This document shows, in pieces, positions 1 to 64,000 of a DNA stretch of 64,000 nucleotides. The notes under the pieces are model-generated. The model saw nothing but the letters and a program-made list of their open reading frames with translations. It was not told the origin of the DNA and searched no databases. The position numbers and the translations under genes were made by a program. The DNA is from an uncultured Gemmatimonadales bacterium (GTDB lineage: Bacteria > Gemmatimonadota > Gemmatimonadetes > Longimicrobiales > RSA9). Position 1 is the stretch's first letter. Every line of letters begins with the position of its first letter. The DNA is taken from contig CAWCRS010000009.1 in assembly GCA_963798085.1 (NCBI GenBank), forward strand, positions 160,001 through 224,000. The letters are read 5' to 3'.

Positions 1-715
1 GGCGCAGCAGCAGCACGCCCGCGATCCACAGCACGATCACAGCGATGGTGATGCGTTGCGCGCGGTCCAGTTTCCCGGGCGGAGCGCTGGCACCATCCGC
101 AGCAATGCGGCCGGACAGGCGACGCCCGCCTAACGCGAAGTAAGCAGCCACCGCCACCAGCAGGTGCGCCGCCAGGTTGGCGAAGAACACCTTGCCCTCG
201 TGTCCGCCCAGTCCCGCCTCCGCCATCCGCGAATTGGCAATCACGCCCACCGCGCTGATGGGCGAGAGGTTCCCCGCATTGGCGCCGTTCGCGACCATCA
301 GCGCCGTCAGGAACGGCGACACGCCGGCGCGCCCGCCAATCGCCATGGCCAGCGGGGCGATCAGCGCCACACTCGAGATGGCCCCCGGTCCCACACTCGA
401 GACCAGGCAGGCGATCAGGAAGAAGACCGCGGGCAGCAGCCGCGCATCGCCCCGGGCCAGCTGCACCGCGCGCTGCGCCAGCCGCTCCAGTGTGCCGTTG
501 GTTTCGGCACACGCAAACAGCAGTGTTATGCCGGTGAGCGTGAGGAACAGCGACGCGGGAAAGCCGCGCATCACGCTCTCCGCGCCCAGCTTCGCCAGGT
601 ACACGCCGATCAGCCAGGCGAACGCGATGGCGATCAGGCCCACATTGATGCGCGTCGCGATGGACAGCGCAATGGCGACGATGAGCGCCAGCAACGAGGC
701 GAGGGCAGGCGACAT
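1..715 (-). CDS. SLC13/dicarboxylate carrier-like membrane permease (3' end runs off window)
   Basis: My translation from ATG at 715: MSPALASLLALIVAIALSIATRINVGLIAIAFAWLIG...GFPASLFLTLTGITLLF...GANAGNLSPISAVG; multi-TM, ion transporter superfamily-like. Confidence 0.75.
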   Translation of the reverse strand, partial: MSPALASLLALIVAIALSIATRINVGLIAIAFAWLIGVYLAKLGAESVMRGFPASLFLTLTGITLLFACAETNGTLERLAQRAVQLARGDARLLPAVFFLIACLVSSVGPGAISSVALIAPLAMAIGGRAGVSPFLTALMVANGANAGNLSPISAVGVIANSRMAEAGLGGHEGKVFFANLAAHLLVAVAAYFALGGRRLSGRIAADGASAPPGKLDRAQRITIAVIVLWIAGVLLLR

Positions 716-936
716 GGCCTTCGGATCGGTTCGGGCGAAAGGGCGAGGCTGGTGGCGGCCCACGCTACGCGCAGGCAGCCGCGCGGACAAGGGACGCCGT
801 CACGACCGGCACGTCTGACGGCAGGCTGTTGGCCGGAATCAGCCGGCCGCGTGAAGCATCAGCCGAAGGCGGGTGCGCTTGGAGGCGGGATGGCCGCGTC
901 GCGCGCAGAACGCGCACACGCAACCGCCACGCAGGC

Positions 937-1266
937 TCACGTGGCGCGCAGCACCTTGCTCATGGCCGCGGCATAAGCCGACCAGTCGCCGCTCTTGTCG
1001 CTCAGCGCGCGCTTGCCTGCGCGCGTCAGACTGTAGTAGCGCGCGCGCCGATTGTTCTCCGACAGACCCCACTCCGACGAGACCCAGCCGCGATCCTCCA
1101 GCCGGTGCAGCGCCACGTACAACGCACGATCCTCGACCAGGATCGTTTCATCCGTGGTCTCGCGGATCCAGCGCGCCACATCGTAGCCGTGTCGCGCATC
1201 AGTGCCCAGCGCCTTGAGCACGAGCAGATCGAGTGTGCCCTGCAGCAGATCGAGGTTGTCGCGCAT
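937..1266 (-). CDS. PadR family transcriptional regulator (Acidobacterial-type)
   Basis: LLQGTLDLLVLKAL...HGYDVARWI...LYVALHRLE...WGLSENNRRARYYSLT. Confidence 0.93.
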   Translation of the reverse strand: MRDNLDLLQGTLDLLVLKALGTDARHGYDVARWIRETTDETILVEDRALYVALHRLEDRGWVSSEWGLSENNRRARYYSLTRAGKRALSDKSGDWSAYAAAMSKVLRAT

Positions 1267-1271
1267 CGCTC

Positions 1272-1290
1272 CCCCGGAATCGTTCCGGGG
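1272..1290. promoter_or_regulatory. Inverted repeat just upstream of padR start; candidate autoregulatory operator
   Basis: ccccggaa-tcg-ttccgggg, perfect 8-bp arms, ending 5 bp from the start codon. Confidence 0.45.
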
Positions 1291-1386
1291 AGGAACCTAC
1301 GCCTCGCTGCAGCGCTGCGGCAAGGACGAGGCGGCGCGAGGCGGCTGCGCTGTGCGCCGGCGTGGCGTCCGTGATGGGGCGATGGG

Positions 1387-1857
1387 TCAGAGTGCGCAGC
1401 TGCCGCTGCTCAGGTGGTGGCGCAGGCCTTCCTGACCCCAGCGCATGATCACATTGTGATTCCACGTGAAGACGGGGCGGGCAACGGGAGCGAGCAGGCG
1501 CATCCATTGTCGGGTGGCATCCACGCTCCAGTCGTAGCGCACGTGTGTGGTCTCGCCTTCTTCATGCATGGTCCAGCGGCCGGTGCCGCGCAGTTCGCCC
1601 ATGGCCTCGGCTTCGAGCAGCTGGTGCTGCACGACACGCGTGGTCCGCAGTTCGACGATGAGGCGATAGCGCAGGCGGCTGCGCCAGGTGAAGCGGCGGA
1701 TGCTGCCGAGGCCATCGGCATCGGCGGGCCTTGTCTCCACGACACTTTCCAGGCCTCGCCACCAGGCAGGCCAGTGGAGCGGGTGGGTGATCTCTTCCCA
1801 CACGGTGGCGAGCGGCGCGTCGAAGGCCCACCGGCTGATGAACGAGTATTGTGCCAC
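1387..1857 (-). CDS. SRPBCC/polyketide cyclase-like family protein
   Basis: YSFISRWAFDAPLATVWE...WPAWW...GELRGTGRW...WNHNVIMRWG. Confidence 0.85.
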   Translation of the reverse strand: MAQYSFISRWAFDAPLATVWEEITHPLHWPAWWRGLESVVETRPADADGLGSIRRFTWRSRLRYRLIVELRTTRVVQHQLLEAEAMGELRGTGRWTMHEEGETTHVRYDWSVDATRQWMRLLAPVARPVFTWNHNVIMRWGQEGLRHHLSSGSCAL

Positions 1858-1988
1858 GCGCGACTCCGGAGGCTGGTACTGGCGCCGATCGCGAGGAACG
1901 GCGTGCGCTCCGCCGGTTAATGTGCGCGATACCGGTACGGGCGCAAGCCGCTTGCCTTCCTTCTGGCCCCCGCCGATTCTTCCGCTCC

Positions 1989-3026
1989 ATGCGCAATCTG
2001 CTCGTACTGCTCGCCGCCCTGCTCGCAGTGCACGCGGCGCTGTTGTTCGCGCACCCGCGCGGCGCGTTGCCCTCGCCTGCGGCTGGCGACGTGCAGGTCG
2101 GCATTGTCTTCGATGTGGGCGGTCGCGGCGACAAGTCGTTCAACGACGGCGCCTGGCTGGGTGCAGAACGCGCGATCCACGATCTGGGCGCAAAGGTGCG
2201 TTTCATCGAGCCGGGGGAAGGGTCGGACCGGGAAGCGGGATTGCGGCTGCTGGCGGCCGAGGGCATGGACCTCGTGGTGGGCGTCGGCTTCATCTTCAGC
2301 GATGATCTCACGCAGCTGGCGCGCGAGTATCCTGACACGCGGTTTGCGGGCGTCGATTACGCGTTGCAGACCGACTCGCTGGGCAATGTGATTGCGCCGC
2401 CGTCCAATCTCGCCGCCCTGAAGTTCCACGAGGAGCAGGGTTCTTTCCTGGTGGGCGCACTGGCCGCGCTGGTGGGCAAATCGAAGAAAGTCGGGTTCGT
2501 GGGCGGCATGGACATCCCGCTCATCCACAAGTTCGAGGCCGGCTATCGCGCGGGCGTGCACGCGGTCTGCCCGGACTGCACGGTGCTGGCGCAGTACGCG
2601 GGTGTGACGCCGGAAGCGTTCCGCAATCCTGGCCGCGGCAAGGAGCTGGCGCTGAGCCAGTACCAGCAGGGTGTCAACGTGATCTATCACGCATCGGGCT
2701 CGACCGGGCTGGGCGTATTCGAGGCGGCGCGCGCCACCGGCAAGCTGGCGATCGGTGTGGACGCGGATCAGTACGCGGAAGCGCCCGGCTTCGTGCTCAC
2801 CTCGATGGTGAAGCAGGTGAACAACGTCGTCTATCAGGCCGTCCGCCTGGTGAAGGAAGGCACGTTCAAGGGCGGCATCTACGAGTTCGGTCTGGCAGAA
2901 GGCGGCGTGGGCTACATCTACGACGAGCACAATCGCGCGCTGATCCCGGACAGCGTGCACGCGCGGCTGGAGCAGCTGCAGGCCGACATCATTGCCGGCC
3001 GCATCCAGGTGCCGAGCACGCGATGA
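1989..3026 (+). CDS. BMP family ABC transporter substrate-binding protein (nucleoside-type)
   Basis: GGRGDKSFND, F.EEQGSFLVG, AIGVDADQ, LTSMVK motifs; N-terminal signal peptide. Confidence 0.92.
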   Translation: MRNLLVLLAALLAVHAALLFAHPRGALPSPAAGDVQVGIVFDVGGRGDKSFNDGAWLGAERAIHDLGAKVRFIEPGEGSDREAGLRLLAAEGMDLVVGVGFIFSDDLTQLAREYPDTRFAGVDYALQTDSLGNVIAPPSNLAALKFHEEQGSFLVGALAALVGKSKKVGFVGGMDIPLIHKFEAGYRAGVHAVCPDCTVLAQYAGVTPEAFRNPGRGKELALSQYQQGVNVIYHASGSTGLGVFEAARATGKLAIGVDADQYAEAPGFVLTSMVKQVNNVVYQAVRLVKEGTFKGGIYEFGLAEGGVGYIYDEHNRALIPDSVHARLEQLQADIIAGRIQVPSTR

Positions 3027-4664
3027 GTGCGGCGCAGCTTCCGCCGGCGCTGGCGGCCGAGGGCATCGTCAAGCGCTTCGGCGCAGTCGTCGCCAATCGC
3101 GAAGCATCGCTGGAAGTCGCGGCCGGCGAGATCCACGCCGTGGTGGGCGAGAACGGTGCGGGCAAGTCCACGCTGATGCGCGTGCTGAGCGGCATGTACT
3201 CGCCTGATGCCGGTCGCGTTCTCGTGAATGGCCGCGACGTTACCGGCTGGAGCGCGCGCGCTGCCATTGCCGCAGGCGTGGGCATGGTGCACCAGCATTT
3301 CATGCTTGTGCCCACGCTCACGGTGGCGGAGAACGTGATGCTCGGTCACGAGCTGCGCCGTGGCTGGCAGCTGGACCGTGCGGCGGCCGCCACCGCGGTG
3401 CAGCAGCTCAGTCAGCGCACCGGCCTTGCGGTCACGCCCACGCGACGCGTCGCGGAACTCTCCGTGGGCGAAGCGCAGCGCGTCGAAATCCTGAAGACGC
3501 TGTTTCGTGGCGCCCGCATCCTGATTCTCGATGAGCCCACCGCCGTGCTCTCGCCGCCCGAAGTGCAGGAGCTGTGGGCCGTGCTGCGGCGGCTGCGCGC
3601 CGACGGCGGCACCGTCGTGCTGATCACGCACAAGCTGGACGAGGTGATCGAGATCTCGGAGACGATCACGGTCATGCGCGCGGGTCGCACGGTGGAGCGC
3701 ATGAGGACGGCGGCTGCCACGCCCGCAGTCATTGCGCGCGCCATGGTGGGCCGCGACGTGGCGCTGGTGGGCGATGCGCTGGGCCTGCAGGAAGCCGCGC
3801 TCCCGGCGGCCTCACTAACACAGGGTTCAGGCGACGCCACGGCCGCGGGCGCCGGCGTTTCCGCTGGCAGCGGGGCGCCGCCGGTATCCGGAGCACACAT
3901 CGCGCCCGGCCAGGGCCTCGAGGTGCGCGAGCTGGTCGTAGCGAGCGCACGCCGCGCGCGCGAGGTGGATGGCGTGTCCTTCACCGTCCCGCCCGGCGAG
4001 ATCTTCGGCATTGCGGGTGTCGAGGGCAACGGACAGACGGAGCTGATCGAGGCGCTCGCGGGACTGCGCCCGGTCGCCTCCGGCAGCATCCGGCTGAACG
4101 GCCGCGAGTGCACGCACGCGAGTGTGCGCGAACGCGCGGATGCCGGACTCTCGCACATCCCGGAGGATCGCCACCGTCGCGGCCTGGTGCTCGATTACTC
4201 GGTGGCGGACAACCTGATCCTCGGCCTGCAGCACCGCTTCACCCGCCGCGGCCGGCTGGACCGTGCGGCCATTGCGGCGAATGCGCGCGAGCGCGTGCAG
4301 CGCTTCGACATCCGCCCGCCTGACAGCGCATTACCGGCGCGCGCTCTGTCCGGCGGCAACCAGCAGAAGATCGTGATCGCGCGGGAAATGGGCCGCGATT
4401 TCAGGGTGCTGCTCGCGTCGCAGCCCACGCGCGGCGTGGACGTGGGCGCCATCGAGTTCATCCACGAGCAGCTGCGCGGTGCGCGTGACAGCCGGCAAGG
4501 CGGTGCTGCTGGTGAGCGCCGACCTGATGGAAGTGCTGGCGCTGTCCGACGCCATCGCCGTCATGTACGGTGGCCGCATGGTCACGGTGCAGCGGCGAGG
4601 CGAGGCCACGCGCGAGTCGCTGGGCGCGTGGATGACCGGTGCGGCCAGGGCAGTCGAAGCATGA
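3023..4664 (+). CDS. Nucleoside/sugar ABC transporter ATP-binding protein, two ABC domains (frameshift near 4490)
   Basis: GENGAGKST, ILDEPT, GVEGNGQTE, LSGGNQQK, QPTRGVDVGA; C-terminus AVLLVSADLMEVLALSD continues in ORF 4479..4664. Confidence 0.9.
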
Positions 4665-5812
4665 GCGCGCAGCCTGCGAACAGTCCGGTCAGCGCCGCGG
4701 AGAGCGGGCCCCGTCGTCGCCTGCAATACCTGGAATCCGTGCTGCCGCCGCTCGTCGCCATCCTGATCGCGGCGGTGATCGGCGACGTGCTGATTCTCGT
4801 CTTCGGCCAGTCGCCGGCGGAAGTGTATCGCCAGCTGTTCGAGGGCACGTGGGGCAACGCCTACGGTTTCGGGCAGGTGCTCTACAAGACGACGACCCTC
4901 ACCTGCACCGGTCTCGCCGTGGCCATCGGCATGCGCGCCGGTGTGTTCAACATTGGCGCGGAAAGTCAGCTGGCGGCCGGCGGCTTCAGCGCGGCCATCA
5001 TGGGGCTGGCGCTGCCGCCCGGCACTCCGGTGTTGCTCGCGGTGCCGCTGTGTCTGCTCGCCGCCTGCGCGGGCGGTGGACTCGTCGGCCTGGTGCCGGG
5101 CGTGCTCAAGGCCAGGTACGGCGCCAGCGAAGTCATCGTCACGATCATGCTGAACTTCATCGTGCTGGCGCTGCTCAACTGGATCGTGGCTTCGCACCTG
5201 CACGTTCCGGAAACGCTGCACACGCCGGAGATTCACGCAGGCGGTGTGGCGCGCCTGGCGGATGTCTTTGCGGCGTTCCACGGTTCCGCCGCCAACTTCA
5301 CGCTGCTCTTCGCGCTGGCCGCGGCCGCGCTGACCGGGTGGTACCTGTTCCGCACGCGTGGCGGCTACGAGCTGCGCGCCGCCGGATTGCAGCCCGATGC
5401 GGCCGAATACGGTGGCGTGAAAGTGGGGCGGGTCTGGCTGCGCGCGCTGGTGCTGGGCGGCGTCCTGGCCGGACTGGGTGGCGTTAATTTCGTGTCAGGA
5501 TACAAGCACTATTACGAGGAAGGCTTTGCCGGCGGCGCCGGTTTCCTGGGCATTGCCGTGGCGCTCGTGGGTCGCAATCACCCGCTGGGTGTGGTGCTCG
5601 CGGCGTTGCTCTTCGCCACACTGTCGCAGGGCGGGCTGGCGGTGGGCGCGCTGGTGCCCAAGCAGATGGTCGATGTGCTGACCGCGGTGGTGATCATTGC
5701 GGTGGTCACGGCCATGCCCGAAGTGCGCCGCCTGCTGCGTGCGCGCCGCGCGATCCCGCCGACGGCGTCGCCGAGCACGGGCGCACGCACAGCGCCGGCG
5801 GTGCAGTCATGA
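4661..5812 (+). CDS. Nucleoside ABC transporter permease
   Basis: ATG at 4661 overlaps upstream TGA; AGVFNIGAESQ, SEVIVTIMLN, GFLGIAVALVGRNHPLG. Confidence 0.9.
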   Translation: MSAQPANSPVSAAESGPRRRLQYLESVLPPLVAILIAAVIGDVLILVFGQSPAEVYRQLFEGTWGNAYGFGQVLYKTTTLTCTGLAVAIGMRAGVFNIGAESQLAAGGFSAAIMGLALPPGTPVLLAVPLCLLAACAGGGLVGLVPGVLKARYGASEVIVTIMLNFIVLALLNWIVASHLHVPETLHTPEIHAGGVARLADVFAAFHGSAANFTLLFALAAAALTGWYLFRTRGGYELRAAGLQPDAAEYGGVKVGRVWLRALVLGGVLAGLGGVNFVSGYKHYYEEGFAGGAGFLGIAVALVGRNHPLGVVLAALLFATLSQGGLAVGALVPKQMVDVLTAVVIIAVVTAMPEVRRLLRARRAIPPTASPSTGARTAPAVQS

Positions 5813-6690
5813 GCCTGCTGGCGTTTCTGGCGCAGACCATTCGCATCGCGACGCCCTACCTGTTCGCCGCGGCCGGCGGTGTGCTGTCGGAGCGCTCGGG
5901 GGTGATCGCGCTGGGGCTCGAGGGATTCATGCTGAGCGGCGCGTTCTGCGCGGTGCTGGGCAGCTGGGCCACGGGATCACCGATCGTGGGCGCACTGTGC
6001 GGCGTGGGTGGCGGCGCACTGGCCGCGCTGCTCTACGGCCTCACCGCCATCCGCTACCGCGCCGATCAGGTCGTGACCGGCATCGCCATCAATCTGCTGG
6101 CGATTGGCGTCACGCGACTCTTCCTGAAGATGGCATTCGACAGCTCGTCGAATTCGCCGCGCGTGGCGGGCTTCGGCGGACCCCAGAGCGGCTCCGGCCT
6201 GCTGGCATCGTTCAGCAACCCGCTCGTATGGCTGGGCGTCGGCGCTATCGTCTTTGTGTGGTGGCTGCTGGCGCGCACGCCTTTCGGCTTGCGCGTGCGG
6301 GCTGCCGGCGAAAAGCCGGAGGCCGCCGCGTCGGTGGGTGTGTCCGTGGCGAAGGTGCGCTGGATCGCGGTGACGTTGTCCGGCTTGTTCGCTGCGCTGG
6401 GCGGCGTGTACCTCTCGCTCGATCAGCACCAGTTCACGGACAACATGACGGCGGGACGCGGATTCATCGCGCTCGCAGCCGTGATCTTCGGCAAATGGGA
6501 GCCGGGGAAGGCGGCCATCGCGTGTCTCCTGTTCGCGGCGGCCGAAACGCTCCAGATTCAGCTGCAGGCGCTCGAGCTGGTGCCATCGCAATTCATCGAG
6601 ATGATCCCGTACGTGCTCACCATCATTGCCCTGGCCGGACTTGTCGGACGCGCCACCGCGCCCGCTGCACTGGGCCGGGTCACAGAATAG
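5809..6690 (+). CDS. Nucleoside ABC transporter permease
   Basis: GGVLSERSGVIALGLEG, TPFGLRVRAAGE, AGRGFIALAAVIFGKW, PYVLT. Confidence 0.92.
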   Translation: MSLLAFLAQTIRIATPYLFAAAGGVLSERSGVIALGLEGFMLSGAFCAVLGSWATGSPIVGALCGVGGGALAALLYGLTAIRYRADQVVTGIAINLLAIGVTRLFLKMAFDSSSNSPRVAGFGGPQSGSGLLASFSNPLVWLGVGAIVFVWWLLARTPFGLRVRAAGEKPEAAASVGVSVAKVRWIAVTLSGLFAALGGVYLSLDQHQFTDNMTAGRGFIALAAVIFGKWEPGKAAIACLLFAAAETLQIQLQALELVPSQFIEMIPYVLTIIALAGLVGRATAPAALGRVTE

Positions 6691-6699
6691 AGTCGTCGC

Positions 6700-7059
6700 G
6701 TGCTCGACAATGTCCGCGCCATCATTGCCGCCATGGCGGGCAGCGCCGTGCGCGGCACGCCGCTCCGCAGCATCTACGACTTCAGGCGAGGGCGTTTCGT
6801 GGTCCTCCGCGGCGCGCTGTCCGCGGACCGCGCCTTCGCGTTCGATCAGGAGCGCGACTGCCAGGTGAACGGTGCGCGCGCCGGTGGCCGCTTCGAGCTT
6901 TTCGACTACGGCCGCATGGCGTACCTGAATTTCACACTCACGGGCAACCAGCTGGCGGGCTACGACTTCGGCTCCCACCGCTACTTTTCCGGCACCGTGA
7001 CCGGGGAATTCGTGCAGATCTTCGATTTCGAGCAGGCTGTTTACTGCCACTACGCGTGA
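6700..7059 (+). CDS. Hypothetical protein with internal ~20-aa (Y/F)D(F/Y) repeats
   Basis: Coherent 119-aa ORF 9 bp after the permease; five periodic YDF/FDQ/FDY/YDF/FDF motifs. Confidence 0.7.
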   Translation: MLDNVRAIIAAMAGSAVRGTPLRSIYDFRRGRFVVLRGALSADRAFAFDQERDCQVNGARAGGRFELFDYGRMAYLNFTLTGNQLAGYDFGSHRYFSGTVTGEFVQIFDFEQAVYCHYA

Positions 7060-7223
7060 CGCAAAGCTGACCGGTATCGGCGCGCGGTGATTTCGAGGTG
7101 GGGAACGGCTTGACGAAACGTTTCCGGGTTCTCGTTCGCCGCCTGGGTGACACGCGTCAAAAGCGATGTTCTGGAGCGTCCGCAGCCGCGTTTCGCCGGG
7201 CGCCGGCGCCCGAGGCGACGCGC

Positions 7224-7246
7224 GGGCGGGTGGGCGGGTGGGCGGG
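7224..7246 (+). repeat. (GGGN)6 tract, G-quadruplex-forming motif
   Basis: gggcgggtgggcgggtgggcggg in intergenic DNA. Confidence 0.7.
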
Positions 7247-7363
7247 CGTGACGGTATTTTGTACGTGCCTGCGCAATGCAACCGTGGGATCGGCAATCCG
7301 TGTCGGGACAACTCCCCGCTCCGGCACGATCCGGCCCGGGCATCGACCAAAGGAGAGAAGACC

Positions 7364-7834
7364 ATGCGCCGCCTGCTCACGCTCACCACTGTACTGCTGC
7401 TGGCCGCCAGTGCCTGCAAGAAGGACTCGACCGGGCCGGATGGCAACAACGGCAACGGCAATCTGGCCAATGGTTCCATGAGTGCCACCATCAACGGCAG
7501 CGACTGGCGGGCGACCCTCTCCCTTGCCGGCACGTACAGCAGCGGAATCCTGGCCATCGCCGGCACCAACGGAACGAGTGGCACGCTGGGCATGGCGCTG
7601 TTTGCGTCGGGGACGGGTACGTTCCCGTTCACCGCTGCGAATGGCGGTAACGCCACGCTCACGGTGGGATCCAGCGCGTGGGTCGCGTCGGGAGTGACGG
7701 GCAGCGGCAGCGTGACCATCACCGCGCTCTCCTCGACAGGCGCGACCGGCACATTCACACTGTCCATGGTGCCCAGTGGCGCGGCGACGGGGAACAAGAC
7801 CGTGACCAATGGTGCTTTCAACGTCAAGTTCTGA
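7364..7834 (+). CDS. Hypothetical lipoprotein (G/S/T-rich beta-strand protein)
   Basis: aaggaga RBS; MRRLLTLTTVLLLAASA-C lipobox; MSATINGSDW...GAFNVKF. Confidence 0.85.
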   Translation: MRRLLTLTTVLLLAASACKKDSTGPDGNNGNGNLANGSMSATINGSDWRATLSLAGTYSSGILAIAGTNGTSGTLGMALFASGTGTFPFTAANGGNATLTVGSSAWVASGVTGSGSVTITALSSTGATGTFTLSMVPSGAATGNKTVTNGAFNVKF

Positions 7835-7861
7835 GCATCGTGAACTGACTCTGGAGGCGGC

Positions 7862-8362
7862 ATGTCGGCATGGACGGAAGCGGTGCACAACTGGGAGCGC
7901 TGTCGCAACGGGCTGGTGGCGGAGCTGCGGGCGATAGCACCGGGTTATCTGGATGTGCGCCCCGCGTCGGGTGCGCGCACGGCGAGGGAGATTGCGGAGC
8001 ACCTGTGGCAGGCGTCACAGAATCATGTGCACCGCCTCGAAACGAAGGCGCCGTTCGTGCCCGGCTCGCCTGCCCAGCACCAGCATCCGCCCGACACGGA
8101 TTTCGCCACACTGCTGGCCAATGACTGGACCGGCAACCTCAAGCCGCGGCTGGAGCGCATGGAGGCCGATGCCGGTGTGATGCTGGATGGCATGTTCGGC
8201 CCGCAGACCGTGCTGTCCTACGTCTGGTTCGCGCTCTCCCACGAGTGGTATCATCGCGGCCAGGTCGCCACCTACGTCCGCCTCTCCGGCAACGTGCCCG
8301 CACTGACGCAGTTCATCATGCAGCGCCAGGCGCAGGCTCAGGCGCCGCCGGCTAACAGCTGA
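7862..8362 (+). CDS. DinB family protein
   Basis: RP.SGARTAREIAEH...HEWYHRGQVATYVRL.G.VP. Confidence 0.88.
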   Translation: MSAWTEAVHNWERCRNGLVAELRAIAPGYLDVRPASGARTAREIAEHLWQASQNHVHRLETKAPFVPGSPAQHQHPPDTDFATLLANDWTGNLKPRLERMEADAGVMLDGMFGPQTVLSYVWFALSHEWYHRGQVATYVRLSGNVPALTQFIMQRQAQAQAPPANS

Positions 8363-8467
8363 GCAGGAACCGCCTGCGGCCGGGAGCGGGGCGGCAGGCG
8401 GAGCGCCGCAGCCGCTGACGGGCGGGTCGTCGCAGTCCGCAGTACGGATTGCAGGCGACCCGCTCGT

Positions 8468-9133
8468 TCACGTTTCCGTCGCCACGCCTGCGGTCCCGCC
8501 GAGAATGCTGCGGGCGGCGCGCAGCGCTTCCACCACGCGCTCCCGATCGAGCAGGTCATCGAGTTTGAGCCGGCGTACGCGGCCGTCGCGCGCCACCACG
8601 CGGGCTTCGCGATCCTCAATGTCGATGCGATCAATGTCTGCCCACGCGCGCTTGAAGCGACGGAACGGCCGCCCGCCAATGACCATGAATTCGTCGTTGA
8701 TGCGCAGCGCGCGGCGCCGGCGGCCCCGATCGCCAATGCGGCCGTGCAGCAGTCCCAGGATCAGTGTGACAATGGCGAGTGCGATGGCAGGCCGGGTCAC
8801 GTGCTGGTGGGTGTACCACTGGTGCATCGCCTGCAGGGACAGCATCGCGGCGGCCAGTATGTCGTTCCAGTCGATGGCGTGCGGTGCGGCTTCACCCGCG
8901 TCTTCACCTCGCCGGACCGCGCGCACCGCGAAGAAGAGCGAGCGCAGCATGAGTGCGCCCACCAGCGCTTCGGCGGTGGCCAGCGTGAGGCCGGCGGCGC
9001 CTGTCGCGCCACCCCTGAGGCCGTGAATGCCCTGGGACAGCAGGGCGCCCGCGGGAATCAGGTCCTGCAGTTGCTGCACGAGCAGAGCGCGCTCGCGCCG
9101 GCGCGAGCGAAGCGGGACCACGATATCCGTCAA
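8468..9133 (-). CDS. Hypothetical membrane protein
   Basis: Several hydrophobic segments plus soluble C-terminal domain; follows S8 peptidase on the same strand. Confidence 0.7.
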   Translation of the reverse strand: MTDIVVPLRSRRRERALLVQQLQDLIPAGALLSQGIHGLRGGATGAAGLTLATAEALVGALMLRSLFFAVRAVRRGEDAGEAAPHAIDWNDILAAAMLSLQAMHQWYTHQHVTRPAIALAIVTLILGLLHGRIGDRGRRRRALRINDEFMVIGGRPFRRFKRAWADIDRIDIEDREARVVARDGRVRRLKLDDLLDRERVVEALRAARSILGGTAGVATET

Positions 9134-9163
9134 GCGCGGGCGGCCCTCCGCCGCAGGGCAGTG

Positions 9164-10834
9164 TCAGTTCGTGCGAACTTTCCCGTTAGCAACCTGCTCG
9201 GCCAGCTTCATGGCATTGTAGGCATTCACAATGCCGCCCGTGGCGGAGAGCTTGCCGAACGGAACCTTCTCGCCGCTCCGCGAGCCGGGCAGCAGTGCCG
9301 GATGGTCGGCGAGATTCGTGGCTGACTCCATGATGACGCGCTTCACCTCGGCTGCCGTAAGCTGCGGATAATACGCCATGATGAGCGCAGCCAGCCCGCT
9401 CACCACGGGTGCGGCCATGCTGGTGCCGTCTTCCCGCTTGGTGGCATTGCCGGGGATGGTCGAGAGGATGTCGGCGCCGGGCGCGAACACGTCGACTTCG
9501 TCGTGGCCGTAGTTGGAGAACGAAGTGGCCAGAGTATCGCCGCCCTTCCAGGAAGAGGCGCCCACTTCGATCCAGCTGGCGGCGCGGCCGCCGGCACGCA
9601 GCATCGGGTTCGGGAAGTTCTGGTTCTTCGACAGGTCCTCGCCGTCGTTGCCGGCGGCGTGAACCAGCAGCACACCCTTCGCTTCGGCATACTTCACGGC
9701 CTCGTCCACCGCAGGCTTGTACGGCGACCACGCCTTGCCGAAGCTCATGTTGATGATCTGTGCGCCGTTGTCCGCCGCGTAGCGGATGGCATTGGCCACA
9801 TCCTTGTCGCGCTCATCGCCATCGGGCACGGTGCGCACCGACATGATGCGGACTGCCGGTGCAATGCCGTCAATGCCGGTGCCGTTGCCGCGGATGGCGC
9901 CAATGATGCCGGCCACGTGTGTGCCGTGCAGTGCATTCGGACCGGTGACATCATTGTTCCCGTAGTGCCGCTCGCCGGTATCGCCGTAGTTGTCGCCCAC
10001 AATGCTGCGTGGATCGAAGCCCGCATTCAGGCCGTAGTCGTTCTGCGTCTGGTACTCCTTCTTCGCTTCGGCAATGTCATCGGGCGTGATGCCGTTGGCC
10101 GCCAGCTGCTGGTAGATCATCTTCGCCTGCTGCACATTGGCGGCGCTCGGATGCAGCGCATTGACGCGCTCGAGCGTGATCGAGTCCGTGCCCAGCGCCT
10201 GGCGCAGCACGGGCAGTGCGCGATCCAGGGCGCCGCCGATCATGCTGATCTGCGCGAGCGTCTGCGAAACCTCCTGCTTCTTGTCGGCGTAACTGGCGTT
10301 GATGCTGTCGCAGGGAAGCTGCGTGGCGGCGGCGCCGCCCTTCTGACACTGCACGTAAAGCCGTGTTACCTCGAACGTGTCCCAGTTCACGTCCTGCCCA
10401 TCCTTGCCGCCAATGAAGTTCCAGCCGTGCACGTCATCAATGTAGCCGTTGCCGTCATCATCCTTGCCGTTGCCCGGGATCTCCTTCTCGTTCGTCCACA
10501 GGTTGGCCCTGAGATCGACGTGCGCCGTGTCCACGCCGCCATCGATCACCGCCACCACCACCGTGCGCTTCGGCTGCCTGCCCGCCAGCAGCTCCTTCTC
10601 CGCCCGCTCCGCGCCAATGCCGTACACGTGATCCGTCACCGGATCCAGCAACTGCCAGTTCGCGGCCGCCGCATGCGCGGCAGGCGCAGCCGGCGAGGGC
10701 GACGCCGCGGGCGGCGTGCGTGCCGGCTGCGCTGTCGTCTCGGGCTGCGGCTGCGGCGCCGGATTCTTCGGCCCCGCCGAGGCACAGGCGGCCAGCACGA
10801 ACGGGAGCAACGCGATCAGAGTGCGCTGGGTCAC
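9164..10834 (-). CDS. S8 family (subtilisin-like) serine peptidase, lipoprotein
   Basis: VAVIDGG, HGTHVAG, AAGN, GTSMAAP triad motifs; LAAC lipobox. Confidence 0.95.
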   Translation of the reverse strand: MTQRTLIALLPFVLAACASAGPKNPAPQPQPETTAQPARTPPAASPSPAAPAAHAAAANWQLLDPVTDHVYGIGAERAEKELLAGRQPKRTVVVAVIDGGVDTAHVDLRANLWTNEKEIPGNGKDDDGNGYIDDVHGWNFIGGKDGQDVNWDTFEVTRLYVQCQKGGAAATQLPCDSINASYADKKQEVSQTLAQISMIGGALDRALPVLRQALGTDSITLERVNALHPSAANVQQAKMIYQQLAANGITPDDIAEAKKEYQTQNDYGLNAGFDPRSIVGDNYGDTGERHYGNNDVTGPNALHGTHVAGIIGAIRGNGTGIDGIAPAVRIMSVRTVPDGDERDKDVANAIRYAADNGAQIINMSFGKAWSPYKPAVDEAVKYAEAKGVLLVHAAGNDGEDLSKNQNFPNPMLRAGGRAASWIEVGASSWKGGDTLATSFSNYGHDEVDVFAPGADILSTIPGNATKREDGTSMAAPVVSGLAALIMAYYPQLTAAEVKRVIMESATNLADHPALLPGSRSGEKVPFGKLSATGGIVNAYNAMKLAEQVANGKVRTN

Positions 10835-11018
10835 GTGAGTATTCCTGAAGGAGTGGCAGTCACACCGGATGCCCGCCGGTCTCTACGGCCGCACAGCCCG
10901 GCGACAGGGTCGCCGACATAGCGCAGCGTTTGCGTGCTTTCGACCGGCGTGCCCCCGAATCTCACCCCCGCGCCCCTCCCCGACAAGTCCCGCCCTTCTC
11001 CACTCCCCACACGCCGCT

Positions 11019-12491
11019 TCACCACTCATTCTTCTGTACCGCAGCGGACGCAGAGGCGGGGGGCCGCCCTCCCCGCCCTCTGCGGTGAAGAGCGTAAAGA
11101 GCGATGCCGAGAAGCTGAGTGAAGAGCAGGACGATGATGATCTTGACGGCGAAGACCTGCCAGCTGGCCACATTGATGATGGGGAACACGGACAGCACGC
11201 AGTAGAGTGCGCTCATGAAGAGGCCGGACAGGGATGCGGCGCGCAGCCAGAGCGGCGGTTTCTCGGACAGGCGGCGGGCTGCGAACACGGGAATGGCGAA
11301 CAGCGAGAGGTACGTAAACGCGTAGAGGATTCCGCCCGCGTTTTCGAGCAGCTGAAACGCTTCCTGCACGCCTACGCCCACCTGGCCGGCCAGCGAGAAA
11401 CCGAGTGTTATGATGCCGACGAACAGAATGGAGTTGATCGGTGTGCGGAAACGCGGGTGCAGCCGCGTGAACCAGGCGGGCAGCAGGCCGTCCCAGCCGG
11501 CCACCATGGGAAGGCGGGTGTTGCCTGCGAAAATGAGCGTTACCGTACCGATCTGGCGGAGCAGCAGCAGGAAGATGAGCACGGGCACAATGAGGCTGGC
11601 GAAGCCCATGCCCTGGAAGCCGATGGTCAGCGTCTGCGGGATCGGGCTGACCAGGTCGATCCTGTCGTAGGGCACGAGCGCGAGTGTGCTGCTCGTGCCC
11701 AGGATGAACATCAGCGCAATGGCGGGCACCGCAATGAGCACGGAGCCGCGAATCGTGCGGGAGGGGTTGCGCGTCTCGCCCGCCAGGATGGCGACATACT
11801 CGAAGCCCGAGAGCGCACCCAGCGCCATCTTGCCGAAGATGTTCAGGCTCAGCGGTGTGAACGCGGGCAGTGATGCCTTCAGCGGGTGGTACGAAGTCAG
11901 CACGCCGCGACGCAGTGCGATGAGTGGCACCAGGATGAGCGCCGTGAACGTCAGAATGTGCGCCACCGCGCCCACATTCTGCAGCCATTTGCTGACGCGC
12001 AGTCCCAGCACCGACACGATGGTGACGCCCACGATGGCCAGCGTGCTGACGAGGGGCGTGTACCACCACGTGCCGGTGAACGCTGCGCCTGCCGGCCCGA
12101 TCAGGTAGGACAGGTTGTTGGCCACGATCACCGCGAACGTCGCCATGATGATGATCGTATAGGCCCAGAGATTCCACGCAGTGAGGAAGCCGAGAAACTC
12201 GCCCAGTCCCTCGCGTGCCCACTGATAGAGCCCGCCCTCGAGCGGCATCAGGCGGTTCAGGTATATGACGACAGCGGCCTGGGGCAGGTAGTACAGCGAA
12301 ATCGCCAGCAGCCAGAAGACGATGTGCGAAGGGCCCAGCTTGGCGGCCGTGCCCACCCAGCCCGAGCCCACCACGTAGAGGATCTGCGTCAGCGCCAGAT
12401 CCGTGAGACCCAGCTCCTTGCGGAAGCCGGCGCTCTTCGCCTGGACTTCCTCAATGCGATCCGCGGTGTGCTCCCGCGCGCTCTCGCTCAC
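11019..12491 (-). CDS. APC family amino acid permease
   Basis: VVGSGW, PLEGGLYQW, GFEYVAILAGE, LHPRFRTP; many TM helices. Confidence 0.9.
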   Translation of the reverse strand: MSESAREHTADRIEEVQAKSAGFRKELGLTDLALTQILYVVGSGWVGTAAKLGPSHIVFWLLAISLYYLPQAAVVIYLNRLMPLEGGLYQWAREGLGEFLGFLTAWNLWAYTIIIMATFAVIVANNLSYLIGPAGAAFTGTWWYTPLVSTLAIVGVTIVSVLGLRVSKWLQNVGAVAHILTFTALILVPLIALRRGVLTSYHPLKASLPAFTPLSLNIFGKMALGALSGFEYVAILAGETRNPSRTIRGSVLIAVPAIALMFILGTSSTLALVPYDRIDLVSPIPQTLTIGFQGMGFASLIVPVLIFLLLLRQIGTVTLIFAGNTRLPMVAGWDGLLPAWFTRLHPRFRTPINSILFVGIITLGFSLAGQVGVGVQEAFQLLENAGGILYAFTYLSLFAIPVFAARRLSEKPPLWLRAASLSGLFMSALYCVLSVFPIINVASWQVFAVKIIIVLLFTQLLGIALYALHRRGRGGRPPASASAAVQKNEW

Positions 12492-12600
12492 AGCGTGTTA
12501 CCACGGGCCGGAGCAGGGGCGGGCCCGCCCACGACCACGGCCCGCGGTGCCGCGAACACGGCTGTCAGCAGAGCGGCGCACGCCGGGCTGTCGCTGGCCA

Positions 12601-13899
12601 TCACTCCGCGAGGCGGATGCCGCTGGTGTCGGGGAACGCGAGAATGAGCAGCGCGCCCGCCAGAAAGAATGCCGACGTCAAGCCCAGTGCCGAGCCGATG
12701 CCGACGTGCGGAATGGTGGCGAGTACGCCGATGGTGAAAGGCGCGAGCGCGCCGGCGGCACGGCCGCCATTGTAAGTGAGGCCCTGCCCGGTGGCCCTCG
12801 CCGCGGTGGGAAACAACTCGGCCAGGAACGCGCCGAACAGGCTGAAGTAGCCGTGTCCCACGAAGCCCAGCACCGGCCCCAGCACCATCAGGATGATCGG
12901 ATTCCTCGCCATCTGACCGTAGATGGGCACGAGGATCGCCGCTGTAGTCAGAAACAGAATGAAGGTGAGCCTTCGGCCGATGCGATCCGCGATGAAGCCG
13001 AAGGACAGATAACCGAAATACGCGCCAATCTGCATCGGGATGATGAAGCCGATCGACTTCACCACGCTCATGCCGGCGCCGCCCTGCTCGAGGGGCCTGG
13101 CCAGGAACGACGGCAGCCAGAAGAAGAGGCCCCAGTAACCGAACTGCACACACGTGGTCAGCAATGTCGCCAGCACAGTCGTGCGCCAGAGCGAGCGACT
13201 GAACAGCACGGCGAAGGGATTGGCGCGCGCTTCCGCCTGCGCATCACGGCGGCGCCAGAGCACGGGCTCGGGCACTTTGCGCCGCACCCAGAACACGGCC
13301 AGTGCAGGCAGCGTGCCGGACAGGAACAGCCAGCGCCACGCATTCGGCCCGAGGTGCAGTGTGTCGAGGATCAGCGCCGAGAGCAGGGCCGCGAGTATGT
13401 AACCCAGCGCCCAGCCGGATTGCATGATGCTGATGGCCTTCGTGCGATGCTCGGGCGGCCACGTCTCACTCACCAGCACCGCGCCCGATGTCCACTCCCC
13501 GCCCATGCCCAGGCCCAGCAGCGAGCGCCACAGCATCAGCTGCAGCAGACTCTGCGATGTCGCGGCGCCGGCGGAGCAGAAGGAGAAGATCAGGATCGTC
13601 GCCATGAGTGCGCGTGTGCGCCCCACGCGATCCGCCACCACACCGAACAGCAGGCCGCCTGTCGCTGATGTCAGCAGTGTTACCGTGCCCAGCAGACCCG
13701 CGGCCGCATCGTCGAAACCGAAATACGTCTTGAGTCGCCCGATCGCCATCACATAGATCAGGAAATCCATGGCATCGAGCATCCAGCCGAGCTTGGCGGC
13801 GATCAGCGTTCGCCATTGCTCGCGCGTGATCGTGCGATACCACGGAACAGCAAGGGCCGGGGCGGCGGAGTGCAGCGTCGAAGGTGGCGCTTCGCTCAT
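12601..13899 (-). CDS. MFS transporter
   Basis: LGWMLDAMD, ADRVGR, GLGMGGEW, ELFPTAARATG. Confidence 0.92.
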   Translation of the reverse strand: MSEAPPSTLHSAAPALAVPWYRTITREQWRTLIAAKLGWMLDAMDFLIYVMAIGRLKTYFGFDDAAAGLLGTVTLLTSATGGLLFGVVADRVGRTRALMATILIFSFCSAGAATSQSLLQLMLWRSLLGLGMGGEWTSGAVLVSETWPPEHRTKAISIMQSGWALGYILAALLSALILDTLHLGPNAWRWLFLSGTLPALAVFWVRRKVPEPVLWRRRDAQAEARANPFAVLFSRSLWRTTVLATLLTTCVQFGYWGLFFWLPSFLARPLEQGGAGMSVVKSIGFIIPMQIGAYFGYLSFGFIADRIGRRLTFILFLTTAAILVPIYGQMARNPIILMVLGPVLGFVGHGYFSLFGAFLAELFPTAARATGQGLTYNGGRAAGALAPFTIGVLATIPHVGIGSALGLTSAFFLAGALLILAFPDTSGIRLAE

Positions 13900-14058
13900 G
13901 ATTGCAGTCTCCTGCCGCGCGGGAGCAGGCACCGGGCGGGGCGATGTCGGTGGTTACCGGCTGCCTAACCTGCGCGCCGGCCCGCAATGGGGCAAGACGA
14001 GAGCGACGCTGGTCCAGCTTCGCTCAGCGCACGCAACGCGCTGGAGCACAGCAGCGGA

Positions 14059-15525
14059 TTACACGGATTGCAGGCGACGATTCTCGATCCAGCTCTGCAC
14101 CGCGGCCGCGGCCCGTGTGGCCGAGCCGATGGTGTCGGGAATGCCGACACCATGATACGAGCTGCCGGCCAGGAACAGGCCCGGCAGCGCCGCAGCCTGC
14201 TGCTCCACGGCCGCCACGCGCTCGAGATGTCCGGGCGAGTACTGTGGCATCGCGTGCGGAAAGCGATACAGCCGGTGCCAGCGCGGTGAGGAGCCGATGC
14301 CGCTCGCCGCACGCAGCTCGGCCCGCACGAGCCGCAACGCATCCGGCTCGGCAATGTCTGCCACGCCATCGCCGGAGAGAAAGGCGCGCATGAGGAACGC
14401 TTCTGCTGGCGCGCGGTCCGCGAACTTCTGCGATGTCCATGTGCAGGCGGTCACGCGCACGCCCTCGCCGCGCCCGTTGAGATAGCCGTGACCCGGCGGC
14501 AATGCGCGCAGCGCGTCGCGATCGAATGCCAGGTGCAGCACGGCCGCCGAGCCGAATTGCACTCCCGCCAGCAACGCCGCAAGCCCGGGCGCAACGTCGC
14601 GCAGCATGCCGGCCGCGGTGTGCGCAGGCAATGCCAGCACGACGGCATCAGCGCAGATCGTGGCGCCGCGTATCGTGCGCGCATACCAGCCATCGTCCGC
14701 GAGGTCGAGCGACTGCACGGCCTCGCCGGCGCGCACGTCGCAGTCCGTCAGGGCCGCGCTCAGCGCATCAATGAGGCGGCCCATGCCGCCGCGCAGTGTG
14801 AGGAACGCGCCCAGCGGATGCGCTGTCGCGGCGCCGCCCCGGTTGCGGGCGAGACGCAGGCCGCGCAGTACGCTGCCCGCGCGCTGCTCTGCTTCCACGA
14901 GCGCGGGAAACGTCGCGCGGATGCTGAGGTTCTCGCCGCTGCCGCCGTGAATCCCGCCCAGCAGCGGCTCGATCAGCCACTCGCTGGCTTCGCGGCCGAA
15001 GCGGCGCCGGGCGAACGCCGCCACACTCTCATCACCGGTCGGCGCGCCCCGCGGCAGCACCAGGTCCAGCGCGGCGCGCAGCCGGCCCGGCCAGGAGAGC
15101 ACGCGTGCCCCTAACCACGCGTCAGGACTGGCCGGCACCACGCCACTCATGCCCTCGGGCAGCGGAAACAGCTTGTTATCGCGCCGGATGCAGCTGCGCC
15201 GCCGGGCCGGCTGTGTGCCCTGCAGCGCGGCCTCGAGCCCCAGCCGGCGCAGCAGCGGCAGGATGTGCGGGCGCGTGCCCAGGAAGCTGTCCGCGCCGGC
15301 ATCGACGACGAAGCCATCGAAGCGTTCGGTGACAATGCGCCCGCCCAGGCGGGTGTCCGCCTCGGCGATGACCACACGCGGCTGATCGGCAGATGAGGCC
15401 GCGGCGTGACGCAGCGGTGGTGAGGCCGTGTCGTCGCCTGCATCATGCCCGTGCAGCAGCCGATACGCAGCGGTCAGGCCGGCCAGGCCGCCGCCCACCA
15501 CGAGCACACGCGGCGCTTCGCTCAC
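14059..15525 (-). CDS. hemY: HemY-type protoporphyrinogen/coproporphyrinogen III oxidase
   Basis: VVGGGLAGLTAAY FAD motif, RLGG, GADSF, PQY.PGH, GVGIPD. Confidence 0.92.
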   Translation of the reverse strand: MSEAPRVLVVGGGLAGLTAAYRLLHGHDAGDDTASPPLRHAAASSADQPRVVIAEADTRLGGRIVTERFDGFVVDAGADSFLGTRPHILPLLRRLGLEAALQGTQPARRRSCIRRDNKLFPLPEGMSGVVPASPDAWLGARVLSWPGRLRAALDLVLPRGAPTGDESVAAFARRRFGREASEWLIEPLLGGIHGGSGENLSIRATFPALVEAEQRAGSVLRGLRLARNRGGAATAHPLGAFLTLRGGMGRLIDALSAALTDCDVRAGEAVQSLDLADDGWYARTIRGATICADAVVLALPAHTAAGMLRDVAPGLAALLAGVQFGSAAVLHLAFDRDALRALPPGHGYLNGRGEGVRVTACTWTSQKFADRAPAEAFLMRAFLSGDGVADIAEPDALRLVRAELRAASGIGSSPRWHRLYRFPHAMPQYSPGHLERVAAVEQQAAALPGLFLAGSSYHGVGIPDTIGSATRAAAAVQSWIENRRLQSV

Positions 15526-16436
15526 AGCCAGCCCGCGTTCTGCATTTCCTCGTGCACCAGTCGCGCCAGGCCGCGCATCATGCGCGCATCATCGTTCATC
15601 ATCGCGATGCGCTCGAGCTGCATGCCCAGCGCCGCGGCCTGCTCGCGGTACTCGATGTCGATGTCGAACAGGATCTCGACGTGCTCGGAGGTGAAGCCGA
15701 TGGGCACGAGCAGCACGGCGTTCCCGCCGGCCGCCGCGAGCTGGTCGATGATTGCGCCCGCATCCGGGCCCAGCCACGGCTCGGGCGTCATTGCGGCCGA
15801 CTGGTAGGCGAAATGGCAGGCGTGTCCGGGGAAGCGCGCGCGCACGGCCTCGAACGTGGCGCGCAGCTGGTCCGCGTAGGGATCGTCCTCCGCGAGGATG
15901 CGCTGCGGCAGGCTGTGCGCCGTGAAGACGAGCGGCACGCGATTGCGCAGATCGGCGGGGAAGCGCTGCAGCGCATCGAACACGCGCGCCTGCACAGTCT
16001 CGATATATTCGGGCAGCAGATGCCACGACTCGATCATGCGCAGATCCACGGTGGTGCCAGCCGCTCTCGCCTTGCGCTCGTAGGCGCCAATGCTCATGCG
16101 CGAGAAGTGCGGCGCCATCACCAGGCCAATGGCGCGTTCCACGCCATCCGCTTCCATGCCGTGCAGCGTGTCCCCGATGTAGGGACGCCAGTGGCGCATG
16201 CCAATGTACACGCGCGCCGGCACCGCCAGTTCGCCCAGTGCCCGTTCGAGCGCGGCGGCCTGCGCGCGCGTGCGCTCGAGGATGGGCGAGCGCCCGCCAA
16301 TGCGCGCGTAGCGCTCGCGCATTTCCTCGATCACGGCGGGCGGCGTCGGGCGGTGATTGCGAACATCCATGATATACGGCTCGACATCCTCGAGGCAGTC
16401 CGGCCCGCCGTACGCCATGACCAGCACACCGATCAT
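15522..16436 (-). CDS. hemH: Ferrochelatase (coproporphyrin/CpfC-like)
   Basis: VLVMAYGGP, APHFS, FTAHSLP, QSA..TPEPWLGPD, GFTSEHVEILFDID. Confidence 0.93.
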   Translation of the reverse strand: MIGVLVMAYGGPDCLEDVEPYIMDVRNHRPTPPAVIEEMRERYARIGGRSPILERTRAQAAALERALGELAVPARVYIGMRHWRPYIGDTLHGMEADGVERAIGLVMAPHFSRMSIGAYERKARAAGTTVDLRMIESWHLLPEYIETVQARVFDALQRFPADLRNRVPLVFTAHSLPQRILAEDDPYADQLRATFEAVRARFPGHACHFAYQSAAMTPEPWLGPDAGAIIDQLAAAGGNAVLLVPIGFTSEHVEILFDIDIEYREQAAALGMQLERIAMMNDDARMMRGLARLVHEEMQNAGWL

Positions 16437-17577
16437 GCGTCGTCCTGCACGCCGGAGGACTCGTAGTGCCGCACCGTGTCGACCAGCGCCTGCACGTTCT
16501 CCAGCGGCGTTTCCGGCAGCAGGCCATGTCCGAGATTGAAGATGTGGCCGGGCCGGCCGGCGGCCTGCGGCCAGAATCGCCCGCACCCGCGCTCCACCTC
16601 GCCGCGCGGCGCGAACAGCGCGGCCGGGTCGAGATTGCCCTGCACGCCGCGGTCGTCGCCCGACGCGGCGCCAGCCTCGGCAAGCGGGACGCGCCAGTCC
16701 AGGCCGATCACAGCGCCGCCCGCCTCGCGCATCAGCGCAGCAGGCCGCCCGCGCCCACGCCGAAGTGGATGGCCGGCACGCCCGTCGCCCGCACGGCATC
16801 GAAGACGCGTGCGGAGTGCGCGAGCACGTAATCGCGATAATCATCGGGTCCGAGCCAGCCCACCCAGCTGTCGAACAGCTGGACCACGTCTCGCGCCCGC
16901 CCGCACCTGCGCCACCAGATAATCCGCTGTTACCGTGGCGAGCTTCTCGAGCAGCACGTGCAAAACCGCGGGCTCGCGATAGAGCAGTGACTTGGTGCGC
17001 AGGAACTGCCGCGACGTGCCGCCCTCGATGAGGTAACTCGCCAGCGTGAAGGGCGCGCCGGCAAAGCCGATCAGCGCCAGTTCGGGCGGCAGGCTGGCGC
17101 GCACTGGCGCAACGCCTCCAGGGTTGGTGCCAGTGCGCTCTCGATATCGACGGGCCGGAGCGCGCCACATCGCGCGCACAGCTGATGGGGTTGCGGATCA
17201 CCGGTCCCTCGCCGTCGCCGAAACTCCACCTCGACGCCCATGGGCACGAGCGGCAGCAGGATGTCGGCGAACATGATGGCGGCATCCAGGCCCGAAGCGG
17301 CGCACTGGCTGGAGCTGACCTCAGTCGCCAGCTCGGGCAGCGCGCAGATCTCGAGCAGCGAATGACGGGCGCGCATGTCGCGGTATTCCGGCAGGTAGCG
17401 GCCCGCCTGTCGCATGAGCCATACCGGCGTACGCGGCAGCGCGCGCAGCCGGCAGGCATCCACCAGCAGCGGCGTCGCGGGCACTGGCATGACGGTATCG
17501 TCCATCGATACAGCCCCGCCGTTCGCCGCCAGCGGCATGCGACCGGCGCCATTGCGTTCCGGCGCGCTGTCGCTCAC
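16433..17577 (-). CDS. hemE: Uroporphyrinogen decarboxylase (several frameshifts; start approximate)
   Basis: [59 protein letters not shown] spread over several frames. Confidence 0.88.
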
Positions 17578-18279
17578 GGCCAGAGCGTTTCGATCCGCAG
17601 GATTGCGCAGAATGGCGGTGTGCACGGGCGTGTCTCCCTTCGTGTAGTGGCGGGCTTCGTTCAGCGCAGATCGTTGACCAGATCGAGAACTGCGCCAGAT
17701 CGTCCGTCTCGTACACCACCACGAACTCCTGATCTTGCAGTCCGAATCGAGTAGAGCAGCAGCTGGCTGATCTCGCGATACTGCTTGCCGATGCGGATGT
17801 GCTCGTTCATCATGCCCTGGCGCGCGTCCCGGCTCATCAGGTACCAGTCGTCGGTCTTAACGAACGGGTACATCACCAGATACGGCTGTCGCGCGCTTCG
17901 GAAAAGGGATCGATCTCCTGGCGCGAGCGCGTCTTGGTGTACTGCGAGGGCCGCGTGTAAGCCCCAGAGCACGTCGCGCCGGTGCGCAGGTAGCGGCCGG
18001 AACGGGCGGTAACGCGCGACCATAGGCATTCGAAGAAGCGAGGCGTGGCCTGCAGGTCGCCACCGGCCAGCGCGCTCCAACGACCAGGATATCGCTCCTC
18101 TCCGCCGGGAAGCTGGTAAGGTGCACGCCGCGGCCGCCGGCGCGCAGGCCGTCCAGCCCACGGTGCGGCGCAGATCGGCGCGCGCCGCCGGCGACGAGGC
18201 CCAATAAGCTTCCGTCAAGGCGTGAGCGCGAAATGATTGAGCGAGCGCGTGCCGGCGACGACCGTTTCTGCCGGCTCGG

Positions 18280-18298
<19 letters not shown>
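17574..18298 (-). CDS. hemQ: Coproheme decarboxylase (HemQ/ChdC, chlorite dismutase family); frameshifted, ends approximate
   Basis: [45 protein letters not shown] and VVYETDDL; lies inside the heme operon. Confidence 0.8.
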
Positions 18299-19332
<1,034 letters not shown>

Positions 19333-19336
<4 letters not shown>

Positions 19337-20133
19337 GATCGGGCCTCCTGCGCCATCGCATCCGCGGCGTGCGCGAGCATGGCGCGCACCAGTCCCGCGG
19401 TGGTGTGTTCAGCAGCCTCGACGTGTACGGCGAGGTCCGCCGCGCGCGCGGCGGCGCTGGTAACCGGGCCAATGCTGGCAATGCGCGCGTCCGCCATCGC
19501 GACGCGCCACGCATCACCCAGCACACGCTGCAGCCCGCGCACGGTCGATGGGCTCGTGAAGGTGATCCAGTCGACACCATCGTGCAGCAGGCCAGCGGCG
19601 GCGCGGGCATCAATGGCGCGTTCCACAGTCCGGTAGGCAGCGACCTCGTCGACATGCGCGCCCTGCGCGCGCAGCCGGCGGGGCAGCGCATCACCGGCAA
19701 TGTCCGCACGCAGCAGCAGGAACCGCAGACCGCGCACGCGGCCCACCGCATCGGCAATGCGCTCGGCCAGATACTCGGTGGGCACAGCCGCGGGCTGCAC
19801 GTGCCACGCGTCGAGCGCCTGCGTCGTAGCCGGGCCGATGGCCGCCACACGCACGGATCCAAACAGCGCATTCGCACGTCCGTCATGCAGTCCCAGCGCT
19901 TGCGCCCTCGACATGACGCTGCGCACGCCGTTCGCGCTGGTGAACACGACCCAGTCGTACGCGGCAAGGGCCGCGAGCGACTGGTCCAGCGCACGCCACG
20001 ACAGGGGCGGGGCGATGTCGATGACCGGCAGCCGAACCGGCTCGGCGCCGGCGGCGCTGAGCAGCGCGCACAGCTCGCCGGCCTGCGATTCCGGCCGCGT
20101 GACCAGCACGCGAAGCCCGCGCAGATCGCTCAT
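19333..20133 (-). CDS. hemD: Uroporphyrinogen-III synthase
   Basis: VLVTRP, WVVFTSANGV, AIGPAT, FTSPSTV, SIGPVT. Confidence 0.92.
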
Positions 20134-21053
20134 GGCAGCAGCGCCGCCGCGCCTTCGCGCAGCGCCTCCGTCGCAAGGCGCCGGCCCAGCGCTTCCGCCT
20201 CAGCGACCGCACCACGGCCGTGCACACGCACGCGTACGCTGCCATCCACCGCCGTGACTTCGCCACGCAGCAGGATGATACCGTCCTGCGCGCTGGCGTG
20301 AGCCGCGACCGGCAGCGAGCAGCCACCGCCCAGTCCAGCGAGGAAGGCGCGCTCGGCGGCGGTACAGGCGCGGGTGAGCGGTTCGTCAATGGCGAGCAGC
20401 TGGCCACGCACGGCATCGTCGTCCGCACGGCACTGCACGGCCAGCGCCCCCTGGCCGGGCGCGGGCAACACGAGTGCCGCGTCTAACAGCTCTGTTATGC
20501 GGGCGGCCAGACCGAGGCGCATCAGGCCGGCAGCCGCGAGAATGGTGGCATCGTACTCGCCGGCATCCACGCGGGCCACCCGCGTTTCGACATTGCCGCG
20601 GATCGAGCGGGTGACGAGATCGGGCCGCAGCGCGCGCAGCTGGGCGCTCCGCCGCGTACTCGATGTGCCCACGATCGCGCCGCCGGGCAAGGCAGCGAGC
20701 GGCGTGCCCGTGCGCGCCACCAGCGCATCACGGGCATCGGCGCGCAGGCACACGGCCGCGATGACGAGATCCTGCGGCGCCTCGACAGGCAGATCCTTGA
20801 GCGAGTGCACCGCGGCATTGATCTCACCGGCACGCAGCGCGTGTTCCAGCGCTTCGGTGAATACGCCTTTGCCGCCGATCGCGGGCAATGGGGAATGACG
20901 ATCCTGATCACCGCGCGTGTGGAAGGTGCGTTCTTCGGTGCGGCAGCCGGCTGCAGTTGCGAGGCGGGCGGCGACCAGCCGCGTCTGGGCCAGAGCCAGA
21001 GAGGAAGCGCGCGTTCCCAGCCGCAGCAGCTGCGTGGCCGGGAGCGCCGTCAT
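20130..21053 (-). CDS. hemC: Hydroxymethylbilane synthase
   Basis: GTRASSLALAQ, GGKGVFT, AVHSLKD, GTSSTRR, RGNVETR, LGGGCSLP. Confidence 0.95.
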   Translation of the reverse strand: MTALPATQLLRLGTRASSLALAQTRLVAARLATAAGCRTEERTFHTRGDQDRHSPLPAIGGKGVFTEALEHALRAGEINAAVHSLKDLPVEAPQDLVIAAVCLRADARDALVARTGTPLAALPGGAIVGTSSTRRSAQLRALRPDLVTRSIRGNVETRVARVDAGEYDATILAAAGLMRLGLAARITELLDAALVLPAPGQGALAVQCRADDDAVRGQLLAIDEPLTRACTAAERAFLAGLGGGCSLPVAAHASAQDGIILLRGEVTAVDGSVRVRVHGRGAVAEAEALGRRLATEALREGAAALLP

Positions 21054-22366
21054 GATGGCGTCGCGGGGGGCGGGGGCGCATCGTCCAGCGCGAACAGGTC
21101 GCGCACGACACGCGCGTAATCGGCAGCGCGCTCACCCTCCGCCGCGCGCAGCCGCGTCGTGGCCTCGTGCAGCAGCTGCGTGATGAGCGACCGTGAGAGA
21201 TGCTCGACGCGCGCGCGCGCCTCTTCATCGAGCCGGTCGAGTCCGCGCAGCGCGCGCTCCAGCTCCCGCCTGCGGATCAGCTCCGCGCGCCGGTGCAGAT
21301 CACCGATCAGCGGCAGCATGACCGTGTGATTCTGCTCCAGCGCTTTCAGCTCTTCCTCGATGATGGTCTCGACGCGCGGCGCCTCATCGCGGCGCTCATC
21401 GATGTGGGCCGCAACGCGACTGCGCAGATCATTGATGCCCAGCAGCTGCAGGCCCGCCGCCGCCGCCGCCGCCGTGTCGATATTGCGCGGCACCGCGATG
21501 TCGACGAGCAGCGGCAGCGCGGCGGCGCCGCCAACGCGCGCGGCGGCAGCCAGCGTGTCGTGCGTGATGAGCGGCGCATCGCTTGCGGCGGCGGTGAACA
21601 CGACTTCCGCCGCGGCCAGCAGGGCGGGCAGCTCGGCGAGCGGAGCAACGCGTGCGTCGATGCGCGCGGCCAGCGCGGCGGCACGCTCATGCGTGCGATT
21701 CGCGATCGTGATGACGGCATGCCGGCTGGCGAGTGCCTCGGCCGTGAGTGCGCCCATGCGGCCCGCGCCCACCACGAGCACACGCCGTCCCGCGAGACCG
21801 TTGACGCGCTCCGCGGCGAGGTGCACTGCGACCGTGCTCACGCTGGCGGGCTTGCGACTGATTCCGGTTTCGGCGCGCGCGCGCCGGCCGGCAATGCGCG
21901 CACTGCGTGCGATCGCTGCAAGGCGAGGCGGGCCGCCATTGCGGTGCAGCACGTCATCGAAGGCGCGCGCCACCTGGCCTGCGATCTCCGGTTCGCCGAC
22001 TACCAGCGATTCCAGGCCCGCCGTCACGCGACAGAGATGCCGCGCCGCCGCCTCGCCGTGGTGCAGGTAGACGTGCGCGCCGGCGCCCTGAGCGACGTCG
22101 TCGCCTGAAAGAGTCTGTTCCAGCACGCGCTGCGCATCCGGCAGCACCGCGGACGCACACAGCGCGTAGACTTCGACGCGGTTGCAGGTGGCGAGCACGG
22201 CCAGCTCGGCGAAGGGCGGCAACGACTGCTGCTCTGCGACTGCGTGCCGGAACAATGCGCGCAGTGCAGCACAGCGCCGCATGGCCGCTTCCAGGAACGC
22301 GACGGGTGCCACGTGATGGCTCGTGCCTGCGCACAGAAGGCTCAGCGGGTCCTGCTCGGATGCCAC
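21050..22366 (-). CDS. hemA: Glutamyl-tRNA reductase
   Basis: TCNRVEVY, GLESLVVGEPEIAGQV, GAGRMG, IANRT, DIAVPRNID. Confidence 0.95.
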   Translation of the reverse strand: MASEQDPLSLLCAGTSHHVAPVAFLEAAMRRCAALRALFRHAVAEQQSLPPFAELAVLATCNRVEVYALCASAVLPDAQRVLEQTLSGDDVAQGAGAHVYLHHGEAAARHLCRVTAGLESLVVGEPEIAGQVARAFDDVLHRNGGPPRLAAIARSARIAGRRARAETGISRKPASVSTVAVHLAAERVNGLAGRRVLVVGAGRMGALTAEALASRHAVITIANRTHERAAALAARIDARVAPLAELPALLAAAEVVFTAAASDAPLITHDTLAAAARVGGAAALPLLVDIAVPRNIDTAAAAAAGLQLLGINDLRSRVAAHIDERRDEAPRVETIIEEELKALEQNHTVMLPLIGDLHRRAELIRRRELERALRGLDRLDEEARARVEHLSRSLITQLLHEATTRLRAAEGERAADYARVVRDLFALDDAPPPPATPS

Positions 22367-22547
22367 GTGCGTTCACCTCTCGTCTGGACAGCGCGGGCGG
22401 GTAGGCTAACGGCGCATCGCCTGGCGTTGCAAGGCCCGTCGCTGCCTTGCGGCGGCCTTCCGTCCGAGGCGAACGCCGGGCGCTCTTCCACGGTAATAGC
22501 TGACCGCGCGCACGAAATCCGTATTCCACCGGTCCGGAGATTCCCAG

Positions 22548-22885
22548 ATGACGCGATCCGTGATGTCCGGTTATGCGGCGCGCAGCTTCTTCCTCTGGAT
22601 CCTCGTGCGCCTCACGGTGACCGCAGGCATCGCCCTGGCAGCGGATCCGGCAGCACGGCTCCCCGCCGCGGGCGCCGGGAGACTCGCGTGGGTCGGCATT
22701 ACGCCGGCCACCGCTTTTCTCGTGGCCGCTCTCGTCGCCGCGCTGATCCTGCTCGATGTGCGCGCCCTGCGTGAGCGCACGTTCATGGCCAACATCGGCG
22801 TGGGGCTGCACGAAATCGCGGGACTGGCGTTCCTGGTGTCCGCGGCGCTCGAAGTGGTGGTGGCATCCGTGGCCAGGTTGTTCGC

Positions 22886-22889
<4 letters not shown>
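22548..22889 (+). CDS. Small hypothetical membrane protein
   Basis: Three hydrophobic segments; GTGA overlap with downstream ATPase. Confidence 0.65.
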
Positions 22890-23614
<725 letters not shown>

Positions 23615-23852
23615 CGCCTGCCCCTGCGCATGAAACGGCGCGGCGGCGCAGAGCGTTGGCGGGACTGGCGTACCCAAACACGCAGCTTGCGCCGCCGCGA
23701 ACGCTTGCCCCGGACGCTGGTGTTTCGCCATCATCCAGGCACGCAGAAGGGCCAACTCCGCTGACACACCGCATCGCGCGACGGCACAATGCAACAGACC
23801 GGGCGCTCACGCAGATGCAGAACGTGTACGCCCATCAATCGGGAGGTTTTTC

Positions 23853-24524
23853 ATGCACGCCAAACGCTGCCTGGGTGTCCTCGCCGGGATCGCGATGCTG
23901 CCCGCAGCCGTGGTCGCGCAGAGCAACTTCGAGGGCGTGGTCAGCTACACCATGAGCACCGCCATGGGCATGTCCATGGACGTCACGACCTACGTCAAGG
24001 GTGAGCTGGTGCGGCAGGAGATCAACATGAACATGGGCGGCATGGGCCCCATGGTCGCCATCACGGACACGAAGGCGGGCGTGACCAGGCTGCTGCAGCC
24101 CGCGATGAAGACCTACACCGTGATGGACATGAGCAAAATGATGCCGGGGCAGGAAGACCCTGATGCACAGATCGAAACGACCGATCGCAGCGAGACCATT
24201 GCCGGCCATTCCTGCAAACACGTGCTGATCCACACCACGAACAACGGCAACAAGGCCGACATGGATGTCTGCACCACGGGTGACCTGGGCGTATTCCTCG
24301 GTTCCAGCGTGGGCGGCGGCCGGCAGGGTGGCGCGATGATGGGTGAGAAGCTGCGCGCGGAACTGCGCAAGCGCTTCGCCAATGGCTATTTCCCGCTGAA
24401 GACCACGCTTTCGGTGGGTGGCAATGAAGTCATGACCATGACGGCGACGAAGGTCGAGAAGAAGTCGGTCAATGCCGACCTGTTCAAGGTTCCTGCGGAC
24501 TACAAGGAAACAGGCGGCGGCTGA
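23853..24524 (+). CDS. Secreted DUF4412-like protein
   Basis: gggagg RBS; signal peptide then FEGVVSY, ETIAGHSC, FKVPADYKE. Confidence 0.8.
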   Translation: MHAKRCLGVLAGIAMLPAAVVAQSNFEGVVSYTMSTAMGMSMDVTTYVKGELVRQEINMNMGGMGPMVAITDTKAGVTRLLQPAMKTYTVMDMSKMMPGQEDPDAQIETTDRSETIAGHSCKHVLIHTTNNGNKADMDVCTTGDLGVFLGSSVGGGRQGGAMMGEKLRAELRKRFANGYFPLKTTLSVGGNEVMTMTATKVEKKSVNADLFKVPADYKETGGG

Positions 24525-24593
24525 GCCTTCGCGAAGTCAATGGCTGCGCGGGCCGCACCCGCCCGCCATGTCAGGACCCCACCAAAGCATGGA

Positions 24594-24630
24594 AAAGCGG
24601 GCCGTTCGCATGACGCGAACGGCCCGCTTT
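24594..24630. terminator. Intrinsic, probably bidirectional terminator between convergent genes
   Basis: aaagcgggccgttcgc-atgac-gcgaacggcccgcttt, perfect 16-bp stem. Confidence 0.8.
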
Positions 24631-24649
24631 ACGATTGACGGAGTCGGAT

Positions 24650-25609
24650 TCAGTTCGAGCCGCGGCCACCCTTGGCGCCCGGAGGCGTCGGGATGGGGAA
24701 GGGCAGGAAGCCGTCATCGGGTTCCTGCTGCGGCGGGTGCTTCACGCCGAACTCGAGTGCCAGGCCGATCGTGGCGCGCACGTTGTGCACGGCGCTGACG
24801 CCCAGGTCGACTTGCTGGAAGGAATTGTCACGGCTGAGTGTGCCGCTGCTCAGCCGGGTGAGTCGGACGCCCAGCGGTGACTGCGACATGTGGTCCGCCA
24901 CCTCGAAGCGCAGACTGAGCCCGCCCGGCCCGACCGGCAGCCGCAGATCGGTACCGGCACCCATCGATACGGCGAAGCGCGTCTCGAGACCGGCGCGATC
25001 GACGCTGAACGCGAACTCGTCGAGACCGCCCCCGAGCAATGTGACGGTGCCCAGCTGAGCCCCGCTGGCTGCGAGGAACAGGGGAATCGACTCGGACGGG
25101 TCGAAGGTCACGCCGCCGGCGCCCACCATGAAGTAGGGCCGGAACCACTGCTTCCGTGAGTACTCCATCATCCCGACGATGCCCTCGACGCCGTAGGAGT
25201 ACGTCTTGAGCGAGACCTGCGTCGGGTTGGTCGAGGGCGGGCCGCCTGCCGTGGGATCGCCGCGCGAAGGACCGCACCGCGGTTCGGCCGTGAGGCAGGA
25301 CTCGTTGTAGGAGCCTTCGGCGCGGAAGCCCAGGCGGCCCTTCCAGTACGTGATCGCTGCGGTGGCGCCCCGGCCCGGCGCCGCTCTCAGCTCGGGCAGC
25401 AGCACTCGCCTCGCCTCCGGGCCGGTCACGCCCAGCGACTCGAAGAGGACGAGATTGCTCCAGTCCGAGGACCAGAAGTAGCCCGCCGTCGCACTGATCT
25501 CCAGACGGCGAGGTCCATCATAGGGAGTGAACAGGTCGCGCTTCTGCGCGGCAAGGGGCGCTGCGATCAGCAGCAGCGCCGCGGGTACGAAACGACGTGC
25601 GTACTGCAT
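24650..25609 (-). CDS. Hypothetical exported protein, outer-membrane beta-barrel-like
   Basis: Signal peptide MQYARRFVPAALLLIAAPLAAQ; RPYFMVGAGGVTF, GAGTDLRL, LRFEVAD amphipathic strands. Confidence 0.75.
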   Translation of the reverse strand: MQYARRFVPAALLLIAAPLAAQKRDLFTPYDGPRRLEISATAGYFWSSDWSNLVLFESLGVTGPEARRVLLPELRAAPGRGATAAITYWKGRLGFRAEGSYNESCLTAEPRCGPSRGDPTAGGPPSTNPTQVSLKTYSYGVEGIVGMMEYSRKQWFRPYFMVGAGGVTFDPSESIPLFLAASGAQLGTVTLLGGGLDEFAFSVDRAGLETRFAVSMGAGTDLRLPVGPGGLSLRFEVADHMSQSPLGVRLTRLSSGTLSRDNSFQQVDLGVSAVHNVRATIGLALEFGVKHPPQQEPDDGFLPFPIPTPPGAKGGRGSN

Positions 25610-25833
25610 GGCGGGGTCCTCCGGGGAAGAGGGAAACCTGCGGCAGTCGCGCGACCCCTGTGGTCGCGTGGGCCGCCCAGTTACTGCGGCGGTCCCGACT
25701 TCCCTGTCGGGGAACACCCCACCAAGGTTGCGCAACCGGCACGACCACGGCAAGTCCCGGCTTCGGCGATCCTTCCCGTCTGGCGCTATCTCGGGCTCTC
25801 GGTGGCCGAGGCTTTTGGGGTGGGGAGGGCAGT

Positions 25834-26045
25834 GAACGGCGTTGCTCAGGCCGGGGCTCGGGCTGGTTGCTGGGGAACCGGCGTAAACTACCAACGTGCG
25901 TTTCTGGGGCTCGGGCTTGGGCTGGTTGTTCGGGAACAGATGAACGGATCGAACGACGCCGGCTGCAAACGCACCTGCGTCGTTGCTGTTGCGCCGTTCC
26001 CGAGCAACCAGCCCGAGCCCCGGCCCAGCCCCAGCAACGGCGTTC
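25834..26045. repeat. Intergenic element with long inverted repeats plus an internal direct copy (MITE/REP-like)
   Basis: 23-bp perfect IR core ggccggggctcgggctggttgct (25849-25871 / 26003-26025) within ~50-bp imperfect arms; third copy 25904-25937. Confidence 0.75.
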
Positions 26046-26078
26046 CATTGCTTACGACAAGCCGCGCAGGTGACCTGC

Positions 26079-27737
26079 ATGGGACCTGAGGAAAACGATG
26101 CACTGCGTCTGCCCTCGCGCGGCGTGGCTCTGCTGCACGAGGCTTCGCGCAACAAGGGGACCGCGTTCACGCGGGAAGAGCGCGATCTGCTGGGGCTGCG
26201 CGGGTTGCTGCCGCCGCGCGTGCAGAGCATGGAACAGCAGTGTCAGCGCGTCCTCGAAAACCTGAACCAGAAGACGACGGATCTGGAGCGCTACATCTTC
26301 CTGGTGTCGCTGCAGGATCGCAACGAGACGCTGTTCTATCGCGTGGTGGTGGACCACCTGAAGGAGCTGATTCCCATCCTGTACACGCCTACCGTGGGCG
26401 CGGCGTGTCAGGCGTTCGGACACATCTTCCGGCGGCCGCGCGGGCTCTTCGTGTCGGCGGAAGATCGCGGGCAGGTGGCGGACGTGCTGCGCAACTGGCC
26501 GCACCGCGATGTGCGCATGGTCGTGGTCACTGATGGCGAGCGCATCCTCGGCCTGGGCGACCTGGGCGCTTCCGGCATGGGCATTCCCATCGGCAAGCTC
26601 TCACTCTACACGGCCTGCGCCGGCGTGGCGCCCACGCAGTGCCTGCCCGTCACACTGGACGTGGGTACCGATAACACGGCATTACACGACGACCCGCTCT
26701 ACCTCGGTCTGCCGCGTCCGCGGCTGCGCGGCGAGGCCTACGAGGAGCTGGTCGACGAATTCGTGGACGCCGCGCATGACGTCTTTCCCCACGCCGTGCT
26801 GCAGCTCGAGGACTTCGCCACGGAAAACGCGTTCCGCCTGCTGGCGCGCTACCGCGAGCGCGCGCCCGTGTTCGACGACGACATCCAGGGCACCGGTGCC
26901 GTGATCCTGGCCGGACTCCAGGCCGCGGGCCGCATCACCGGGCTCCCGCTCGAGCGCAACCGCTACCTGTTCCTGGGTGCAGGGCAGGCGGCCGTGGGCA
27001 TTGCTGACGCCATTGTTACGGCGCTGATGGCGGAGGGCCTGCCCGAGGCGGAGGCCCGGAGCCGCTGCTGGTTCTTCGACATTGACGGGCTCGTGGTGCG
27101 CCACCGCGTACCGCTGCCGGAGTTCGTGCGACCGTACGCCCACGATTACTCGTGGACGCGGGATCTGCTCGCGGCGATTCGCACGCTGCGGCCCACCGCG
27201 CTGATCGGCGCGACGGGAACGCCGCGCACGTTCTCACGGCCGGTCGTGGAGGCCATGGCGGGGCTGAACGAGCGACCCATCCTTTTCGCGCTCTCCAACC
27301 CGACATCGCGCGCCGAGTGCACGGCCGAGCAGGCCTACGGCTGGAGCGGCGGCCGCGCCATCTTCGCCAGCGGCGGTCCGTCCGACGCGGTCGATTTCGG
27401 TGGACGCACGTTCATGCCCGGACAGGGCAACAACGCCTGGATCTTCCCGGGCGTGGGGCTCGGCGCCATCGCAGCGGGCGCGACGCGCATCACCGACGAG
27501 ATGTTCCACGCGGCCGCGAGCACACTTTCGGCCGAGGTCAGCGATGCCGACCTGGCGCTGGGTCGCATTTATCCGCCGCTCACGCGCATTCGCGAAATCT
27601 CCGCGAAGATCGCGACCGCTGTCGCGGAGCTGTGCTGGGAGCGCGGCCTGGCGCGTGACCCGCGGCCCGCCGATCCCGCGGCGCACGTGCGCGCGCTCAC
27701 CTGGGAGCCGGACTATCCGCCCGTCCCCTTCGACTGA
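26079..27737 (+). CDS. maeA: NAD-dependent malic enzyme (SfcA/MaeA type)
   Basis: NKGTAFT, YTPTVG, VTDGERILGLGDLG, GIPIGKL, DDIQGT, FALSNPT, GQGNN. Confidence 0.95.
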   Translation: MGPEENDALRLPSRGVALLHEASRNKGTAFTREERDLLGLRGLLPPRVQSMEQQCQRVLENLNQKTTDLERYIFLVSLQDRNETLFYRVVVDHLKELIPILYTPTVGAACQAFGHIFRRPRGLFVSAEDRGQVADVLRNWPHRDVRMVVVTDGERILGLGDLGASGMGIPIGKLSLYTACAGVAPTQCLPVTLDVGTDNTALHDDPLYLGLPRPRLRGEAYEELVDEFVDAAHDVFPHAVLQLEDFATENAFRLLARYRERAPVFDDDIQGTGAVILAGLQAAGRITGLPLERNRYLFLGAGQAAVGIADAIVTALMAEGLPEAEARSRCWFFDIDGLVVRHRVPLPEFVRPYAHDYSWTRDLLAAIRTLRPTALIGATGTPRTFSRPVVEAMAGLNERPILFALSNPTSRAECTAEQAYGWSGGRAIFASGGPSDAVDFGGRTFMPGQGNNAWIFPGVGLGAIAAGATRITDEMFHAAASTLSAEVSDADLALGRIYPPLTRIREISAKIATAVAELCWERGLARDPRPADPAAHVRALTWEPDYPPVPFD

Positions 27738-27823
27738 CATCGGATTACAGTCCCTGGTCGTTGCTGCCGCGATCGCATTCCGGCCATCCATCCATGCCGC
27801 CGGGACCACGCAATGCGCACGCG

Positions 27824-28207
27824 CTACTTGTGGATGTGCAGCGTGCCCGCGCTGGAGGTGAAGGTCAGGTCGTCGAGGTCATCGGTGGGCATGTCGGCTG
27901 TGTACTTGACGTTGCCCGCGCTGCGCTGGACGGTGAAGCTGATGCGGCCACTGGCCCAGCTGCCCGTGAGCGGAAAGCCCGTGAAGTCGTTCTCGTTCAC
28001 GTACTCCGTGCCCGTGAACTGGCCGGAGGTGCCGCCATCATCGTTGGAGAACAGATCGAACGTGTGGTTGGCATTGGCGACATCCTTCCAGAGGTTCGTG
28101 ATGCTGATGAACGTGGAGGTCAGGCCGGCGGCATCGCCGCACGAGGCGACGGTGCCGGTGGCGAAGGCGATCGCGAGCACGGCAGTGATGCGTCGAAGCA
28201 TGGGCAT
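27824..28207 (-). CDS. Hypothetical lipoprotein
   Basis: gaggag RBS; MLRRITAVLAIAFATGTVAS-C lipobox; beta-rich mature part. Confidence 0.8.
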   Translation of the reverse strand: MPMLRRITAVLAIAFATGTVASCGDAAGLTSTFISITNLWKDVANANHTFDLFSNDDGGTSGQFTGTEYVNENDFTGFPLTGSWASGRISFTVQRSAGNVKYTADMPTDDLDDLTFTSSAGTLHIHK

Positions 28208-28231
28208 GATGGAACTCCTCGGAGTCGGGTG

Positions 28232-29212
28232 TCAGCGTGGGCGCAGCTGCTCGATCGTGCGGTTCAGCCGCACGTCGGCTGCATCGAGCGCCCGCGCATA
28301 GTCGGGCAAACGCCGCGTCAGCTCGGCAATCGCGTTGTGGGCACGGGCATCATTCGTGTGCTTCGTGGCGGCGGCCTGAATTGCGATCAGCTGCTCGTTC
28401 AACGGCAGGATGTGCTGCTGGTGCAGCGGCAGCAGCACGTTGTCCAGCAGATCGGCCAGGTCGCGGCGCGCGCCCGCGCCATCAGGCCAGTCCTGCTGCA
28501 GCGCAGTCTCGAACTGCTCGCGCTTCGGCACGACAGCCGTGTAGGCGTCGTTATAGTCGCGCACGGCGCCTTCCAGCGCATCGAGCAGCTCCTGCTTCGG
28601 TTTGTCCAGGATCGTCAGTGCCAGGCGGAACTTGGTGTTGAGATCTCTCGCCATCTGTGACCAGTGGCGCAGTGCCTCCGCCATGGCGGGATACTCCACC
28701 GCCTGGCGCTGACCGCGCGCGGTCTCATCGATCAGGTCCTCCCTGCGCAGGCGCAGCAGCTGCAGGGCTTCATCCATCTTCTGCTCAATGTGTCCGGTCT
28801 GCTCGCTCTGCACGCCGAGCTGCTGCAGCAGCTGCAGCGATTCGCGCCGGCGCTCGGCGAGGGCGCGCGTAATGGTGCGTTCGACCGGTTCACCCACGAC
28901 GAGCACGACGGTCTCGTTGCCGCGCGGCACCACGATGCGCGCATCGGGCGGGTACACGACACTCCAGGGCGTGTCCTGCGGCACCAGTGTCACGGCATCG
29001 ACACCCGCCGGTATCTCGAGGCGGAACTCGCCACTGCTGGACACCGTCGCGGTACCGTACTGCACGGCGCGCAGGCGAAGGCCGGTGACACTGGCCTGAC
29101 CGAGGGCGACCACGCGGCCGCGCAATTGCGTTGTGCCCTGCGCGTGGGCGGAGGAAGCGGAGCAGAGGCCGAGCAGTGTCGTCGCCCACCACGCACCAGC
29201 GAGGAAACGCAC
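28232..29212 (-). CDS. Hypothetical exported protein: Ig/carboxypeptidase-regulatory-like domain plus long helical C-terminus
   Basis: Signal peptide ending AHA-Q; LRGRVV...SSSGEFRLEIP; amphipathic helical C-terminal half; start inferred. Confidence 0.72.
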   Translation of the reverse strand: MRFLAGAWWATTLLGLCSASSAHAQGTTQLRGRVVALGQASVTGLRLRAVQYGTATVSSSGEFRLEIPAGVDAVTLVPQDTPWSVVYPPDARIVVPRGNETVVLVVGEPVERTITRALAERRRESLQLLQQLGVQSEQTGHIEQKMDEALQLLRLRREDLIDETARGQRQAVEYPAMAEALRHWSQMARDLNTKFRLALTILDKPKQELLDALEGAVRDYNDAYTAVVPKREQFETALQQDWPDGAGARRDLADLLDNVLLPLHQQHILPLNEQLIAIQAAATKHTNDARAHNAIAELTRRLPDYARALDAADVRLNRTIEQLRPR

Positions 29213-29240
29213 GACGGCGGGCAGCGTGCGAGGCTTCCGG

Positions 29241-30449
29241 TCAGCCGCCGGGTACGAAACGCACCTCGAGCGGGCCTGCGGGAACCGTGATCGTGTCATC
29301 GTAGCCTGTGGTGCCGTTGCGGGTGGCGCGCAGCTGCAGGACGGTGCCGACCGGCACGGGCAGCGGTAACGCAAAGTTACCCTGCTCGTCGGTATCCGTG
29401 CCCGCCATGCCGTTGCCGAAGTCGAGATGCACACCGGCGAGGGGGTGGCCGGCGCGATCGAGCACCGAGCCATGCACCGGTGTGCGGTACTCCCGCTTCA
29501 CCGCCTGGAACACGACGACGTGGCTCGGTGGCACTGCGACTCGCTGGGGCTGCTCGTCATAACCTGCAATGCGCGCCAGCAGCGTCACCGTGTCGCCGGA
29601 AAAGCGACCGGGCACGGCTGCGAACACCGCGTCACCGCCGCGATTGATCGGCTGCTGCTTTCGTTCACTGCCCAGGTCCAGCACCATTTCGCCCTGTGCG
29701 AGGGAATCGCCTTCGCCGACCGGACCGTGCACGCGCACGGTCAGCGTGAAGGGCGGTCCCGGCCGGTTGCGCGCGAGGCCGCCCAGCAATACGAGCGCGA
29801 ATGCGACCGCGGACAGGCCAGGCGCCAGCACCCTCGCCTGTGAGGCACGCCACACGCGCGACCGCGCAGCGACGAGAACGCTGACAGCGGCCAGCAGGGC
29901 GAGCGTCACGAGGAGCGCGGTGTAGTGAGCCCAGCGGTGCAGCCAGAGGACGCAGGGCAGCACCAGCAGGAGAACGGCCAGCACGGGCAGCAGCGCGCGC
30001 GCCCGGCCGCGGGCAGGCTCGAGGGCGCGCAACAGGTGGTCGACGTCGCTCTCGAACCGCTCGTTAGTGATGGTGACGGCATTGCGGTCGGCGAGTGCGC
30101 GCAGCTCGACGGGCAGTGCCGAGGCGGCGGGCATGGTGGCGCCTTCCACGAGCACCGGTATGATGCGGACAGCCTGCGCCAGCGCGGTCGTGATCTCGAG
30201 GCGCACGGCATCGGCGGGATCGTCGAGACGGGCATGGCCGGTGTCACCCAGCCAGTGCGGTCCGATCACGACGAGCAGTGCTTCGCACTGCGACACGGCG
30301 AGACGCAGCCGTTCGCGGAAATCCGCACCGGCCTCGATCGTCTCGACATCCAGGAAAATGCGCGCCTCGCCGAAGCGGTCCACGAGCCGCTCACGCAGCG
30401 CGCGCGTGAAGCCGGCGCTGTCGGCGCGACGGTAGCTGATCACGATCAC
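29241..30449 (-). CDS. TIR-domain membrane protein with C-terminal Ig/carboxypeptidase-regulatory-like domains
   Basis: ISYRRADS...IFLDVETIEAGADF...LLVVIGPHW...DAVRLEITTAL...IIPVLV (TIR_2-like); three hydrophobic helices; LTVRVHGP and VHGSVLDRAGHPLAGV...TDEQGNF. Confidence 0.87.
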   Translation of the reverse strand: MIVISYRRADSAGFTRALRERLVDRFGEARIFLDVETIEAGADFRERLRLAVSQCEALLVVIGPHWLGDTGHARLDDPADAVRLEITTALAQAVRIIPVLVEGATMPAASALPVELRALADRNAVTITNERFESDVDHLLRALEPARGRARALLPVLAVLLLVLPCVLWLHRWAHYTALLVTLALLAAVSVLVAARSRVWRASQARVLAPGLSAVAFALVLLGGLARNRPGPPFTLTVRVHGPVGEGDSLAQGEMVLDLGSERKQQPINRGGDAVFAAVPGRFSGDTVTLLARIAGYDEQPQRVAVPPSHVVVFQAVKREYRTPVHGSVLDRAGHPLAGVHLDFGNGMAGTDTDEQGNFALPLPVPVGTVLQLRATRNGTTGYDDTITVPAGPLEVRFVPGG

Positions 30450-30468
30450 GGCTGTGCGGGGGCTCGAC

Positions 30469-31437
30469 TCAGACCGCAACGCGCGCGGGAGGACGGCCCG
30501 TGCGGTTCACCTGCGCGCGCTGGAATTCGTAGGCGGACAGGCGAGCCATGGACGCGCCGGCGCCCAGCAGCGCGCCCGTCGCCTGCGCCACGAAATCCAC
30601 GGCGAGACCGAGCACGACGCAGGGGAGCGCCGTCACGATTCTGCGCGCTGACACGCCATTACGGTGACCATAGCGCACGACGTGCGACAGCCGGACCAGC
30701 GGAATCGCGGGGCTGGCGGCAGCGAACGCAACGCGCTTGAGCGGCGACCAGCCGGCGGCGCGCGTGGCGGCAAAAACGCGGCCCAGATGCCACTGCACAT
30801 CGAGCCACACACCGAGCCGGGAAAAGTTGGTGTGCGCCGTGGTGGCGGCGGGTTCGAAGAGGAGCGTGTGGCCGCGTCGCCGCAGATCCCAGAGCAGTAC
30901 CGTTTCCGCCTCCATCAGCCGGTCGAGGTGCGCGTCCTGCTCGAGCAGAACGCTGCGTTTGTAGCTGACGTTGTGACCCGGCAGCAGATTCATGATGGCA
31001 CGGCGGCCGGGCGCCAGCCAGCGGCCGTAGCCGAGGAAGAGGTCGGCCCAGCTCACGACCGTCTCGGGATTGGCGTTGCGGATGGCGGGCGCCACCGCGG
31101 CGTGCGGTTCCCGGTGCGCCTCGAGCAGCGCTTCAGCCCAGCCCGGGTCGGGGAAACAATGATCCTCCGTGAAGGCGACCACGTCGGCCCGTGCTTCCCG
31201 GATCGCCCGCGCGCGCGGCGGTCCGGATGTGGTCAGGTCGCCCGCTTCGAGCACACGCACACTGTGCAGCGCCGCGACGGCAGCGGCGTCGACCTCGAAG
31301 CGGTCAGCGCCGGGCGCGCAGATGAGCAGCTCGATACGGTGCGCGATCGTCTGGCGGCAGAGATGCGCGACGGTGGTGCGCAGCGAATCGAACGTGTCCC
31401 AGGTGGGCAGCACGACGCTGATCGCGGGTTCTTCCAT
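30469..31437 (-). CDS. Glycosyltransferase family 2
   Basis: ISVVLPT, VAFTEDHCFPDPGW, GHNVSYKR. Confidence 0.88.
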   Translation of the reverse strand: MEEPAISVVLPTWDTFDSLRTTVAHLCRQTIAHRIELLICAPGADRFEVDAAAVAALHSVRVLEAGDLTTSGPPRARAIREARADVVAFTEDHCFPDPGWAEALLEAHREPHAAVAPAIRNANPETVVSWADLFLGYGRWLAPGRRAIMNLLPGHNVSYKRSVLLEQDAHLDRLMEAETVLLWDLRRRGHTLLFEPAATTAHTNFSRLGVWLDVQWHLGRVFAATRAAGWSPLKRVAFAAASPAIPLVRLSHVVRYGHRNGVSARRIVTALPCVVLGLAVDFVAQATGALLGAGASMARLSAYEFQRAQVNRTGRPPARVAV

Positions 31438-31453
31438 GCTTGTGCGCGCCGTT

Positions 31454-32395
31454 TCAGTTCGGGTTCCTGCGCGGCCCCGCCGCCGAGGGGGCTGGCGTCG
31501 CAGTGAACGCGCGGCGCAGGCTCGCACCCGCGAGTCCCCCAAGATACGCGGCGTGCGCCGCCACGGTCAGCACCATCAGTGCGGCGCCGCGCCGACGGGG
31601 ACGATGCTGCCACGCGTAGCGCAGCGAGCCCATGTAGAACGCGGGGTCGACGCGGACCGGGCTGCCGTCATGGCGGCGAGCGGCGCGGAAATTCTGCGCG
31701 CCCCGGCCATACGCGAAATGCTGGCGCAGGAACGAGGTCGCCCGCAGACGGTGCGCGTGGTACACGAGCGCCAGGGGCTCGCTGCGGGAAGGCCGGCCCT
31801 GCGCGTGCCAGCGCGCACAGAATTCGCGGTCCTCGCCGGCCTTGACGCCGAAGCCGGCATCGAAGCCGCCCGCGGCCCGGAACGCGGCCGTCCCTAACGC
31901 AATGTTATTGGAAGTGAAGAAGCGGTCGCGCGCGCCCTGTCCGTCGAAGTAGCGGGCCGTGTATGCCGCCAGGGCCTGGCTCGCTTCGCTGAAGAGATTG
32001 GCCCCCAGTGCGTTGCGCACCGTGCCGCCGATCAGCGCGTCCGGCGAAGTCGCGAGCGCTCCCTCGAGCACGAGCAGCCAGTCGGCGGCGGGCGCGCAAT
32101 CGTCGTCCGTGAAGGCCAGCCATTTTCCCCGCGCGTTCGCGGCGCCGTGATTCCTCGCCGCCGCCGGTCCGGCGTGCGACTGCGTCAGGATACGCACGAC
32201 CAGCGCATTGCCGCGGGCCACGCCTTCGGGCACACGGTCGAGTGGCGCCTCGCCACCGTCGTTCACGACGACGATTTCGAAGCCGCCGGCAGGCGGCTGC
32301 AGTGCGCCGAGCGCGGCCAGGCACTCGGCCAGGCGGGCGGGTCGGTTCCACGTGGGCACCACGACCGACCATGCGGGCGAGGGCTGGTGGCTCAT
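31454..32395 (-). CDS. Glycosyltransferase family 2
   Basis: SVVVPTWNR, VVNDGG, GPAAARN, AFTDDDC, GGFD, GEDRE. Confidence 0.92.
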   Translation of the reverse strand: MSHQPSPAWSVVVPTWNRPARLAECLAALGALQPPAGGFEIVVVNDGGEAPLDRVPEGVARGNALVVRILTQSHAGPAAARNHGAANARGKWLAFTDDDCAPAADWLLVLEGALATSPDALIGGTVRNALGANLFSEASQALAAYTARYFDGQGARDRFFTSNNIALGTAAFRAAGGFDAGFGVKAGEDREFCARWHAQGRPSRSEPLALVYHAHRLRATSFLRQHFAYGRGAQNFRAARRHDGSPVRVDPAFYMGSLRYAWQHRPRRRGAALMVLTVAAHAAYLGGLAGASLRRAFTATPAPSAAGPRRNPN

Positions 32396-33931
32396 GCGGC
32401 GGATCGGCGAACGGAGCGGAACGCGGACGCGACCCAGCGCTGGAAACGCTGTCGTTCGGCGGGGGTCGGCTCACCCGAGAACGCGAGCGCAGCCAGCGTC
32501 GAAATGCCCAGCGCAGCAATGCCCAGGAGTCCGGCGATGCCCGGTGCGGGCAGCAGTGTGGCTCCCGCAGCGAAAGCCGCCGTGCCCAGCAGGACGGTAC
32601 GTGCCAGCGTGCCCAGCGGGAAGCGCGCGCCCGTTAGCCTGTGCGCGGCCCCACACGCTCCGGCTGCGGCGGCAATCGCGGTGCCGGCCGTGACGAGCGC
32701 CGCGCCGAGCGCGCCGGCGCGCGGCACGGCCAGCAGATAACCCAGTGTTGCGACGGGCAGCATGGGCAGGCTGAACGCAATGGTCCAGCGTGGCCGGCCG
32801 GCCGCGACCAGGATGCCGCTGGCGAGGGAGAGCAGCAGCGTGCCCACAGCGCCCAGCACGAGCGCGGCGAAGAGAGGCGAAGTCCGGCGGTAGGCGGGGC
32901 CGAACAGCGACTCGACCAGCACCGGCGAAGCGCCCGCGGCGAGCCCGGCGGCCGGCAGCAGCAGGAGTCCGAATGCGCAGCGCGCCCGTCGCGGTGGCCT
33001 GCGCACCGGCACGGTCGCCCGCGGCCAGGCGATAGCTCAGCGCCGCAATGAGTGCCGGTACGAAGGCGCTGCCCAGCAGTCCCGGCCCCAGCGCGAGGTT
33101 CTGCGCCACACCATAGGCGGCCACGGTATCCAGCGGCGTTCCTAACAGCCTGATAGCGAAGAGATCGAGACGGTCGAACAGGCGCAGGCTGATGGCGGAG
33201 ACGGCGAGGGGCGCGGCAAAGGAGAGCAGACGCCGCATGGCGGCCGGGCTCACCGCGCCCCCGGCAATGCCGCCACCCACCCGCCAGCGCGCGACACCCA
33301 GCTCGACCGTCGTCGCGGCAACGATCAGCGCGGCCAGCGCGGTGAGCGGGAAGCCGAGCAGCGCGCCGCCGGCGACGAGCAGCAGGCGAGCGCACCAGCG
33401 CGTGGCCGCGACCGCCGCGCGCTCGCCATGCCGGCCTCGCCCGATGAGCACTGCTCGCCATGCCTGCGCAGCCGTGAACAGCGGGATCTCGAGTGACAGC
33501 ACACGCAGCAAAGGCGCAAGTGCGGGAACGCGCATGAGCGAGGCCGCGGGATCGGCCAGGGCAAAGACAATGATGCCGAACAGCAGGCCGGCGCCCACGT
33601 AGCAGCGAACCACCGCGCGAGCCACGCCTCGCCAGTCGGCCGGCTCGGCAACGAGCTTGTACGCCGCGCGCGAGAACAGCGAGACCACCGACCATTCCAG
33701 CCACGCAATGGCGGCCATGCCCAGAGCGAGTGCGCCGTAATCGCCTGTTCTGAGGTGCCGCGTGAGCAGGATGGTGGTGATCAATCCGGCGGGGAACGCG
33801 AGCGCCTCGGCCGCAGTCACCATGACGGTGCCACGCGCCAGGCCAATGTGCGGCCCCGGGCTCGAGGGTGGCGCATGCAATGCGGCCGGGATCGTGGACT
33901 CTTCGTCGTCGGCTACGCGGGGGCGGGTCAC
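32392..33931 (-). CDS. Oligosaccharide flippase (Wzx/MATE-like; frameshift near 32975)
   Basis: LTRHL...YG, LLSFAAPL...RLDLF, AAYGVAQ, LFGPAY, GALGAA; GTGA overlap with upstream gene. Confidence 0.82.
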
Positions 33932-35028
33932 GGGCCGCTCTCCTGCAGGCTCGCGTGTCTCGAGGGCGAAGTGGGCGGGCGGGCGTCGACGACTTCGCGC
34001 CGACCGCTGCGCGCGGAACGCTCGGCGGCAGCGATCACGGCAAGACAGGCGAGGCCCGCATCGAGATCGGCGGCATCGGCATCCAGCCGGCGCGAGCGTA
34101 CCGCGGCGACGAAGCGATCCAGCGCGATGGCGTAGCCGGGCTCGCGCAGCGGGGAGCGCCGTGCCCGCCACGCGGCAGGCAACTGCCGCAGCGCGCCCAC
34201 GCGGCGCAGCATGCGAGCGGCGGCACCGCCGCCCTCGCCCGGGTTGTCGACAATGGCGACGTCCAGCGAAGTGAAGCGCGACACGGCGAGGCGTGCGCGC
34301 TCCCCGAACACCTCGATCTGGTCGTGTTCGGCGGCGGCCAGCGAGAAGAAGCCCTGCACGCGCGGGCCCTCCTCCAGCTCCAGCTCGACTAACACGGTAT
34401 CATCTTCGGTGCGGCGTGACTCGATCGTGGCCTGCACGGCCACCACCTCGCGGCCGAAGAGAAAGCGCATCAGGTCAATGCGGTGCGAGCCCAGGTCGAG
34501 CAGCGCACCGCCACCCGTGGCGCGCCGGCGCTTCCAGTCCGGCACGGCCGCCGCGCCGACGCTGAAGACGGTGCGCGCAAACACGGGATTGCCGGCGCGG
34601 CCGGAGCGCAGCAGATCGCGCAGCCGGCAATGCAGCGGATTGAACCGCTCGTTGAAACCCATCATGCCAATGCGCCCGCTGGCCCGCCATGCATCCAGCA
34701 CGGGCGCAGCCTCTGTCAACCCGGCTGTCAGCGGCTTCTCCAGGTACAGATCGCAGCCGGCGTGGAGGACCGCGCTCGCCGCAAGCGCGTGTTCCGCTGT
34801 GGGCAGCGCGACGATCACCGCATCCGGGCGCGACTCGGCGAGCATGTCCGCAATGGTGGCGTACGGTCGTGCGCCGCGTACCCGCGTGCTCGCTTCGGAC
34901 AGCGCATCAATGTCCGCGTCGACCAGCGCGTGGATCGCGACATCAGGCCGGGCCGCGAGCAACGGAAGGTGAACCTGCCGCGCGATCGCGCCGCAGCCCG
35001 CAATGCCGACCTTCAGGCGATCCGTCAT
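33928..35028 (-). CDS. Gfo/Idh/MocA family oxidoreductase
   Basis: GIAGCGAIA, LYLEKPL, GFNERF, GGGALLDLGSHRIDL. Confidence 0.92.
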   Translation of the reverse strand: MTDRLKVGIAGCGAIARQVHLPLLAARPDVAIHALVDADIDALSEASTRVRGARPYATIADMLAESRPDAVIVALPTAEHALAASAVLHAGCDLYLEKPLTAGLTEAAPVLDAWRASGRIGMMGFNERFNPLHCRLRDLLRSGRAGNPVFARTVFSVGAAAVPDWKRRRATGGGALLDLGSHRIDLMRFLFGREVVAVQATIESRRTEDDTVLVELELEEGPRVQGFFSLAAAEHDQIEVFGERARLAVSRFTSLDVAIVDNPGEGGGAAARMLRRVGALRQLPAAWRARRSPLREPGYAIALDRFVAAVRSRRLDADAADLDAGLACLAVIAAAERSARSGRREVVDARPPTSPSRHASLQESGP

Positions 35029-36015
35029 TCAGTTCGACTCGGCCCTGACCGACGTTTCCGGCGTGTGTCGCGGCCGCGAAGGTCGCAGCAGCTCGACCGC
35101 AGCGCCCAGGGCGGTTGCGGCCTGCGCCACCGCGATCAGGAATGCACAGCGCCACGCGGCCGGGTTCCACCAGCGGCGCAGCGGGTGCAGCACGAGTCGC
35201 ATGTAGAACCACGGACCGGGTACGGGATGCTGTACCCGGCGGGCGGCGTGGCGCTGGCGTACACGCAGCAGGCCGCGGCCATAGCGGAAGTGCTGGCGCA
35301 CGAAGCCGCTCAGGGTCAGCTCGTGGTAATGCACGACCGTCGCTTCAGGAACGAACTGCGCGTTACCACCAGACTCCTGCCAGCGCCAGCACAAGTCGTA
35401 ATCTTCGCCGGCTGCATCCGGGAATTCGGGACTGAAGCCGCCAATCGCGTGGAATCCGGCCGCCGGCAGACTCAGGTTGCTCGTGCTGAACAGTCGCGCA
35501 CCGTATCGGCGTGTATGCTCGCTGTACACGAAGTCCATGATCGCGTGCGTCGCAGCCGCGCCATCATTGGCGGGAACGCCGTTGCGCAGGCCGCCGCCGA
35601 GCAGTGCATCGGGCGTCGCCTCGAAACGCGTCTGCAGCCCTTGCAGCCAGTCGGGCGAGGGCTCGCAGTCATCGTCGGTAAAGGCGAGGTAGCGGCCGCT
35701 CGCGGCTTCCGCCGCGAGGTTGCGTGTCGAAGCGGGCCCCGTGTTAGCCTGCCGCACCACACGAACGGACACCGTCCGGTTCAGCTCGGACAGCAGATCG
35801 GCGTGCTGTATCGAAACGGGCATTGCACACCCATCGTCGCCCACGATCACTTCGAAGCTGGCGGGCGAAAGCGTCTGAGCCGCGAGCGCACGCAGACACG
35901 CGGCCAGTGCGTGGGGCCGGCTGAATGTGGGCACGATGGCCGAGAAGATGGGCGCGCCCGGCCGGCCTGCGGACCGTTGTCCGGTGGGCGCGAGAACAGT
36001 GCCGGTCCGCGTCAT
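35029..36015 (-). CDS. Glycosyltransferase family 2
   Basis: SAIVPTFSR, GDDG, GPASTRN, AFTDDDC, GGF, GEDYD. Confidence 0.9.
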   Translation of the reverse strand: MTRTGTVLAPTGQRSAGRPGAPIFSAIVPTFSRPHALAACLRALAAQTLSPASFEVIVGDDGCAMPVSIQHADLLSELNRTVSVRVVRQANTGPASTRNLAAEAASGRYLAFTDDDCEPSPDWLQGLQTRFEATPDALLGGGLRNGVPANDGAAATHAIMDFVYSEHTRRYGARLFSTSNLSLPAAGFHAIGGFSPEFPDAAGEDYDLCWRWQESGGNAQFVPEATVVHYHELTLSGFVRQHFRYGRGLLRVRQRHAARRVQHPVPGPWFYMRLVLHPLRRWWNPAAWRCAFLIAVAQAATALGAAVELLRPSRPRHTPETSVRAESN

Positions 36016-36412
36016 TTGCGGGCCCATCGCCACAGGTCCCGGTGCCGCCGTCGGTTCGCCATCGCCGTTCGCACCTCCGTAGCGGAGCCGCCGGTACGCG
36101 AGGGAGCCGCAGCCCGACGTTCGGGAGTAACGCAAGAATAATGGCACCGCAGCAAAGGGCAGGCCGATCGGGCCCGAGCAGGCGCCGGGCACGCCACGGT
36201 CGCCGTATGCAGGCGACGGCGCTGTTTCGGACCGGCCGGTGTCCCCCCGGGCGGCCTCGCCTGCCGGCCCTGGCGGGGCTCCACTGGAACCGGCCCGGGA
36301 ACCGGCCACAACGCGACCGTGGACGCAACCGTGTACTATTCCGGAGTTGGGCGCGTCACGATTTCAGTCGACCGGCGATCTCGAAGGTATCCGGCAACTC
36401 CCTGTTTGCAAG

Positions 36413-38616
36413 ATGAGCCCACTGTCACGGCGTGCGTTCTTCCAGATTGCCGGCACCGGCGGCGCCGTTCTGCTGCTCGGCGTCGTCGCGCGCGACCTGC
36501 ACATCGCGCGCATCACGGGGCGTACCGCGGCGGGGCTCGAGCGTTTCGATTTCGGCGCCTTCCTGCGCATGGATGAAAGCGGTCGCGTCACTGTCTGGAT
36601 CTCGCGTTCGGAGATGGGGCAGGGCGTCAGCACCGCGCTACCCATGCTCGTGGCAGAGGAACTGGAAATCGAGTGGTCCGCCGTGAGCATCGCGTTAGCG
36701 GACCTCGACGCCCGCCTGGGCGAGCAGGGCACGTCGGGCAGCTTCAGCATGCGCACGCTCTGGGAGCCTCTGCGCAAGGCGGGCGCGAGCGCGCGTCAGA
36801 TGCTGATTGCCGCCGCTGCGGCGCGCTGGAACGTTCCGGCGGCGGAGTGTCGCGCGGCAGCAGGGCGTGTGACGCATGAGCCCGGCCGCCGCGCCGCAAC
36901 CTACGGCGAGCTGGTGCGCGAAGCCGCACTGCTGCCGGTGCCGGAAGATGTGCCGCTGAAACCGCCGGAGCAGTATCGCCTGCTCGGTCGACGGCTGCCC
37001 CGCCAGGGAATGCGCGCCATCGTGCGCGGCGCTATGGAGTACGGCATCAATGTGCGCGTGCCCGGCATGCTGTTCGCCAGCGTCGAGCACCCGCCGCAGC
37101 ACGGCGGGCGCATTGCGCATCTCGATGATGCGGCCGCCCTCGCGCTGCGCGGTGTGCGCTCGGTCCTGGTGATCGAGCCGTCTTCGCCGCCGCAACATCG
37201 CTGGGGCGGCGTGGCGGTCGTGGCGGAGAGTACGTGGGCCGCGTTCCAGGGACGCCGGGCGCTGCGCATCGAGTGGACCGCTCCGGCCGGCAGTGCCGGC
37301 GACAGCAGCGCGCAGCTCGATGCGGCGCTGGACCGCGCGCTCCTCGAATCCGGCAGCGTGGTTCGCAGGGAAGGCGATGCCGCGGCTGTGCTCGCGCACC
37401 CGGCGCATTGTGTCGAGGCGACGTACGCACTGCCCTTCCTGGCGCACGCCACGATGGAGCCGATGAACTGCACCGCGCACGTGACCGGCGATCGCTGCGA
37501 GGTGTGGGCGCCGACGCAGTCGCCGGGCGGCGTTGCCGGCAATGTGTCGCGGGCGCTGGGCATTGCGCGCGACCATGTGACCGTGCACGTGGTGCGCATG
37601 GGTGGAGGTTTCGGGCGACGCAGTTTCCCCGACGTTGCCGTCGAAGCCGCCCTGATCTCCCGCCATGCCGACGTGCCGGTGCAGGTCATTGGACACGCGA
37701 GGATGACATGCGCAACGACTACTACCGGCCCGCGAGCCGTCACAGACTGCGGGCGGCAATCGACAATGCGGGTCGCGTGATCGCGTGGGAGCACCGCTTC
37801 GCTTCGACCGCCATTGCCGGGTTCACGGATCCGGGCGGCCCCGCCAATGTGATGGAGCTGGGCGGCGCCGCCGATGTGCCTTTCGCGATTCCCAACGTGC
37901 GCGTCGAGTATCGCGCGGTGCCGTCGGCCATGCCGCGCGGCTGGCTGCGCTCCGTCGAGCACGGGCCCAACGCCTTCGCCGTGCAATCGTTCGTGGGCGA
38001 GCTGGCGGCTGCGACGGGCCGCGATGCGCATGCGCTGTTAGTCGAGCTGATCGGTCCGCCCCGGCTGATCCCGCCGCCGCTGGACGATGGCGGCTACTCG
38101 CTGCCGCTCGACACGGCAAGACTGCGGCGCGTCCTCGATCTCGCCGCGCAACGTGCGGGCTGGGGCTCCACCGTTCCCGCCGGCACGGGCCGCGGCATCG
38201 CCGCGCACTGCTCGCGCAGCTACGCGGCTGCCGTGGTCGATGCCTCCGTCAGCGAATCCGGAATCGTGAAAGTGCAGCGCGTGGTGTGCGCCGTCGACTG
38301 CGGCTTCGTGATCGACCCCGGCGGCGTCGAAGCAAACCTCGAAGGCGGCATCGTGTTCGCGCTCTCGGCCGCACTGGGCGGGCTGATCACGGTGGCGAAC
38401 GGCGAGGTCGAGCAGGGCAACTTCGATCGCTATCCCGTGCTGCGCCTGGCAGACACGCCCTCCATTGAAGTGCACCTGACACCGAGCCAGGATCCGCCAC
38501 TGGGCGTGGGCGAAGCCGCGGTGCCGCCGGTCGCGCCCGCACTGGCCAACGCCATCTTCGCCGCCACCGGCCGGCGGGTCCGACGGCTGCCCATCCTGCC
38601 GGACGATCTGCGCTGA
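36413..38616 (+). CDS. Xanthine dehydrogenase family molybdopterin-binding subunit (IorB-like), Tat-exported; frameshift near 37690
   Basis: SRRAFF Tat motif, [48 protein letters not shown]. Confidence 0.9.
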
Positions 38617-38947
38617 AAGAAACGCAGCTGCGCCGCCATAACAGTCAGTTATAGCAGGCGACTGGCTGGCAGCGTGACGGTGGCGCCGCCGCCGCTCAGC
38701 CCGGACGCCGCGCGTGGCCGGCGATGCGTTCTTTCCCCGCTTCGATACAGGGTTCAAGCTCGGGATCGCCAGTCTTCAGGACGTCGAGGGAATCGGACAA
38801 CCTCCCACGTTCGGCCGAGGAGCGGCAGACCCCGCAGCGCCGCTCGATCGGACCGGGCGCAGGACAAGGGTGAGACCGGGGTCGGGGGCTCGACGGCGCC
38901 AGAGAGTCGCGGTGTTGTGCGACCATTGCACGCTGTGGCGTCTGGCG

Positions 38948-38972
38948 CTATACATGCTCGAAACATGTATAG
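38948..38972. promoter_or_regulatory. Palindromic operator upstream of padR
   Basis: ctatacatg-ctcgaaa-catgtatag, perfect 9-bp AT-rich arms ending 6 bp before the ATG. Confidence 0.7.
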
Positions 38973-38978
38973 GCGGCC

Positions 38979-39340
38979 ATGAACACGAAAACCTCGCGTC
39001 GGGCGCCACTCGCGCCCGCGGATTTCCACGTGCTGCTCGTGCTGCTGGAGGACGAGTTGTACGGCTACGCGATCCGCAAGGCGGTGGCACGCGAGAGCGG
39101 TGGCCGGATCGTCCCCGAGATCGGTTCGCTCTATCGCGTGCTGGCGCGCCTGATGAGTGAGGGGCTGGTGGAGGAGACGTCCCGCACGGGCGGGGGCGCA
39201 GTGCACCCGGTCGGTCGCGGAAGTATTTCCGGCTCACCGCGGCAGGCCGGGTGGCGATCAAGGCGGAAGCGAAGCGTCTGCGCGAGGTGCTGGCGCTGGC
39301 AGAGGCGAGGAACGTGCTGCCGCAGCGTGGTGGCGCGTGA
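38979..39340 (+). CDS. PadR family transcriptional regulator (frameshift near 39209)
   Basis: FHVLLVL...YGYAI...GSLYRVLARL...GLVEE, then RKYFRLTAAGR in the next frame. Confidence 0.85.
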
Positions 39341-42056
39341 GTGGCGGTGGGGGACATGGCGGCCGGGGCGGTGCCGGGCCGGGGTTGCGGACATCAGTGG
39401 CGCTGCTGGCTGTTCCGGAGTGTGCTGCGGCTCGCGCCGGGCCGGTTCCGCGACCGGTTCGGCGCCGCGATGGTGGCGGATTTCCGCGAGCAGCTGGCGG
39501 AATCGTGCGGTCCGGGCCGGCTGTCGTGGGTGCGGGTAACAGCGCGTTCGCTGGCGGATCTGCTGGGGGTGGTAGCGCGGGAGCGAATCGCGCCGGCGGT
39601 CCGCGCGGCCGGCGACCCCCCGATGGAGCGATGGGTGTGGCGCGGCTCGCGGGACGCGCTCGGGCCGGATCTGAGGATCGGGCTGCGGTCGCTCGCCCGC
39701 CGGCCGCGCTTTGTGGCGCTGGTGCTCGCCACGCTGGGTGTGGGGGTGGGTGCTAACACGGCGTTGTTCTCCATGGTGAACGCCGTGCTGCTGCGGCCGC
39801 TGCCGTTGCGCGCGCCGGACCGGCTGGTGTCGGTGTGGCAGGAGGACCTGAGCGCGGCGGCGGCAGCATGGCGGCGCCGGCGAGCCTCGATGCGTGGCGC
39901 GCGCAGGTCGCCTCGTTCGCGGCCGTGGGTGCATACGGGACTCGCCTGGGCTGGACCGTCGTGTCCGGCGGGGACGAGCCCAGGGCACTGAAGACTGCAT
40001 GGGTGACGGGCAATTTCCTTGATGTCCTGGGCGTGGCGGTGTTGCGGGGTCGCACGTTCCACGACGAGGAAACGTGGAGCGACGCGGCGCCCGTCGTGAT
40101 CGTGAGCGACGAGTACCGCGCGCGCCGTTTCGGGCCGGGTGTGGATGTGATCGGCAGGACGATCACGGTGGACGATGCGCAGCGTACGATCGTGGGGGTT
40201 CTGCCGGCGGGCCTGTCGTTCCCCGAGAGCGGGATCGCACTTTGGCTGCCGCTGGGCTGGGACCGGAGGCCGTGGGCGCGGCGTGGTTCCGGCAGGACCG
40301 CTTCGTGAGCGTGGTGGCGCGGCTGCGGCCGGGCGTGAGCCTCGAACGCGCGGCGTTGGAACTGTCGGTCGTGCGTCCGCCCGTCGGGGGGATCGCCTCC
40401 GTGCGCAATCGCATTGCGCCGCTGCAGGCGGCACTGGCCACTGAGGCGAGGACACCACTGCTGCTCCTCTTCGGATTCACGACGCTGCTGCTCGTATTGA
40501 CATGCGCGAATCTCGCCAACCTGATGCTGCTGCGGGCAGCAGAGAGGGCGCACGAGGTCGCGGTGCGCGCAGCGCTGGGTGCGGGGCGGCGTCGCATTCT
40601 GCGCGAGCTGCTGATCGAGACGCTTCTGCTGGCGGCGGGTGGCGGGATCGCGGCACTCGTGGTGGCGCGGATCTCGATCCGCCTGCTGCACCTTCTGCGC
40701 CCGCCTGACGCGTGGCGGCTGCAGGCGGTGCCGCTCGATAGTCACGTGTTAGTATGGGCCTGTGGGGCGACGCTGGGGTGCACCGTCTTCTTCGGGATGC
40801 TGCCTGCCTGGCGAGGCCTCCGTTCCGCGGCCGGTGCGGGCACCAGCCGCATGACGACGGGCCCGCAGGGCCGGCGGGTGGCGCGCATCCTCGTGGGCAG
40901 CGAGATCGCGCTCGCGCTCGTGCTCGCCACCGGCGCCACGCTGCTGCTGCGCAGCTTCGCGGCCCTGACCCGCGTCGACGCCGGCTTCCGGACGACCGAT
41001 CGCTTCGCCGCACAGCTCCTCGTTCCGCTGCGCTACAACTCGGATCCGCAGCAGCTCGCGCTCGCGGAACGCGTCACCGCGTCGCTGGCTGCGCTGCCGG
41101 GCGTGGCCGACGTCACGTACACGAGCCGGCTGCCGTTCACGGGCACGACGATCCTGATGGGCAACGTTGTGGCGGACCCGGCCGAGCCCGGCTCGGCGCC
41201 TGTGCCGGTGGGCGCGCGCACCATTGCGGACGACTATTTCCGCGTGCTGGATGTGCCGGTCGTCGAGGGGCGCGCGTTCTCGACGACCGACGGTCTCGAT
41301 ACCGAGCCAGTCGTCATTGTGAACGAGACGTTCCGGCGACATTACTTCCCGGCCGGACGCGCTGTGGGCGCGCGCATCACATGGGACAAGGATCCGGGCC
41401 CACGCTCCGACTGGTATCGCATCGTCGGCGTCGTGCCGGACCAGCTCCAGCTGGATCCGCGATCCGCCACGCGGCTGGAAGTATTCTTCGCGTTCCGGCA
41501 GAAGCCCGGCCGCTTCCTCAACATGCTGTTGCGGGTTCGTCCGGGTACGCGTTCGCTCGAGCCGGCGATTCGCGAGCGACTGTCCGCGGTCGACCCGGCG
41601 CTGGCCGTCTTTTCGTTCCGTTCGCTGGAATCCGTCCACGCGGAGACGCTGAGCCCCGACCGCTCGCTCACGCTGCTCACTGCGATCTTCGCCAGTGTCG
41701 CGCTCTTCCTCGCCGTGATCGGCATCCATGGCGCCACCGCCGAAACCGTCCGGCGGCGGACGAAAGAGATCGGCATCCGTGTGGCGCTGGGCGCGCAGTC
41801 CCGCGATATCGCCGGGCTCGCGCTGCGCGAGAGCGCACGGCTTGCGGGCATGGGCACGATCGCGGGCCTGGTCCTCGCTCTCGCCGGTTCCCGCATCCTG
41901 GCGAGTGTCCTCTTTGCGGTCGACGTGCACGACATCACGACCTGGATACTGGTGCCCACTGGACTTCTCATCACGGCCATTGCCGCGAGCGGCCGACCCG
42001 CGTTGCAGGCCGCGCGCATTGACCCCCTCGACGCGCTGGGCCGCGACGCAACCTGA
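39341..42056 (+). CDS. ADOP-family duplicated ABC permease (MacB/FtsX domains; frameshifts near 39880 and 40275)
   Basis: DLRIGLRSL, LGVGVGANTALFSMVNAVLLRPLP, CANLANL, EVAVRAALGA, RRTKEIGIRVALGA, AARIDP. Confidence 0.88.
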
Positions 42057-42141
42057 TGTCGCTGGAAACACGGGATTTCAGGCGGCGGCTGGCGCAGCAG
42101 GCCCACCGGGAGTCGCAGCTTCAGCACAGCGTCGCCGACCG

Positions 42142-42756
42142 CTATGCCGGTGCCGTCGGCCGCAGGTCCAGCACTTCGCCGTTGATGTACCCGGCATCGG
42201 GCGACAGCAGGAAACACGCTGTTTGAACGGCGGCTTCGGCAGCCGCCTCGCCATCCTGTGGAACGATCACGGCATTGCAGGTGATGCTGCGCCGGCCGTA
42301 CTCGATGGCGATGGCGCGGGCCAGGCAGACCAGGGCCTCACACAACGATGCGGGGATGGTGGCGGGCTCGCGCGGGCAGCGCACGAACACCAGCAGCCGG
42401 CCGCCTTCACCGCCGGCCATGAACTCGTCGACCACGCGGCGGGCCACGAGGAACGCGGCGCGCAGCGGCGAGGTGAGCGCGGCATGCCACGCGGCAGTGC
42501 AGCCGCCGGTGAGTGATACATCCTTCGCGGACGTGTCGGCGAGGAGGATCATGCCGGCGGGCGTTCCCATCCCGGCGAGCACGTTGTCGAGCGCGTCGTC
42601 GACATTCTGCTCTTCCGACAGATCACGCGTGTGGCGCAGGTTTTCGGTGCGCCAGCCTTCGCGCGCGAGCGCCTCGGTCAACGCGCAGCCCAGGCCGCCG
42701 GCAGCGCCGGTCACGTCTGCGACGACCAGACCGCCGGGCGAAGCCTGCAGCATCAT
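42142..42756 (-). CDS. SDR-fold protein lacking the YxxxK catalytic motif
   Basis: VTGAAGGLG, AIEYGRRSITCNAV, FLLSPDAGYINGEVL; no YxxxK; ATGA-coupled to fabD. Confidence 0.75.
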   Translation of the reverse strand: MMLQASPGGLVVADVTGAAGGLGCALTEALAREGWRTENLRHTRDLSEEQNVDDALDNVLAGMGTPAGMILLADTSAKDVSLTGGCTAAWHAALTSPLRAAFLVARRVVDEFMAGGEGGRLLVFVRCPREPATIPASLCEALVCLARAIAIEYGRRSITCNAVIVPQDGEAAAEAAVQTACFLLSPDAGYINGEVLDLRPTAPA

Positions 42757-43679
42757 GCGACGCGCACAGCGCTGACGCTGGCGTCAGCGAACGTGGAGCA
42801 TGCCGCGGCGGGGAACTGTCGCCGCACGCAGCGCAGCAGCACATCGCCGGGCCCGCACTGAATGAACGTCGCTACGCCCAGCGCGCGCACGGCCTCAATG
42901 CTTTCCTGGAAGAGCACCGGCGCCGTCAGCTGGCGCAGAATCGATGCGCGCACGGCACGCGCCGTGGTGAGCGGGTGCGCGGTCACATTGTCGATGACGA
43001 CCGCCTGCGGATCGGCGATCGGGCAGCGCGCGACGACGGGCGCGAGCGCATCGGCCGCGGGGCGCAGCAGTTCCGAGTGCGTGGCGATGGACACCGCCAG
43101 CGGTACCACGCCGAAGCCCGCGGCATCGAGTGCGTCGCCTACCGCGTCGACGGCGGGACGCGTGCCCGAGATGACCGTCTGGTCCGGAGCGTTGTGGCAG
43201 GCCACGCCGACCACGCCGAGAGCCTGTCCCTGGCGGCACGCCGCGTACACGGCCGCGCGGTCGGCTCCCAGAATAGCGGCCATGGCGCCGCCTTCGGGCG
43301 GCATGGCGGCGGCCATTGCTCTTGCCCTTGCCTGCAGCAGCTCGAGCGCCGGCTCGAACGCAATGGCGCCGGCCGCCACCAGTGCTGCGAATTGCCCGAC
43401 GCTGTGACCGATGAGCATGCGCGGCTCGATGCCCTGCGCGCGCAGCCGGAGCGCGTGCAGCACGCCGATGGTGAGGAGCGCAGGCTGGGCTAACTCCGTG
43501 TTTAGCAGTGCTTCGGCCGGTCCTTCGCGCATCAGCCGGGAGAGCGGCCGACTCAGGCGGGCATCCGCGGCCGCCAGCAGATCCTGCGCAAAAGGCGCGC
43601 TTGCCAGCGCGTCATCGAGCATGCCTGCGGCCTGACTGCCCTGGCCGGCGAAGAGCAGCGCCACGCCGTGCGGAGTCAC
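42753..43679 (-). CDS. fabD: ACP S-malonyltransferase (FabD-like)
   Basis: FAGQGSQ, TELAQPAL, GHSVG, QTVISG, QLTAPV.F. Confidence 0.92.
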   Translation of the reverse strand: MTPHGVALLFAGQGSQAAGMLDDALASAPFAQDLLAAADARLSRPLSRLMREGPAEALLNTELAQPALLTIGVLHALRLRAQGIEPRMLIGHSVGQFAALVAAGAIAFEPALELLQARARAMAAAMPPEGGAMAAILGADRAAVYAACRQGQALGVVGVACHNAPDQTVISGTRPAVDAVGDALDAAGFGVVPLAVSIATHSELLRPAADALAPVVARCPIADPQAVVIDNVTAHPLTTARAVRASILRQLTAPVLFQESIEAVRALGVATFIQCGPGDVLLRCVRRQFPAAACSTFADASVSAVRVA

Positions 43680-44956
43680 GATGCCCGTCCCACCACGAGC
43701 GATGTGCTCAGCCCGCCGAAGCCGAAGGAGTTGGACAGGGCAATGTCAATGGGCTGTTCGCGCGCGTGGTTGGGCACGAAATCGAGATCCAGCGCCGGAT
43801 CGGGGTCATCGAGGTTAATGGTCGGATGCAGCACGCCCTGCTCGAGTTGCATGACGGTGGCGACCAGCTCGACAATGCCCGCGGCGCTCAGGCAGTGACC
43901 GGTCAGGGACTTTGTCGAATTGATAGCGAGGTTCCATGCGTGGCGGCCGAACACCTCCTTGAGCGAATCCACCTCGGTGGCATCACCCAGCGGCGTGGAG
44001 GCGGCGTGTGCGTTCACATAGTCGACCTGATCGGGCGTCACGCGCGCGTCGTCCAGCGCGCCGCGAATGGCGCGCACCTGTCCGGCAATGCGCGGTTTGG
44101 GCAGCCGCGAAGCGTCCGACGCGGCGGCGCCGCCCAGCATGTGCGCCCGCAGATGGGCGCCGCGCGCCCGCGCGCTGGCTTCCGTTTCCAGCACTACGGC
44201 CGCGCCCGCGTGACTGGGGACGAAGCCCTCACGGCGCATGTCGAAGGGACGGCTGGCGCGGTTCGGCTCGTCGTTGAAGGAACGGTACGAGATGGCATCG
44301 AGCATGGCCCACGCGTGCAGCGTCACGGGGTCGACATCGCCCAGCGCGCCGGTCACTAACACGGCATCAGCACGGCCCAGGCGCAGCATGTCCATGGCCG
44401 TGAGCATGGCCACGTTGCCGCTGGCGCAGGCGTTGCCCGCCAGCAGGCTGGGTCCGCCCAGGCCGAGGATCTCGCAGACAATGGCCACGACGTCGGTGTC
44501 CATTGCCAGCACGCCGTACAGCGGGTCGATGAACTCGGGCTCCTCCTGGAAGGCGAGGTGGTTCCGGTAGGAGAAGCCCGCGACGATGTTGTTGCCGCCC
44601 GTGACATGACCCACGCGCTCGAGGTTCACCGAGCCATCGAGGATGCCGGCATCCACCGCGGCCTGGCAGGCGGCCGAGGCCGTCACCCGCCCGGAGAGCG
44701 TGCAGGCGCGCAACGAGCGCCGTGCGCGCTCGATCAGCTGCGATGGATAGCAGGCGCCCGCGCAATCCAGATGCGCAGTGAGGTCGAAGTCACTCAGGTC
44801 GCCGAGCAGCAGTGCGTACTCGTCGTCGCGCACGTTGCGGCGCCGCGAGATGCCCGACCTGCCCGCCACCAGCGAGGCGAAGAACTGGTCCGGGGTCTGC
44901 CCGATCGTGGACACGATCCCAATGCCGGTAATGACGATTCCCCGATCATGCTTCAC
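43676..44956 (-). CDS. Discrete beta-ketoacyl-ACP synthase, PksF-like but with catalytic Cys
   Basis: VITGIG, MDTD, GNACASG, SRPFD..REGFV, NAHAASTPLGD, KSLTGH, SNSFGFGG. Confidence 0.9.
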   Translation of the reverse strand: MKHDRGIVITGIGIVSTIGQTPDQFFASLVAGRSGISRRRNVRDDEYALLLGDLSDFDLTAHLDCAGACYPSQLIERARRSLRACTLSGRVTASAACQAAVDAGILDGSVNLERVGHVTGGNNIVAGFSYRNHLAFQEEPEFIDPLYGVLAMDTDVVAIVCEILGLGGPSLLAGNACASGNVAMLTAMDMLRLGRADAVLVTGALGDVDPVTLHAWAMLDAISYRSFNDEPNRASRPFDMRREGFVPSHAGAAVVLETEASARARGAHLRAHMLGGAAASDASRLPKPRIAGQVRAIRGALDDARVTPDQVDYVNAHAASTPLGDATEVDSLKEVFGRHAWNLAINSTKSLTGHCLSAAGIVELVATVMQLEQGVLHPTINLDDPDPALDLDFVPNHAREQPIDIALSNSFGFGGLSTSLVVGRAS

Positions 44957-45030
44957 GGCTCATACCTCCTCTGCCACGGCGAGGAACAGGACTCAGTCAG
45001 CGGACGTCACGCGCAATGCCCAGGATGTAC

Positions 45031-45729
45031 TCACCATCCGTCCGTCTCAGCGTGCGCAGTCTCACGTACAACTGTGTTAGTGGTCCGCCCCGGCCAGGTT
45101 CGTCGCGCCCGCACGATGGCGCGGCCCGCCTCTGCATCGAATGACTCCAGCTCGACCACGTCGGGCCCGGCTGCGGGCGGCAGGCGGAGTGCCTTCCATG
45201 CGGCTTCCTTCGCCACCCACGCGCACAATCCCGCGCGCGATTCAGCGAGGCCGGACGACAGGATCAGGCGCTGCTCCCGGCGCGAGAACGCGTAGGGGCT
45301 GTGCGCGACGTCGGTCTCACGCGCCCGCTCGAGATCAATGCCAACGCGCGTGGTCGTGGGTGCACGCTTCCCGGTGCCCACCTCGCCGCGCCAGGCCAGT
45401 GCCACGGCAAGGCGTGCCGAATGGGCAATCGCCACGCGCATCCCGACCGCCCCCGCGACTTCGGGAGCGCCGTGCGCGTCGTTGCGCACCCATGCGTGCG
45501 CTGACGCAATGTCGCCCAGTCGCGCGATGGCGAGCTGTGCGGCGCGGCGCCCGAGAGCGAACTGGCGCCGCCGGCCGGCTTCATGCGCGGCAGCGGCGGC
45601 CCGCTCGTTCTCGTGCAATGGCGCTTCCAGCGCAGCGAGCGTGCGGCCGGCATCGGCGCAGAGGGCGATCGCGAACCCGGAGCTGCGTCGTCGCCTGTCA
45701 GGCAGGGCGTCAGCCACAGGCGTGGACAT
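45031..45729 (-). CDS. 4'-phosphopantetheinyl transferase (Sfp-like)
   Basis: FALGR, HGAP, VAIAHS, VGIDLE, WVAKEAAWKAL. Confidence 0.88.
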   Translation of the reverse strand: MSTPVADALPDRRRRSSGFAIALCADAGRTLAALEAPLHENERAAAAAHEAGRRRQFALGRRAAQLAIARLGDIASAHAWVRNDAHGAPEVAGAVGMRVAIAHSARLAVALAWRGEVGTGKRAPTTTRVGIDLERARETDVAHSPYAFSRREQRLILSSGLAESRAGLCAWVAKEAAWKALRLPPAAGPDVVELESFDAEAGRAIVRARRTWPGRTTNTVVRETAHAETDGW

Positions 45730-45735
45730 TCGCGA

Positions 45736-45997
45736 TCACACCGGCTGGGTGGTGACTTCGGGTGCGTTCTCCAGCAGTGTCAGCAGGTCGCCCAGGTTCT
45801 TCGCCTGCGCGAGGTCCGTGCGCTTGATCTTGCGACGACACTGCTTCATGCTGCGCGACACGACCTCCACCATTCTCGAGCGAGTCCGCGCCGAAGTCGC
45901 GCATGGAGTGCTGCTCGGTGATCTCCTTGCCGCGGGCACCCTCGATGATCGCCTGGATGTTGCCCTTGATCACCTCGAAGATCGCTTCTCTGGTCAC
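45736..45997 (-). CDS. Acyl carrier protein (one extra base near 45874)
   Basis: agaggagg RBS; VTREAIFEVIKGNI...RDFGADSLE, then MVEVVSRSMKQ...NLGDLLTLLE in the next frame. Confidence 0.85.
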
Positions 45998-46013
45998 AGT
46001 CGCCTCCTCTGTC

Positions 46014-46565
46014 TCAGGTTGCGGGAACGTACGCCGAAAGCGCAGTCGCCGAGCACACCTCGCCGCGCTGCAGACACTGTCCGACCACGGTGTAGAACAG
46101 CCCATCCTCGGCGCCGGCGACGATGATCTCGACCGGTGCGCCGGGCGTGATGGGGCGCACGAAGCGCGCGCCCAGGATGTGCGTAGCCGCGACTTCCACC
46201 AGCGGCTCATCGCGCTGCAGTGCGAGGAGCAGACAGCCCGCCTGTGCCACGGCCTCCGCCTGCAGCACGCCCGGCCACAGCGGCCTTCCGGGGAAATGGC
46301 CCGCTAACACCGCAGCAGCACGGGCAATGTCGTAGCAGGCCACCATCAGGCCCGCTTCGCGGTCGAGCGCGGTCACCTGATCCACGAGCAGAAACGGATC
46401 GCGGTGCGGCAGCAGACGTTCGATGCCGGCGAGGTCGAGCAGCGGCAGCGCTGCTTCCGTTGCCGGCGGCACCAGCCGCGAGCGGCTGGCCTCGCGCAGC
46501 AGTGCTGCCACCGCATCCGGATCGAGCGGCGTCACGAGGCGGGCGGACGAGACGAGAGCCGTCAC
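46014..46565 (-). CDS. 3-hydroxyacyl-ACP dehydratase (FabZ-like)
   Basis: LLPHRDPFLLVD, GHFPGRPLWPGVLQAEAVAQ, RFVRPITPG. Confidence 0.9.
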   Translation of the reverse strand: MTALVSSARLVTPLDPDAVAALLREASRSRLVPPATEAALPLLDLAGIERLLPHRDPFLLVDQVTALDREAGLMVACYDIARAAAVLAGHFPGRPLWPGVLQAEAVAQAGCLLLALQRDEPLVEVAATHILGARFVRPITPGAPVEIIVAGAEDGLFYTVVGQCLQRGEVCSATALSAYVPAT

Positions 46566-47392
46566 GGTGTCGTCGCCTGCAATGGGGCGGCGGATTCCGT
46601 GCGTGCCTTGTCGAACAGGAAATGCGTGGGCCCGAGCAGCGACCAGCCTTCGTCCACGACAATGACCTGTCCTGTGACCGCGTCCATCAGACCGGAGCAC
46701 AGCGCCACGCATACGCCTGCCACCCGCCGCGGATCGAGCAGCATTTCCGACGCGTCGCGCGCCAGCGCATCGACCGCGGCATCGCCCAGTACGGCGCGCA
46801 GGCTGGCGGTGTCCATGAAGCCCGGCCGCACGGCATTCACGCACACGCCCTCGGAGCGCAGCCGGACAGCGAGGTAGCGGACCATCGTCTCGAGTGTGGC
46901 CTTGGCCGCGCCGGCGAGGTCGTAGCCGGGATGGCAGACGATGCCGCCGTCGCTGCTCACCGCGATCACATGGCGAGGCATTCGGGGCAGCACGTCGCGG
47001 GCCAGCTGGACCAGCTCGACCAGCGGCCACGATGAATAGCGCAGCGACAGCTCGAGCGCACCGCGCCGCAGATCGTCCAGCTCGCCGGTCACCTTGGCAA
47101 ACGCGACATTACTCACGATCGCGTCGAGACGGCCGTAGCGGCGCGCGATGCCCTGCAGCAACTCGCGGGTCGAGTCGGCATCGCTGGCATCGCACTCGAG
47201 GATCCAGGGCGGAAGGCCGCCCTCGGCGCCGAATTCGGCGAGCAGCTCATCCTCGTCCGCGCTGCCCCAGCGGTGCGTCAGCACGACCTGCGCGCCACGG
47301 CGGGCGAACTCGAGGCCCACGGCCTTGCCGAAGCCGCGCGTGCCGCCCGTGATCAGCACCACCTGGTACATCGCGCCATCGTGCATCGTCAT
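46562..47392 (-). CDS. SDR, enoyl-ACP reductase-like (FabL/FabI type)
   Basis: ITGGTRGFG, Y-x6-K motif YDLAGAAK followed by ATLETMVRYLA, GQVIVVDEG. Confidence 0.8.
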   Translation of the reverse strand: MTMHDGAMYQVVLITGGTRGFGKAVGLEFARRGAQVVLTHRWGSADEDELLAEFGAEGGLPPWILECDASDADSTRELLQGIARRYGRLDAIVSNVAFAKVTGELDDLRRGALELSLRYSSWPLVELVQLARDVLPRMPRHVIAVSSDGGIVCHPGYDLAGAAKATLETMVRYLAVRLRSEGVCVNAVRPGFMDTASLRAVLGDAAVDALARDASEMLLDPRRVAGVCVALCSGLMDAVTGQVIVVDEGWSLLGPTHFLFDKARTESAAPLQATTP

Positions 47393-48156
47393 TCCTCCGC
47401 CGCCCCGGTGGGTGCACCGTACACCGCCGCAATGCGGGACTGGATTCTGGTCATGCCCATGAGCGTGATCTGCGCGCGGCGCTCCTGCTCCGCCGCGCCC
47501 AGCACGGCGTCACGACGGCGTTGCAGTATCAGCCGCTTGAGTGCGACCAGCGTCTCGCGCGGCACATCGGCGATCTCGCCCGCGATCTCGAGCGCGCGCG
47601 ATCGGACATGCGTGCGCGGCAGCACTGCGTGCGCGAGTGGCGTGCCCGCGCGCGCCAGCTCGCGTCCCTTCATGAGCCGGCCTGTGAACAGCATCTCGCG
47701 CGCGAGCGGCTCGCCCATTGCCTCGGCCAGCAGCACGCTCGAGCCCATGCCGGGCGTGAAGCCGAGCGACACGAAGTTGGCGCCGTAGAGACTCTCCTCC
47801 GCGAGCAGCGTGATGTCGCAGCAGAGCGCCATGGCGAGGCCGCCGCCCAGCGCGTGGCCGGCGGCGACTGCGATCAGGGGCAGCTCGATCCCGAACAGCA
47901 CACGCGGTATCTCGGCGACCAGCGCGGGCACCGCGCTCTGTGCATCGGGTCCCACCAGCAGCTCGCGGCTGCCGCCCGCCGAGAAGTAGGTCGCGCCGCC
48001 TTCGAGCAGGATCACGCGCGTGTCCGGCTCGGCCGCTGCCGCGTGCAGCACAGCGGCCAGCTCGGCGGGCGTCCAGTCGAAGTGCGACTCCGCATTCGTC
48101 GACACCGCGACCGAGAGCACGCCCGGCGAGAGGCTGCGCAGCACGGGCATCGTCAT
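47389..48156 (-). CDS. Enoyl-CoA hydratase-like decarboxylase (ECH2, PksI-like)
   Basis: YFSAGGSRELL, GHALGGG, ESLYGANFVSLGFTPGMG, EMLFTG. Confidence 0.85.
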   Translation of the reverse strand: MTMPVLRSLSPGVLSVAVSTNAESHFDWTPAELAAVLHAAAAEPDTRVILLEGGATYFSAGGSRELLVGPDAQSAVPALVAEIPRVLFGIELPLIAVAAGHALGGGLAMALCCDITLLAEESLYGANFVSLGFTPGMGSSVLLAEAMGEPLAREMLFTGRLMKGRELARAGTPLAHAVLPRTHVRSRALEIAGEIADVPRETLVALKRLILQRRRDAVLGAAEQERRAQITLMGMTRIQSRIAAVYGAPTGAAEE

Positions 48157-48950
48157 GCGACGCACTGCAGCAGCCCGCCCGTCGCCAGCAGCGCCTGCCC
48201 GTTGAAGTGACGCGACGCATCCGACGCCAGGAACAGCACGGTGCCGGCCATCTCCGCGGCCGAGCCCGCGCGCCGCTGCGGGCAGTACTCGAGCCAGAAG
48301 GCACGGGTGCGCGGGTTCAGGCCCTGCGCCAGCTCCGTGTCGACATAACCGGCGATTACCATGTTGGCGCGGATCCGGTCGCCGGCGAACTCCCGGGCAA
48401 TGGCCTGCGTCATGCCCAGCAGAGCGCCCTTGCTGGCGCCGTAGCTGCTGTTGTTCGCAGTGCCCTGCTGCGCGATCGAGCCGACCGTGACGAGGGTCGC
48501 CGGCCGGCCGGCGGCGCGCGCACCGCACACCAGCTCGCGCGCCACCAGCAGACAGCCTGTCAGGTTGGTGGCGACGACACGGTCCCATTCCGCGACGCTG
48601 TGCGAGACCAGCAGCTCGGCAGCGCTCGTGCCGGCGTTGTTGATCGCCACATCGACGGGCCCGAACCGGGTCCGCGCAGTCTCGAACAGCCGCGCCACAT
48701 CGTCGGCGTTCGACACATCCGCCTGCAGCGTGCACACGCGGCCTTCGCCCACGAGTGTGGCCGCCGCAGCTTCGACCTGAGAACCGCCGCGTTCGATCTG
48801 GCGCGCGCAGCACATCACGCGTGCACCCCGGCTCGCCGCTTCCAGCACAATGGCCCGGCCGATGCCGCGCGTGCCACCGGTCACGATGACAACGCGGTCT
48901 TCCAGCGCGCGCGCAGCCTGCGCGTGCCGCACGGGCGCGGTCGCGCTCAC
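48153..48950 (-). CDS. SDR, 3-oxoacyl-ACP reductase-like (FabG type)
   Basis: VTGGTRGIG, INNAG, VGS, YGASK, GYVDT. Confidence 0.85.
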   Translation of the reverse strand: MSATAPVRHAQAARALEDRVVIVTGGTRGIGRAIVLEAASRGARVMCCARQIERGGSQVEAAAATLVGEGRVCTLQADVSNADDVARLFETARTRFGPVDVAINNAGTSAAELLVSHSVAEWDRVVATNLTGCLLVARELVCGARAAGRPATLVTVGSIAQQGTANNSSYGASKGALLGMTQAIAREFAGDRIRANMVIAGYVDTELAQGLNPRTRAFWLEYCPQRRAGSAAEMAGTVLFLASDASRHFNGQALLATGGLLQCVA

Positions 48951-49699
48951 GCGGTCGCTCCCGCCAGCCAGGGCGCATCGCCCGCGACGAACCGCGCCAT
49001 CCGGTCACGCGTCGCTTCACTAACGCCGAGCTTGATCGCCTCGGCGCGCGCCGCGCTAGCGTACGGCGAGTCGAACAGACAGGTATCCGCCACCACGCGC
49101 TTCACGGCGGCAATCGAGCGGGCGTCCATGCGGCGGAAACGCGCCGCGTACCTTGCGGCGGCGGCGTCGAGGTCGTCGACAACCTCATCGACGAGGCCAA
49201 TGCGCAGTGCGGCTTCCGCATCGAGCGTGGGCCCGCCCATGGCGAGCCGTCGCGCGTGCGCGCTGCTGACGCGCGTACGCAGCGACACGAACGCGAACAC
49301 GGGAATGAGTCCAATGAGGGCTTCGGGCAGCGCGAAGACCGCGCGTCGTGTGGCCAGCACCACGTCAGCGGCGGCGGCCACGCCCAGGCCTCCGCCCATC
49401 GCGGGGCCATCCACGAGTGCCAGCACGGGCCGCGCACAGCGACCGATCGCGGTCACCAGCTCGCCATAGCGGTCGAGGGCTTCACCCAGTGTGGCTGCCG
49501 CCGCCGTTTCGAGCAGCGGCGCGATGGTCTCGAGCGGCAGCCCCCGGCAGAACTCGCCGTCAGCGCCTTCGAGCGTCACTACGCTCGGCGCTTGCGCACC
49601 GCGCAACGCCGCTGACACGCGTGCTACGAGGTCGGGGCTCAGCCGTGGCTGGCCCTCGCCATCGCGCAGCACGAGGCGCAGCCGGTCAGCTGCGGACAT
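48947..49699 (-). CDS. Enoyl-CoA hydratase-like dehydratase (ECH1, PksH-like)
   Basis: VTLEG...FCRG, GGGLGVAAAADVV, FALPEALIGLIP, GLVDEV. Confidence 0.82.
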   Translation of the reverse strand: MSAADRLRLVLRDGEGQPRLSPDLVARVSAALRGAQAPSVVTLEGADGEFCRGLPLETIAPLLETAAAATLGEALDRYGELVTAIGRCARPVLALVDGPAMGGGLGVAAAADVVLATRRAVFALPEALIGLIPVFAFVSLRTRVSSAHARRLAMGGPTLDAEAALRIGLVDEVVDDLDAAAARYAARFRRMDARSIAAVKRVVADTCLFDSPYASAARAEAIKLGVSEATRDRMARFVAGDAPWLAGATA

Positions 49700-50912
49700 A
49701 GTGACGGAAGAAGTTGTCGACACGATCCAGGACGAGCCGGTCGCGTGACTCATACGCTTCGTGGTAGCGCCACGCCGCCACGGAGCGGTCCGGAACAAAG
49801 CTGTCGGCAGTAAGGCTGCCGTACACACCGGCGGCCGCCGCATCCAGCTCCGCGACCGAGACTTCGTGACGCGCAGCCAGCGCTGCGCCGACGCGGCGCT
49901 TCGCCATGATGGCACTCGCTGTCGGCGCCACCGTGCCGCTGAGCACTTCCGCCAATGCGCCCGATCCGTAGGAGAACATGCCAATGCGCTCGCCGGCATC
50001 GCCTTCCGCGAGACTGTCGAGAATGCCGATCAGCGAGAGGAACACGCAGCCGGAGTAGGTATTGCCCACCAGTCGCGTGTAGGTGAGCGAAGGCCTGACC
50101 ATGCGCTCGAAGCTGGCGGACACATCGGCATCGGACGCGTCGGGCTTGTCACCCTGCATCAGCGCGCGATGCGCCTGCTGCACCAGCCAGACCAGCGGCG
50201 TGTGGAACGCCATGTAGCGGAAATGCTGCTCGAAGCGCACCGGTCCCGCCTGGTTGCGATACTGCTCCCACGCCAGGTCGAGCATGTCGAGGTACGCCGA
50301 GACGGAACGCAGCGGATCGCCTGCTTCCTGCAACGGGCGAGGCCGGCGCAGGTCACGCACGTCATCCGCCGCGCAGCCTTCCACGGGATCGAGATTCAGA
50401 ACACGCGGGTCGCTCGACACCACGATCGCCACAGACCCCTCGCCCGACGTCATCTCCGCCGGGTGATGCGGGCGGCGTCCGGCCAGATCCGTGGTGACCA
50501 CGAGCGCCCGGCGGCCGCGCGCAATGCCCGAACGCACCCATGCGGCGGCCAGCTGGAGCGCAGTGACACCCGCATAACACGCGTTTTTCAGTTCGACATG
50601 CCGGCACGACGTGGACAGGCCGAGTCCCTGATGGACGTGCGTGCTGATGGGAATGCCGTAGTCCAGCGCCGTTTCGGTTGCGACCAGCAGCAGGCCGAAG
50701 CTTTCGCGGCCGGCCGCGCGCACCAGCGGATCCGCCGAGTTGACCGCCAGCGTCACGGGGTCCTCGAAAGGCGGCACCACCGACCGGCGCACGAACTGCG
50801 CGTGCCCACGCTCGCGTTCCGTCAGCCCGCGCTCGCGCGCGATCGCGTCATAACTGATGGTCAGCGGACCCGTGTACAGATTGATGTCGTCGATTCCGAC
50901 CGCACCGATCAT
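49686..50912 (-). CDS. HMG-CoA synthase-like protein (PksG/HCS beta-branching type)
   Basis: VGID, EDPVTLAVN, ATETALD, ELKNACY, FHTP, VGN, FSYGSG. Confidence 0.9.
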   Translation of the reverse strand: MIGAVGIDDINLYTGPLTISYDAIARERGLTERERGHAQFVRRSVVPPFEDPVTLAVNSADPLVRAAGRESFGLLLVATETALDYGIPISTHVHQGLGLSTSCRHVELKNACYAGVTALQLAAAWVRSGIARGRRALVVTTDLAGRRPHHPAEMTSGEGSVAIVVSSDPRVLNLDPVEGCAADDVRDLRRPRPLQEAGDPLRSVSAYLDMLDLAWEQYRNQAGPVRFEQHFRYMAFHTPLVWLVQQAHRALMQGDKPDASDADVSASFERMVRPSLTYTRLVGNTYSGCVFLSLIGILDSLAEGDAGERIGMFSYGSGALAEVLSGTVAPTASAIMAKRRVGAALAARHEVSVAELDAAAAGVYGSLTADSFVPDRSVAAWRYHEAYESRDRLVLDRVDNFFRHYVRS

Positions 50913-51147
50913 GGGCCGTGCTCCTCGCAGCGGGTGACTGCTCGCTCCCCGCAGAAGTAACGGACCCTCGGCGCGCGATTCTCACGGGGTCGTCCGCCCA
51001 GGCGTCACGCCGCGGGGAGTCCGCGACGCGTCCGGGTGGCCGCCGTGGCGCCCGGCGTCGCCGGGGACAGGCACCCGACCCCGCGAGCGCCGCCATCCAT
51101 CACTGCCGGGTCGCCCTCGGGACAGGCTGGCTGTTAGGGTTGCGGGC

Positions 51148-52320
51148 ATGTCGACATCGACGCTTCGCCTGGATTACGCCGGCCGACTGCTCTGCGTGCC
51201 GGCATTCGGCCTGCTCGCGGGTGCGCTCGCCGCACGCGCGCAGGCGCCGCTGGAAGCGCCCCGGCTGGAGACAGTCGCCACGGGCGTGTACGTGCTGCAC
51301 AACCCGCGCGCCAACGAGTCCTGGCCACAGGGTAACACGGTGATAGTGGTGGGCGACCGGGCGGCGCTGGTTGTCGACGCGGACTACCTGCCCGGCACCG
51401 CACGCGCCGATATCGACATCATCCGTCGTCTCACCGACAAGCCTGTGCGCTACCTCGTCAACACGCACTGGCACTACGACCACACCAACGGCAACTACGT
51501 GTATCGCGCGGCGTTTCCGGGCCTCTCGATCATTGCGCACCCGGAGACGCGGCGACTGCTGCGCGAGAACGCGCCGCGCTACCTCGCCTCGGTACTCGCG
51601 CCCGAGTCGCCCGTGCGCAAGTCGGTGGCGAATTCGAAGAAGGTGCTGGCCGATCTCGCCGCGAAGGGCGACACGACGGGTCGCGCGCTGTACCAGCAGC
51701 GCCTGGCACAGCGCGAGCTGGAGCTGCGCGAAATTGCGCAGGTGCACGTCGACCTGCCCGACCTGCTGGTGGAACACGAATTGACGATCGACCTGGGCGG
51801 GCGCGAGGTGGTCATTCGACACCTGGGCCGGGGCAACACACCAGGCGATCTCGTGATCTGGCTGCCGCAGGAGCACATCATCGCCACGGGCGACATCGTC
51901 GTCTCACCCATGCCGTACGCCTACAACTCGAGTCCCGGCAGCTGGCTCGGCGTGCTGGATGCGATCCTCGCGCTGCAGCCGCGCGCGCTGCTGCCCGGCC
52001 ACGGCGAAGTGCAGCGCCCGGCCGATGCACCAGGCGCAGCCCATGCGGGTACCGGCGCGGCGGAGCCTGCTAATGTCGCGTTCGTGCGATCGCTGGACTA
52101 CACGCGCGCCGTGCGCGACATGATCGCGGATGTGGTGGACAGAGTGCGCACCGCGTATCGCGCCGGGAAAACGGAAGACGAAGCACGCGCGTCGATCGAC
52201 TTCACCGCGTACCTGCGGCGCCTTGCCGGCGAGGACGAGTTCCTGCAGCAGGTGTTTACCAGCTCGATCGTGACGGCACTGGTGGACCGCGCGTGGGCGG
52301 AGGCGGGGGGCGGCACGTAG
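51148..52320 (+). CDS. MBL-fold metallo-hydrolase, probably exported
   Basis: NTHWHYDHTNGN, GNTPGD, TGD, PGHG; N-terminal signal-like segment. Confidence 0.88.
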   Translation: MSTSTLRLDYAGRLLCVPAFGLLAGALAARAQAPLEAPRLETVATGVYVLHNPRANESWPQGNTVIVVGDRAALVVDADYLPGTARADIDIIRRLTDKPVRYLVNTHWHYDHTNGNYVYRAAFPGLSIIAHPETRRLLRENAPRYLASVLAPESPVRKSVANSKKVLADLAAKGDTTGRALYQQRLAQRELELREIAQVHVDLPDLLVEHELTIDLGGREVVIRHLGRGNTPGDLVIWLPQEHIIATGDIVVSPMPYAYNSSPGSWLGVLDAILALQPRALLPGHGEVQRPADAPGAAHAGTGAAEPANVAFVRSLDYTRAVRDMIADVVDRVRTAYRAGKTEDEARASIDFTAYLRRLAGEDEFLQQVFTSSIVTALVDRAWAEAGGGT

Positions 52321-52490
52321 CGGAGCAGGTCGAGGACCTCAGCGCGCGTGCGTGAGAGCACGGGCGAACCGGCTGCCGCAGGGCGGGTAGCAACGGCGCA
52401 CCCACACGCCGGCGGACTGCTGATGCGCCACCCGGAAAGACACGGCTGCCTCATCGGCGCGCACACTGCGCCCGCCGCACACGCGCCCTC

Positions 52491-53858
52491 GTGACAACCA
52501 GCCAGGCGCCCGCCAGAGCACACACGGGCAGCGTCGGCTTCCTCGAGGCCACGGCGCTGGGGATCGGCGGCATGGTTGGCGGCGGCATCTTCGCGGTGCT
52601 CGGACTCGCCGTGCAGCTGGCCGGCGGAGGCACACCACTGGCGTTTCTGCTGGGCGGCGGCGTCGCGCTGCTCACGGCGTACGCGTACAGCAGGCTCTCC
52701 GTGACCTTCCCCAGCCAGGGCGGCACGGTTTCCTTTCTCAACCTCGCCTTCGGCGATGGGCCGCTCACCGGTTCGCTCAATGTGCTGCTCTGGCTCAGCT
52801 ATATCATCATGTTAGCGCTATACGCATTCGCCTTCGGCAGCTACGGCGCCACCTTCTTCGCGCCGGCAGCGCGTGCGCTCTGGCAGCACATCCTGATGAG
52901 CGGCATCATCATTGCCATGGCCGCGCTCAACCTGCTGAGCACGCGCATCGTGGGCGACGTGGAAGACTGGGTGGTCGCCATCAAGCTCGTGATCCTGCTG
53001 CTCTTCGTCGGGGTGGGCATGGCCGGCGTGCAGGCGGCTCGCCTGTCACCTGCCAGCTGGGAATCACCATTCCGCCTGGCCGCCGGCGGCATGATCATCT
53101 TCGTCGCCTACGAGGGCTTCGAGCTGATTGCCAACATGGCGGCGGACGTGCGGGACGCACAGCGTACGCTGCCGCGCGCCTTCTTCACTTCCGTCGGCTT
53201 CGTCATTGCGCTCTACGTGCTGGTGGCCGCGGTGACGGTCGGCAATCTGCCCGTCGATCGTATCATTGCGGCGAAGGACTACGCGCTGGCTGCCGCCGCA
53301 CGTCCGTTCCTCGGGCCGGCAGGCTTCACGCTGATTGCCGTTGCCGCAATGCTGTCCACCGCGTCCGCCATCAACGCCACACTCTACGGTTCCGCCCGCC
53401 TGAGTTACATCATGGCGAAGGATGGGGAACTGCCCGCGCAGCTGGAGCGAAAAATCTGGAACCAGCCGGCGGAGGGCCTGCTCATCACGACCGCGCTGGC
53501 GCTGCTCGCCGCCAACCTGCTCGACCTGTCCAGCATTTCGACAATGGGCAGCGCGGGATTCCTGCTTCTCTTCGCGGCCGTCAACGTTGCGGGTGTGCGA
53601 CTCGCCGCACGCAGTGGTGCGCGGCCATGGATCGGCGTGCTCGGCGGCGGCGCCTGCCTGACGGCGCTCGCGGCGCTGTTGTGGCAGACCGCATCGACGC
53701 ATCCTTCCCGCCTCTGGATTCTCGCGCTCCTCGTCGCGCTGGCCGTGGTCGTGGAGTTCACGTACCGGGGCATCACGGGCCGCACCATGCGCGTCGCGCG
53801 CGGTCTCGTGCCTGCAGCCGCACCGCGGAGGAGCCCGGCGGACACGCCGTCGTCGTAG
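52491..53858 (+). CDS. APC family amino acid permease
   Basis: IGGMVGGGIF, FVAYEGFE, STASAINAT; many TM helices. Confidence 0.9.
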   Translation: MTTSQAPARAHTGSVGFLEATALGIGGMVGGGIFAVLGLAVQLAGGGTPLAFLLGGGVALLTAYAYSRLSVTFPSQGGTVSFLNLAFGDGPLTGSLNVLLWLSYIIMLALYAFAFGSYGATFFAPAARALWQHILMSGIIIAMAALNLLSTRIVGDVEDWVVAIKLVILLLFVGVGMAGVQAARLSPASWESPFRLAAGGMIIFVAYEGFELIANMAADVRDAQRTLPRAFFTSVGFVIALYVLVAAVTVGNLPVDRIIAAKDYALAAAARPFLGPAGFTLIAVAAMLSTASAINATLYGSARLSYIMAKDGELPAQLERKIWNQPAEGLLITTALALLAANLLDLSSISTMGSAGFLLLFAAVNVAGVRLAARSGARPWIGVLGGGACLTALAALLWQTASTHPSRLWILALLVALAVVVEFTYRGITGRTMRVARGLVPAAAPRRSPADTPSS

Positions 53859-53941
53859 CGCGCACGCTGCCGCGGTTTCGCCTGCGGGCGTCTCTGCGTA
53901 CCATATTGCGATTCCGTGGATGATGATGATCGCTGAGTCGT

Positions 53942-56260
53942 GTGGTTGCGGCCTTCGCCGGCCTTTACACCATCGAGCGCGAGCTGGGGCGTGGTGGCAT
54001 GGCGACGGTGTACCTTGCGACCGATCAGAAGCACGACCGCCGAGTCGCCATCAAGGTGCTCGACCCCGAATTCGCCAGTGTCATTGGCCCGCAGCGCTTC
54101 GTTCAGGAAATCGAGATCGCGTCTCGCCTCACGCATCCACACATCCTGCCGCTCTACGCCTCGGGCAGCGCCGACGGGCTGCTGTACTACGTCATGCCGT
54201 ACGTGGATGGTGAGAGCCTGCGGGTCCGTCTCGAGCGGGAACGCAACCTGAGCCTGCAGGACGCTGTCGCGATTGTGCGCAGCGTGGCGAGTGCGCTGAC
54301 ACTCGCGCACCGCGAGGGTGTCATCCACCGCGACATCAAGCCCGAGAATATTCTGCTCGCGGAAGGCGAGGCGGTGGTGGCTGATTTCGGCATCGCGCGC
54401 GCCATCGGCGCTGCGGGGCCCGAGCGGATGACGGCGACCGGCCTCGTGATCGGCACGCCCGCCTACATGAGTCCGGAGCAGGTAGGCGGCGAGCGCGCGC
54501 TGGACGAGCGCAGCGACGTCTACAGTCTCGGTTGCGTTGCGTACGAGATGCTGGGCGGCCAGCCGCCATTCACGGGACCCAGCGCGCAAGCCGTGATGGC
54601 ACGGCACGTCGCCGACCCGGTGCCGCCGCTGCGCACGCTGCGTCCGGGAACGCCGCTCGGTGTCGAGCGCGCCATCGAGAAGGCGCTGGCGAAAGTGCCG
54701 GCGGATCGCTTCGCCACTGCGGACGCATTCGCGGCGGCGCTCGAACGTGCCAGCACTGATGTCGCGATCGAAGCGGAACGCGGCCGCGCAGGGCGGAATC
54801 GCCGGCGCTGGGCCGCCGCACTCGTCGCCGGCGCCACATTGATCACTGCGGCGACCTGGTGGTTCCTGCGCCTCGCCGCTGCGCCGGCCATCCAGCGTTT
54901 CGCGGTGCTGCCATTCGCCGCCACCGCTGTGGACACGCAGCAGGTGTACTTCGCGGAGGGCATCCACGACGGCCTGATCTCCGAGCTGGCGCGCGATGGC
55001 CTGGGCGTCATTGCGCGCACATCCGTGATGCAGTACCGGAACACGGACAAGCCCGTGCGTGTGATCGCGCAGGAGCTCGGCGTCGATGCCGTCGTCGAAG
55101 CCTCACTGACACGCACCGCGGACAGCGTGTCGATCGAAGCCGGGCTCGTCGATGGCCGCACCGAGCAGTACCTGTGGTCGCATGTGTACGCAGGCGGCGT
55201 GCGTCAGGTCCCCGTCTTGACGCGTGACATGGCGCTCGCCATTGCGCATGCGCTTCAGCCTCGTCGCGCGCCGTCCGCAACATTGCCTGCGCCAGTCGCG
55301 GAAGTCGATCCCGAGGCATACGATGCCTACCTGAAAGGGCAGTTCCATTTGCACCGGCCCGGTCGCGAGGAGCTGGAAACTGCACGGCAGTACTTCGAGC
55401 TGGCGCTGGCCCGCGACTCGACGTACGCGCCGGCATGGGCTGGCATCAGCAGTGTCTGGGGCATTGGCCGGCAGCGCGGCTACTTCTCGCCGCAGCAGGC
55501 CACGCCACTGTCGGACTCGGCGGCGTTCCGCTCGATCGCACTGGACAGCACACTGGCCGATCCGCACTACGCGTTAGCGGAAGGCGACATGTATGCGCGC
55601 TGGGACTGGCAGGGCGCGGATCGCGAATTCCGCCGCGCCAGCGCGCTTCGCCCCGATTATGCAGAAGTGCGGGCCTTCTACGCACACCTGCTCTGCGTGC
55701 TGGGCCGGCCGCGCGAAGCGATTCAGCAGATGGACCGCGCGCTGCAGCTGGACCCGTTCGATCCATTGCTGCAATGGCTGTACGGCGCCGTGCTCACGCT
55801 CGTGGGTCGCTACGACGATGCTGCCACACTCTACCGGCGCGCGCTGCAGAGTTCACCCGACAATCCCGCTCCGGCGTGGCTGCTCTGGGTGACGCTGCAT
55901 GTCGCCGGCCGCTTCGACCAGGCCTGGGTCGAAGCGCAGAACTGGGCCCGCGCAGACGGCAGTCCCGGCGTCGAGGAAGCCCTGCATTGCGGCTACCAAC
56001 AGGGCGGTTATGCAGGCGCCATGCGCGCGGTCGCCGACAACCAGGCCGAGCAGTCGAAGACACGCTACGTCGAGGCCTGGAGCATCGCCATTTGGTACGC
56101 CGCTGCCGGCGACAATGAGAGGACCATCGAGTGGCTGGAGCGCGCCTTCACGGAGCACGATCCCACCATGCCCTATCTGGCCGTGCACCCTGCGTTCAAG
56201 CACGTGCACGGCGACCCGCGCTTCCAGGATCTGCTGCGCCGCATGAACCTCCCGGGCTGA
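53942..56260 (+). CDS. Ser/Thr protein kinase with TM, TolB-like and TPR domains (true start may be ~53916)
   Basis: [54 protein letters not shown] repeats. Confidence 0.93.
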
Positions 56261-56343
56261 GCGGACCTCGCCCGCACTGGACGCCGACACGCTGTCGCTG
56301 TACAGTGCCCGTATCGCATCGGCTTCCGCGCGGGAGAGTACCC

Positions 56344-56802
56344 ATGGCTACCTACGCCCTCCGCATCAACGGCCGCACGCAGCAGGTCGACGTCGAGCCG
56401 GATACGCCGCTCCTCTGGGTCGTGCGTGATGCACTCGGCCTCACTGGCACCAAGTACGGCTGCGGCATTGGCCAGTGCGGCGCGTGTACCGTGCACATCG
56501 ATGGCCAGCCCGTGCGCTCCTGCCGCACGGCCGTCTCGACGGTGGGCAACAAGGCGATCACCACGATCGAAGGCCTCTCCGCGGACGCCAGCCATCCGAT
56601 CCAGAAAGCATGGATCGCGGAGGAAGTGCCGCAGTGCGGCTACTGCCAGTCGGGCCAGATCATGGCGGCGGCCGCACTGCTCGCGTCCAACAGGAGTCCC
56701 TCGGACGCCGAGATCGACACTGCCATGAACCGCAACATCTGCCGCTGCGGCACCTACGATCGCATCCGGCGCGCCATCCATCGCGCAGCGAAGGAGGGCT
56801 GA
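56344..56802 (+). CDS. (2Fe-2S)-binding subunit (IorA-like)
   Basis: [29 protein letters not shown]. Confidence 0.95.
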
Positions 56803-56804
56803 CC

Positions 56805-58939
56805 ATGAGCCGCAATACCAGCATGGACCGCCGCGACTTCATCCGGCTGGGCACGCTCGCGGGCAGCGGCCTGCTGCTCGGCGTCTACGTTCCGGGCGGC
56901 ACCCGCCGCTGGCTGGGCGACGACGCCACCGCCGCCACCTCGCTCCAGCCTAACGCCTTCGTACAGGTCGACACGGACGGCACCGTGACCATCTGGTCGG
57001 CACGCTCCGACATGGGGCAGGGCGTACGCACCGCCATGCCCATGATCGTGGCCGATGAGCTGGATGCGGACTGGAGCACCGTGCACATCCGCCAGGCCGA
57101 TGCGCACCCCACGCAGTACGGCCGCATGATGACGGTGGGCAGCTCGAGCGTGCGCGGCAACGCCTGGATGGCGCTGCGCCAGGCCGGGCGCCACCGCGCG
57201 CCAGATGCTGGTCGCCGCCGCAGCCGCGCGCTGGGGTGTGAGTGCGGCCGAGTGCCGCACCGATAACAGTCGTGTTATCCACGACGCCTCGCACCGCTCG
57301 CTCGGCTACGGCGAAGTCGCAGCAGCGGCCGCCGCACTGCCCGTACCTGCAGAGCCTCGCCTCAAGGACCCGAAGGACTTCAAGCTCATCGGCAAACGCG
57401 TGCCGCTGGTCGACACGAAAGAGAAAGTCAGCGGGCAGGCGAAGTACGGCATCGACGCGCGCACACCGGGCATGCTGTTCGCCACGGTCGTGCATCCGCC
57501 CGTCTTCGGCGACACCGTGAAGTCCTTCGACGCCAGCGCCGCGAAGGCAGTGCGCGGCGTGCGCCATGTCGTCCAGATCTCACAGGGCGTGGCCGTTGTC
57601 GGCGATAACACCTGGGCCGCGCTCAAGGGCGCGAAGGCGCTGACTGTCGAGTGGCAGAGCGGCGGCTTCGCCATGAGCAGTGACGACATTTTCGCCAGCC
57701 TGGCGCAGCTCGCGCAGAAGCCCGGCGCCGAAGCCCACAAGTCGGGCGATGCCGATGCCGGTCTCGCGCGCGCCGCTCACAAGGTCGACGCCGTCTACAA
57801 GGCGCCGTACCTGGCGCACGCGACGATGGAGCCGATGAACTGCACCGCCGATGTGCGCGCCGGATCACTGCGAGATCTGGGCGCCCACGCAGAATCCGCA
57901 GGGCACCCAGAGCGCGGCCGCGCAGATCACGGGCCTGCCTGTCGAGAAGGTCACGGTGCACGTGCCGTACCTGGGCTGCGGCTGGGGCCGCCGTTCGCGC
58001 ACCGACTTCGTGCAGGACGCGGTGGAAGTGTCGAAGCAGATCGGCGCGCCGGTGCAGGTGCTCTGGACGCGCGAAGAGGATATGCGACACGACCAGTACC
58101 GTCCCGCCGCCCACGTCGAGTTCCACGGTGGCGTCGATGCCGCCGGCAGGGTCAGCGCACTGCGCGCCCGCATTGCCACGCCGCCCATCGCAGGCGGCCG
58201 CGGCCGCGTGGACGGCCCCGCCGTCGATGCCATTGCTAACACGCCGTATGCAATCCCGGACCTGGCCGTCGAGTACTGCCAGCCGGACATTGACGTGCCC
58301 GTCGGCTACTGGCGCTCCGTGGGACCGTCGCAGAACGCGTTCTTCCTCGAGAGCTTCATGGATGAGCTGGCCCACGCCGCCAACCGTGATCCGCTCGACG
58401 TGCGACTCGAGCTGCTCGCCAATGCGCCCCGCCTGCGCAACGTGCTGCAGCTGGCGGCCCAGCGAGCGGACTGGAAGACGCCGCCGCCCGCCGGTCACGC
58501 CCGCGGCATCGGCCTGGCCGAGCTGGATGGCTCCCATGTCGCGGAGATCGCAGAAGTCTCGCTGCAGAACGGCCGCGTGCGCGTGCACAAGGTCTGGTGC
58601 GTCGCCGACTGCGGCCGCGTCATGCACCCGGGCATCGTCGAAGCCCAGCTCATGGGTTCCATCATCGGTGGCCTGACCGCCGCGCTCTACGGCGAGATCA
58701 CCATTGAGAAGGGCGCCGCCAAGCAGGGCAACTTCAACGACTACCGCATGGTGCGCATCAGCGAAGCGCCGGAGTACGACATTCACATCGTGGCCAGCGA
58801 CGAGGAGCCGGGCGGCGCGGGAGAGCCGGGCGTGCCCCAGATCGCACCGGCCGTGGCTAACGCGCTGTTCAAGCTCACCGGCACGCGCATCCGGCAGCTG
58901 CCCATCAGTCAGCAGGCGCTGGCCTCGACACAGCAGTAG
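56805..58939 (+). CDS. Xanthine dehydrogenase family molybdopterin-binding subunit (IorB-like), Tat-exported; frameshifts near 57187 and 57861
   Basis: DRRDFI Tat motif, [35 protein letters not shown]. Confidence 0.9.
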
Positions 58940-59014
58940 CGCGCTACTTGTTGCCGAAGGCTTTCGCCGGCACGCTGCGCAGGTGCAGCCTGGGCGCGTG
59001 CACCCCGGCGTCCG

Positions 59015-59788
59015 TCATGCCTGCGTACTCTCGCCGCCCAGCAGCTGGCGCACCGCATCCTGGTAGTGTCGGCCCGTATGGACGCGCGTGCCATCCGCCA
59101 GAATCACGATGTACTCGCCACGGAACCAGCGCTGCATTTCACGGATGCGTGTACGATTCACGATCGTCGAGCGATGAATGCGCAGGAAGCGCGTGGGATT
59201 CAGACGCTGCTGGAGGCTGCCCAGCGTCTCGCGCGTCGTGATGACGTTCTTGCCGACATGCAGCCGCGATTCCTTGCCGTTCGCTTCGATCCAGTCGATC
59301 TGCCGCTGCTCGACGAACAGGTGCCGGCCATCCACCTTCACGACGATCTGGCCACCGTCCACGCCGCGCAGGTCGAGCAGCGCATTCCACCAGAGCGGCG
59401 GCTCGGCCGCCCTGGCCTTGCCCAGCCGCTCGACGGCGCGCTGCACCGCCTGACCGAGCCGCTCCTCGTCGAACGGCTTGAGCAGATAGTCGCAGGCATT
59501 CACCTCGAACGCGCGCAGTGCGTACTGATCGTACGCTGTCACGAAGATCACGAGCGGCGGCGGCGCGCCGCTCATCGCTTCAATGATGTCGAAGCCGTTG
59601 AGCGTGGGGATCTGTACATCGAGGAAGATCAGATCCGGATGCTCACGACGGATCAGCTCCAGCGCGGCTTCGCCATCGGCAGCTTCTCCGACCACATCGA
59701 TGACCGGCCACACGCGCAGCATCGAGCGCAGCAGCCGGCGCGCCGGCTCTTCATCATCCACTACCACGCAGCGCAGCACGCCGCTCAT
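59015..59788 (-). CDS. LytTR family response regulator
   Basis: VVDDE, IFLDVQ, FVTAYDQYA, DYLLKP, FLRIHRSTIVN. Confidence 0.95.
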   Translation of the reverse strand: MSGVLRCVVVDDEEPARRLLRSMLRVWPVIDVVGEAADGEAALELIRREHPDLIFLDVQIPTLNGFDIIEAMSGAPPPLVIFVTAYDQYALRAFEVNACDYLLKPFDEERLGQAVQRAVERLGKARAAEPPLWWNALLDLRGVDGGQIVVKVDGRHLFVEQRQIDWIEANGKESRLHVGKNVITTRETLGSLQQRLNPTRFLRIHRSTIVNRTRIREMQRWFRGEYIVILADGTRVHTGRHYQDAVRQLLGGESTQA

Positions 59789-60930
59789 GCTGTGGCTCCC
59801 GGGCGCTCGGCCGCACCCATGCGCAGCGGAATGCTCAGCTGCACGCGATACCCGCCGGCCAGCGGTGCGGCTTGGAACGTGTGCGCATCGGGATAGAGCT
59901 GCTCCAGCCGGCGCGCCACATTGTCCAGACCAATGCCTCTCCCCGGAACGGCCGCCGCCGCCGCCATCGCATCACCCGATGCACCAGTCCAGTTCGTCAC
60001 GCTGATGACAATGCGCCCGTTCTCGGGCCGCGCGGCAATCTCGATGCGGCCGGGCGACGGATGCGGCTCGATGCCGTGCTTCACCGCATTCTCGATCAGC
60101 GGCTGCAGCACCAGGCTGGGCACGAGCGCGGCTTCGAGCGCCTCGGGCACGGCGTACTGCACGGTCAACCGGTCATGGAAGCGCGCCAGCTGGATGTCGA
60201 GATAGCGACGCGCGAAGCTCAGCTCCTCGCGCAACTCGATCTCGTGTTCGCCCGCATGATCGATCGACATGCGCAGCAGATCGCCCAGCAATGCAAGCAC
60301 ACGGCGGGCCGCCAGCACGTCGCTCTCCATCAGAGCCGACACGGTGTGCAGCGTGTTGAAGAAGAAATGCGGCTGCAGCTGCGCGCGCAGGATCTGCAGT
60401 TCCGCATGCGCCAGCCTCGCCTCCAGCTGCGCCTGCCGCACCCGCCTCGCCTGCAGGTCGCGCGCGAACACGATCGCAAGGCACGCCATGGCGATCGCCG
60501 CGAACGTGAAGAGATTGAGCAGCGTGCCGCTCGAGAGACGCACGCGGAACTGCTGCCCCGGGCTCAGCGCGCGGAGACCCGGAGCGAACTGCTGGTAGTG
60601 CAGAAGGCTCGCCACGCCGCTGGCGATCACGGCCTGCACCAGCACGCAGACCGCCGCCGATAACAGCCAGACCAGTACGCCGAGTGTGGCCGGCGCGGTG
60701 CGCGTGCGCTGCACCATGGCGTAGATCCCGGGCGCGAGCACGGTCCACCCGGCCCAGTACGTCAGGTTGTTCTTCGCCATGTCCGTCCACGTGATCTCGA
60801 TCGCGCGCGGACCCGCGTTGCCCGCCTGGATGGCCTTTTCCAGCACCGTGAACACCGCGGCGATCACGAGCCAGGCGAGCAGACCGGCGCCGAGAATACC
60901 GAACACACGCGCGGGACCGGTCCGCTTCAT
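59785..60930 (-). CDS. LytS-type sensor histidine kinase
   Basis: LRAQLQPHFFFNTLH, LQPLIENAVKHG, GIGLDNV; N-terminal TMs. Confidence 0.93.
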   Translation of the reverse strand: MKRTGPARVFGILGAGLLAWLVIAAVFTVLEKAIQAGNAGPRAIEITWTDMAKNNLTYWAGWTVLAPGIYAMVQRTRTAPATLGVLVWLLSAAVCVLVQAVIASGVASLLHYQQFAPGLRALSPGQQFRVRLSSGTLLNLFTFAAIAMACLAIVFARDLQARRVRQAQLEARLAHAELQILRAQLQPHFFFNTLHTVSALMESDVLAARRVLALLGDLLRMSIDHAGEHEIELREELSFARRYLDIQLARFHDRLTVQYAVPEALEAALVPSLVLQPLIENAVKHGIEPHPSPGRIEIAARPENGRIVISVTNWTGASGDAMAAAAAVPGRGIGLDNVARRLEQLYPDAHTFQAAPLAGGYRVQLSIPLRMGAAERPGATA

Positions 60931-61038
60931 TGCACCGGTCCCGCGCGGTTCGCGTGCAGCCCCGGATTGCAGGCAGCGATAGCGTGCGTGTTCTCGATCC
61001 CTCTCAGTCGCGCCTCCCGGATATCATGCCGCAACGGC

Positions 61039-61800
61039 TCATTTCGACGCCACCTGCTGATCCAGTGTCATGGTCGAGCCATCCGGCCGGTTGATCACCC
61101 AGCGCACCAGGCTGGGCGGGCCATCGATCAGCCACATGGTGCCCCTCACGGTGCCATCCATTCCCAGATCCCGCAGCAGCCAGGCCTGCTTGTGAGTGGT
61201 GCCCAGTACTTCGACATCCTCCCGCCGCACGAACTGGAATAGCCGCGTCTCCAGCGTGGGCGGATTCGCCGGCCGGATCGTCGGTACACGATACACCACG
61301 CCCGTCCGCCGCGGCAGCGACTCCACGACGAGATCGATGAGCGGGCCGAAGAAGGCCGGCTGCGGCAGCGTTGCATCGATGCCGACCGCCTGGCCGCCCG
61401 GCTGCGGCATGGTTCCCCTGATGCTCGCGCCATCCACGTCGAGCGTCGGAGCCGGACCCGGCGTTGCGCCGGTGGGCCGCACGCTCAGCAGCGCCAGGGT
61501 GCGGCGGTTGAACGTGTACTCGGCACCCGGCGGGTTGCCTTCCATCTCCGAGGTGACATGCAGCAGCGGTTTGCCGGCCGTATCCGTGAAGACAAAGCGC
61601 CAGATCACGACCGGCGACTGTCTGCCCGGCATCGATTGGACGGCGCGCGACGCCGACTGCGTGTGCTTGCTGAAATCGACGTACTTCGAGCCGACCGGTA
61701 CATCGACCGTGTCCACCCGCGCCGGCCGGGCCTGTTGCGCCACCAGTGGCGCCGCACTCAGGAGCAGCGCCATGGCGAGACTGTAGGGCCGTGTTAGCAT
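61039..61800 (-). CDS. Hypothetical exported protein
   Basis: gggag RBS; signal peptide ...LLLSAAPLVAQ; upstream of the LytS/LytTR genes on the same strand. Confidence 0.8.
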   Translation of the reverse strand: MLTRPYSLAMALLLSAAPLVAQQARPARVDTVDVPVGSKYVDFSKHTQSASRAVQSMPGRQSPVVIWRFVFTDTAGKPLLHVTSEMEGNPPGAEYTFNRRTLALLSVRPTGATPGPAPTLDVDGASIRGTMPQPGGQAVGIDATLPQPAFFGPLIDLVVESLPRRTGVVYRVPTIRPANPPTLETRLFQFVRREDVEVLGTTHKQAWLLRDLGMDGTVRGTMWLIDGPPSLVRWVINRPDGSTMTLDQQVASK

Positions 61801-61861
61801 GCGATCACTCCCGTGTGATGTGTAAAGGAGACTCCTGTCGGGTCAGGTCGATCCCACGGTG

Positions 61862-61925
61862 GCACGAGTGAGCGCGAGGTCGCTACGAAAACGGCACGAG
61901 AGGAGCACGGCAGGGCACGAAAACG
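61862..61925 (-). promoter_or_regulatory. Helically phased direct repeats, candidate LytTR binding sites
   Basis: ACGA-like cores at 61864, 61874, 61885, 61896, 61907, 61917 (10-11 bp period); acgaaaacg occurs twice. Confidence 0.55.
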
Positions 61926-62265
61926 CCCGGCCGGGGTGCGGGCGCGTGCCGGTGTATGGCGGTCTGCGGAGCTACGAAGTGCGCGGCGGCGTCAAATTTC
62001 AAGCCCGGTCTTCATGGTTGTGCGCGCCGCGGCAGATCTCCGGCCTGAATTGCGTGCGTTGGGCCGGCAGATCCAACGCGCGCGTCTGGCGTCTGATCCC
62101 CGATGCGCGCGCGCGGGTCAGTCGTCCGATGAAGCATCCCGGTGGCGGGTCGCGCAGTCGACCAGAATACCGGCTTCAAGCCGGCGACACACTCCGCTGC
62201 AGTGGGAGTGGGAAGCCTTCGTTGGCCAGGCGCCGCTGCCCAATCCGACCGCGCCGGCCCGCGCA

Positions 62266-62826
62266 TCAGCGATTCGTACGCGGCATCGCCGACGGCGGTA
62301 CCATGCCCAGCAACCGCATATAACTCGCCACCTGGGCGTAGTGCTCGGCGAGGTCCGTGACGAACGCGAGCAGATACGCCGAGCGCACCACGGTACGCCC
62401 GGATCCGCCGGTGGGCAGCGCATCGTTCAGTTTCGAGTCATCCACATTGGCCAGCGCACGGTCGCAGAACGCGAGTGACGCCTTGAGCCGCACCACCAGC
62501 GTGTCCTTCGGCCACTGCGCCTTCACGGTATCCGGCAGTGCGTCGCGCTCGCTCTTCGTCCGCTGCAGCCCGCCGATCGGCTCGCACAGCTGGTAGTTGG
62601 CATCCTCCAGATGTTGCGCAATGTATCCGACCGACTGCTGCACCGGTGTCGGCTTGAACCCGTACTTCGCGGCCGGAATCGAGTCGAACGCGGCCGCCAG
62701 CCAGCCGCCGTAGCGGCCCGCGAAGGACCGGAACGACATCGACGTCGCATTCGGCGTCGACTGCTGCGCCGCCAGACCCACCGGAAAGACCGCGACCGCC
62801 AGGCCGATCGCACAGATGCGCCTCAT
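62266..62826 (-). CDS. Exported DinB family protein
   Basis: Signal peptide; KYGFKPT...SVGYIAQH, EHYAQVASYMRLLGMVPPS. Confidence 0.85.
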   Translation of the reverse strand: MRRICAIGLAVAVFPVGLAAQQSTPNATSMSFRSFAGRYGGWLAAAFDSIPAAKYGFKPTPVQQSVGYIAQHLEDANYQLCEPIGGLQRTKSERDALPDTVKAQWPKDTLVVRLKASLAFCDRALANVDDSKLNDALPTGGSGRTVVRSAYLLAFVTDLAEHYAQVASYMRLLGMVPPSAMPRTNR

Positions 62827-63069
62827 GCACGCCTCCAGAGACTGCAGATCCGTCGCTGCTGCGAGCGAAACCTTCGCTCGACCGCGTCAACCTCTCCCGC
62901 ATTCGCATTCCCTGTCAATCGCGGTTCCAGCCGACTGCACCCGAAAACAGGCTGTTCGCCAATCCCCTGCCGCGTCGCAGGATCGGTCCCCACAAGCCAC
63001 GTGCCCCACCTTCGGCCCCACGAAAAGAACGTGGTTTCCCAGCCCCGGTCCGAGCCCCAGCAACGCCTC

Positions 63070-63098
63070 TTGCGCCGCCCGCCACGATGCGCCACAAT
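63070..63098 (+). promoter_or_regulatory. Candidate sigma70-type promoter of the padR-ADOP operon
   Basis: ttgcgc-17 bp-cacaat, about 40 bp upstream of the padR start. Confidence 0.35.
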
Positions 63099-63137
63099 GC
63101 TCACTCCATTAGATCGGTATAGGGAAGAAGAAACGAC

Positions 63138-63494
63138 GTGTTCTCGAAAGACGCCGCACTGCTCCAGGGCACCGTCGAGCTGCTCGTGCTCAAGCGCCTG
63201 TCATGGGGGCCCATGCACGGCTACGGCATTGCCAGCTGGATCGAGACCGCGACCGATGATGCGCTCCGCGTCGAGGAAGGCTCGCTCTATCCCGCGCTCT
63301 ATCGCATGACGCGCAAGGGCTGGATCAAGGGCGAGTGGGGCGTCTCGGACAACAACCGGCGCGCGAAGTTCTATCGGCTGACCAGAGCGGGGCGGCGTCA
63401 GTTCGAGGAGCAGGCGACCGGCTGGCGCCGGCTGACGGAGGCCGTCAACCGCGCCGTCACGTCCACCGATCTGCCCGACGGAGCGCGTGTCTGA
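63138..63494 (+). CDS. PadR family transcriptional regulator (Acidobacterial-type)
   Basis: LLQGTVELLVLK...MHGYGIA...EEGSLYPALYR...WGVSDNNRRAKFYRLT. Confidence 0.95.
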   Translation: MFSKDAALLQGTVELLVLKRLSWGPMHGYGIASWIETATDDALRVEEGSLYPALYRMTRKGWIKGEWGVSDNNRRAKFYRLTRAGRRQFEEQATGWRRLTEAVNRAVTSTDLPDGARV

Positions 63495-64000
63495 TGGCGC
63501 AGCACTGGCGGCGCTGGCGCAGCGTGTTCCAGCGGAACCCCAATGCGGAGCTGGATGAGGAGCTGCGCTTCCACATCGAGCAGCGCACACGCGATTACAT
63601 GGCGCGCGGCATGGATGCAGACTCCGCGCGCCGCGCGGCGCTCGAGCGCCTGGGCGATCTGGAGCGCGTGCGCGGTGCGTGCACGTCGCTGCTCGCCGCC
63701 GAACGACGCAGCGAGGCGAGGCGGTGGTGGCTGAACCTCTCGTGGCTGGATGTGAAGCTGGGCGTGCGCATGCTCGCGAAGTATCCGGTCCTTTCCCTCG
63801 TGTCCGTGGTGGGGATGGCGGTCGCGATTGCGATCGGCGCGGGCTATTTCGCGGCCATCGGCGCCATGCTCGATACCCGCCTGCCGTTCCCTGACGGCGA
63901 CCGTATTGTCGGCGTCCGCGACCCGACCCGTCCGCTCGATCACCGTCAGGACCTCGAGACGGTGCAGGACTTCCTGGTCTGGCGCGATGCATTGAAATCG
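63494..64000 (+). CDS. ADOP-family ABC permease, N-terminal part (runs off window)
   Basis: My translation from ATG 63494: ...ELDEELRFHIEQRTRDYMARGM...LERLGD...SWLDVKLGVRMLAKYP. Confidence 0.88.
   Translation, partial: MAQHWRRWRSVFQRNPNAELDEELRFHIEQRTRDYMARGMDADSARRAALERLGDLERVRGACTSLLAAERRSEARRWWLNLSWLDVKLGVRMLAKYPVLSLVSVVGMAVAIAIGAGYFAAIGAMLDTRLPFPDGDRIVGVRDPTRPLDHRQDLETVQDFLVWRDALKS

Follow-up and report, generated by a model that had tools for sequence, protein, structure and literature searches.

An 11-gene operon in the window, the whole 64,000-nucleotide stretch of DNA analysed here from an uncultured Gemmatimonadales bacterium, appears to encode a portable, self-contained ACP-bound synthase that would make a methyl-branched acyl chain and hand it to an acyl acceptor. 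We hold this reading with moderate confidence and infer the chemical steps, product and acceptor from directly observed gene content, synteny, active-site residues, neighbouring genes and purifying selection. The predicted product is probably an undescribed branched lipid chain that other enzymes attach to sphingolipids, sugars or polyketides. The main clue to its fate is the set of acceptor genes that adjoin the cassette in other genomes, which an earlier note on this DNA lacked, as it did the loss of the decarboxylase His in this sublineage.

Operon architecture and active sites

The operon spans positions 42142–50912, with gene order and identities assigned from open reading frames and Pfam/NCBIfam families:

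49686..50912, minus strand: HCS (HMG-ACP synthase), 408 aa, with Glu80/Cys112/His237/Asn284
48947..49699, minus strand: ECH1 dehydratase, 250 aa, best profile PRK07112, Glu126 kept and Asp55 replaced by Pro
48153..48950, minus strand: FabG-like ketoreductase (KR), TGxxxGIG and S-YxxxK intact
47389..48156, minus strand: ECH2 decarboxylase, 255 aa, best profile PRK07110, Gln229 at the position of PksI His230
46562..47392, minus strand: FabL/FabI-type enoyl reductase (ER), Y-x6-K
46014..46565, minus strand: FabZ-like dehydratase (DH), GHFP...PGV...E
45736..45997, minus strand: single ACP of AcpK-like ancestry, weak PRK07117 match, +1 frameshift near 45875
45031..45729, minus strand: Sfp-type PPTase, probable indel near the 3' end, other frame open to about 44997
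43676..44956, minus strand: PksF-like ketosynthase (KS), Cys177-His317-His354 kept, FabF fold
42753..43679, minus strand: FabD-like malonyl transferase, GHSVG, Arg118 and His201
42142..42756, minus strand: degenerate second KR-type SDR, without YxxxK

The earlier note had described 11 co-oriented genes running from HCS to an SDR-like gene, joined mostly by ATGA/GTGA overlaps and set between unrelated flanks, and each of these points is borne out. All genes lie on the minus strand, 6 of the 10 junctions are 4-nt overlaps (the others being one 14-nt overlap and gaps of 16, 6 and 74 nt), and the flanks are an FtsX/MacB (ADOP-type) permease gene and a metallo-beta-lactamase-fold gene. A scan of the sequence returned no promoter-like sites, and three terminator-like sites against 2.5 expected, an uninformative outcome. 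The operon holds a complete discrete type II FAS set (ACP, FabD, Cys-His-His KS, KR, DH and ER). Its last gene, whose orthologue in actinomycete loci is an intact FabG-like enzyme, possibly supplies a structural partner.

Relative to the intact copy in a sister genome (L011), the ACP gene carries its +1 frameshift directly after the GADSLE motif, and the PPTase gene probably carries a second indel. In the same assembly the housekeeping fabF, the genes on either side of it and the GNAT gene beside the host's SPT-like gene are also frameshifted, which makes an assembly error the probable cause in the ACP; taken at face value, the ACP frameshift counts against our reading. Public contigs from one soil sample match parts of the operon at about 99%, with the frameshift site outside their coverage. 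All 10 genes tested gave dN/dS values of 0.07–0.37 against L011 (0.19 for ECH2), and the window sublineage is under purifying selection despite the exchange of His for Gln in ECH2.

The branching enzymes are of the polyketide kind. The four listed HCS residues are invariant in 36 homologues, its top PDB matches are CurD, VirC and PksG, ahead of mevalonate-type enzymes, and both this search and a tree group it with ACP-type enzymes as a polyketide (HMGS)-type HCS. Where the family has ‘KHAC’, this HCS has ‘KNAC’, which we set aside because CurD and VirC have Gln there. The oxyanion-hole motifs are intact. In PksH numbering, ECH1 of the window sublineage keeps Glu137 and has Pro for Asp68, an exchange confined to the window and L011, with Asp at this position in 83 of 98 family rows. 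ECH2, whose top PDB matches are PksI and CurF, carries Gln at the decarboxylase His (PksI His230), as do its 10 closest full-length homologues (11/11, 58–100% identity); across the family, 104 of 113 rows have His and 8 have Gln. As PksI H230A and PksH D68A are impaired according to the accessible part of PMC7501309, both exchanges count against the reading we favour.

The KS scores best against PRK07103, the PksF type (390 bits, below the cut-off of 445), and its Cys177-His317-His354 triad marks it as not a KS0. The catalytic Cys is present in 105 of 107 family KS rows (one of the 105 being a type I-like KS), the two exceptions, L029 and L031, being type I PKS loci, whereas 8 control KSs from plasmid HCS cassettes (six adjoining annotated modular PKS genes, one an NRPS gene and one unannotated) include seven with Ser and none with Cys. 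Because the Cys is kept, the PksF-like KS is probably able to extend chains in addition to decarboxylating. Its pocket loop resembles that of a KS0 (G-x-N, shorter by one residue than the FabF GSGIGG), so that long-chain elongation is not assured, a further point against our reading. The predicted structure is a confident FabF fold (pLDDT 94.5; TM about 0.9 in a fold search) that carries no chain-length information, and the matches of a profile-library search with the KS were dominated by multi-module PKSs. As the earlier note had it, there is no KS-CLF pair: the operon has a single KS, nearly all family members have one per locus, and of the two remaining host KSs, both on another contig, the one scanned is FabF-like.

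Only one ACP is encoded, rather than a donor and acceptor pair. None of 94 family ACPs has the GxDSxxxxxW Trp flag named in the earlier note, and none has the Arg found in all 7 control donor ACPs, from which that motif was taken. The available text of PMC11522927 describes separate donor and acceptor ACPs for canonical HCSs, and reports that a donor ACP can serve as CurD acceptor with 3-fold lower efficiency.

Distribution, genomic context and acyl acceptors

Among 160 related loci, the cassette is complete in 70, which represent about ten phyla; 66 of the 70 include DH, 44 have layout B and 26 have layout A, that of the window. The cassette turned up in none of 40 relatives of the host, nor in a sample of 400 genomes from the same phylum, and because of this patchy distribution a bulk iso-fatty-acid role fits poorly. 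Three of the four E1 pieces scanned for a host branched-chain keto-acid dehydrogenase score below PDH cut-offs and stayed unassigned. Cultured carriers include Kibdelosporangium aridum, K. banguiense, Nannocystis punicea, N. pusilla and Actinomadura sp. K4S16; the HCS of one locus (L043) is at least 90% identical to that of Kibdelosporangium. A literature search, with most subscription journals outside its reach, returned no description of the gene set. In bioRxiv 10.1101/509463, seven orphan HCSs are noted in the vicinity of type II PKSs (its Tables S173–S179), and these might include members.

The absence of a modular PKS near the cassette, claimed earlier for the window, extends to the whole host assembly, which is 90% complete and contains no modular KS or ACP. 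Its three full KS domains lie in frames of 363–462 aa and four weak partial ones in frames of 401–434 aa, all three PF00550 matches lie in frames of at most 346 aa, and there is one HCS. In the sister genome of L011 a single KS lies in a frame of 733 aa; of 10 other cassette genomes, 6 lack any KS whose open frame reaches 700 aa. Trees place the HCS and KS of the family in clades apart from trans-AT cassettes. No type I PKS gene was found in the fetched DNA of any of the 44 layout-B loci; such genes adjoin 6 of the 26 layout-A loci, plus L124 by tblastn, which weighs against the reading we favour. The lack of type I PKS genes in layout B and of long KS frames in six other cassette genomes, with the synteny and the retained KS Cys, gives good support to the proposal of an autonomous, PKS-independent cassette. 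That part of the earlier interpretation stands; its two product proposals, isovaleryl-ACP for iso-fatty acids and phytanoyl-like polymethyl-branched chains, are chemically possible, and the sequence favours neither, nor any particular chain length or methyl pattern (iso, internal or phytanoyl-like).

Genes around the loci were called with a simple gene caller that misses some genes (for example at L023, L120, L124 and L155). In layout B, 39 of the 44 loci have an SPT/BioF-type oxoamine synthase gene alongside, or 31 of 35 clusters when the HCSs are grouped at 90% identity; in layout A it is 5 of 26, which makes 44 of 70 complete loci. The cassette-linked synthases fall into several separate clades in a quick tree, which suggests that they were recruited repeatedly. 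All 28 layout-B synthases tested scored best as BioF or BioF/Kbl-like and reached no family cut-off; as such scores do not establish serine specificity, they count against our reading. Bacterial SPTs prefer a dedicated acyl-ACP, according to the available part of PMC9386255. Cassette neighbours in Nannocystaceae include an epimerase family (14 loci) and a GNAT family (8 loci), both homologous to genes flanking the host's SPT-like gene (4 of 4 queries each, at 29–37% and 38–42% identity, respectively), and of the only two oxoamine synthase matches that Nannocystis punicea has at E ≤ 1e-50, one is the gene linked to the cassette. Searches of five cassette genomes gave a bCerS-like GNAT in only two, again counting against our reading. 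The SDR downstream at L156 scores best as 3-ketodihydrosphingosine reductase, below cut-off; as a general assignment for neighbouring SDRs, KDSR was rejected, being the best match for 1 of 9 tested and absent from a PDB search with the L040 SDR.

Acceptor-type neighbours in layout A are varied, with MBOAT at 9 loci, FeeM-like proteins at 3, an LpxL-like protein at L114, a PlsC-like protein at L119, and DegT with a PseH-like GNAT at L015 and L093; sugar N-acyltransferase, SPT and type I PKS genes are likewise among the neighbours in this layout. The window operon has no linked acceptor gene, oxoamine synthase included, which counts against our reading, and the host's SPT/epimerase/GNAT trio is unlinked to it. 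We rejected this trio as product evidence for the window copy, an SPT-like gene being present in 29 of the 40 relatives that lack the cassette.

Predicted route and competing explanations

In the route we propose, the PPTase would prime the ACP and FabD would load malonate, and the Cys-retaining KS would condense and, as a side activity, decarboxylate malonyl-ACP to yield the acetyl donor, the single ACP type thus acting as both donor and acceptor. KR, DH and ER would carry out the usual cycles of reduction. In one or a few of the cycles, HCS would add acetate to the beta-keto-acyl-ACP, followed by dehydration by ECH1, decarboxylation by ECH2 and reduction by ER, so that a beta-methyl branch remains. 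Across the family the chain would pass to an acceptor encoded nearby, mostly an SPT/BioF-type oxoamine synthase giving a sphingoid-like base, and otherwise an MBOAT, a FeeM-like GNAT, an LpxL- or PlsC-like enzyme, a sugar N-acyltransferase or a type I PKS. As no acceptor is linked to the window operon, transfer there would occur in trans, with the host's SPT and its glycerolipid or lipid A acyltransferases as candidates.

A product-specific form of this explanation, in which branching and reduction alternate to give a 3,7,11,15-type polymethyl (phytanoyl-like) acyl-ACP without IPP/DMAPP, and condensation with serine then gives an isoprenoid-like sphingoid base, seems to us improbable. One ACP is served by the enzymes of both cycle types, the sequence of the KS indicates competence for condensation, and the two ER paralogues common in layout B would fit two enoyl substrate types. 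Aplidiasphingosine, a tetramethyl sphingoid base from a tunicate, also counts in its favour. However, we identified no programming element for strict alternation, the window copy has a single ER, and our literature search returned no such bacterial lipid; DH is absent from 4 of the 26 complete layout-A loci, and both KR and DH from L091, L094 and L115, which suits short products. It is also unlikely that the window sublineage leaves the branch undecarboxylated or protonates it differently, yielding a carboxymethyl-branched, hydroxylated or beta,gamma-unsaturated acyl chain. The uniform ECH2 Gln of the window and its closest homologues would agree with this, and the accessible part of PMC11350588 records decarboxylation as optional in known beta-branching, with either alkene regiochemistry. 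Yet Gln recurs in 20 of 96 homologues, other lineages included, and may therefore be a tolerated substitution; the intact oxyanion holes and low ECH2 dN/dS also argue otherwise, and PksI H230A retains some activity with a CoA substrate (PMC7501309, available part).

Two further readings place the main assembly line outside the operon. In one, which we rate as doubtful, the cassette is an add-on to housekeeping FAS II: HCS would act on beta-ketoacyl-AcpP, the cluster ACP would be an acetyl donor only, and the cluster KS, KR, DH and ER would carry branched intermediates that FabF/FabI cannot handle. The separate donor and acceptor ACPs of canonical HCSs, the AcpK-like character of the sole ACP and the lack of FabH or thioesterase in the cluster are consistent with this, as is the absence of FabD from many layout-A loci, where host FAS would therefore be used at least for loading. 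Since the donor Arg is missing from every family ACP, this is not a typical donor-only ACP, and a PPTase, KR, DH and ER of its own accompany the cassette across phyla. The other, an ordinary trans-acting cassette whose modular PKS is missing from the assembly, or a decaying relic, we regard as very unlikely. The incomplete assembly, the 733-aa KS frame in the L011 sister genome, the layout-A loci beside type I PKS genes and the frameshifted ACP could each be taken that way, but the Cys-bearing KS with its KR/DH/ER companions, the separate HCS and KS clades, the lack of a modular KS in the host and in 6 of 10 other cassette genomes, and purifying selection on every gene tested, in an assembly where essential genes are also frameshifted, speak against it.

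Relation to known systems and implications

HCS cassettes of trans-AT and cis-AT PKSs (bacillaene AcpK/PksF/G/H/I, curacin CurB–F, virginiamycin VirA–E and thiomarinol pTML1) share with the operon HCS, ECH1, ECH2, an AcpK-like ACP and a PksF-family KS. The operon differs from them in its KS Cys, its flagless ACP without the donor Arg, the interleaved discrete KR, DH, ER, FabD and PPTase, a host without modular PKS, and the separate placement of its HCS and KS. Ishigamide-type highly reducing type II PKSs likewise use discrete enzymes on a free ACP, as does the fogacin type II PKS of Actinoplanes missouriensis; unlike either, the window has no KS-CLF pair. For fogacin, beta-alkylation in a type II PKS is recorded in the accessible text of PMC11350588 (with a type II mention in that of PMC11522927). 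A further difference is that fogacin uses an LnmK-type AT/DC for a propionyl donor.

The AIB pathway of Myxococcus xanthus (MvaS, LiuC, AibA/B, AibC) runs the same chemistry, from HMG through methylglutaconyl and dimethylacrylyl to isovaleryl (PMC5389471), but is CoA-bound, with a different decarboxylase and reductase and no elongation enzymes. The window enzymes are instead ACP-type and PKS-cassette-like, with a crotonase-type ECH2 as decarboxylase rather than the CoA-transferase-type AibA/B. Specialized acyl supply to an oxoamine synthase, as the neighbours of most family members suggest, is known from Caulobacter AasR/AcpR/SPT and from Pseudomonas fluorescens, where the iterative PKS SgaA is paired with the oxoamine synthase SgaB (PMC9386255, PMC12134224); neither system is described as using a beta-branching cassette or discrete type II enzymes. 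The window operon, for its part, lacks the oxoamine synthase.

Textbook accounts treat beta-branching as accessory to modular polyketide assembly lines, whereas this operon places it within a compact type II synthase whose KS is apparently condensing-competent, in a family spread over about ten phyla. A speculative and rather improbable extension is that the family builds isoprenoid-like polymethyl acyl chains on an ACP and independently of IPP, for sphingoid bases and other envelope lipids in many phyla, and that the stand-alone Cys-KS cassette is ancestral to the beta-branching cassettes of modular PKSs, which would have arisen through loss of the KS Cys; stand-alone Cys-KS cassettes form two deep HCS lineages rather than one clade (p-AU 0.002). 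With carriers already in culture, our main reading is open to experiment today. If it is correct, the family would be an undescribed source of methyl-branched lipids, possibly including biomarker lipids of soils and sediments that are at present ascribed to isoprenoids or to leucine-derived starters, and would offer a small transferable kit for branched acyl chains as well as a candidate evolutionary link from fatty acid synthesis to PKS beta-branching.

The operon and its family

The operon occupies one block of the window:

50912 to 42142, minus strand: HCS, ECH1, KR, ECH2, ER, DH, ACP, PPTase, KS, FabD, SDR

Pfam and NCBIfam back each of the eleven gene names and 6 of the 10 gene junctions are 4-nt overlaps, bearing out an earlier note that had described 11 co-oriented, mostly overlapping genes. 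Compared with its closest sister copy, the Gemmatimonadaceae MAG locus L011 (HCS 83% identical, same eleven genes, other flanks), the operon's ACP gene contains a single additional base directly past its GADSLE motif, a frameshift site without coverage among public contigs, and the PPTase gene probably carries a second indel. Judging from this sister locus, the host probably belongs to Gemmatimonadota. Both indels are most likely assembly errors, because fabF, its neighbour genes on either side and the GNAT gene beside the host serine palmitoyltransferase (SPT) are likewise split. Seemingly indel-split genes of this assembly include glycosyltransferases, molybdopterin oxidoreductases, an ADOP permease, fabF with its neighbours, and fabH (window 30469-36309, 36239-38616, 39341-42056 and 56475-58939; host genome G000:C7:1693000-1698300); they are so many that pseudogene calls in the host genome are unsafe.

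A search with an HCS alignment brought up 160 loci, made up of the top 80 among 209 genome matches and the top 80 among at least 434 metagenome matches. A synteny check of the cassette came out positive: KS, KR, ER, ACP and ECH2 adjoin HCS in 70 of these best-match loci, with DH too in 66 of the 70, while contig ends truncate many of the remainder, which also include nine type I PKS loci. By phylum, the 46 genome loci in this set of 70 belong to Myxococcota, Actinomycetota, Acidobacteriota, Pseudomonadota, Gemmatimonadota, Chloroflexota, Chlamydiota, Armatimonadota, Verrucomicrobiota, Nitrospinota, Vulcanimicrobiota and Planctomycetota. Two layouts recur: layout A (26 complete loci, a count including L138, a truncated B) has the window's gene order or a permutation thereof, and layout B (44 complete loci) reads FabD-DH-KS-KR-HCS-ECH1-ECH2-ER-ER/ACP. 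Two loci, L035 and L099, each carry two Cys-bearing cassette KS paralogues. The cassette is real, conserved and uncharacterised. Its distribution is patchy: a sample of 400 genomes from the host phylum contained no HCS of the operon's clade, and 40 relatives had no KS above 40% identity; these tallies, like that for SPT below, include the unpublished genomes G015, G016, G019 and G026.

Catalytic residues and the proposed route

Known beta-branching cassettes have a condensation-incompetent KS (PMC11522927), whereas the operon KS keeps its Cys (Cys177, with His317 and His354). Of 107 KS rows from family loci, 105 have Cys (one of the 105 being a type I-like KS, and both exceptions type I PKS loci), against Ser in 7 and Cys in none of 8 control KSs from plasmid HCS cassettes, six of them beside annotated modular PKS genes, one beside an NRPS and one from an unannotated record. 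In a quick tree the KSs of layouts A and B fall into two supported clades, separate from FabF (one of whose rows, L010, derives from G026) and from the Ser group. Judged by these residues, the operon KS is not a KS0, the Cys-to-Ser type; its acyl-pocket loop is KS0-like, not FabF-like, and in NaPDoS2, type II KSs associated with HCS count as decarboxylating (PMC9582728).

The host genome (6.2 Mb, 90% complete) yielded no modular PKS: its three full KS domains all lie in 363-462-aa frames, its three ACP matches in short frames only, and it has one HCS. Among 10 other cassette-bearing genomes, mostly incomplete MAGs, six lack any KS in an open frame of at least 700 aa, three have type I PKSs away from the cassette, and in that of L011 one KS lies in a 733-aa frame. 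The earlier proposal that the cassette could work autonomously holds up on the host's lack of a modular KS, the six cassette genomes without a KS in a frame of that length and the retained Cys.

We consider it fairly probable that the operon makes a beta-methyl acyl-ACP. FabD would load malonate, KS would condense and also supply acetyl-ACP, KR, DH and ER would run reduction cycles, and HCS, ECH1, ECH2 and ER would act at one or more of these cycles, the product then being handed to an acceptor. One branching round on acetoacetyl-ACP would mirror the CoA-bound AIB route of Myxococcus (PMC5389471). Phytanoyl-like chains from alternating branching and reduction, suggested in the earlier note, would be a special case of this route and seem unlikely. 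The single operon ACP has neither the Trp flag nor the Arg that all 7 control donor ACPs carry, and 0 of 94 family ACPs have either; one operon ACP in both donor and acceptor roles would be feasible by analogy, since CurD can use a donor ACP as acceptor at 3-fold lower efficiency (PMC11522927). That the cassette instead acts on housekeeping AcpP intermediates is, to our minds, a shade less plausible still than phytanoyl-like products. These likelihoods and those below overlap and are not meant to add up to one.

A modular PKS hidden from view, or an operon that is a relic, is very improbable: beside the PKS searches, dN/dS against L011 is 0.07-0.37 in all ten genes tested, a rough estimate because 52-67% of synonymous sites have changed, and on this codon-level evidence the operon is maintained in the window's sublineage. 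Active sites have nonetheless changed there. At the position of catalytic His230 in PksI (PMC7501309), where 104 of 113 family rows have His, the window ECH2 has Gln, as do all 10 of its closest full-length homologues (20 of 96 overall). The window ECH1 keeps its Glu, with Asp68 replaced by Pro only here and in L011, and the second KR-type gene has lost its catalytic motif. Branch chemistry in this sublineage may differ from that of the family; altered decarboxylation in particular we regard as doubtful, on a par with phytanoyl-like products.

Candidate acyl acceptors

A PLP-dependent oxoamine synthase is the commonest non-core neighbour (56 of 160 best-match loci), found among complete loci in 39 of 44 with layout B and 5 of 26 with layout A; when loci are clustered at 90% HCS identity, the counts become 31 of 35 and 3 of 20. 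These enzymes spread over several clades in a quick tree; with all scores below cut-off, SPT scores best for 4 of 4 actinomycete enzymes tested and BioF or BioF/Kbl-like for 28 of 28 from layout B. Nannocystaceae loci add an epimerase in 14 cases and a GNAT, which has only a generic name in Atlas, in 8; both are homologous to the genes flanking the host SPT-like gene. Caulobacter requires an epimerase and an N-acyltransferase for dihydroceramide, and its SPT favours a dedicated acyl-ACP (PMC9386255); we infer that the Nannocystaceae genes are CerR-like and bCerS-like. Nannocystis punicea has two oxoamine synthase matches, one being the cassette gene, and a GNAT of this family away from the cassette; none was found in 3 of 5 genomes searched. 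Four Acidobacteria-type loci additionally hold a fatty acid hydroxylase, and one an SDR scoring best as KdsR.

PKS-derived sphingolipids arise when an oxoamine synthase works together with an iterative type I PKS (PMC12134224). Five actinomycete loci (L014, L016, L017, L020, L043) pair the cassette with an SPT-like gene; L016, L020 and L043 are bordered upstream by a PfaB/C-like gene and downstream by a KS-AT gene, which in L016, the one scanned, is fused to an oxoamine synthase domain (SgaAB-like), so that the region resembles an island housing several long-chain-base synthases. The HCS of L043, labelled Rhodococcus rhodnii, is at least 90% identical to that of Kibdelosporangium, and the label is probably wrong.

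Layout-A loci without an oxoamine synthase often have a different acyl acceptor adjacent.

Acceptor-type neighbours in layout-A loci
MBOAT: 9 loci
FeeM-like GNAT: 3 loci
LpxL-like: 1 locus
PlsC-like: 1 locus
DegT with PseH-like GNAT: 2 loci (2 further with DegT only)
Type I PKS: some loci

MBOAT lies directly upstream of HCS (L022, L104, L105, L107, L109, L111-L113, L166), and in six of these loci it follows an unannotated gene (about 345 aa) and has sulfatase/TPR genes nearby; a surface polymer is possibly acylated with the branched chain. In L021, L024, L095, L124 and L026, type I PKS genes (KS-AT...KS) follow immediately downstream of the cassette, which lacks DH in L021, L095 and L026 and may supply a branched starter unit.

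No acceptor gene adjoins the cassette in the window, L011 or L028. The host's epimerase-SPT-GNAT trio (L185, G000:C3:541900-545900) was dropped as evidence for the window copy's acceptor, leaving it a candidate, because the SPT-like gene occurs in 29 of 40 cassette-free relatives; that count suggests that ceramide synthesis is common in the host's group. A second, divergent oxoamine synthase (L186, G000:C7:259393-264584) adjoins a zinc-dehydrogenase-like gene and a divergently transcribed oxidoreductase pair.

Relation to known beta-branching cassettes

Quick HCS trees, rooted on mevalonate-type synthases and with an unresolved basal split, set apart the trans-AT loci, layout A, and a group joining layout B to cyanobacterial-type cis-AT loci. 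These cis-AT loci (L037, L041, L058, L076, L077, L082, L089), whose HCS is sister to that of layout B, have a Cys-bearing KS-AT didomain upstream of HCS, and their ACP belongs to the ACP family of the stand-alone cassette. Layouts A and B as one HCS group are rejected (p-AU 0.002), a grouping chosen for testing after an earlier tree had been seen. Because of this post-hoc choice, the quick trees and the basal split, a stand-alone ancestral state of HCS cassettes is possible at most. In the parts of the literature available to us, we found no account of the operon's gene set. A type II PKS with beta-alkylation has been documented for fogacin (PMC11350588), and seven orphan HCSs have been reported near type II PKSs (bioRxiv 10.1101/509463).
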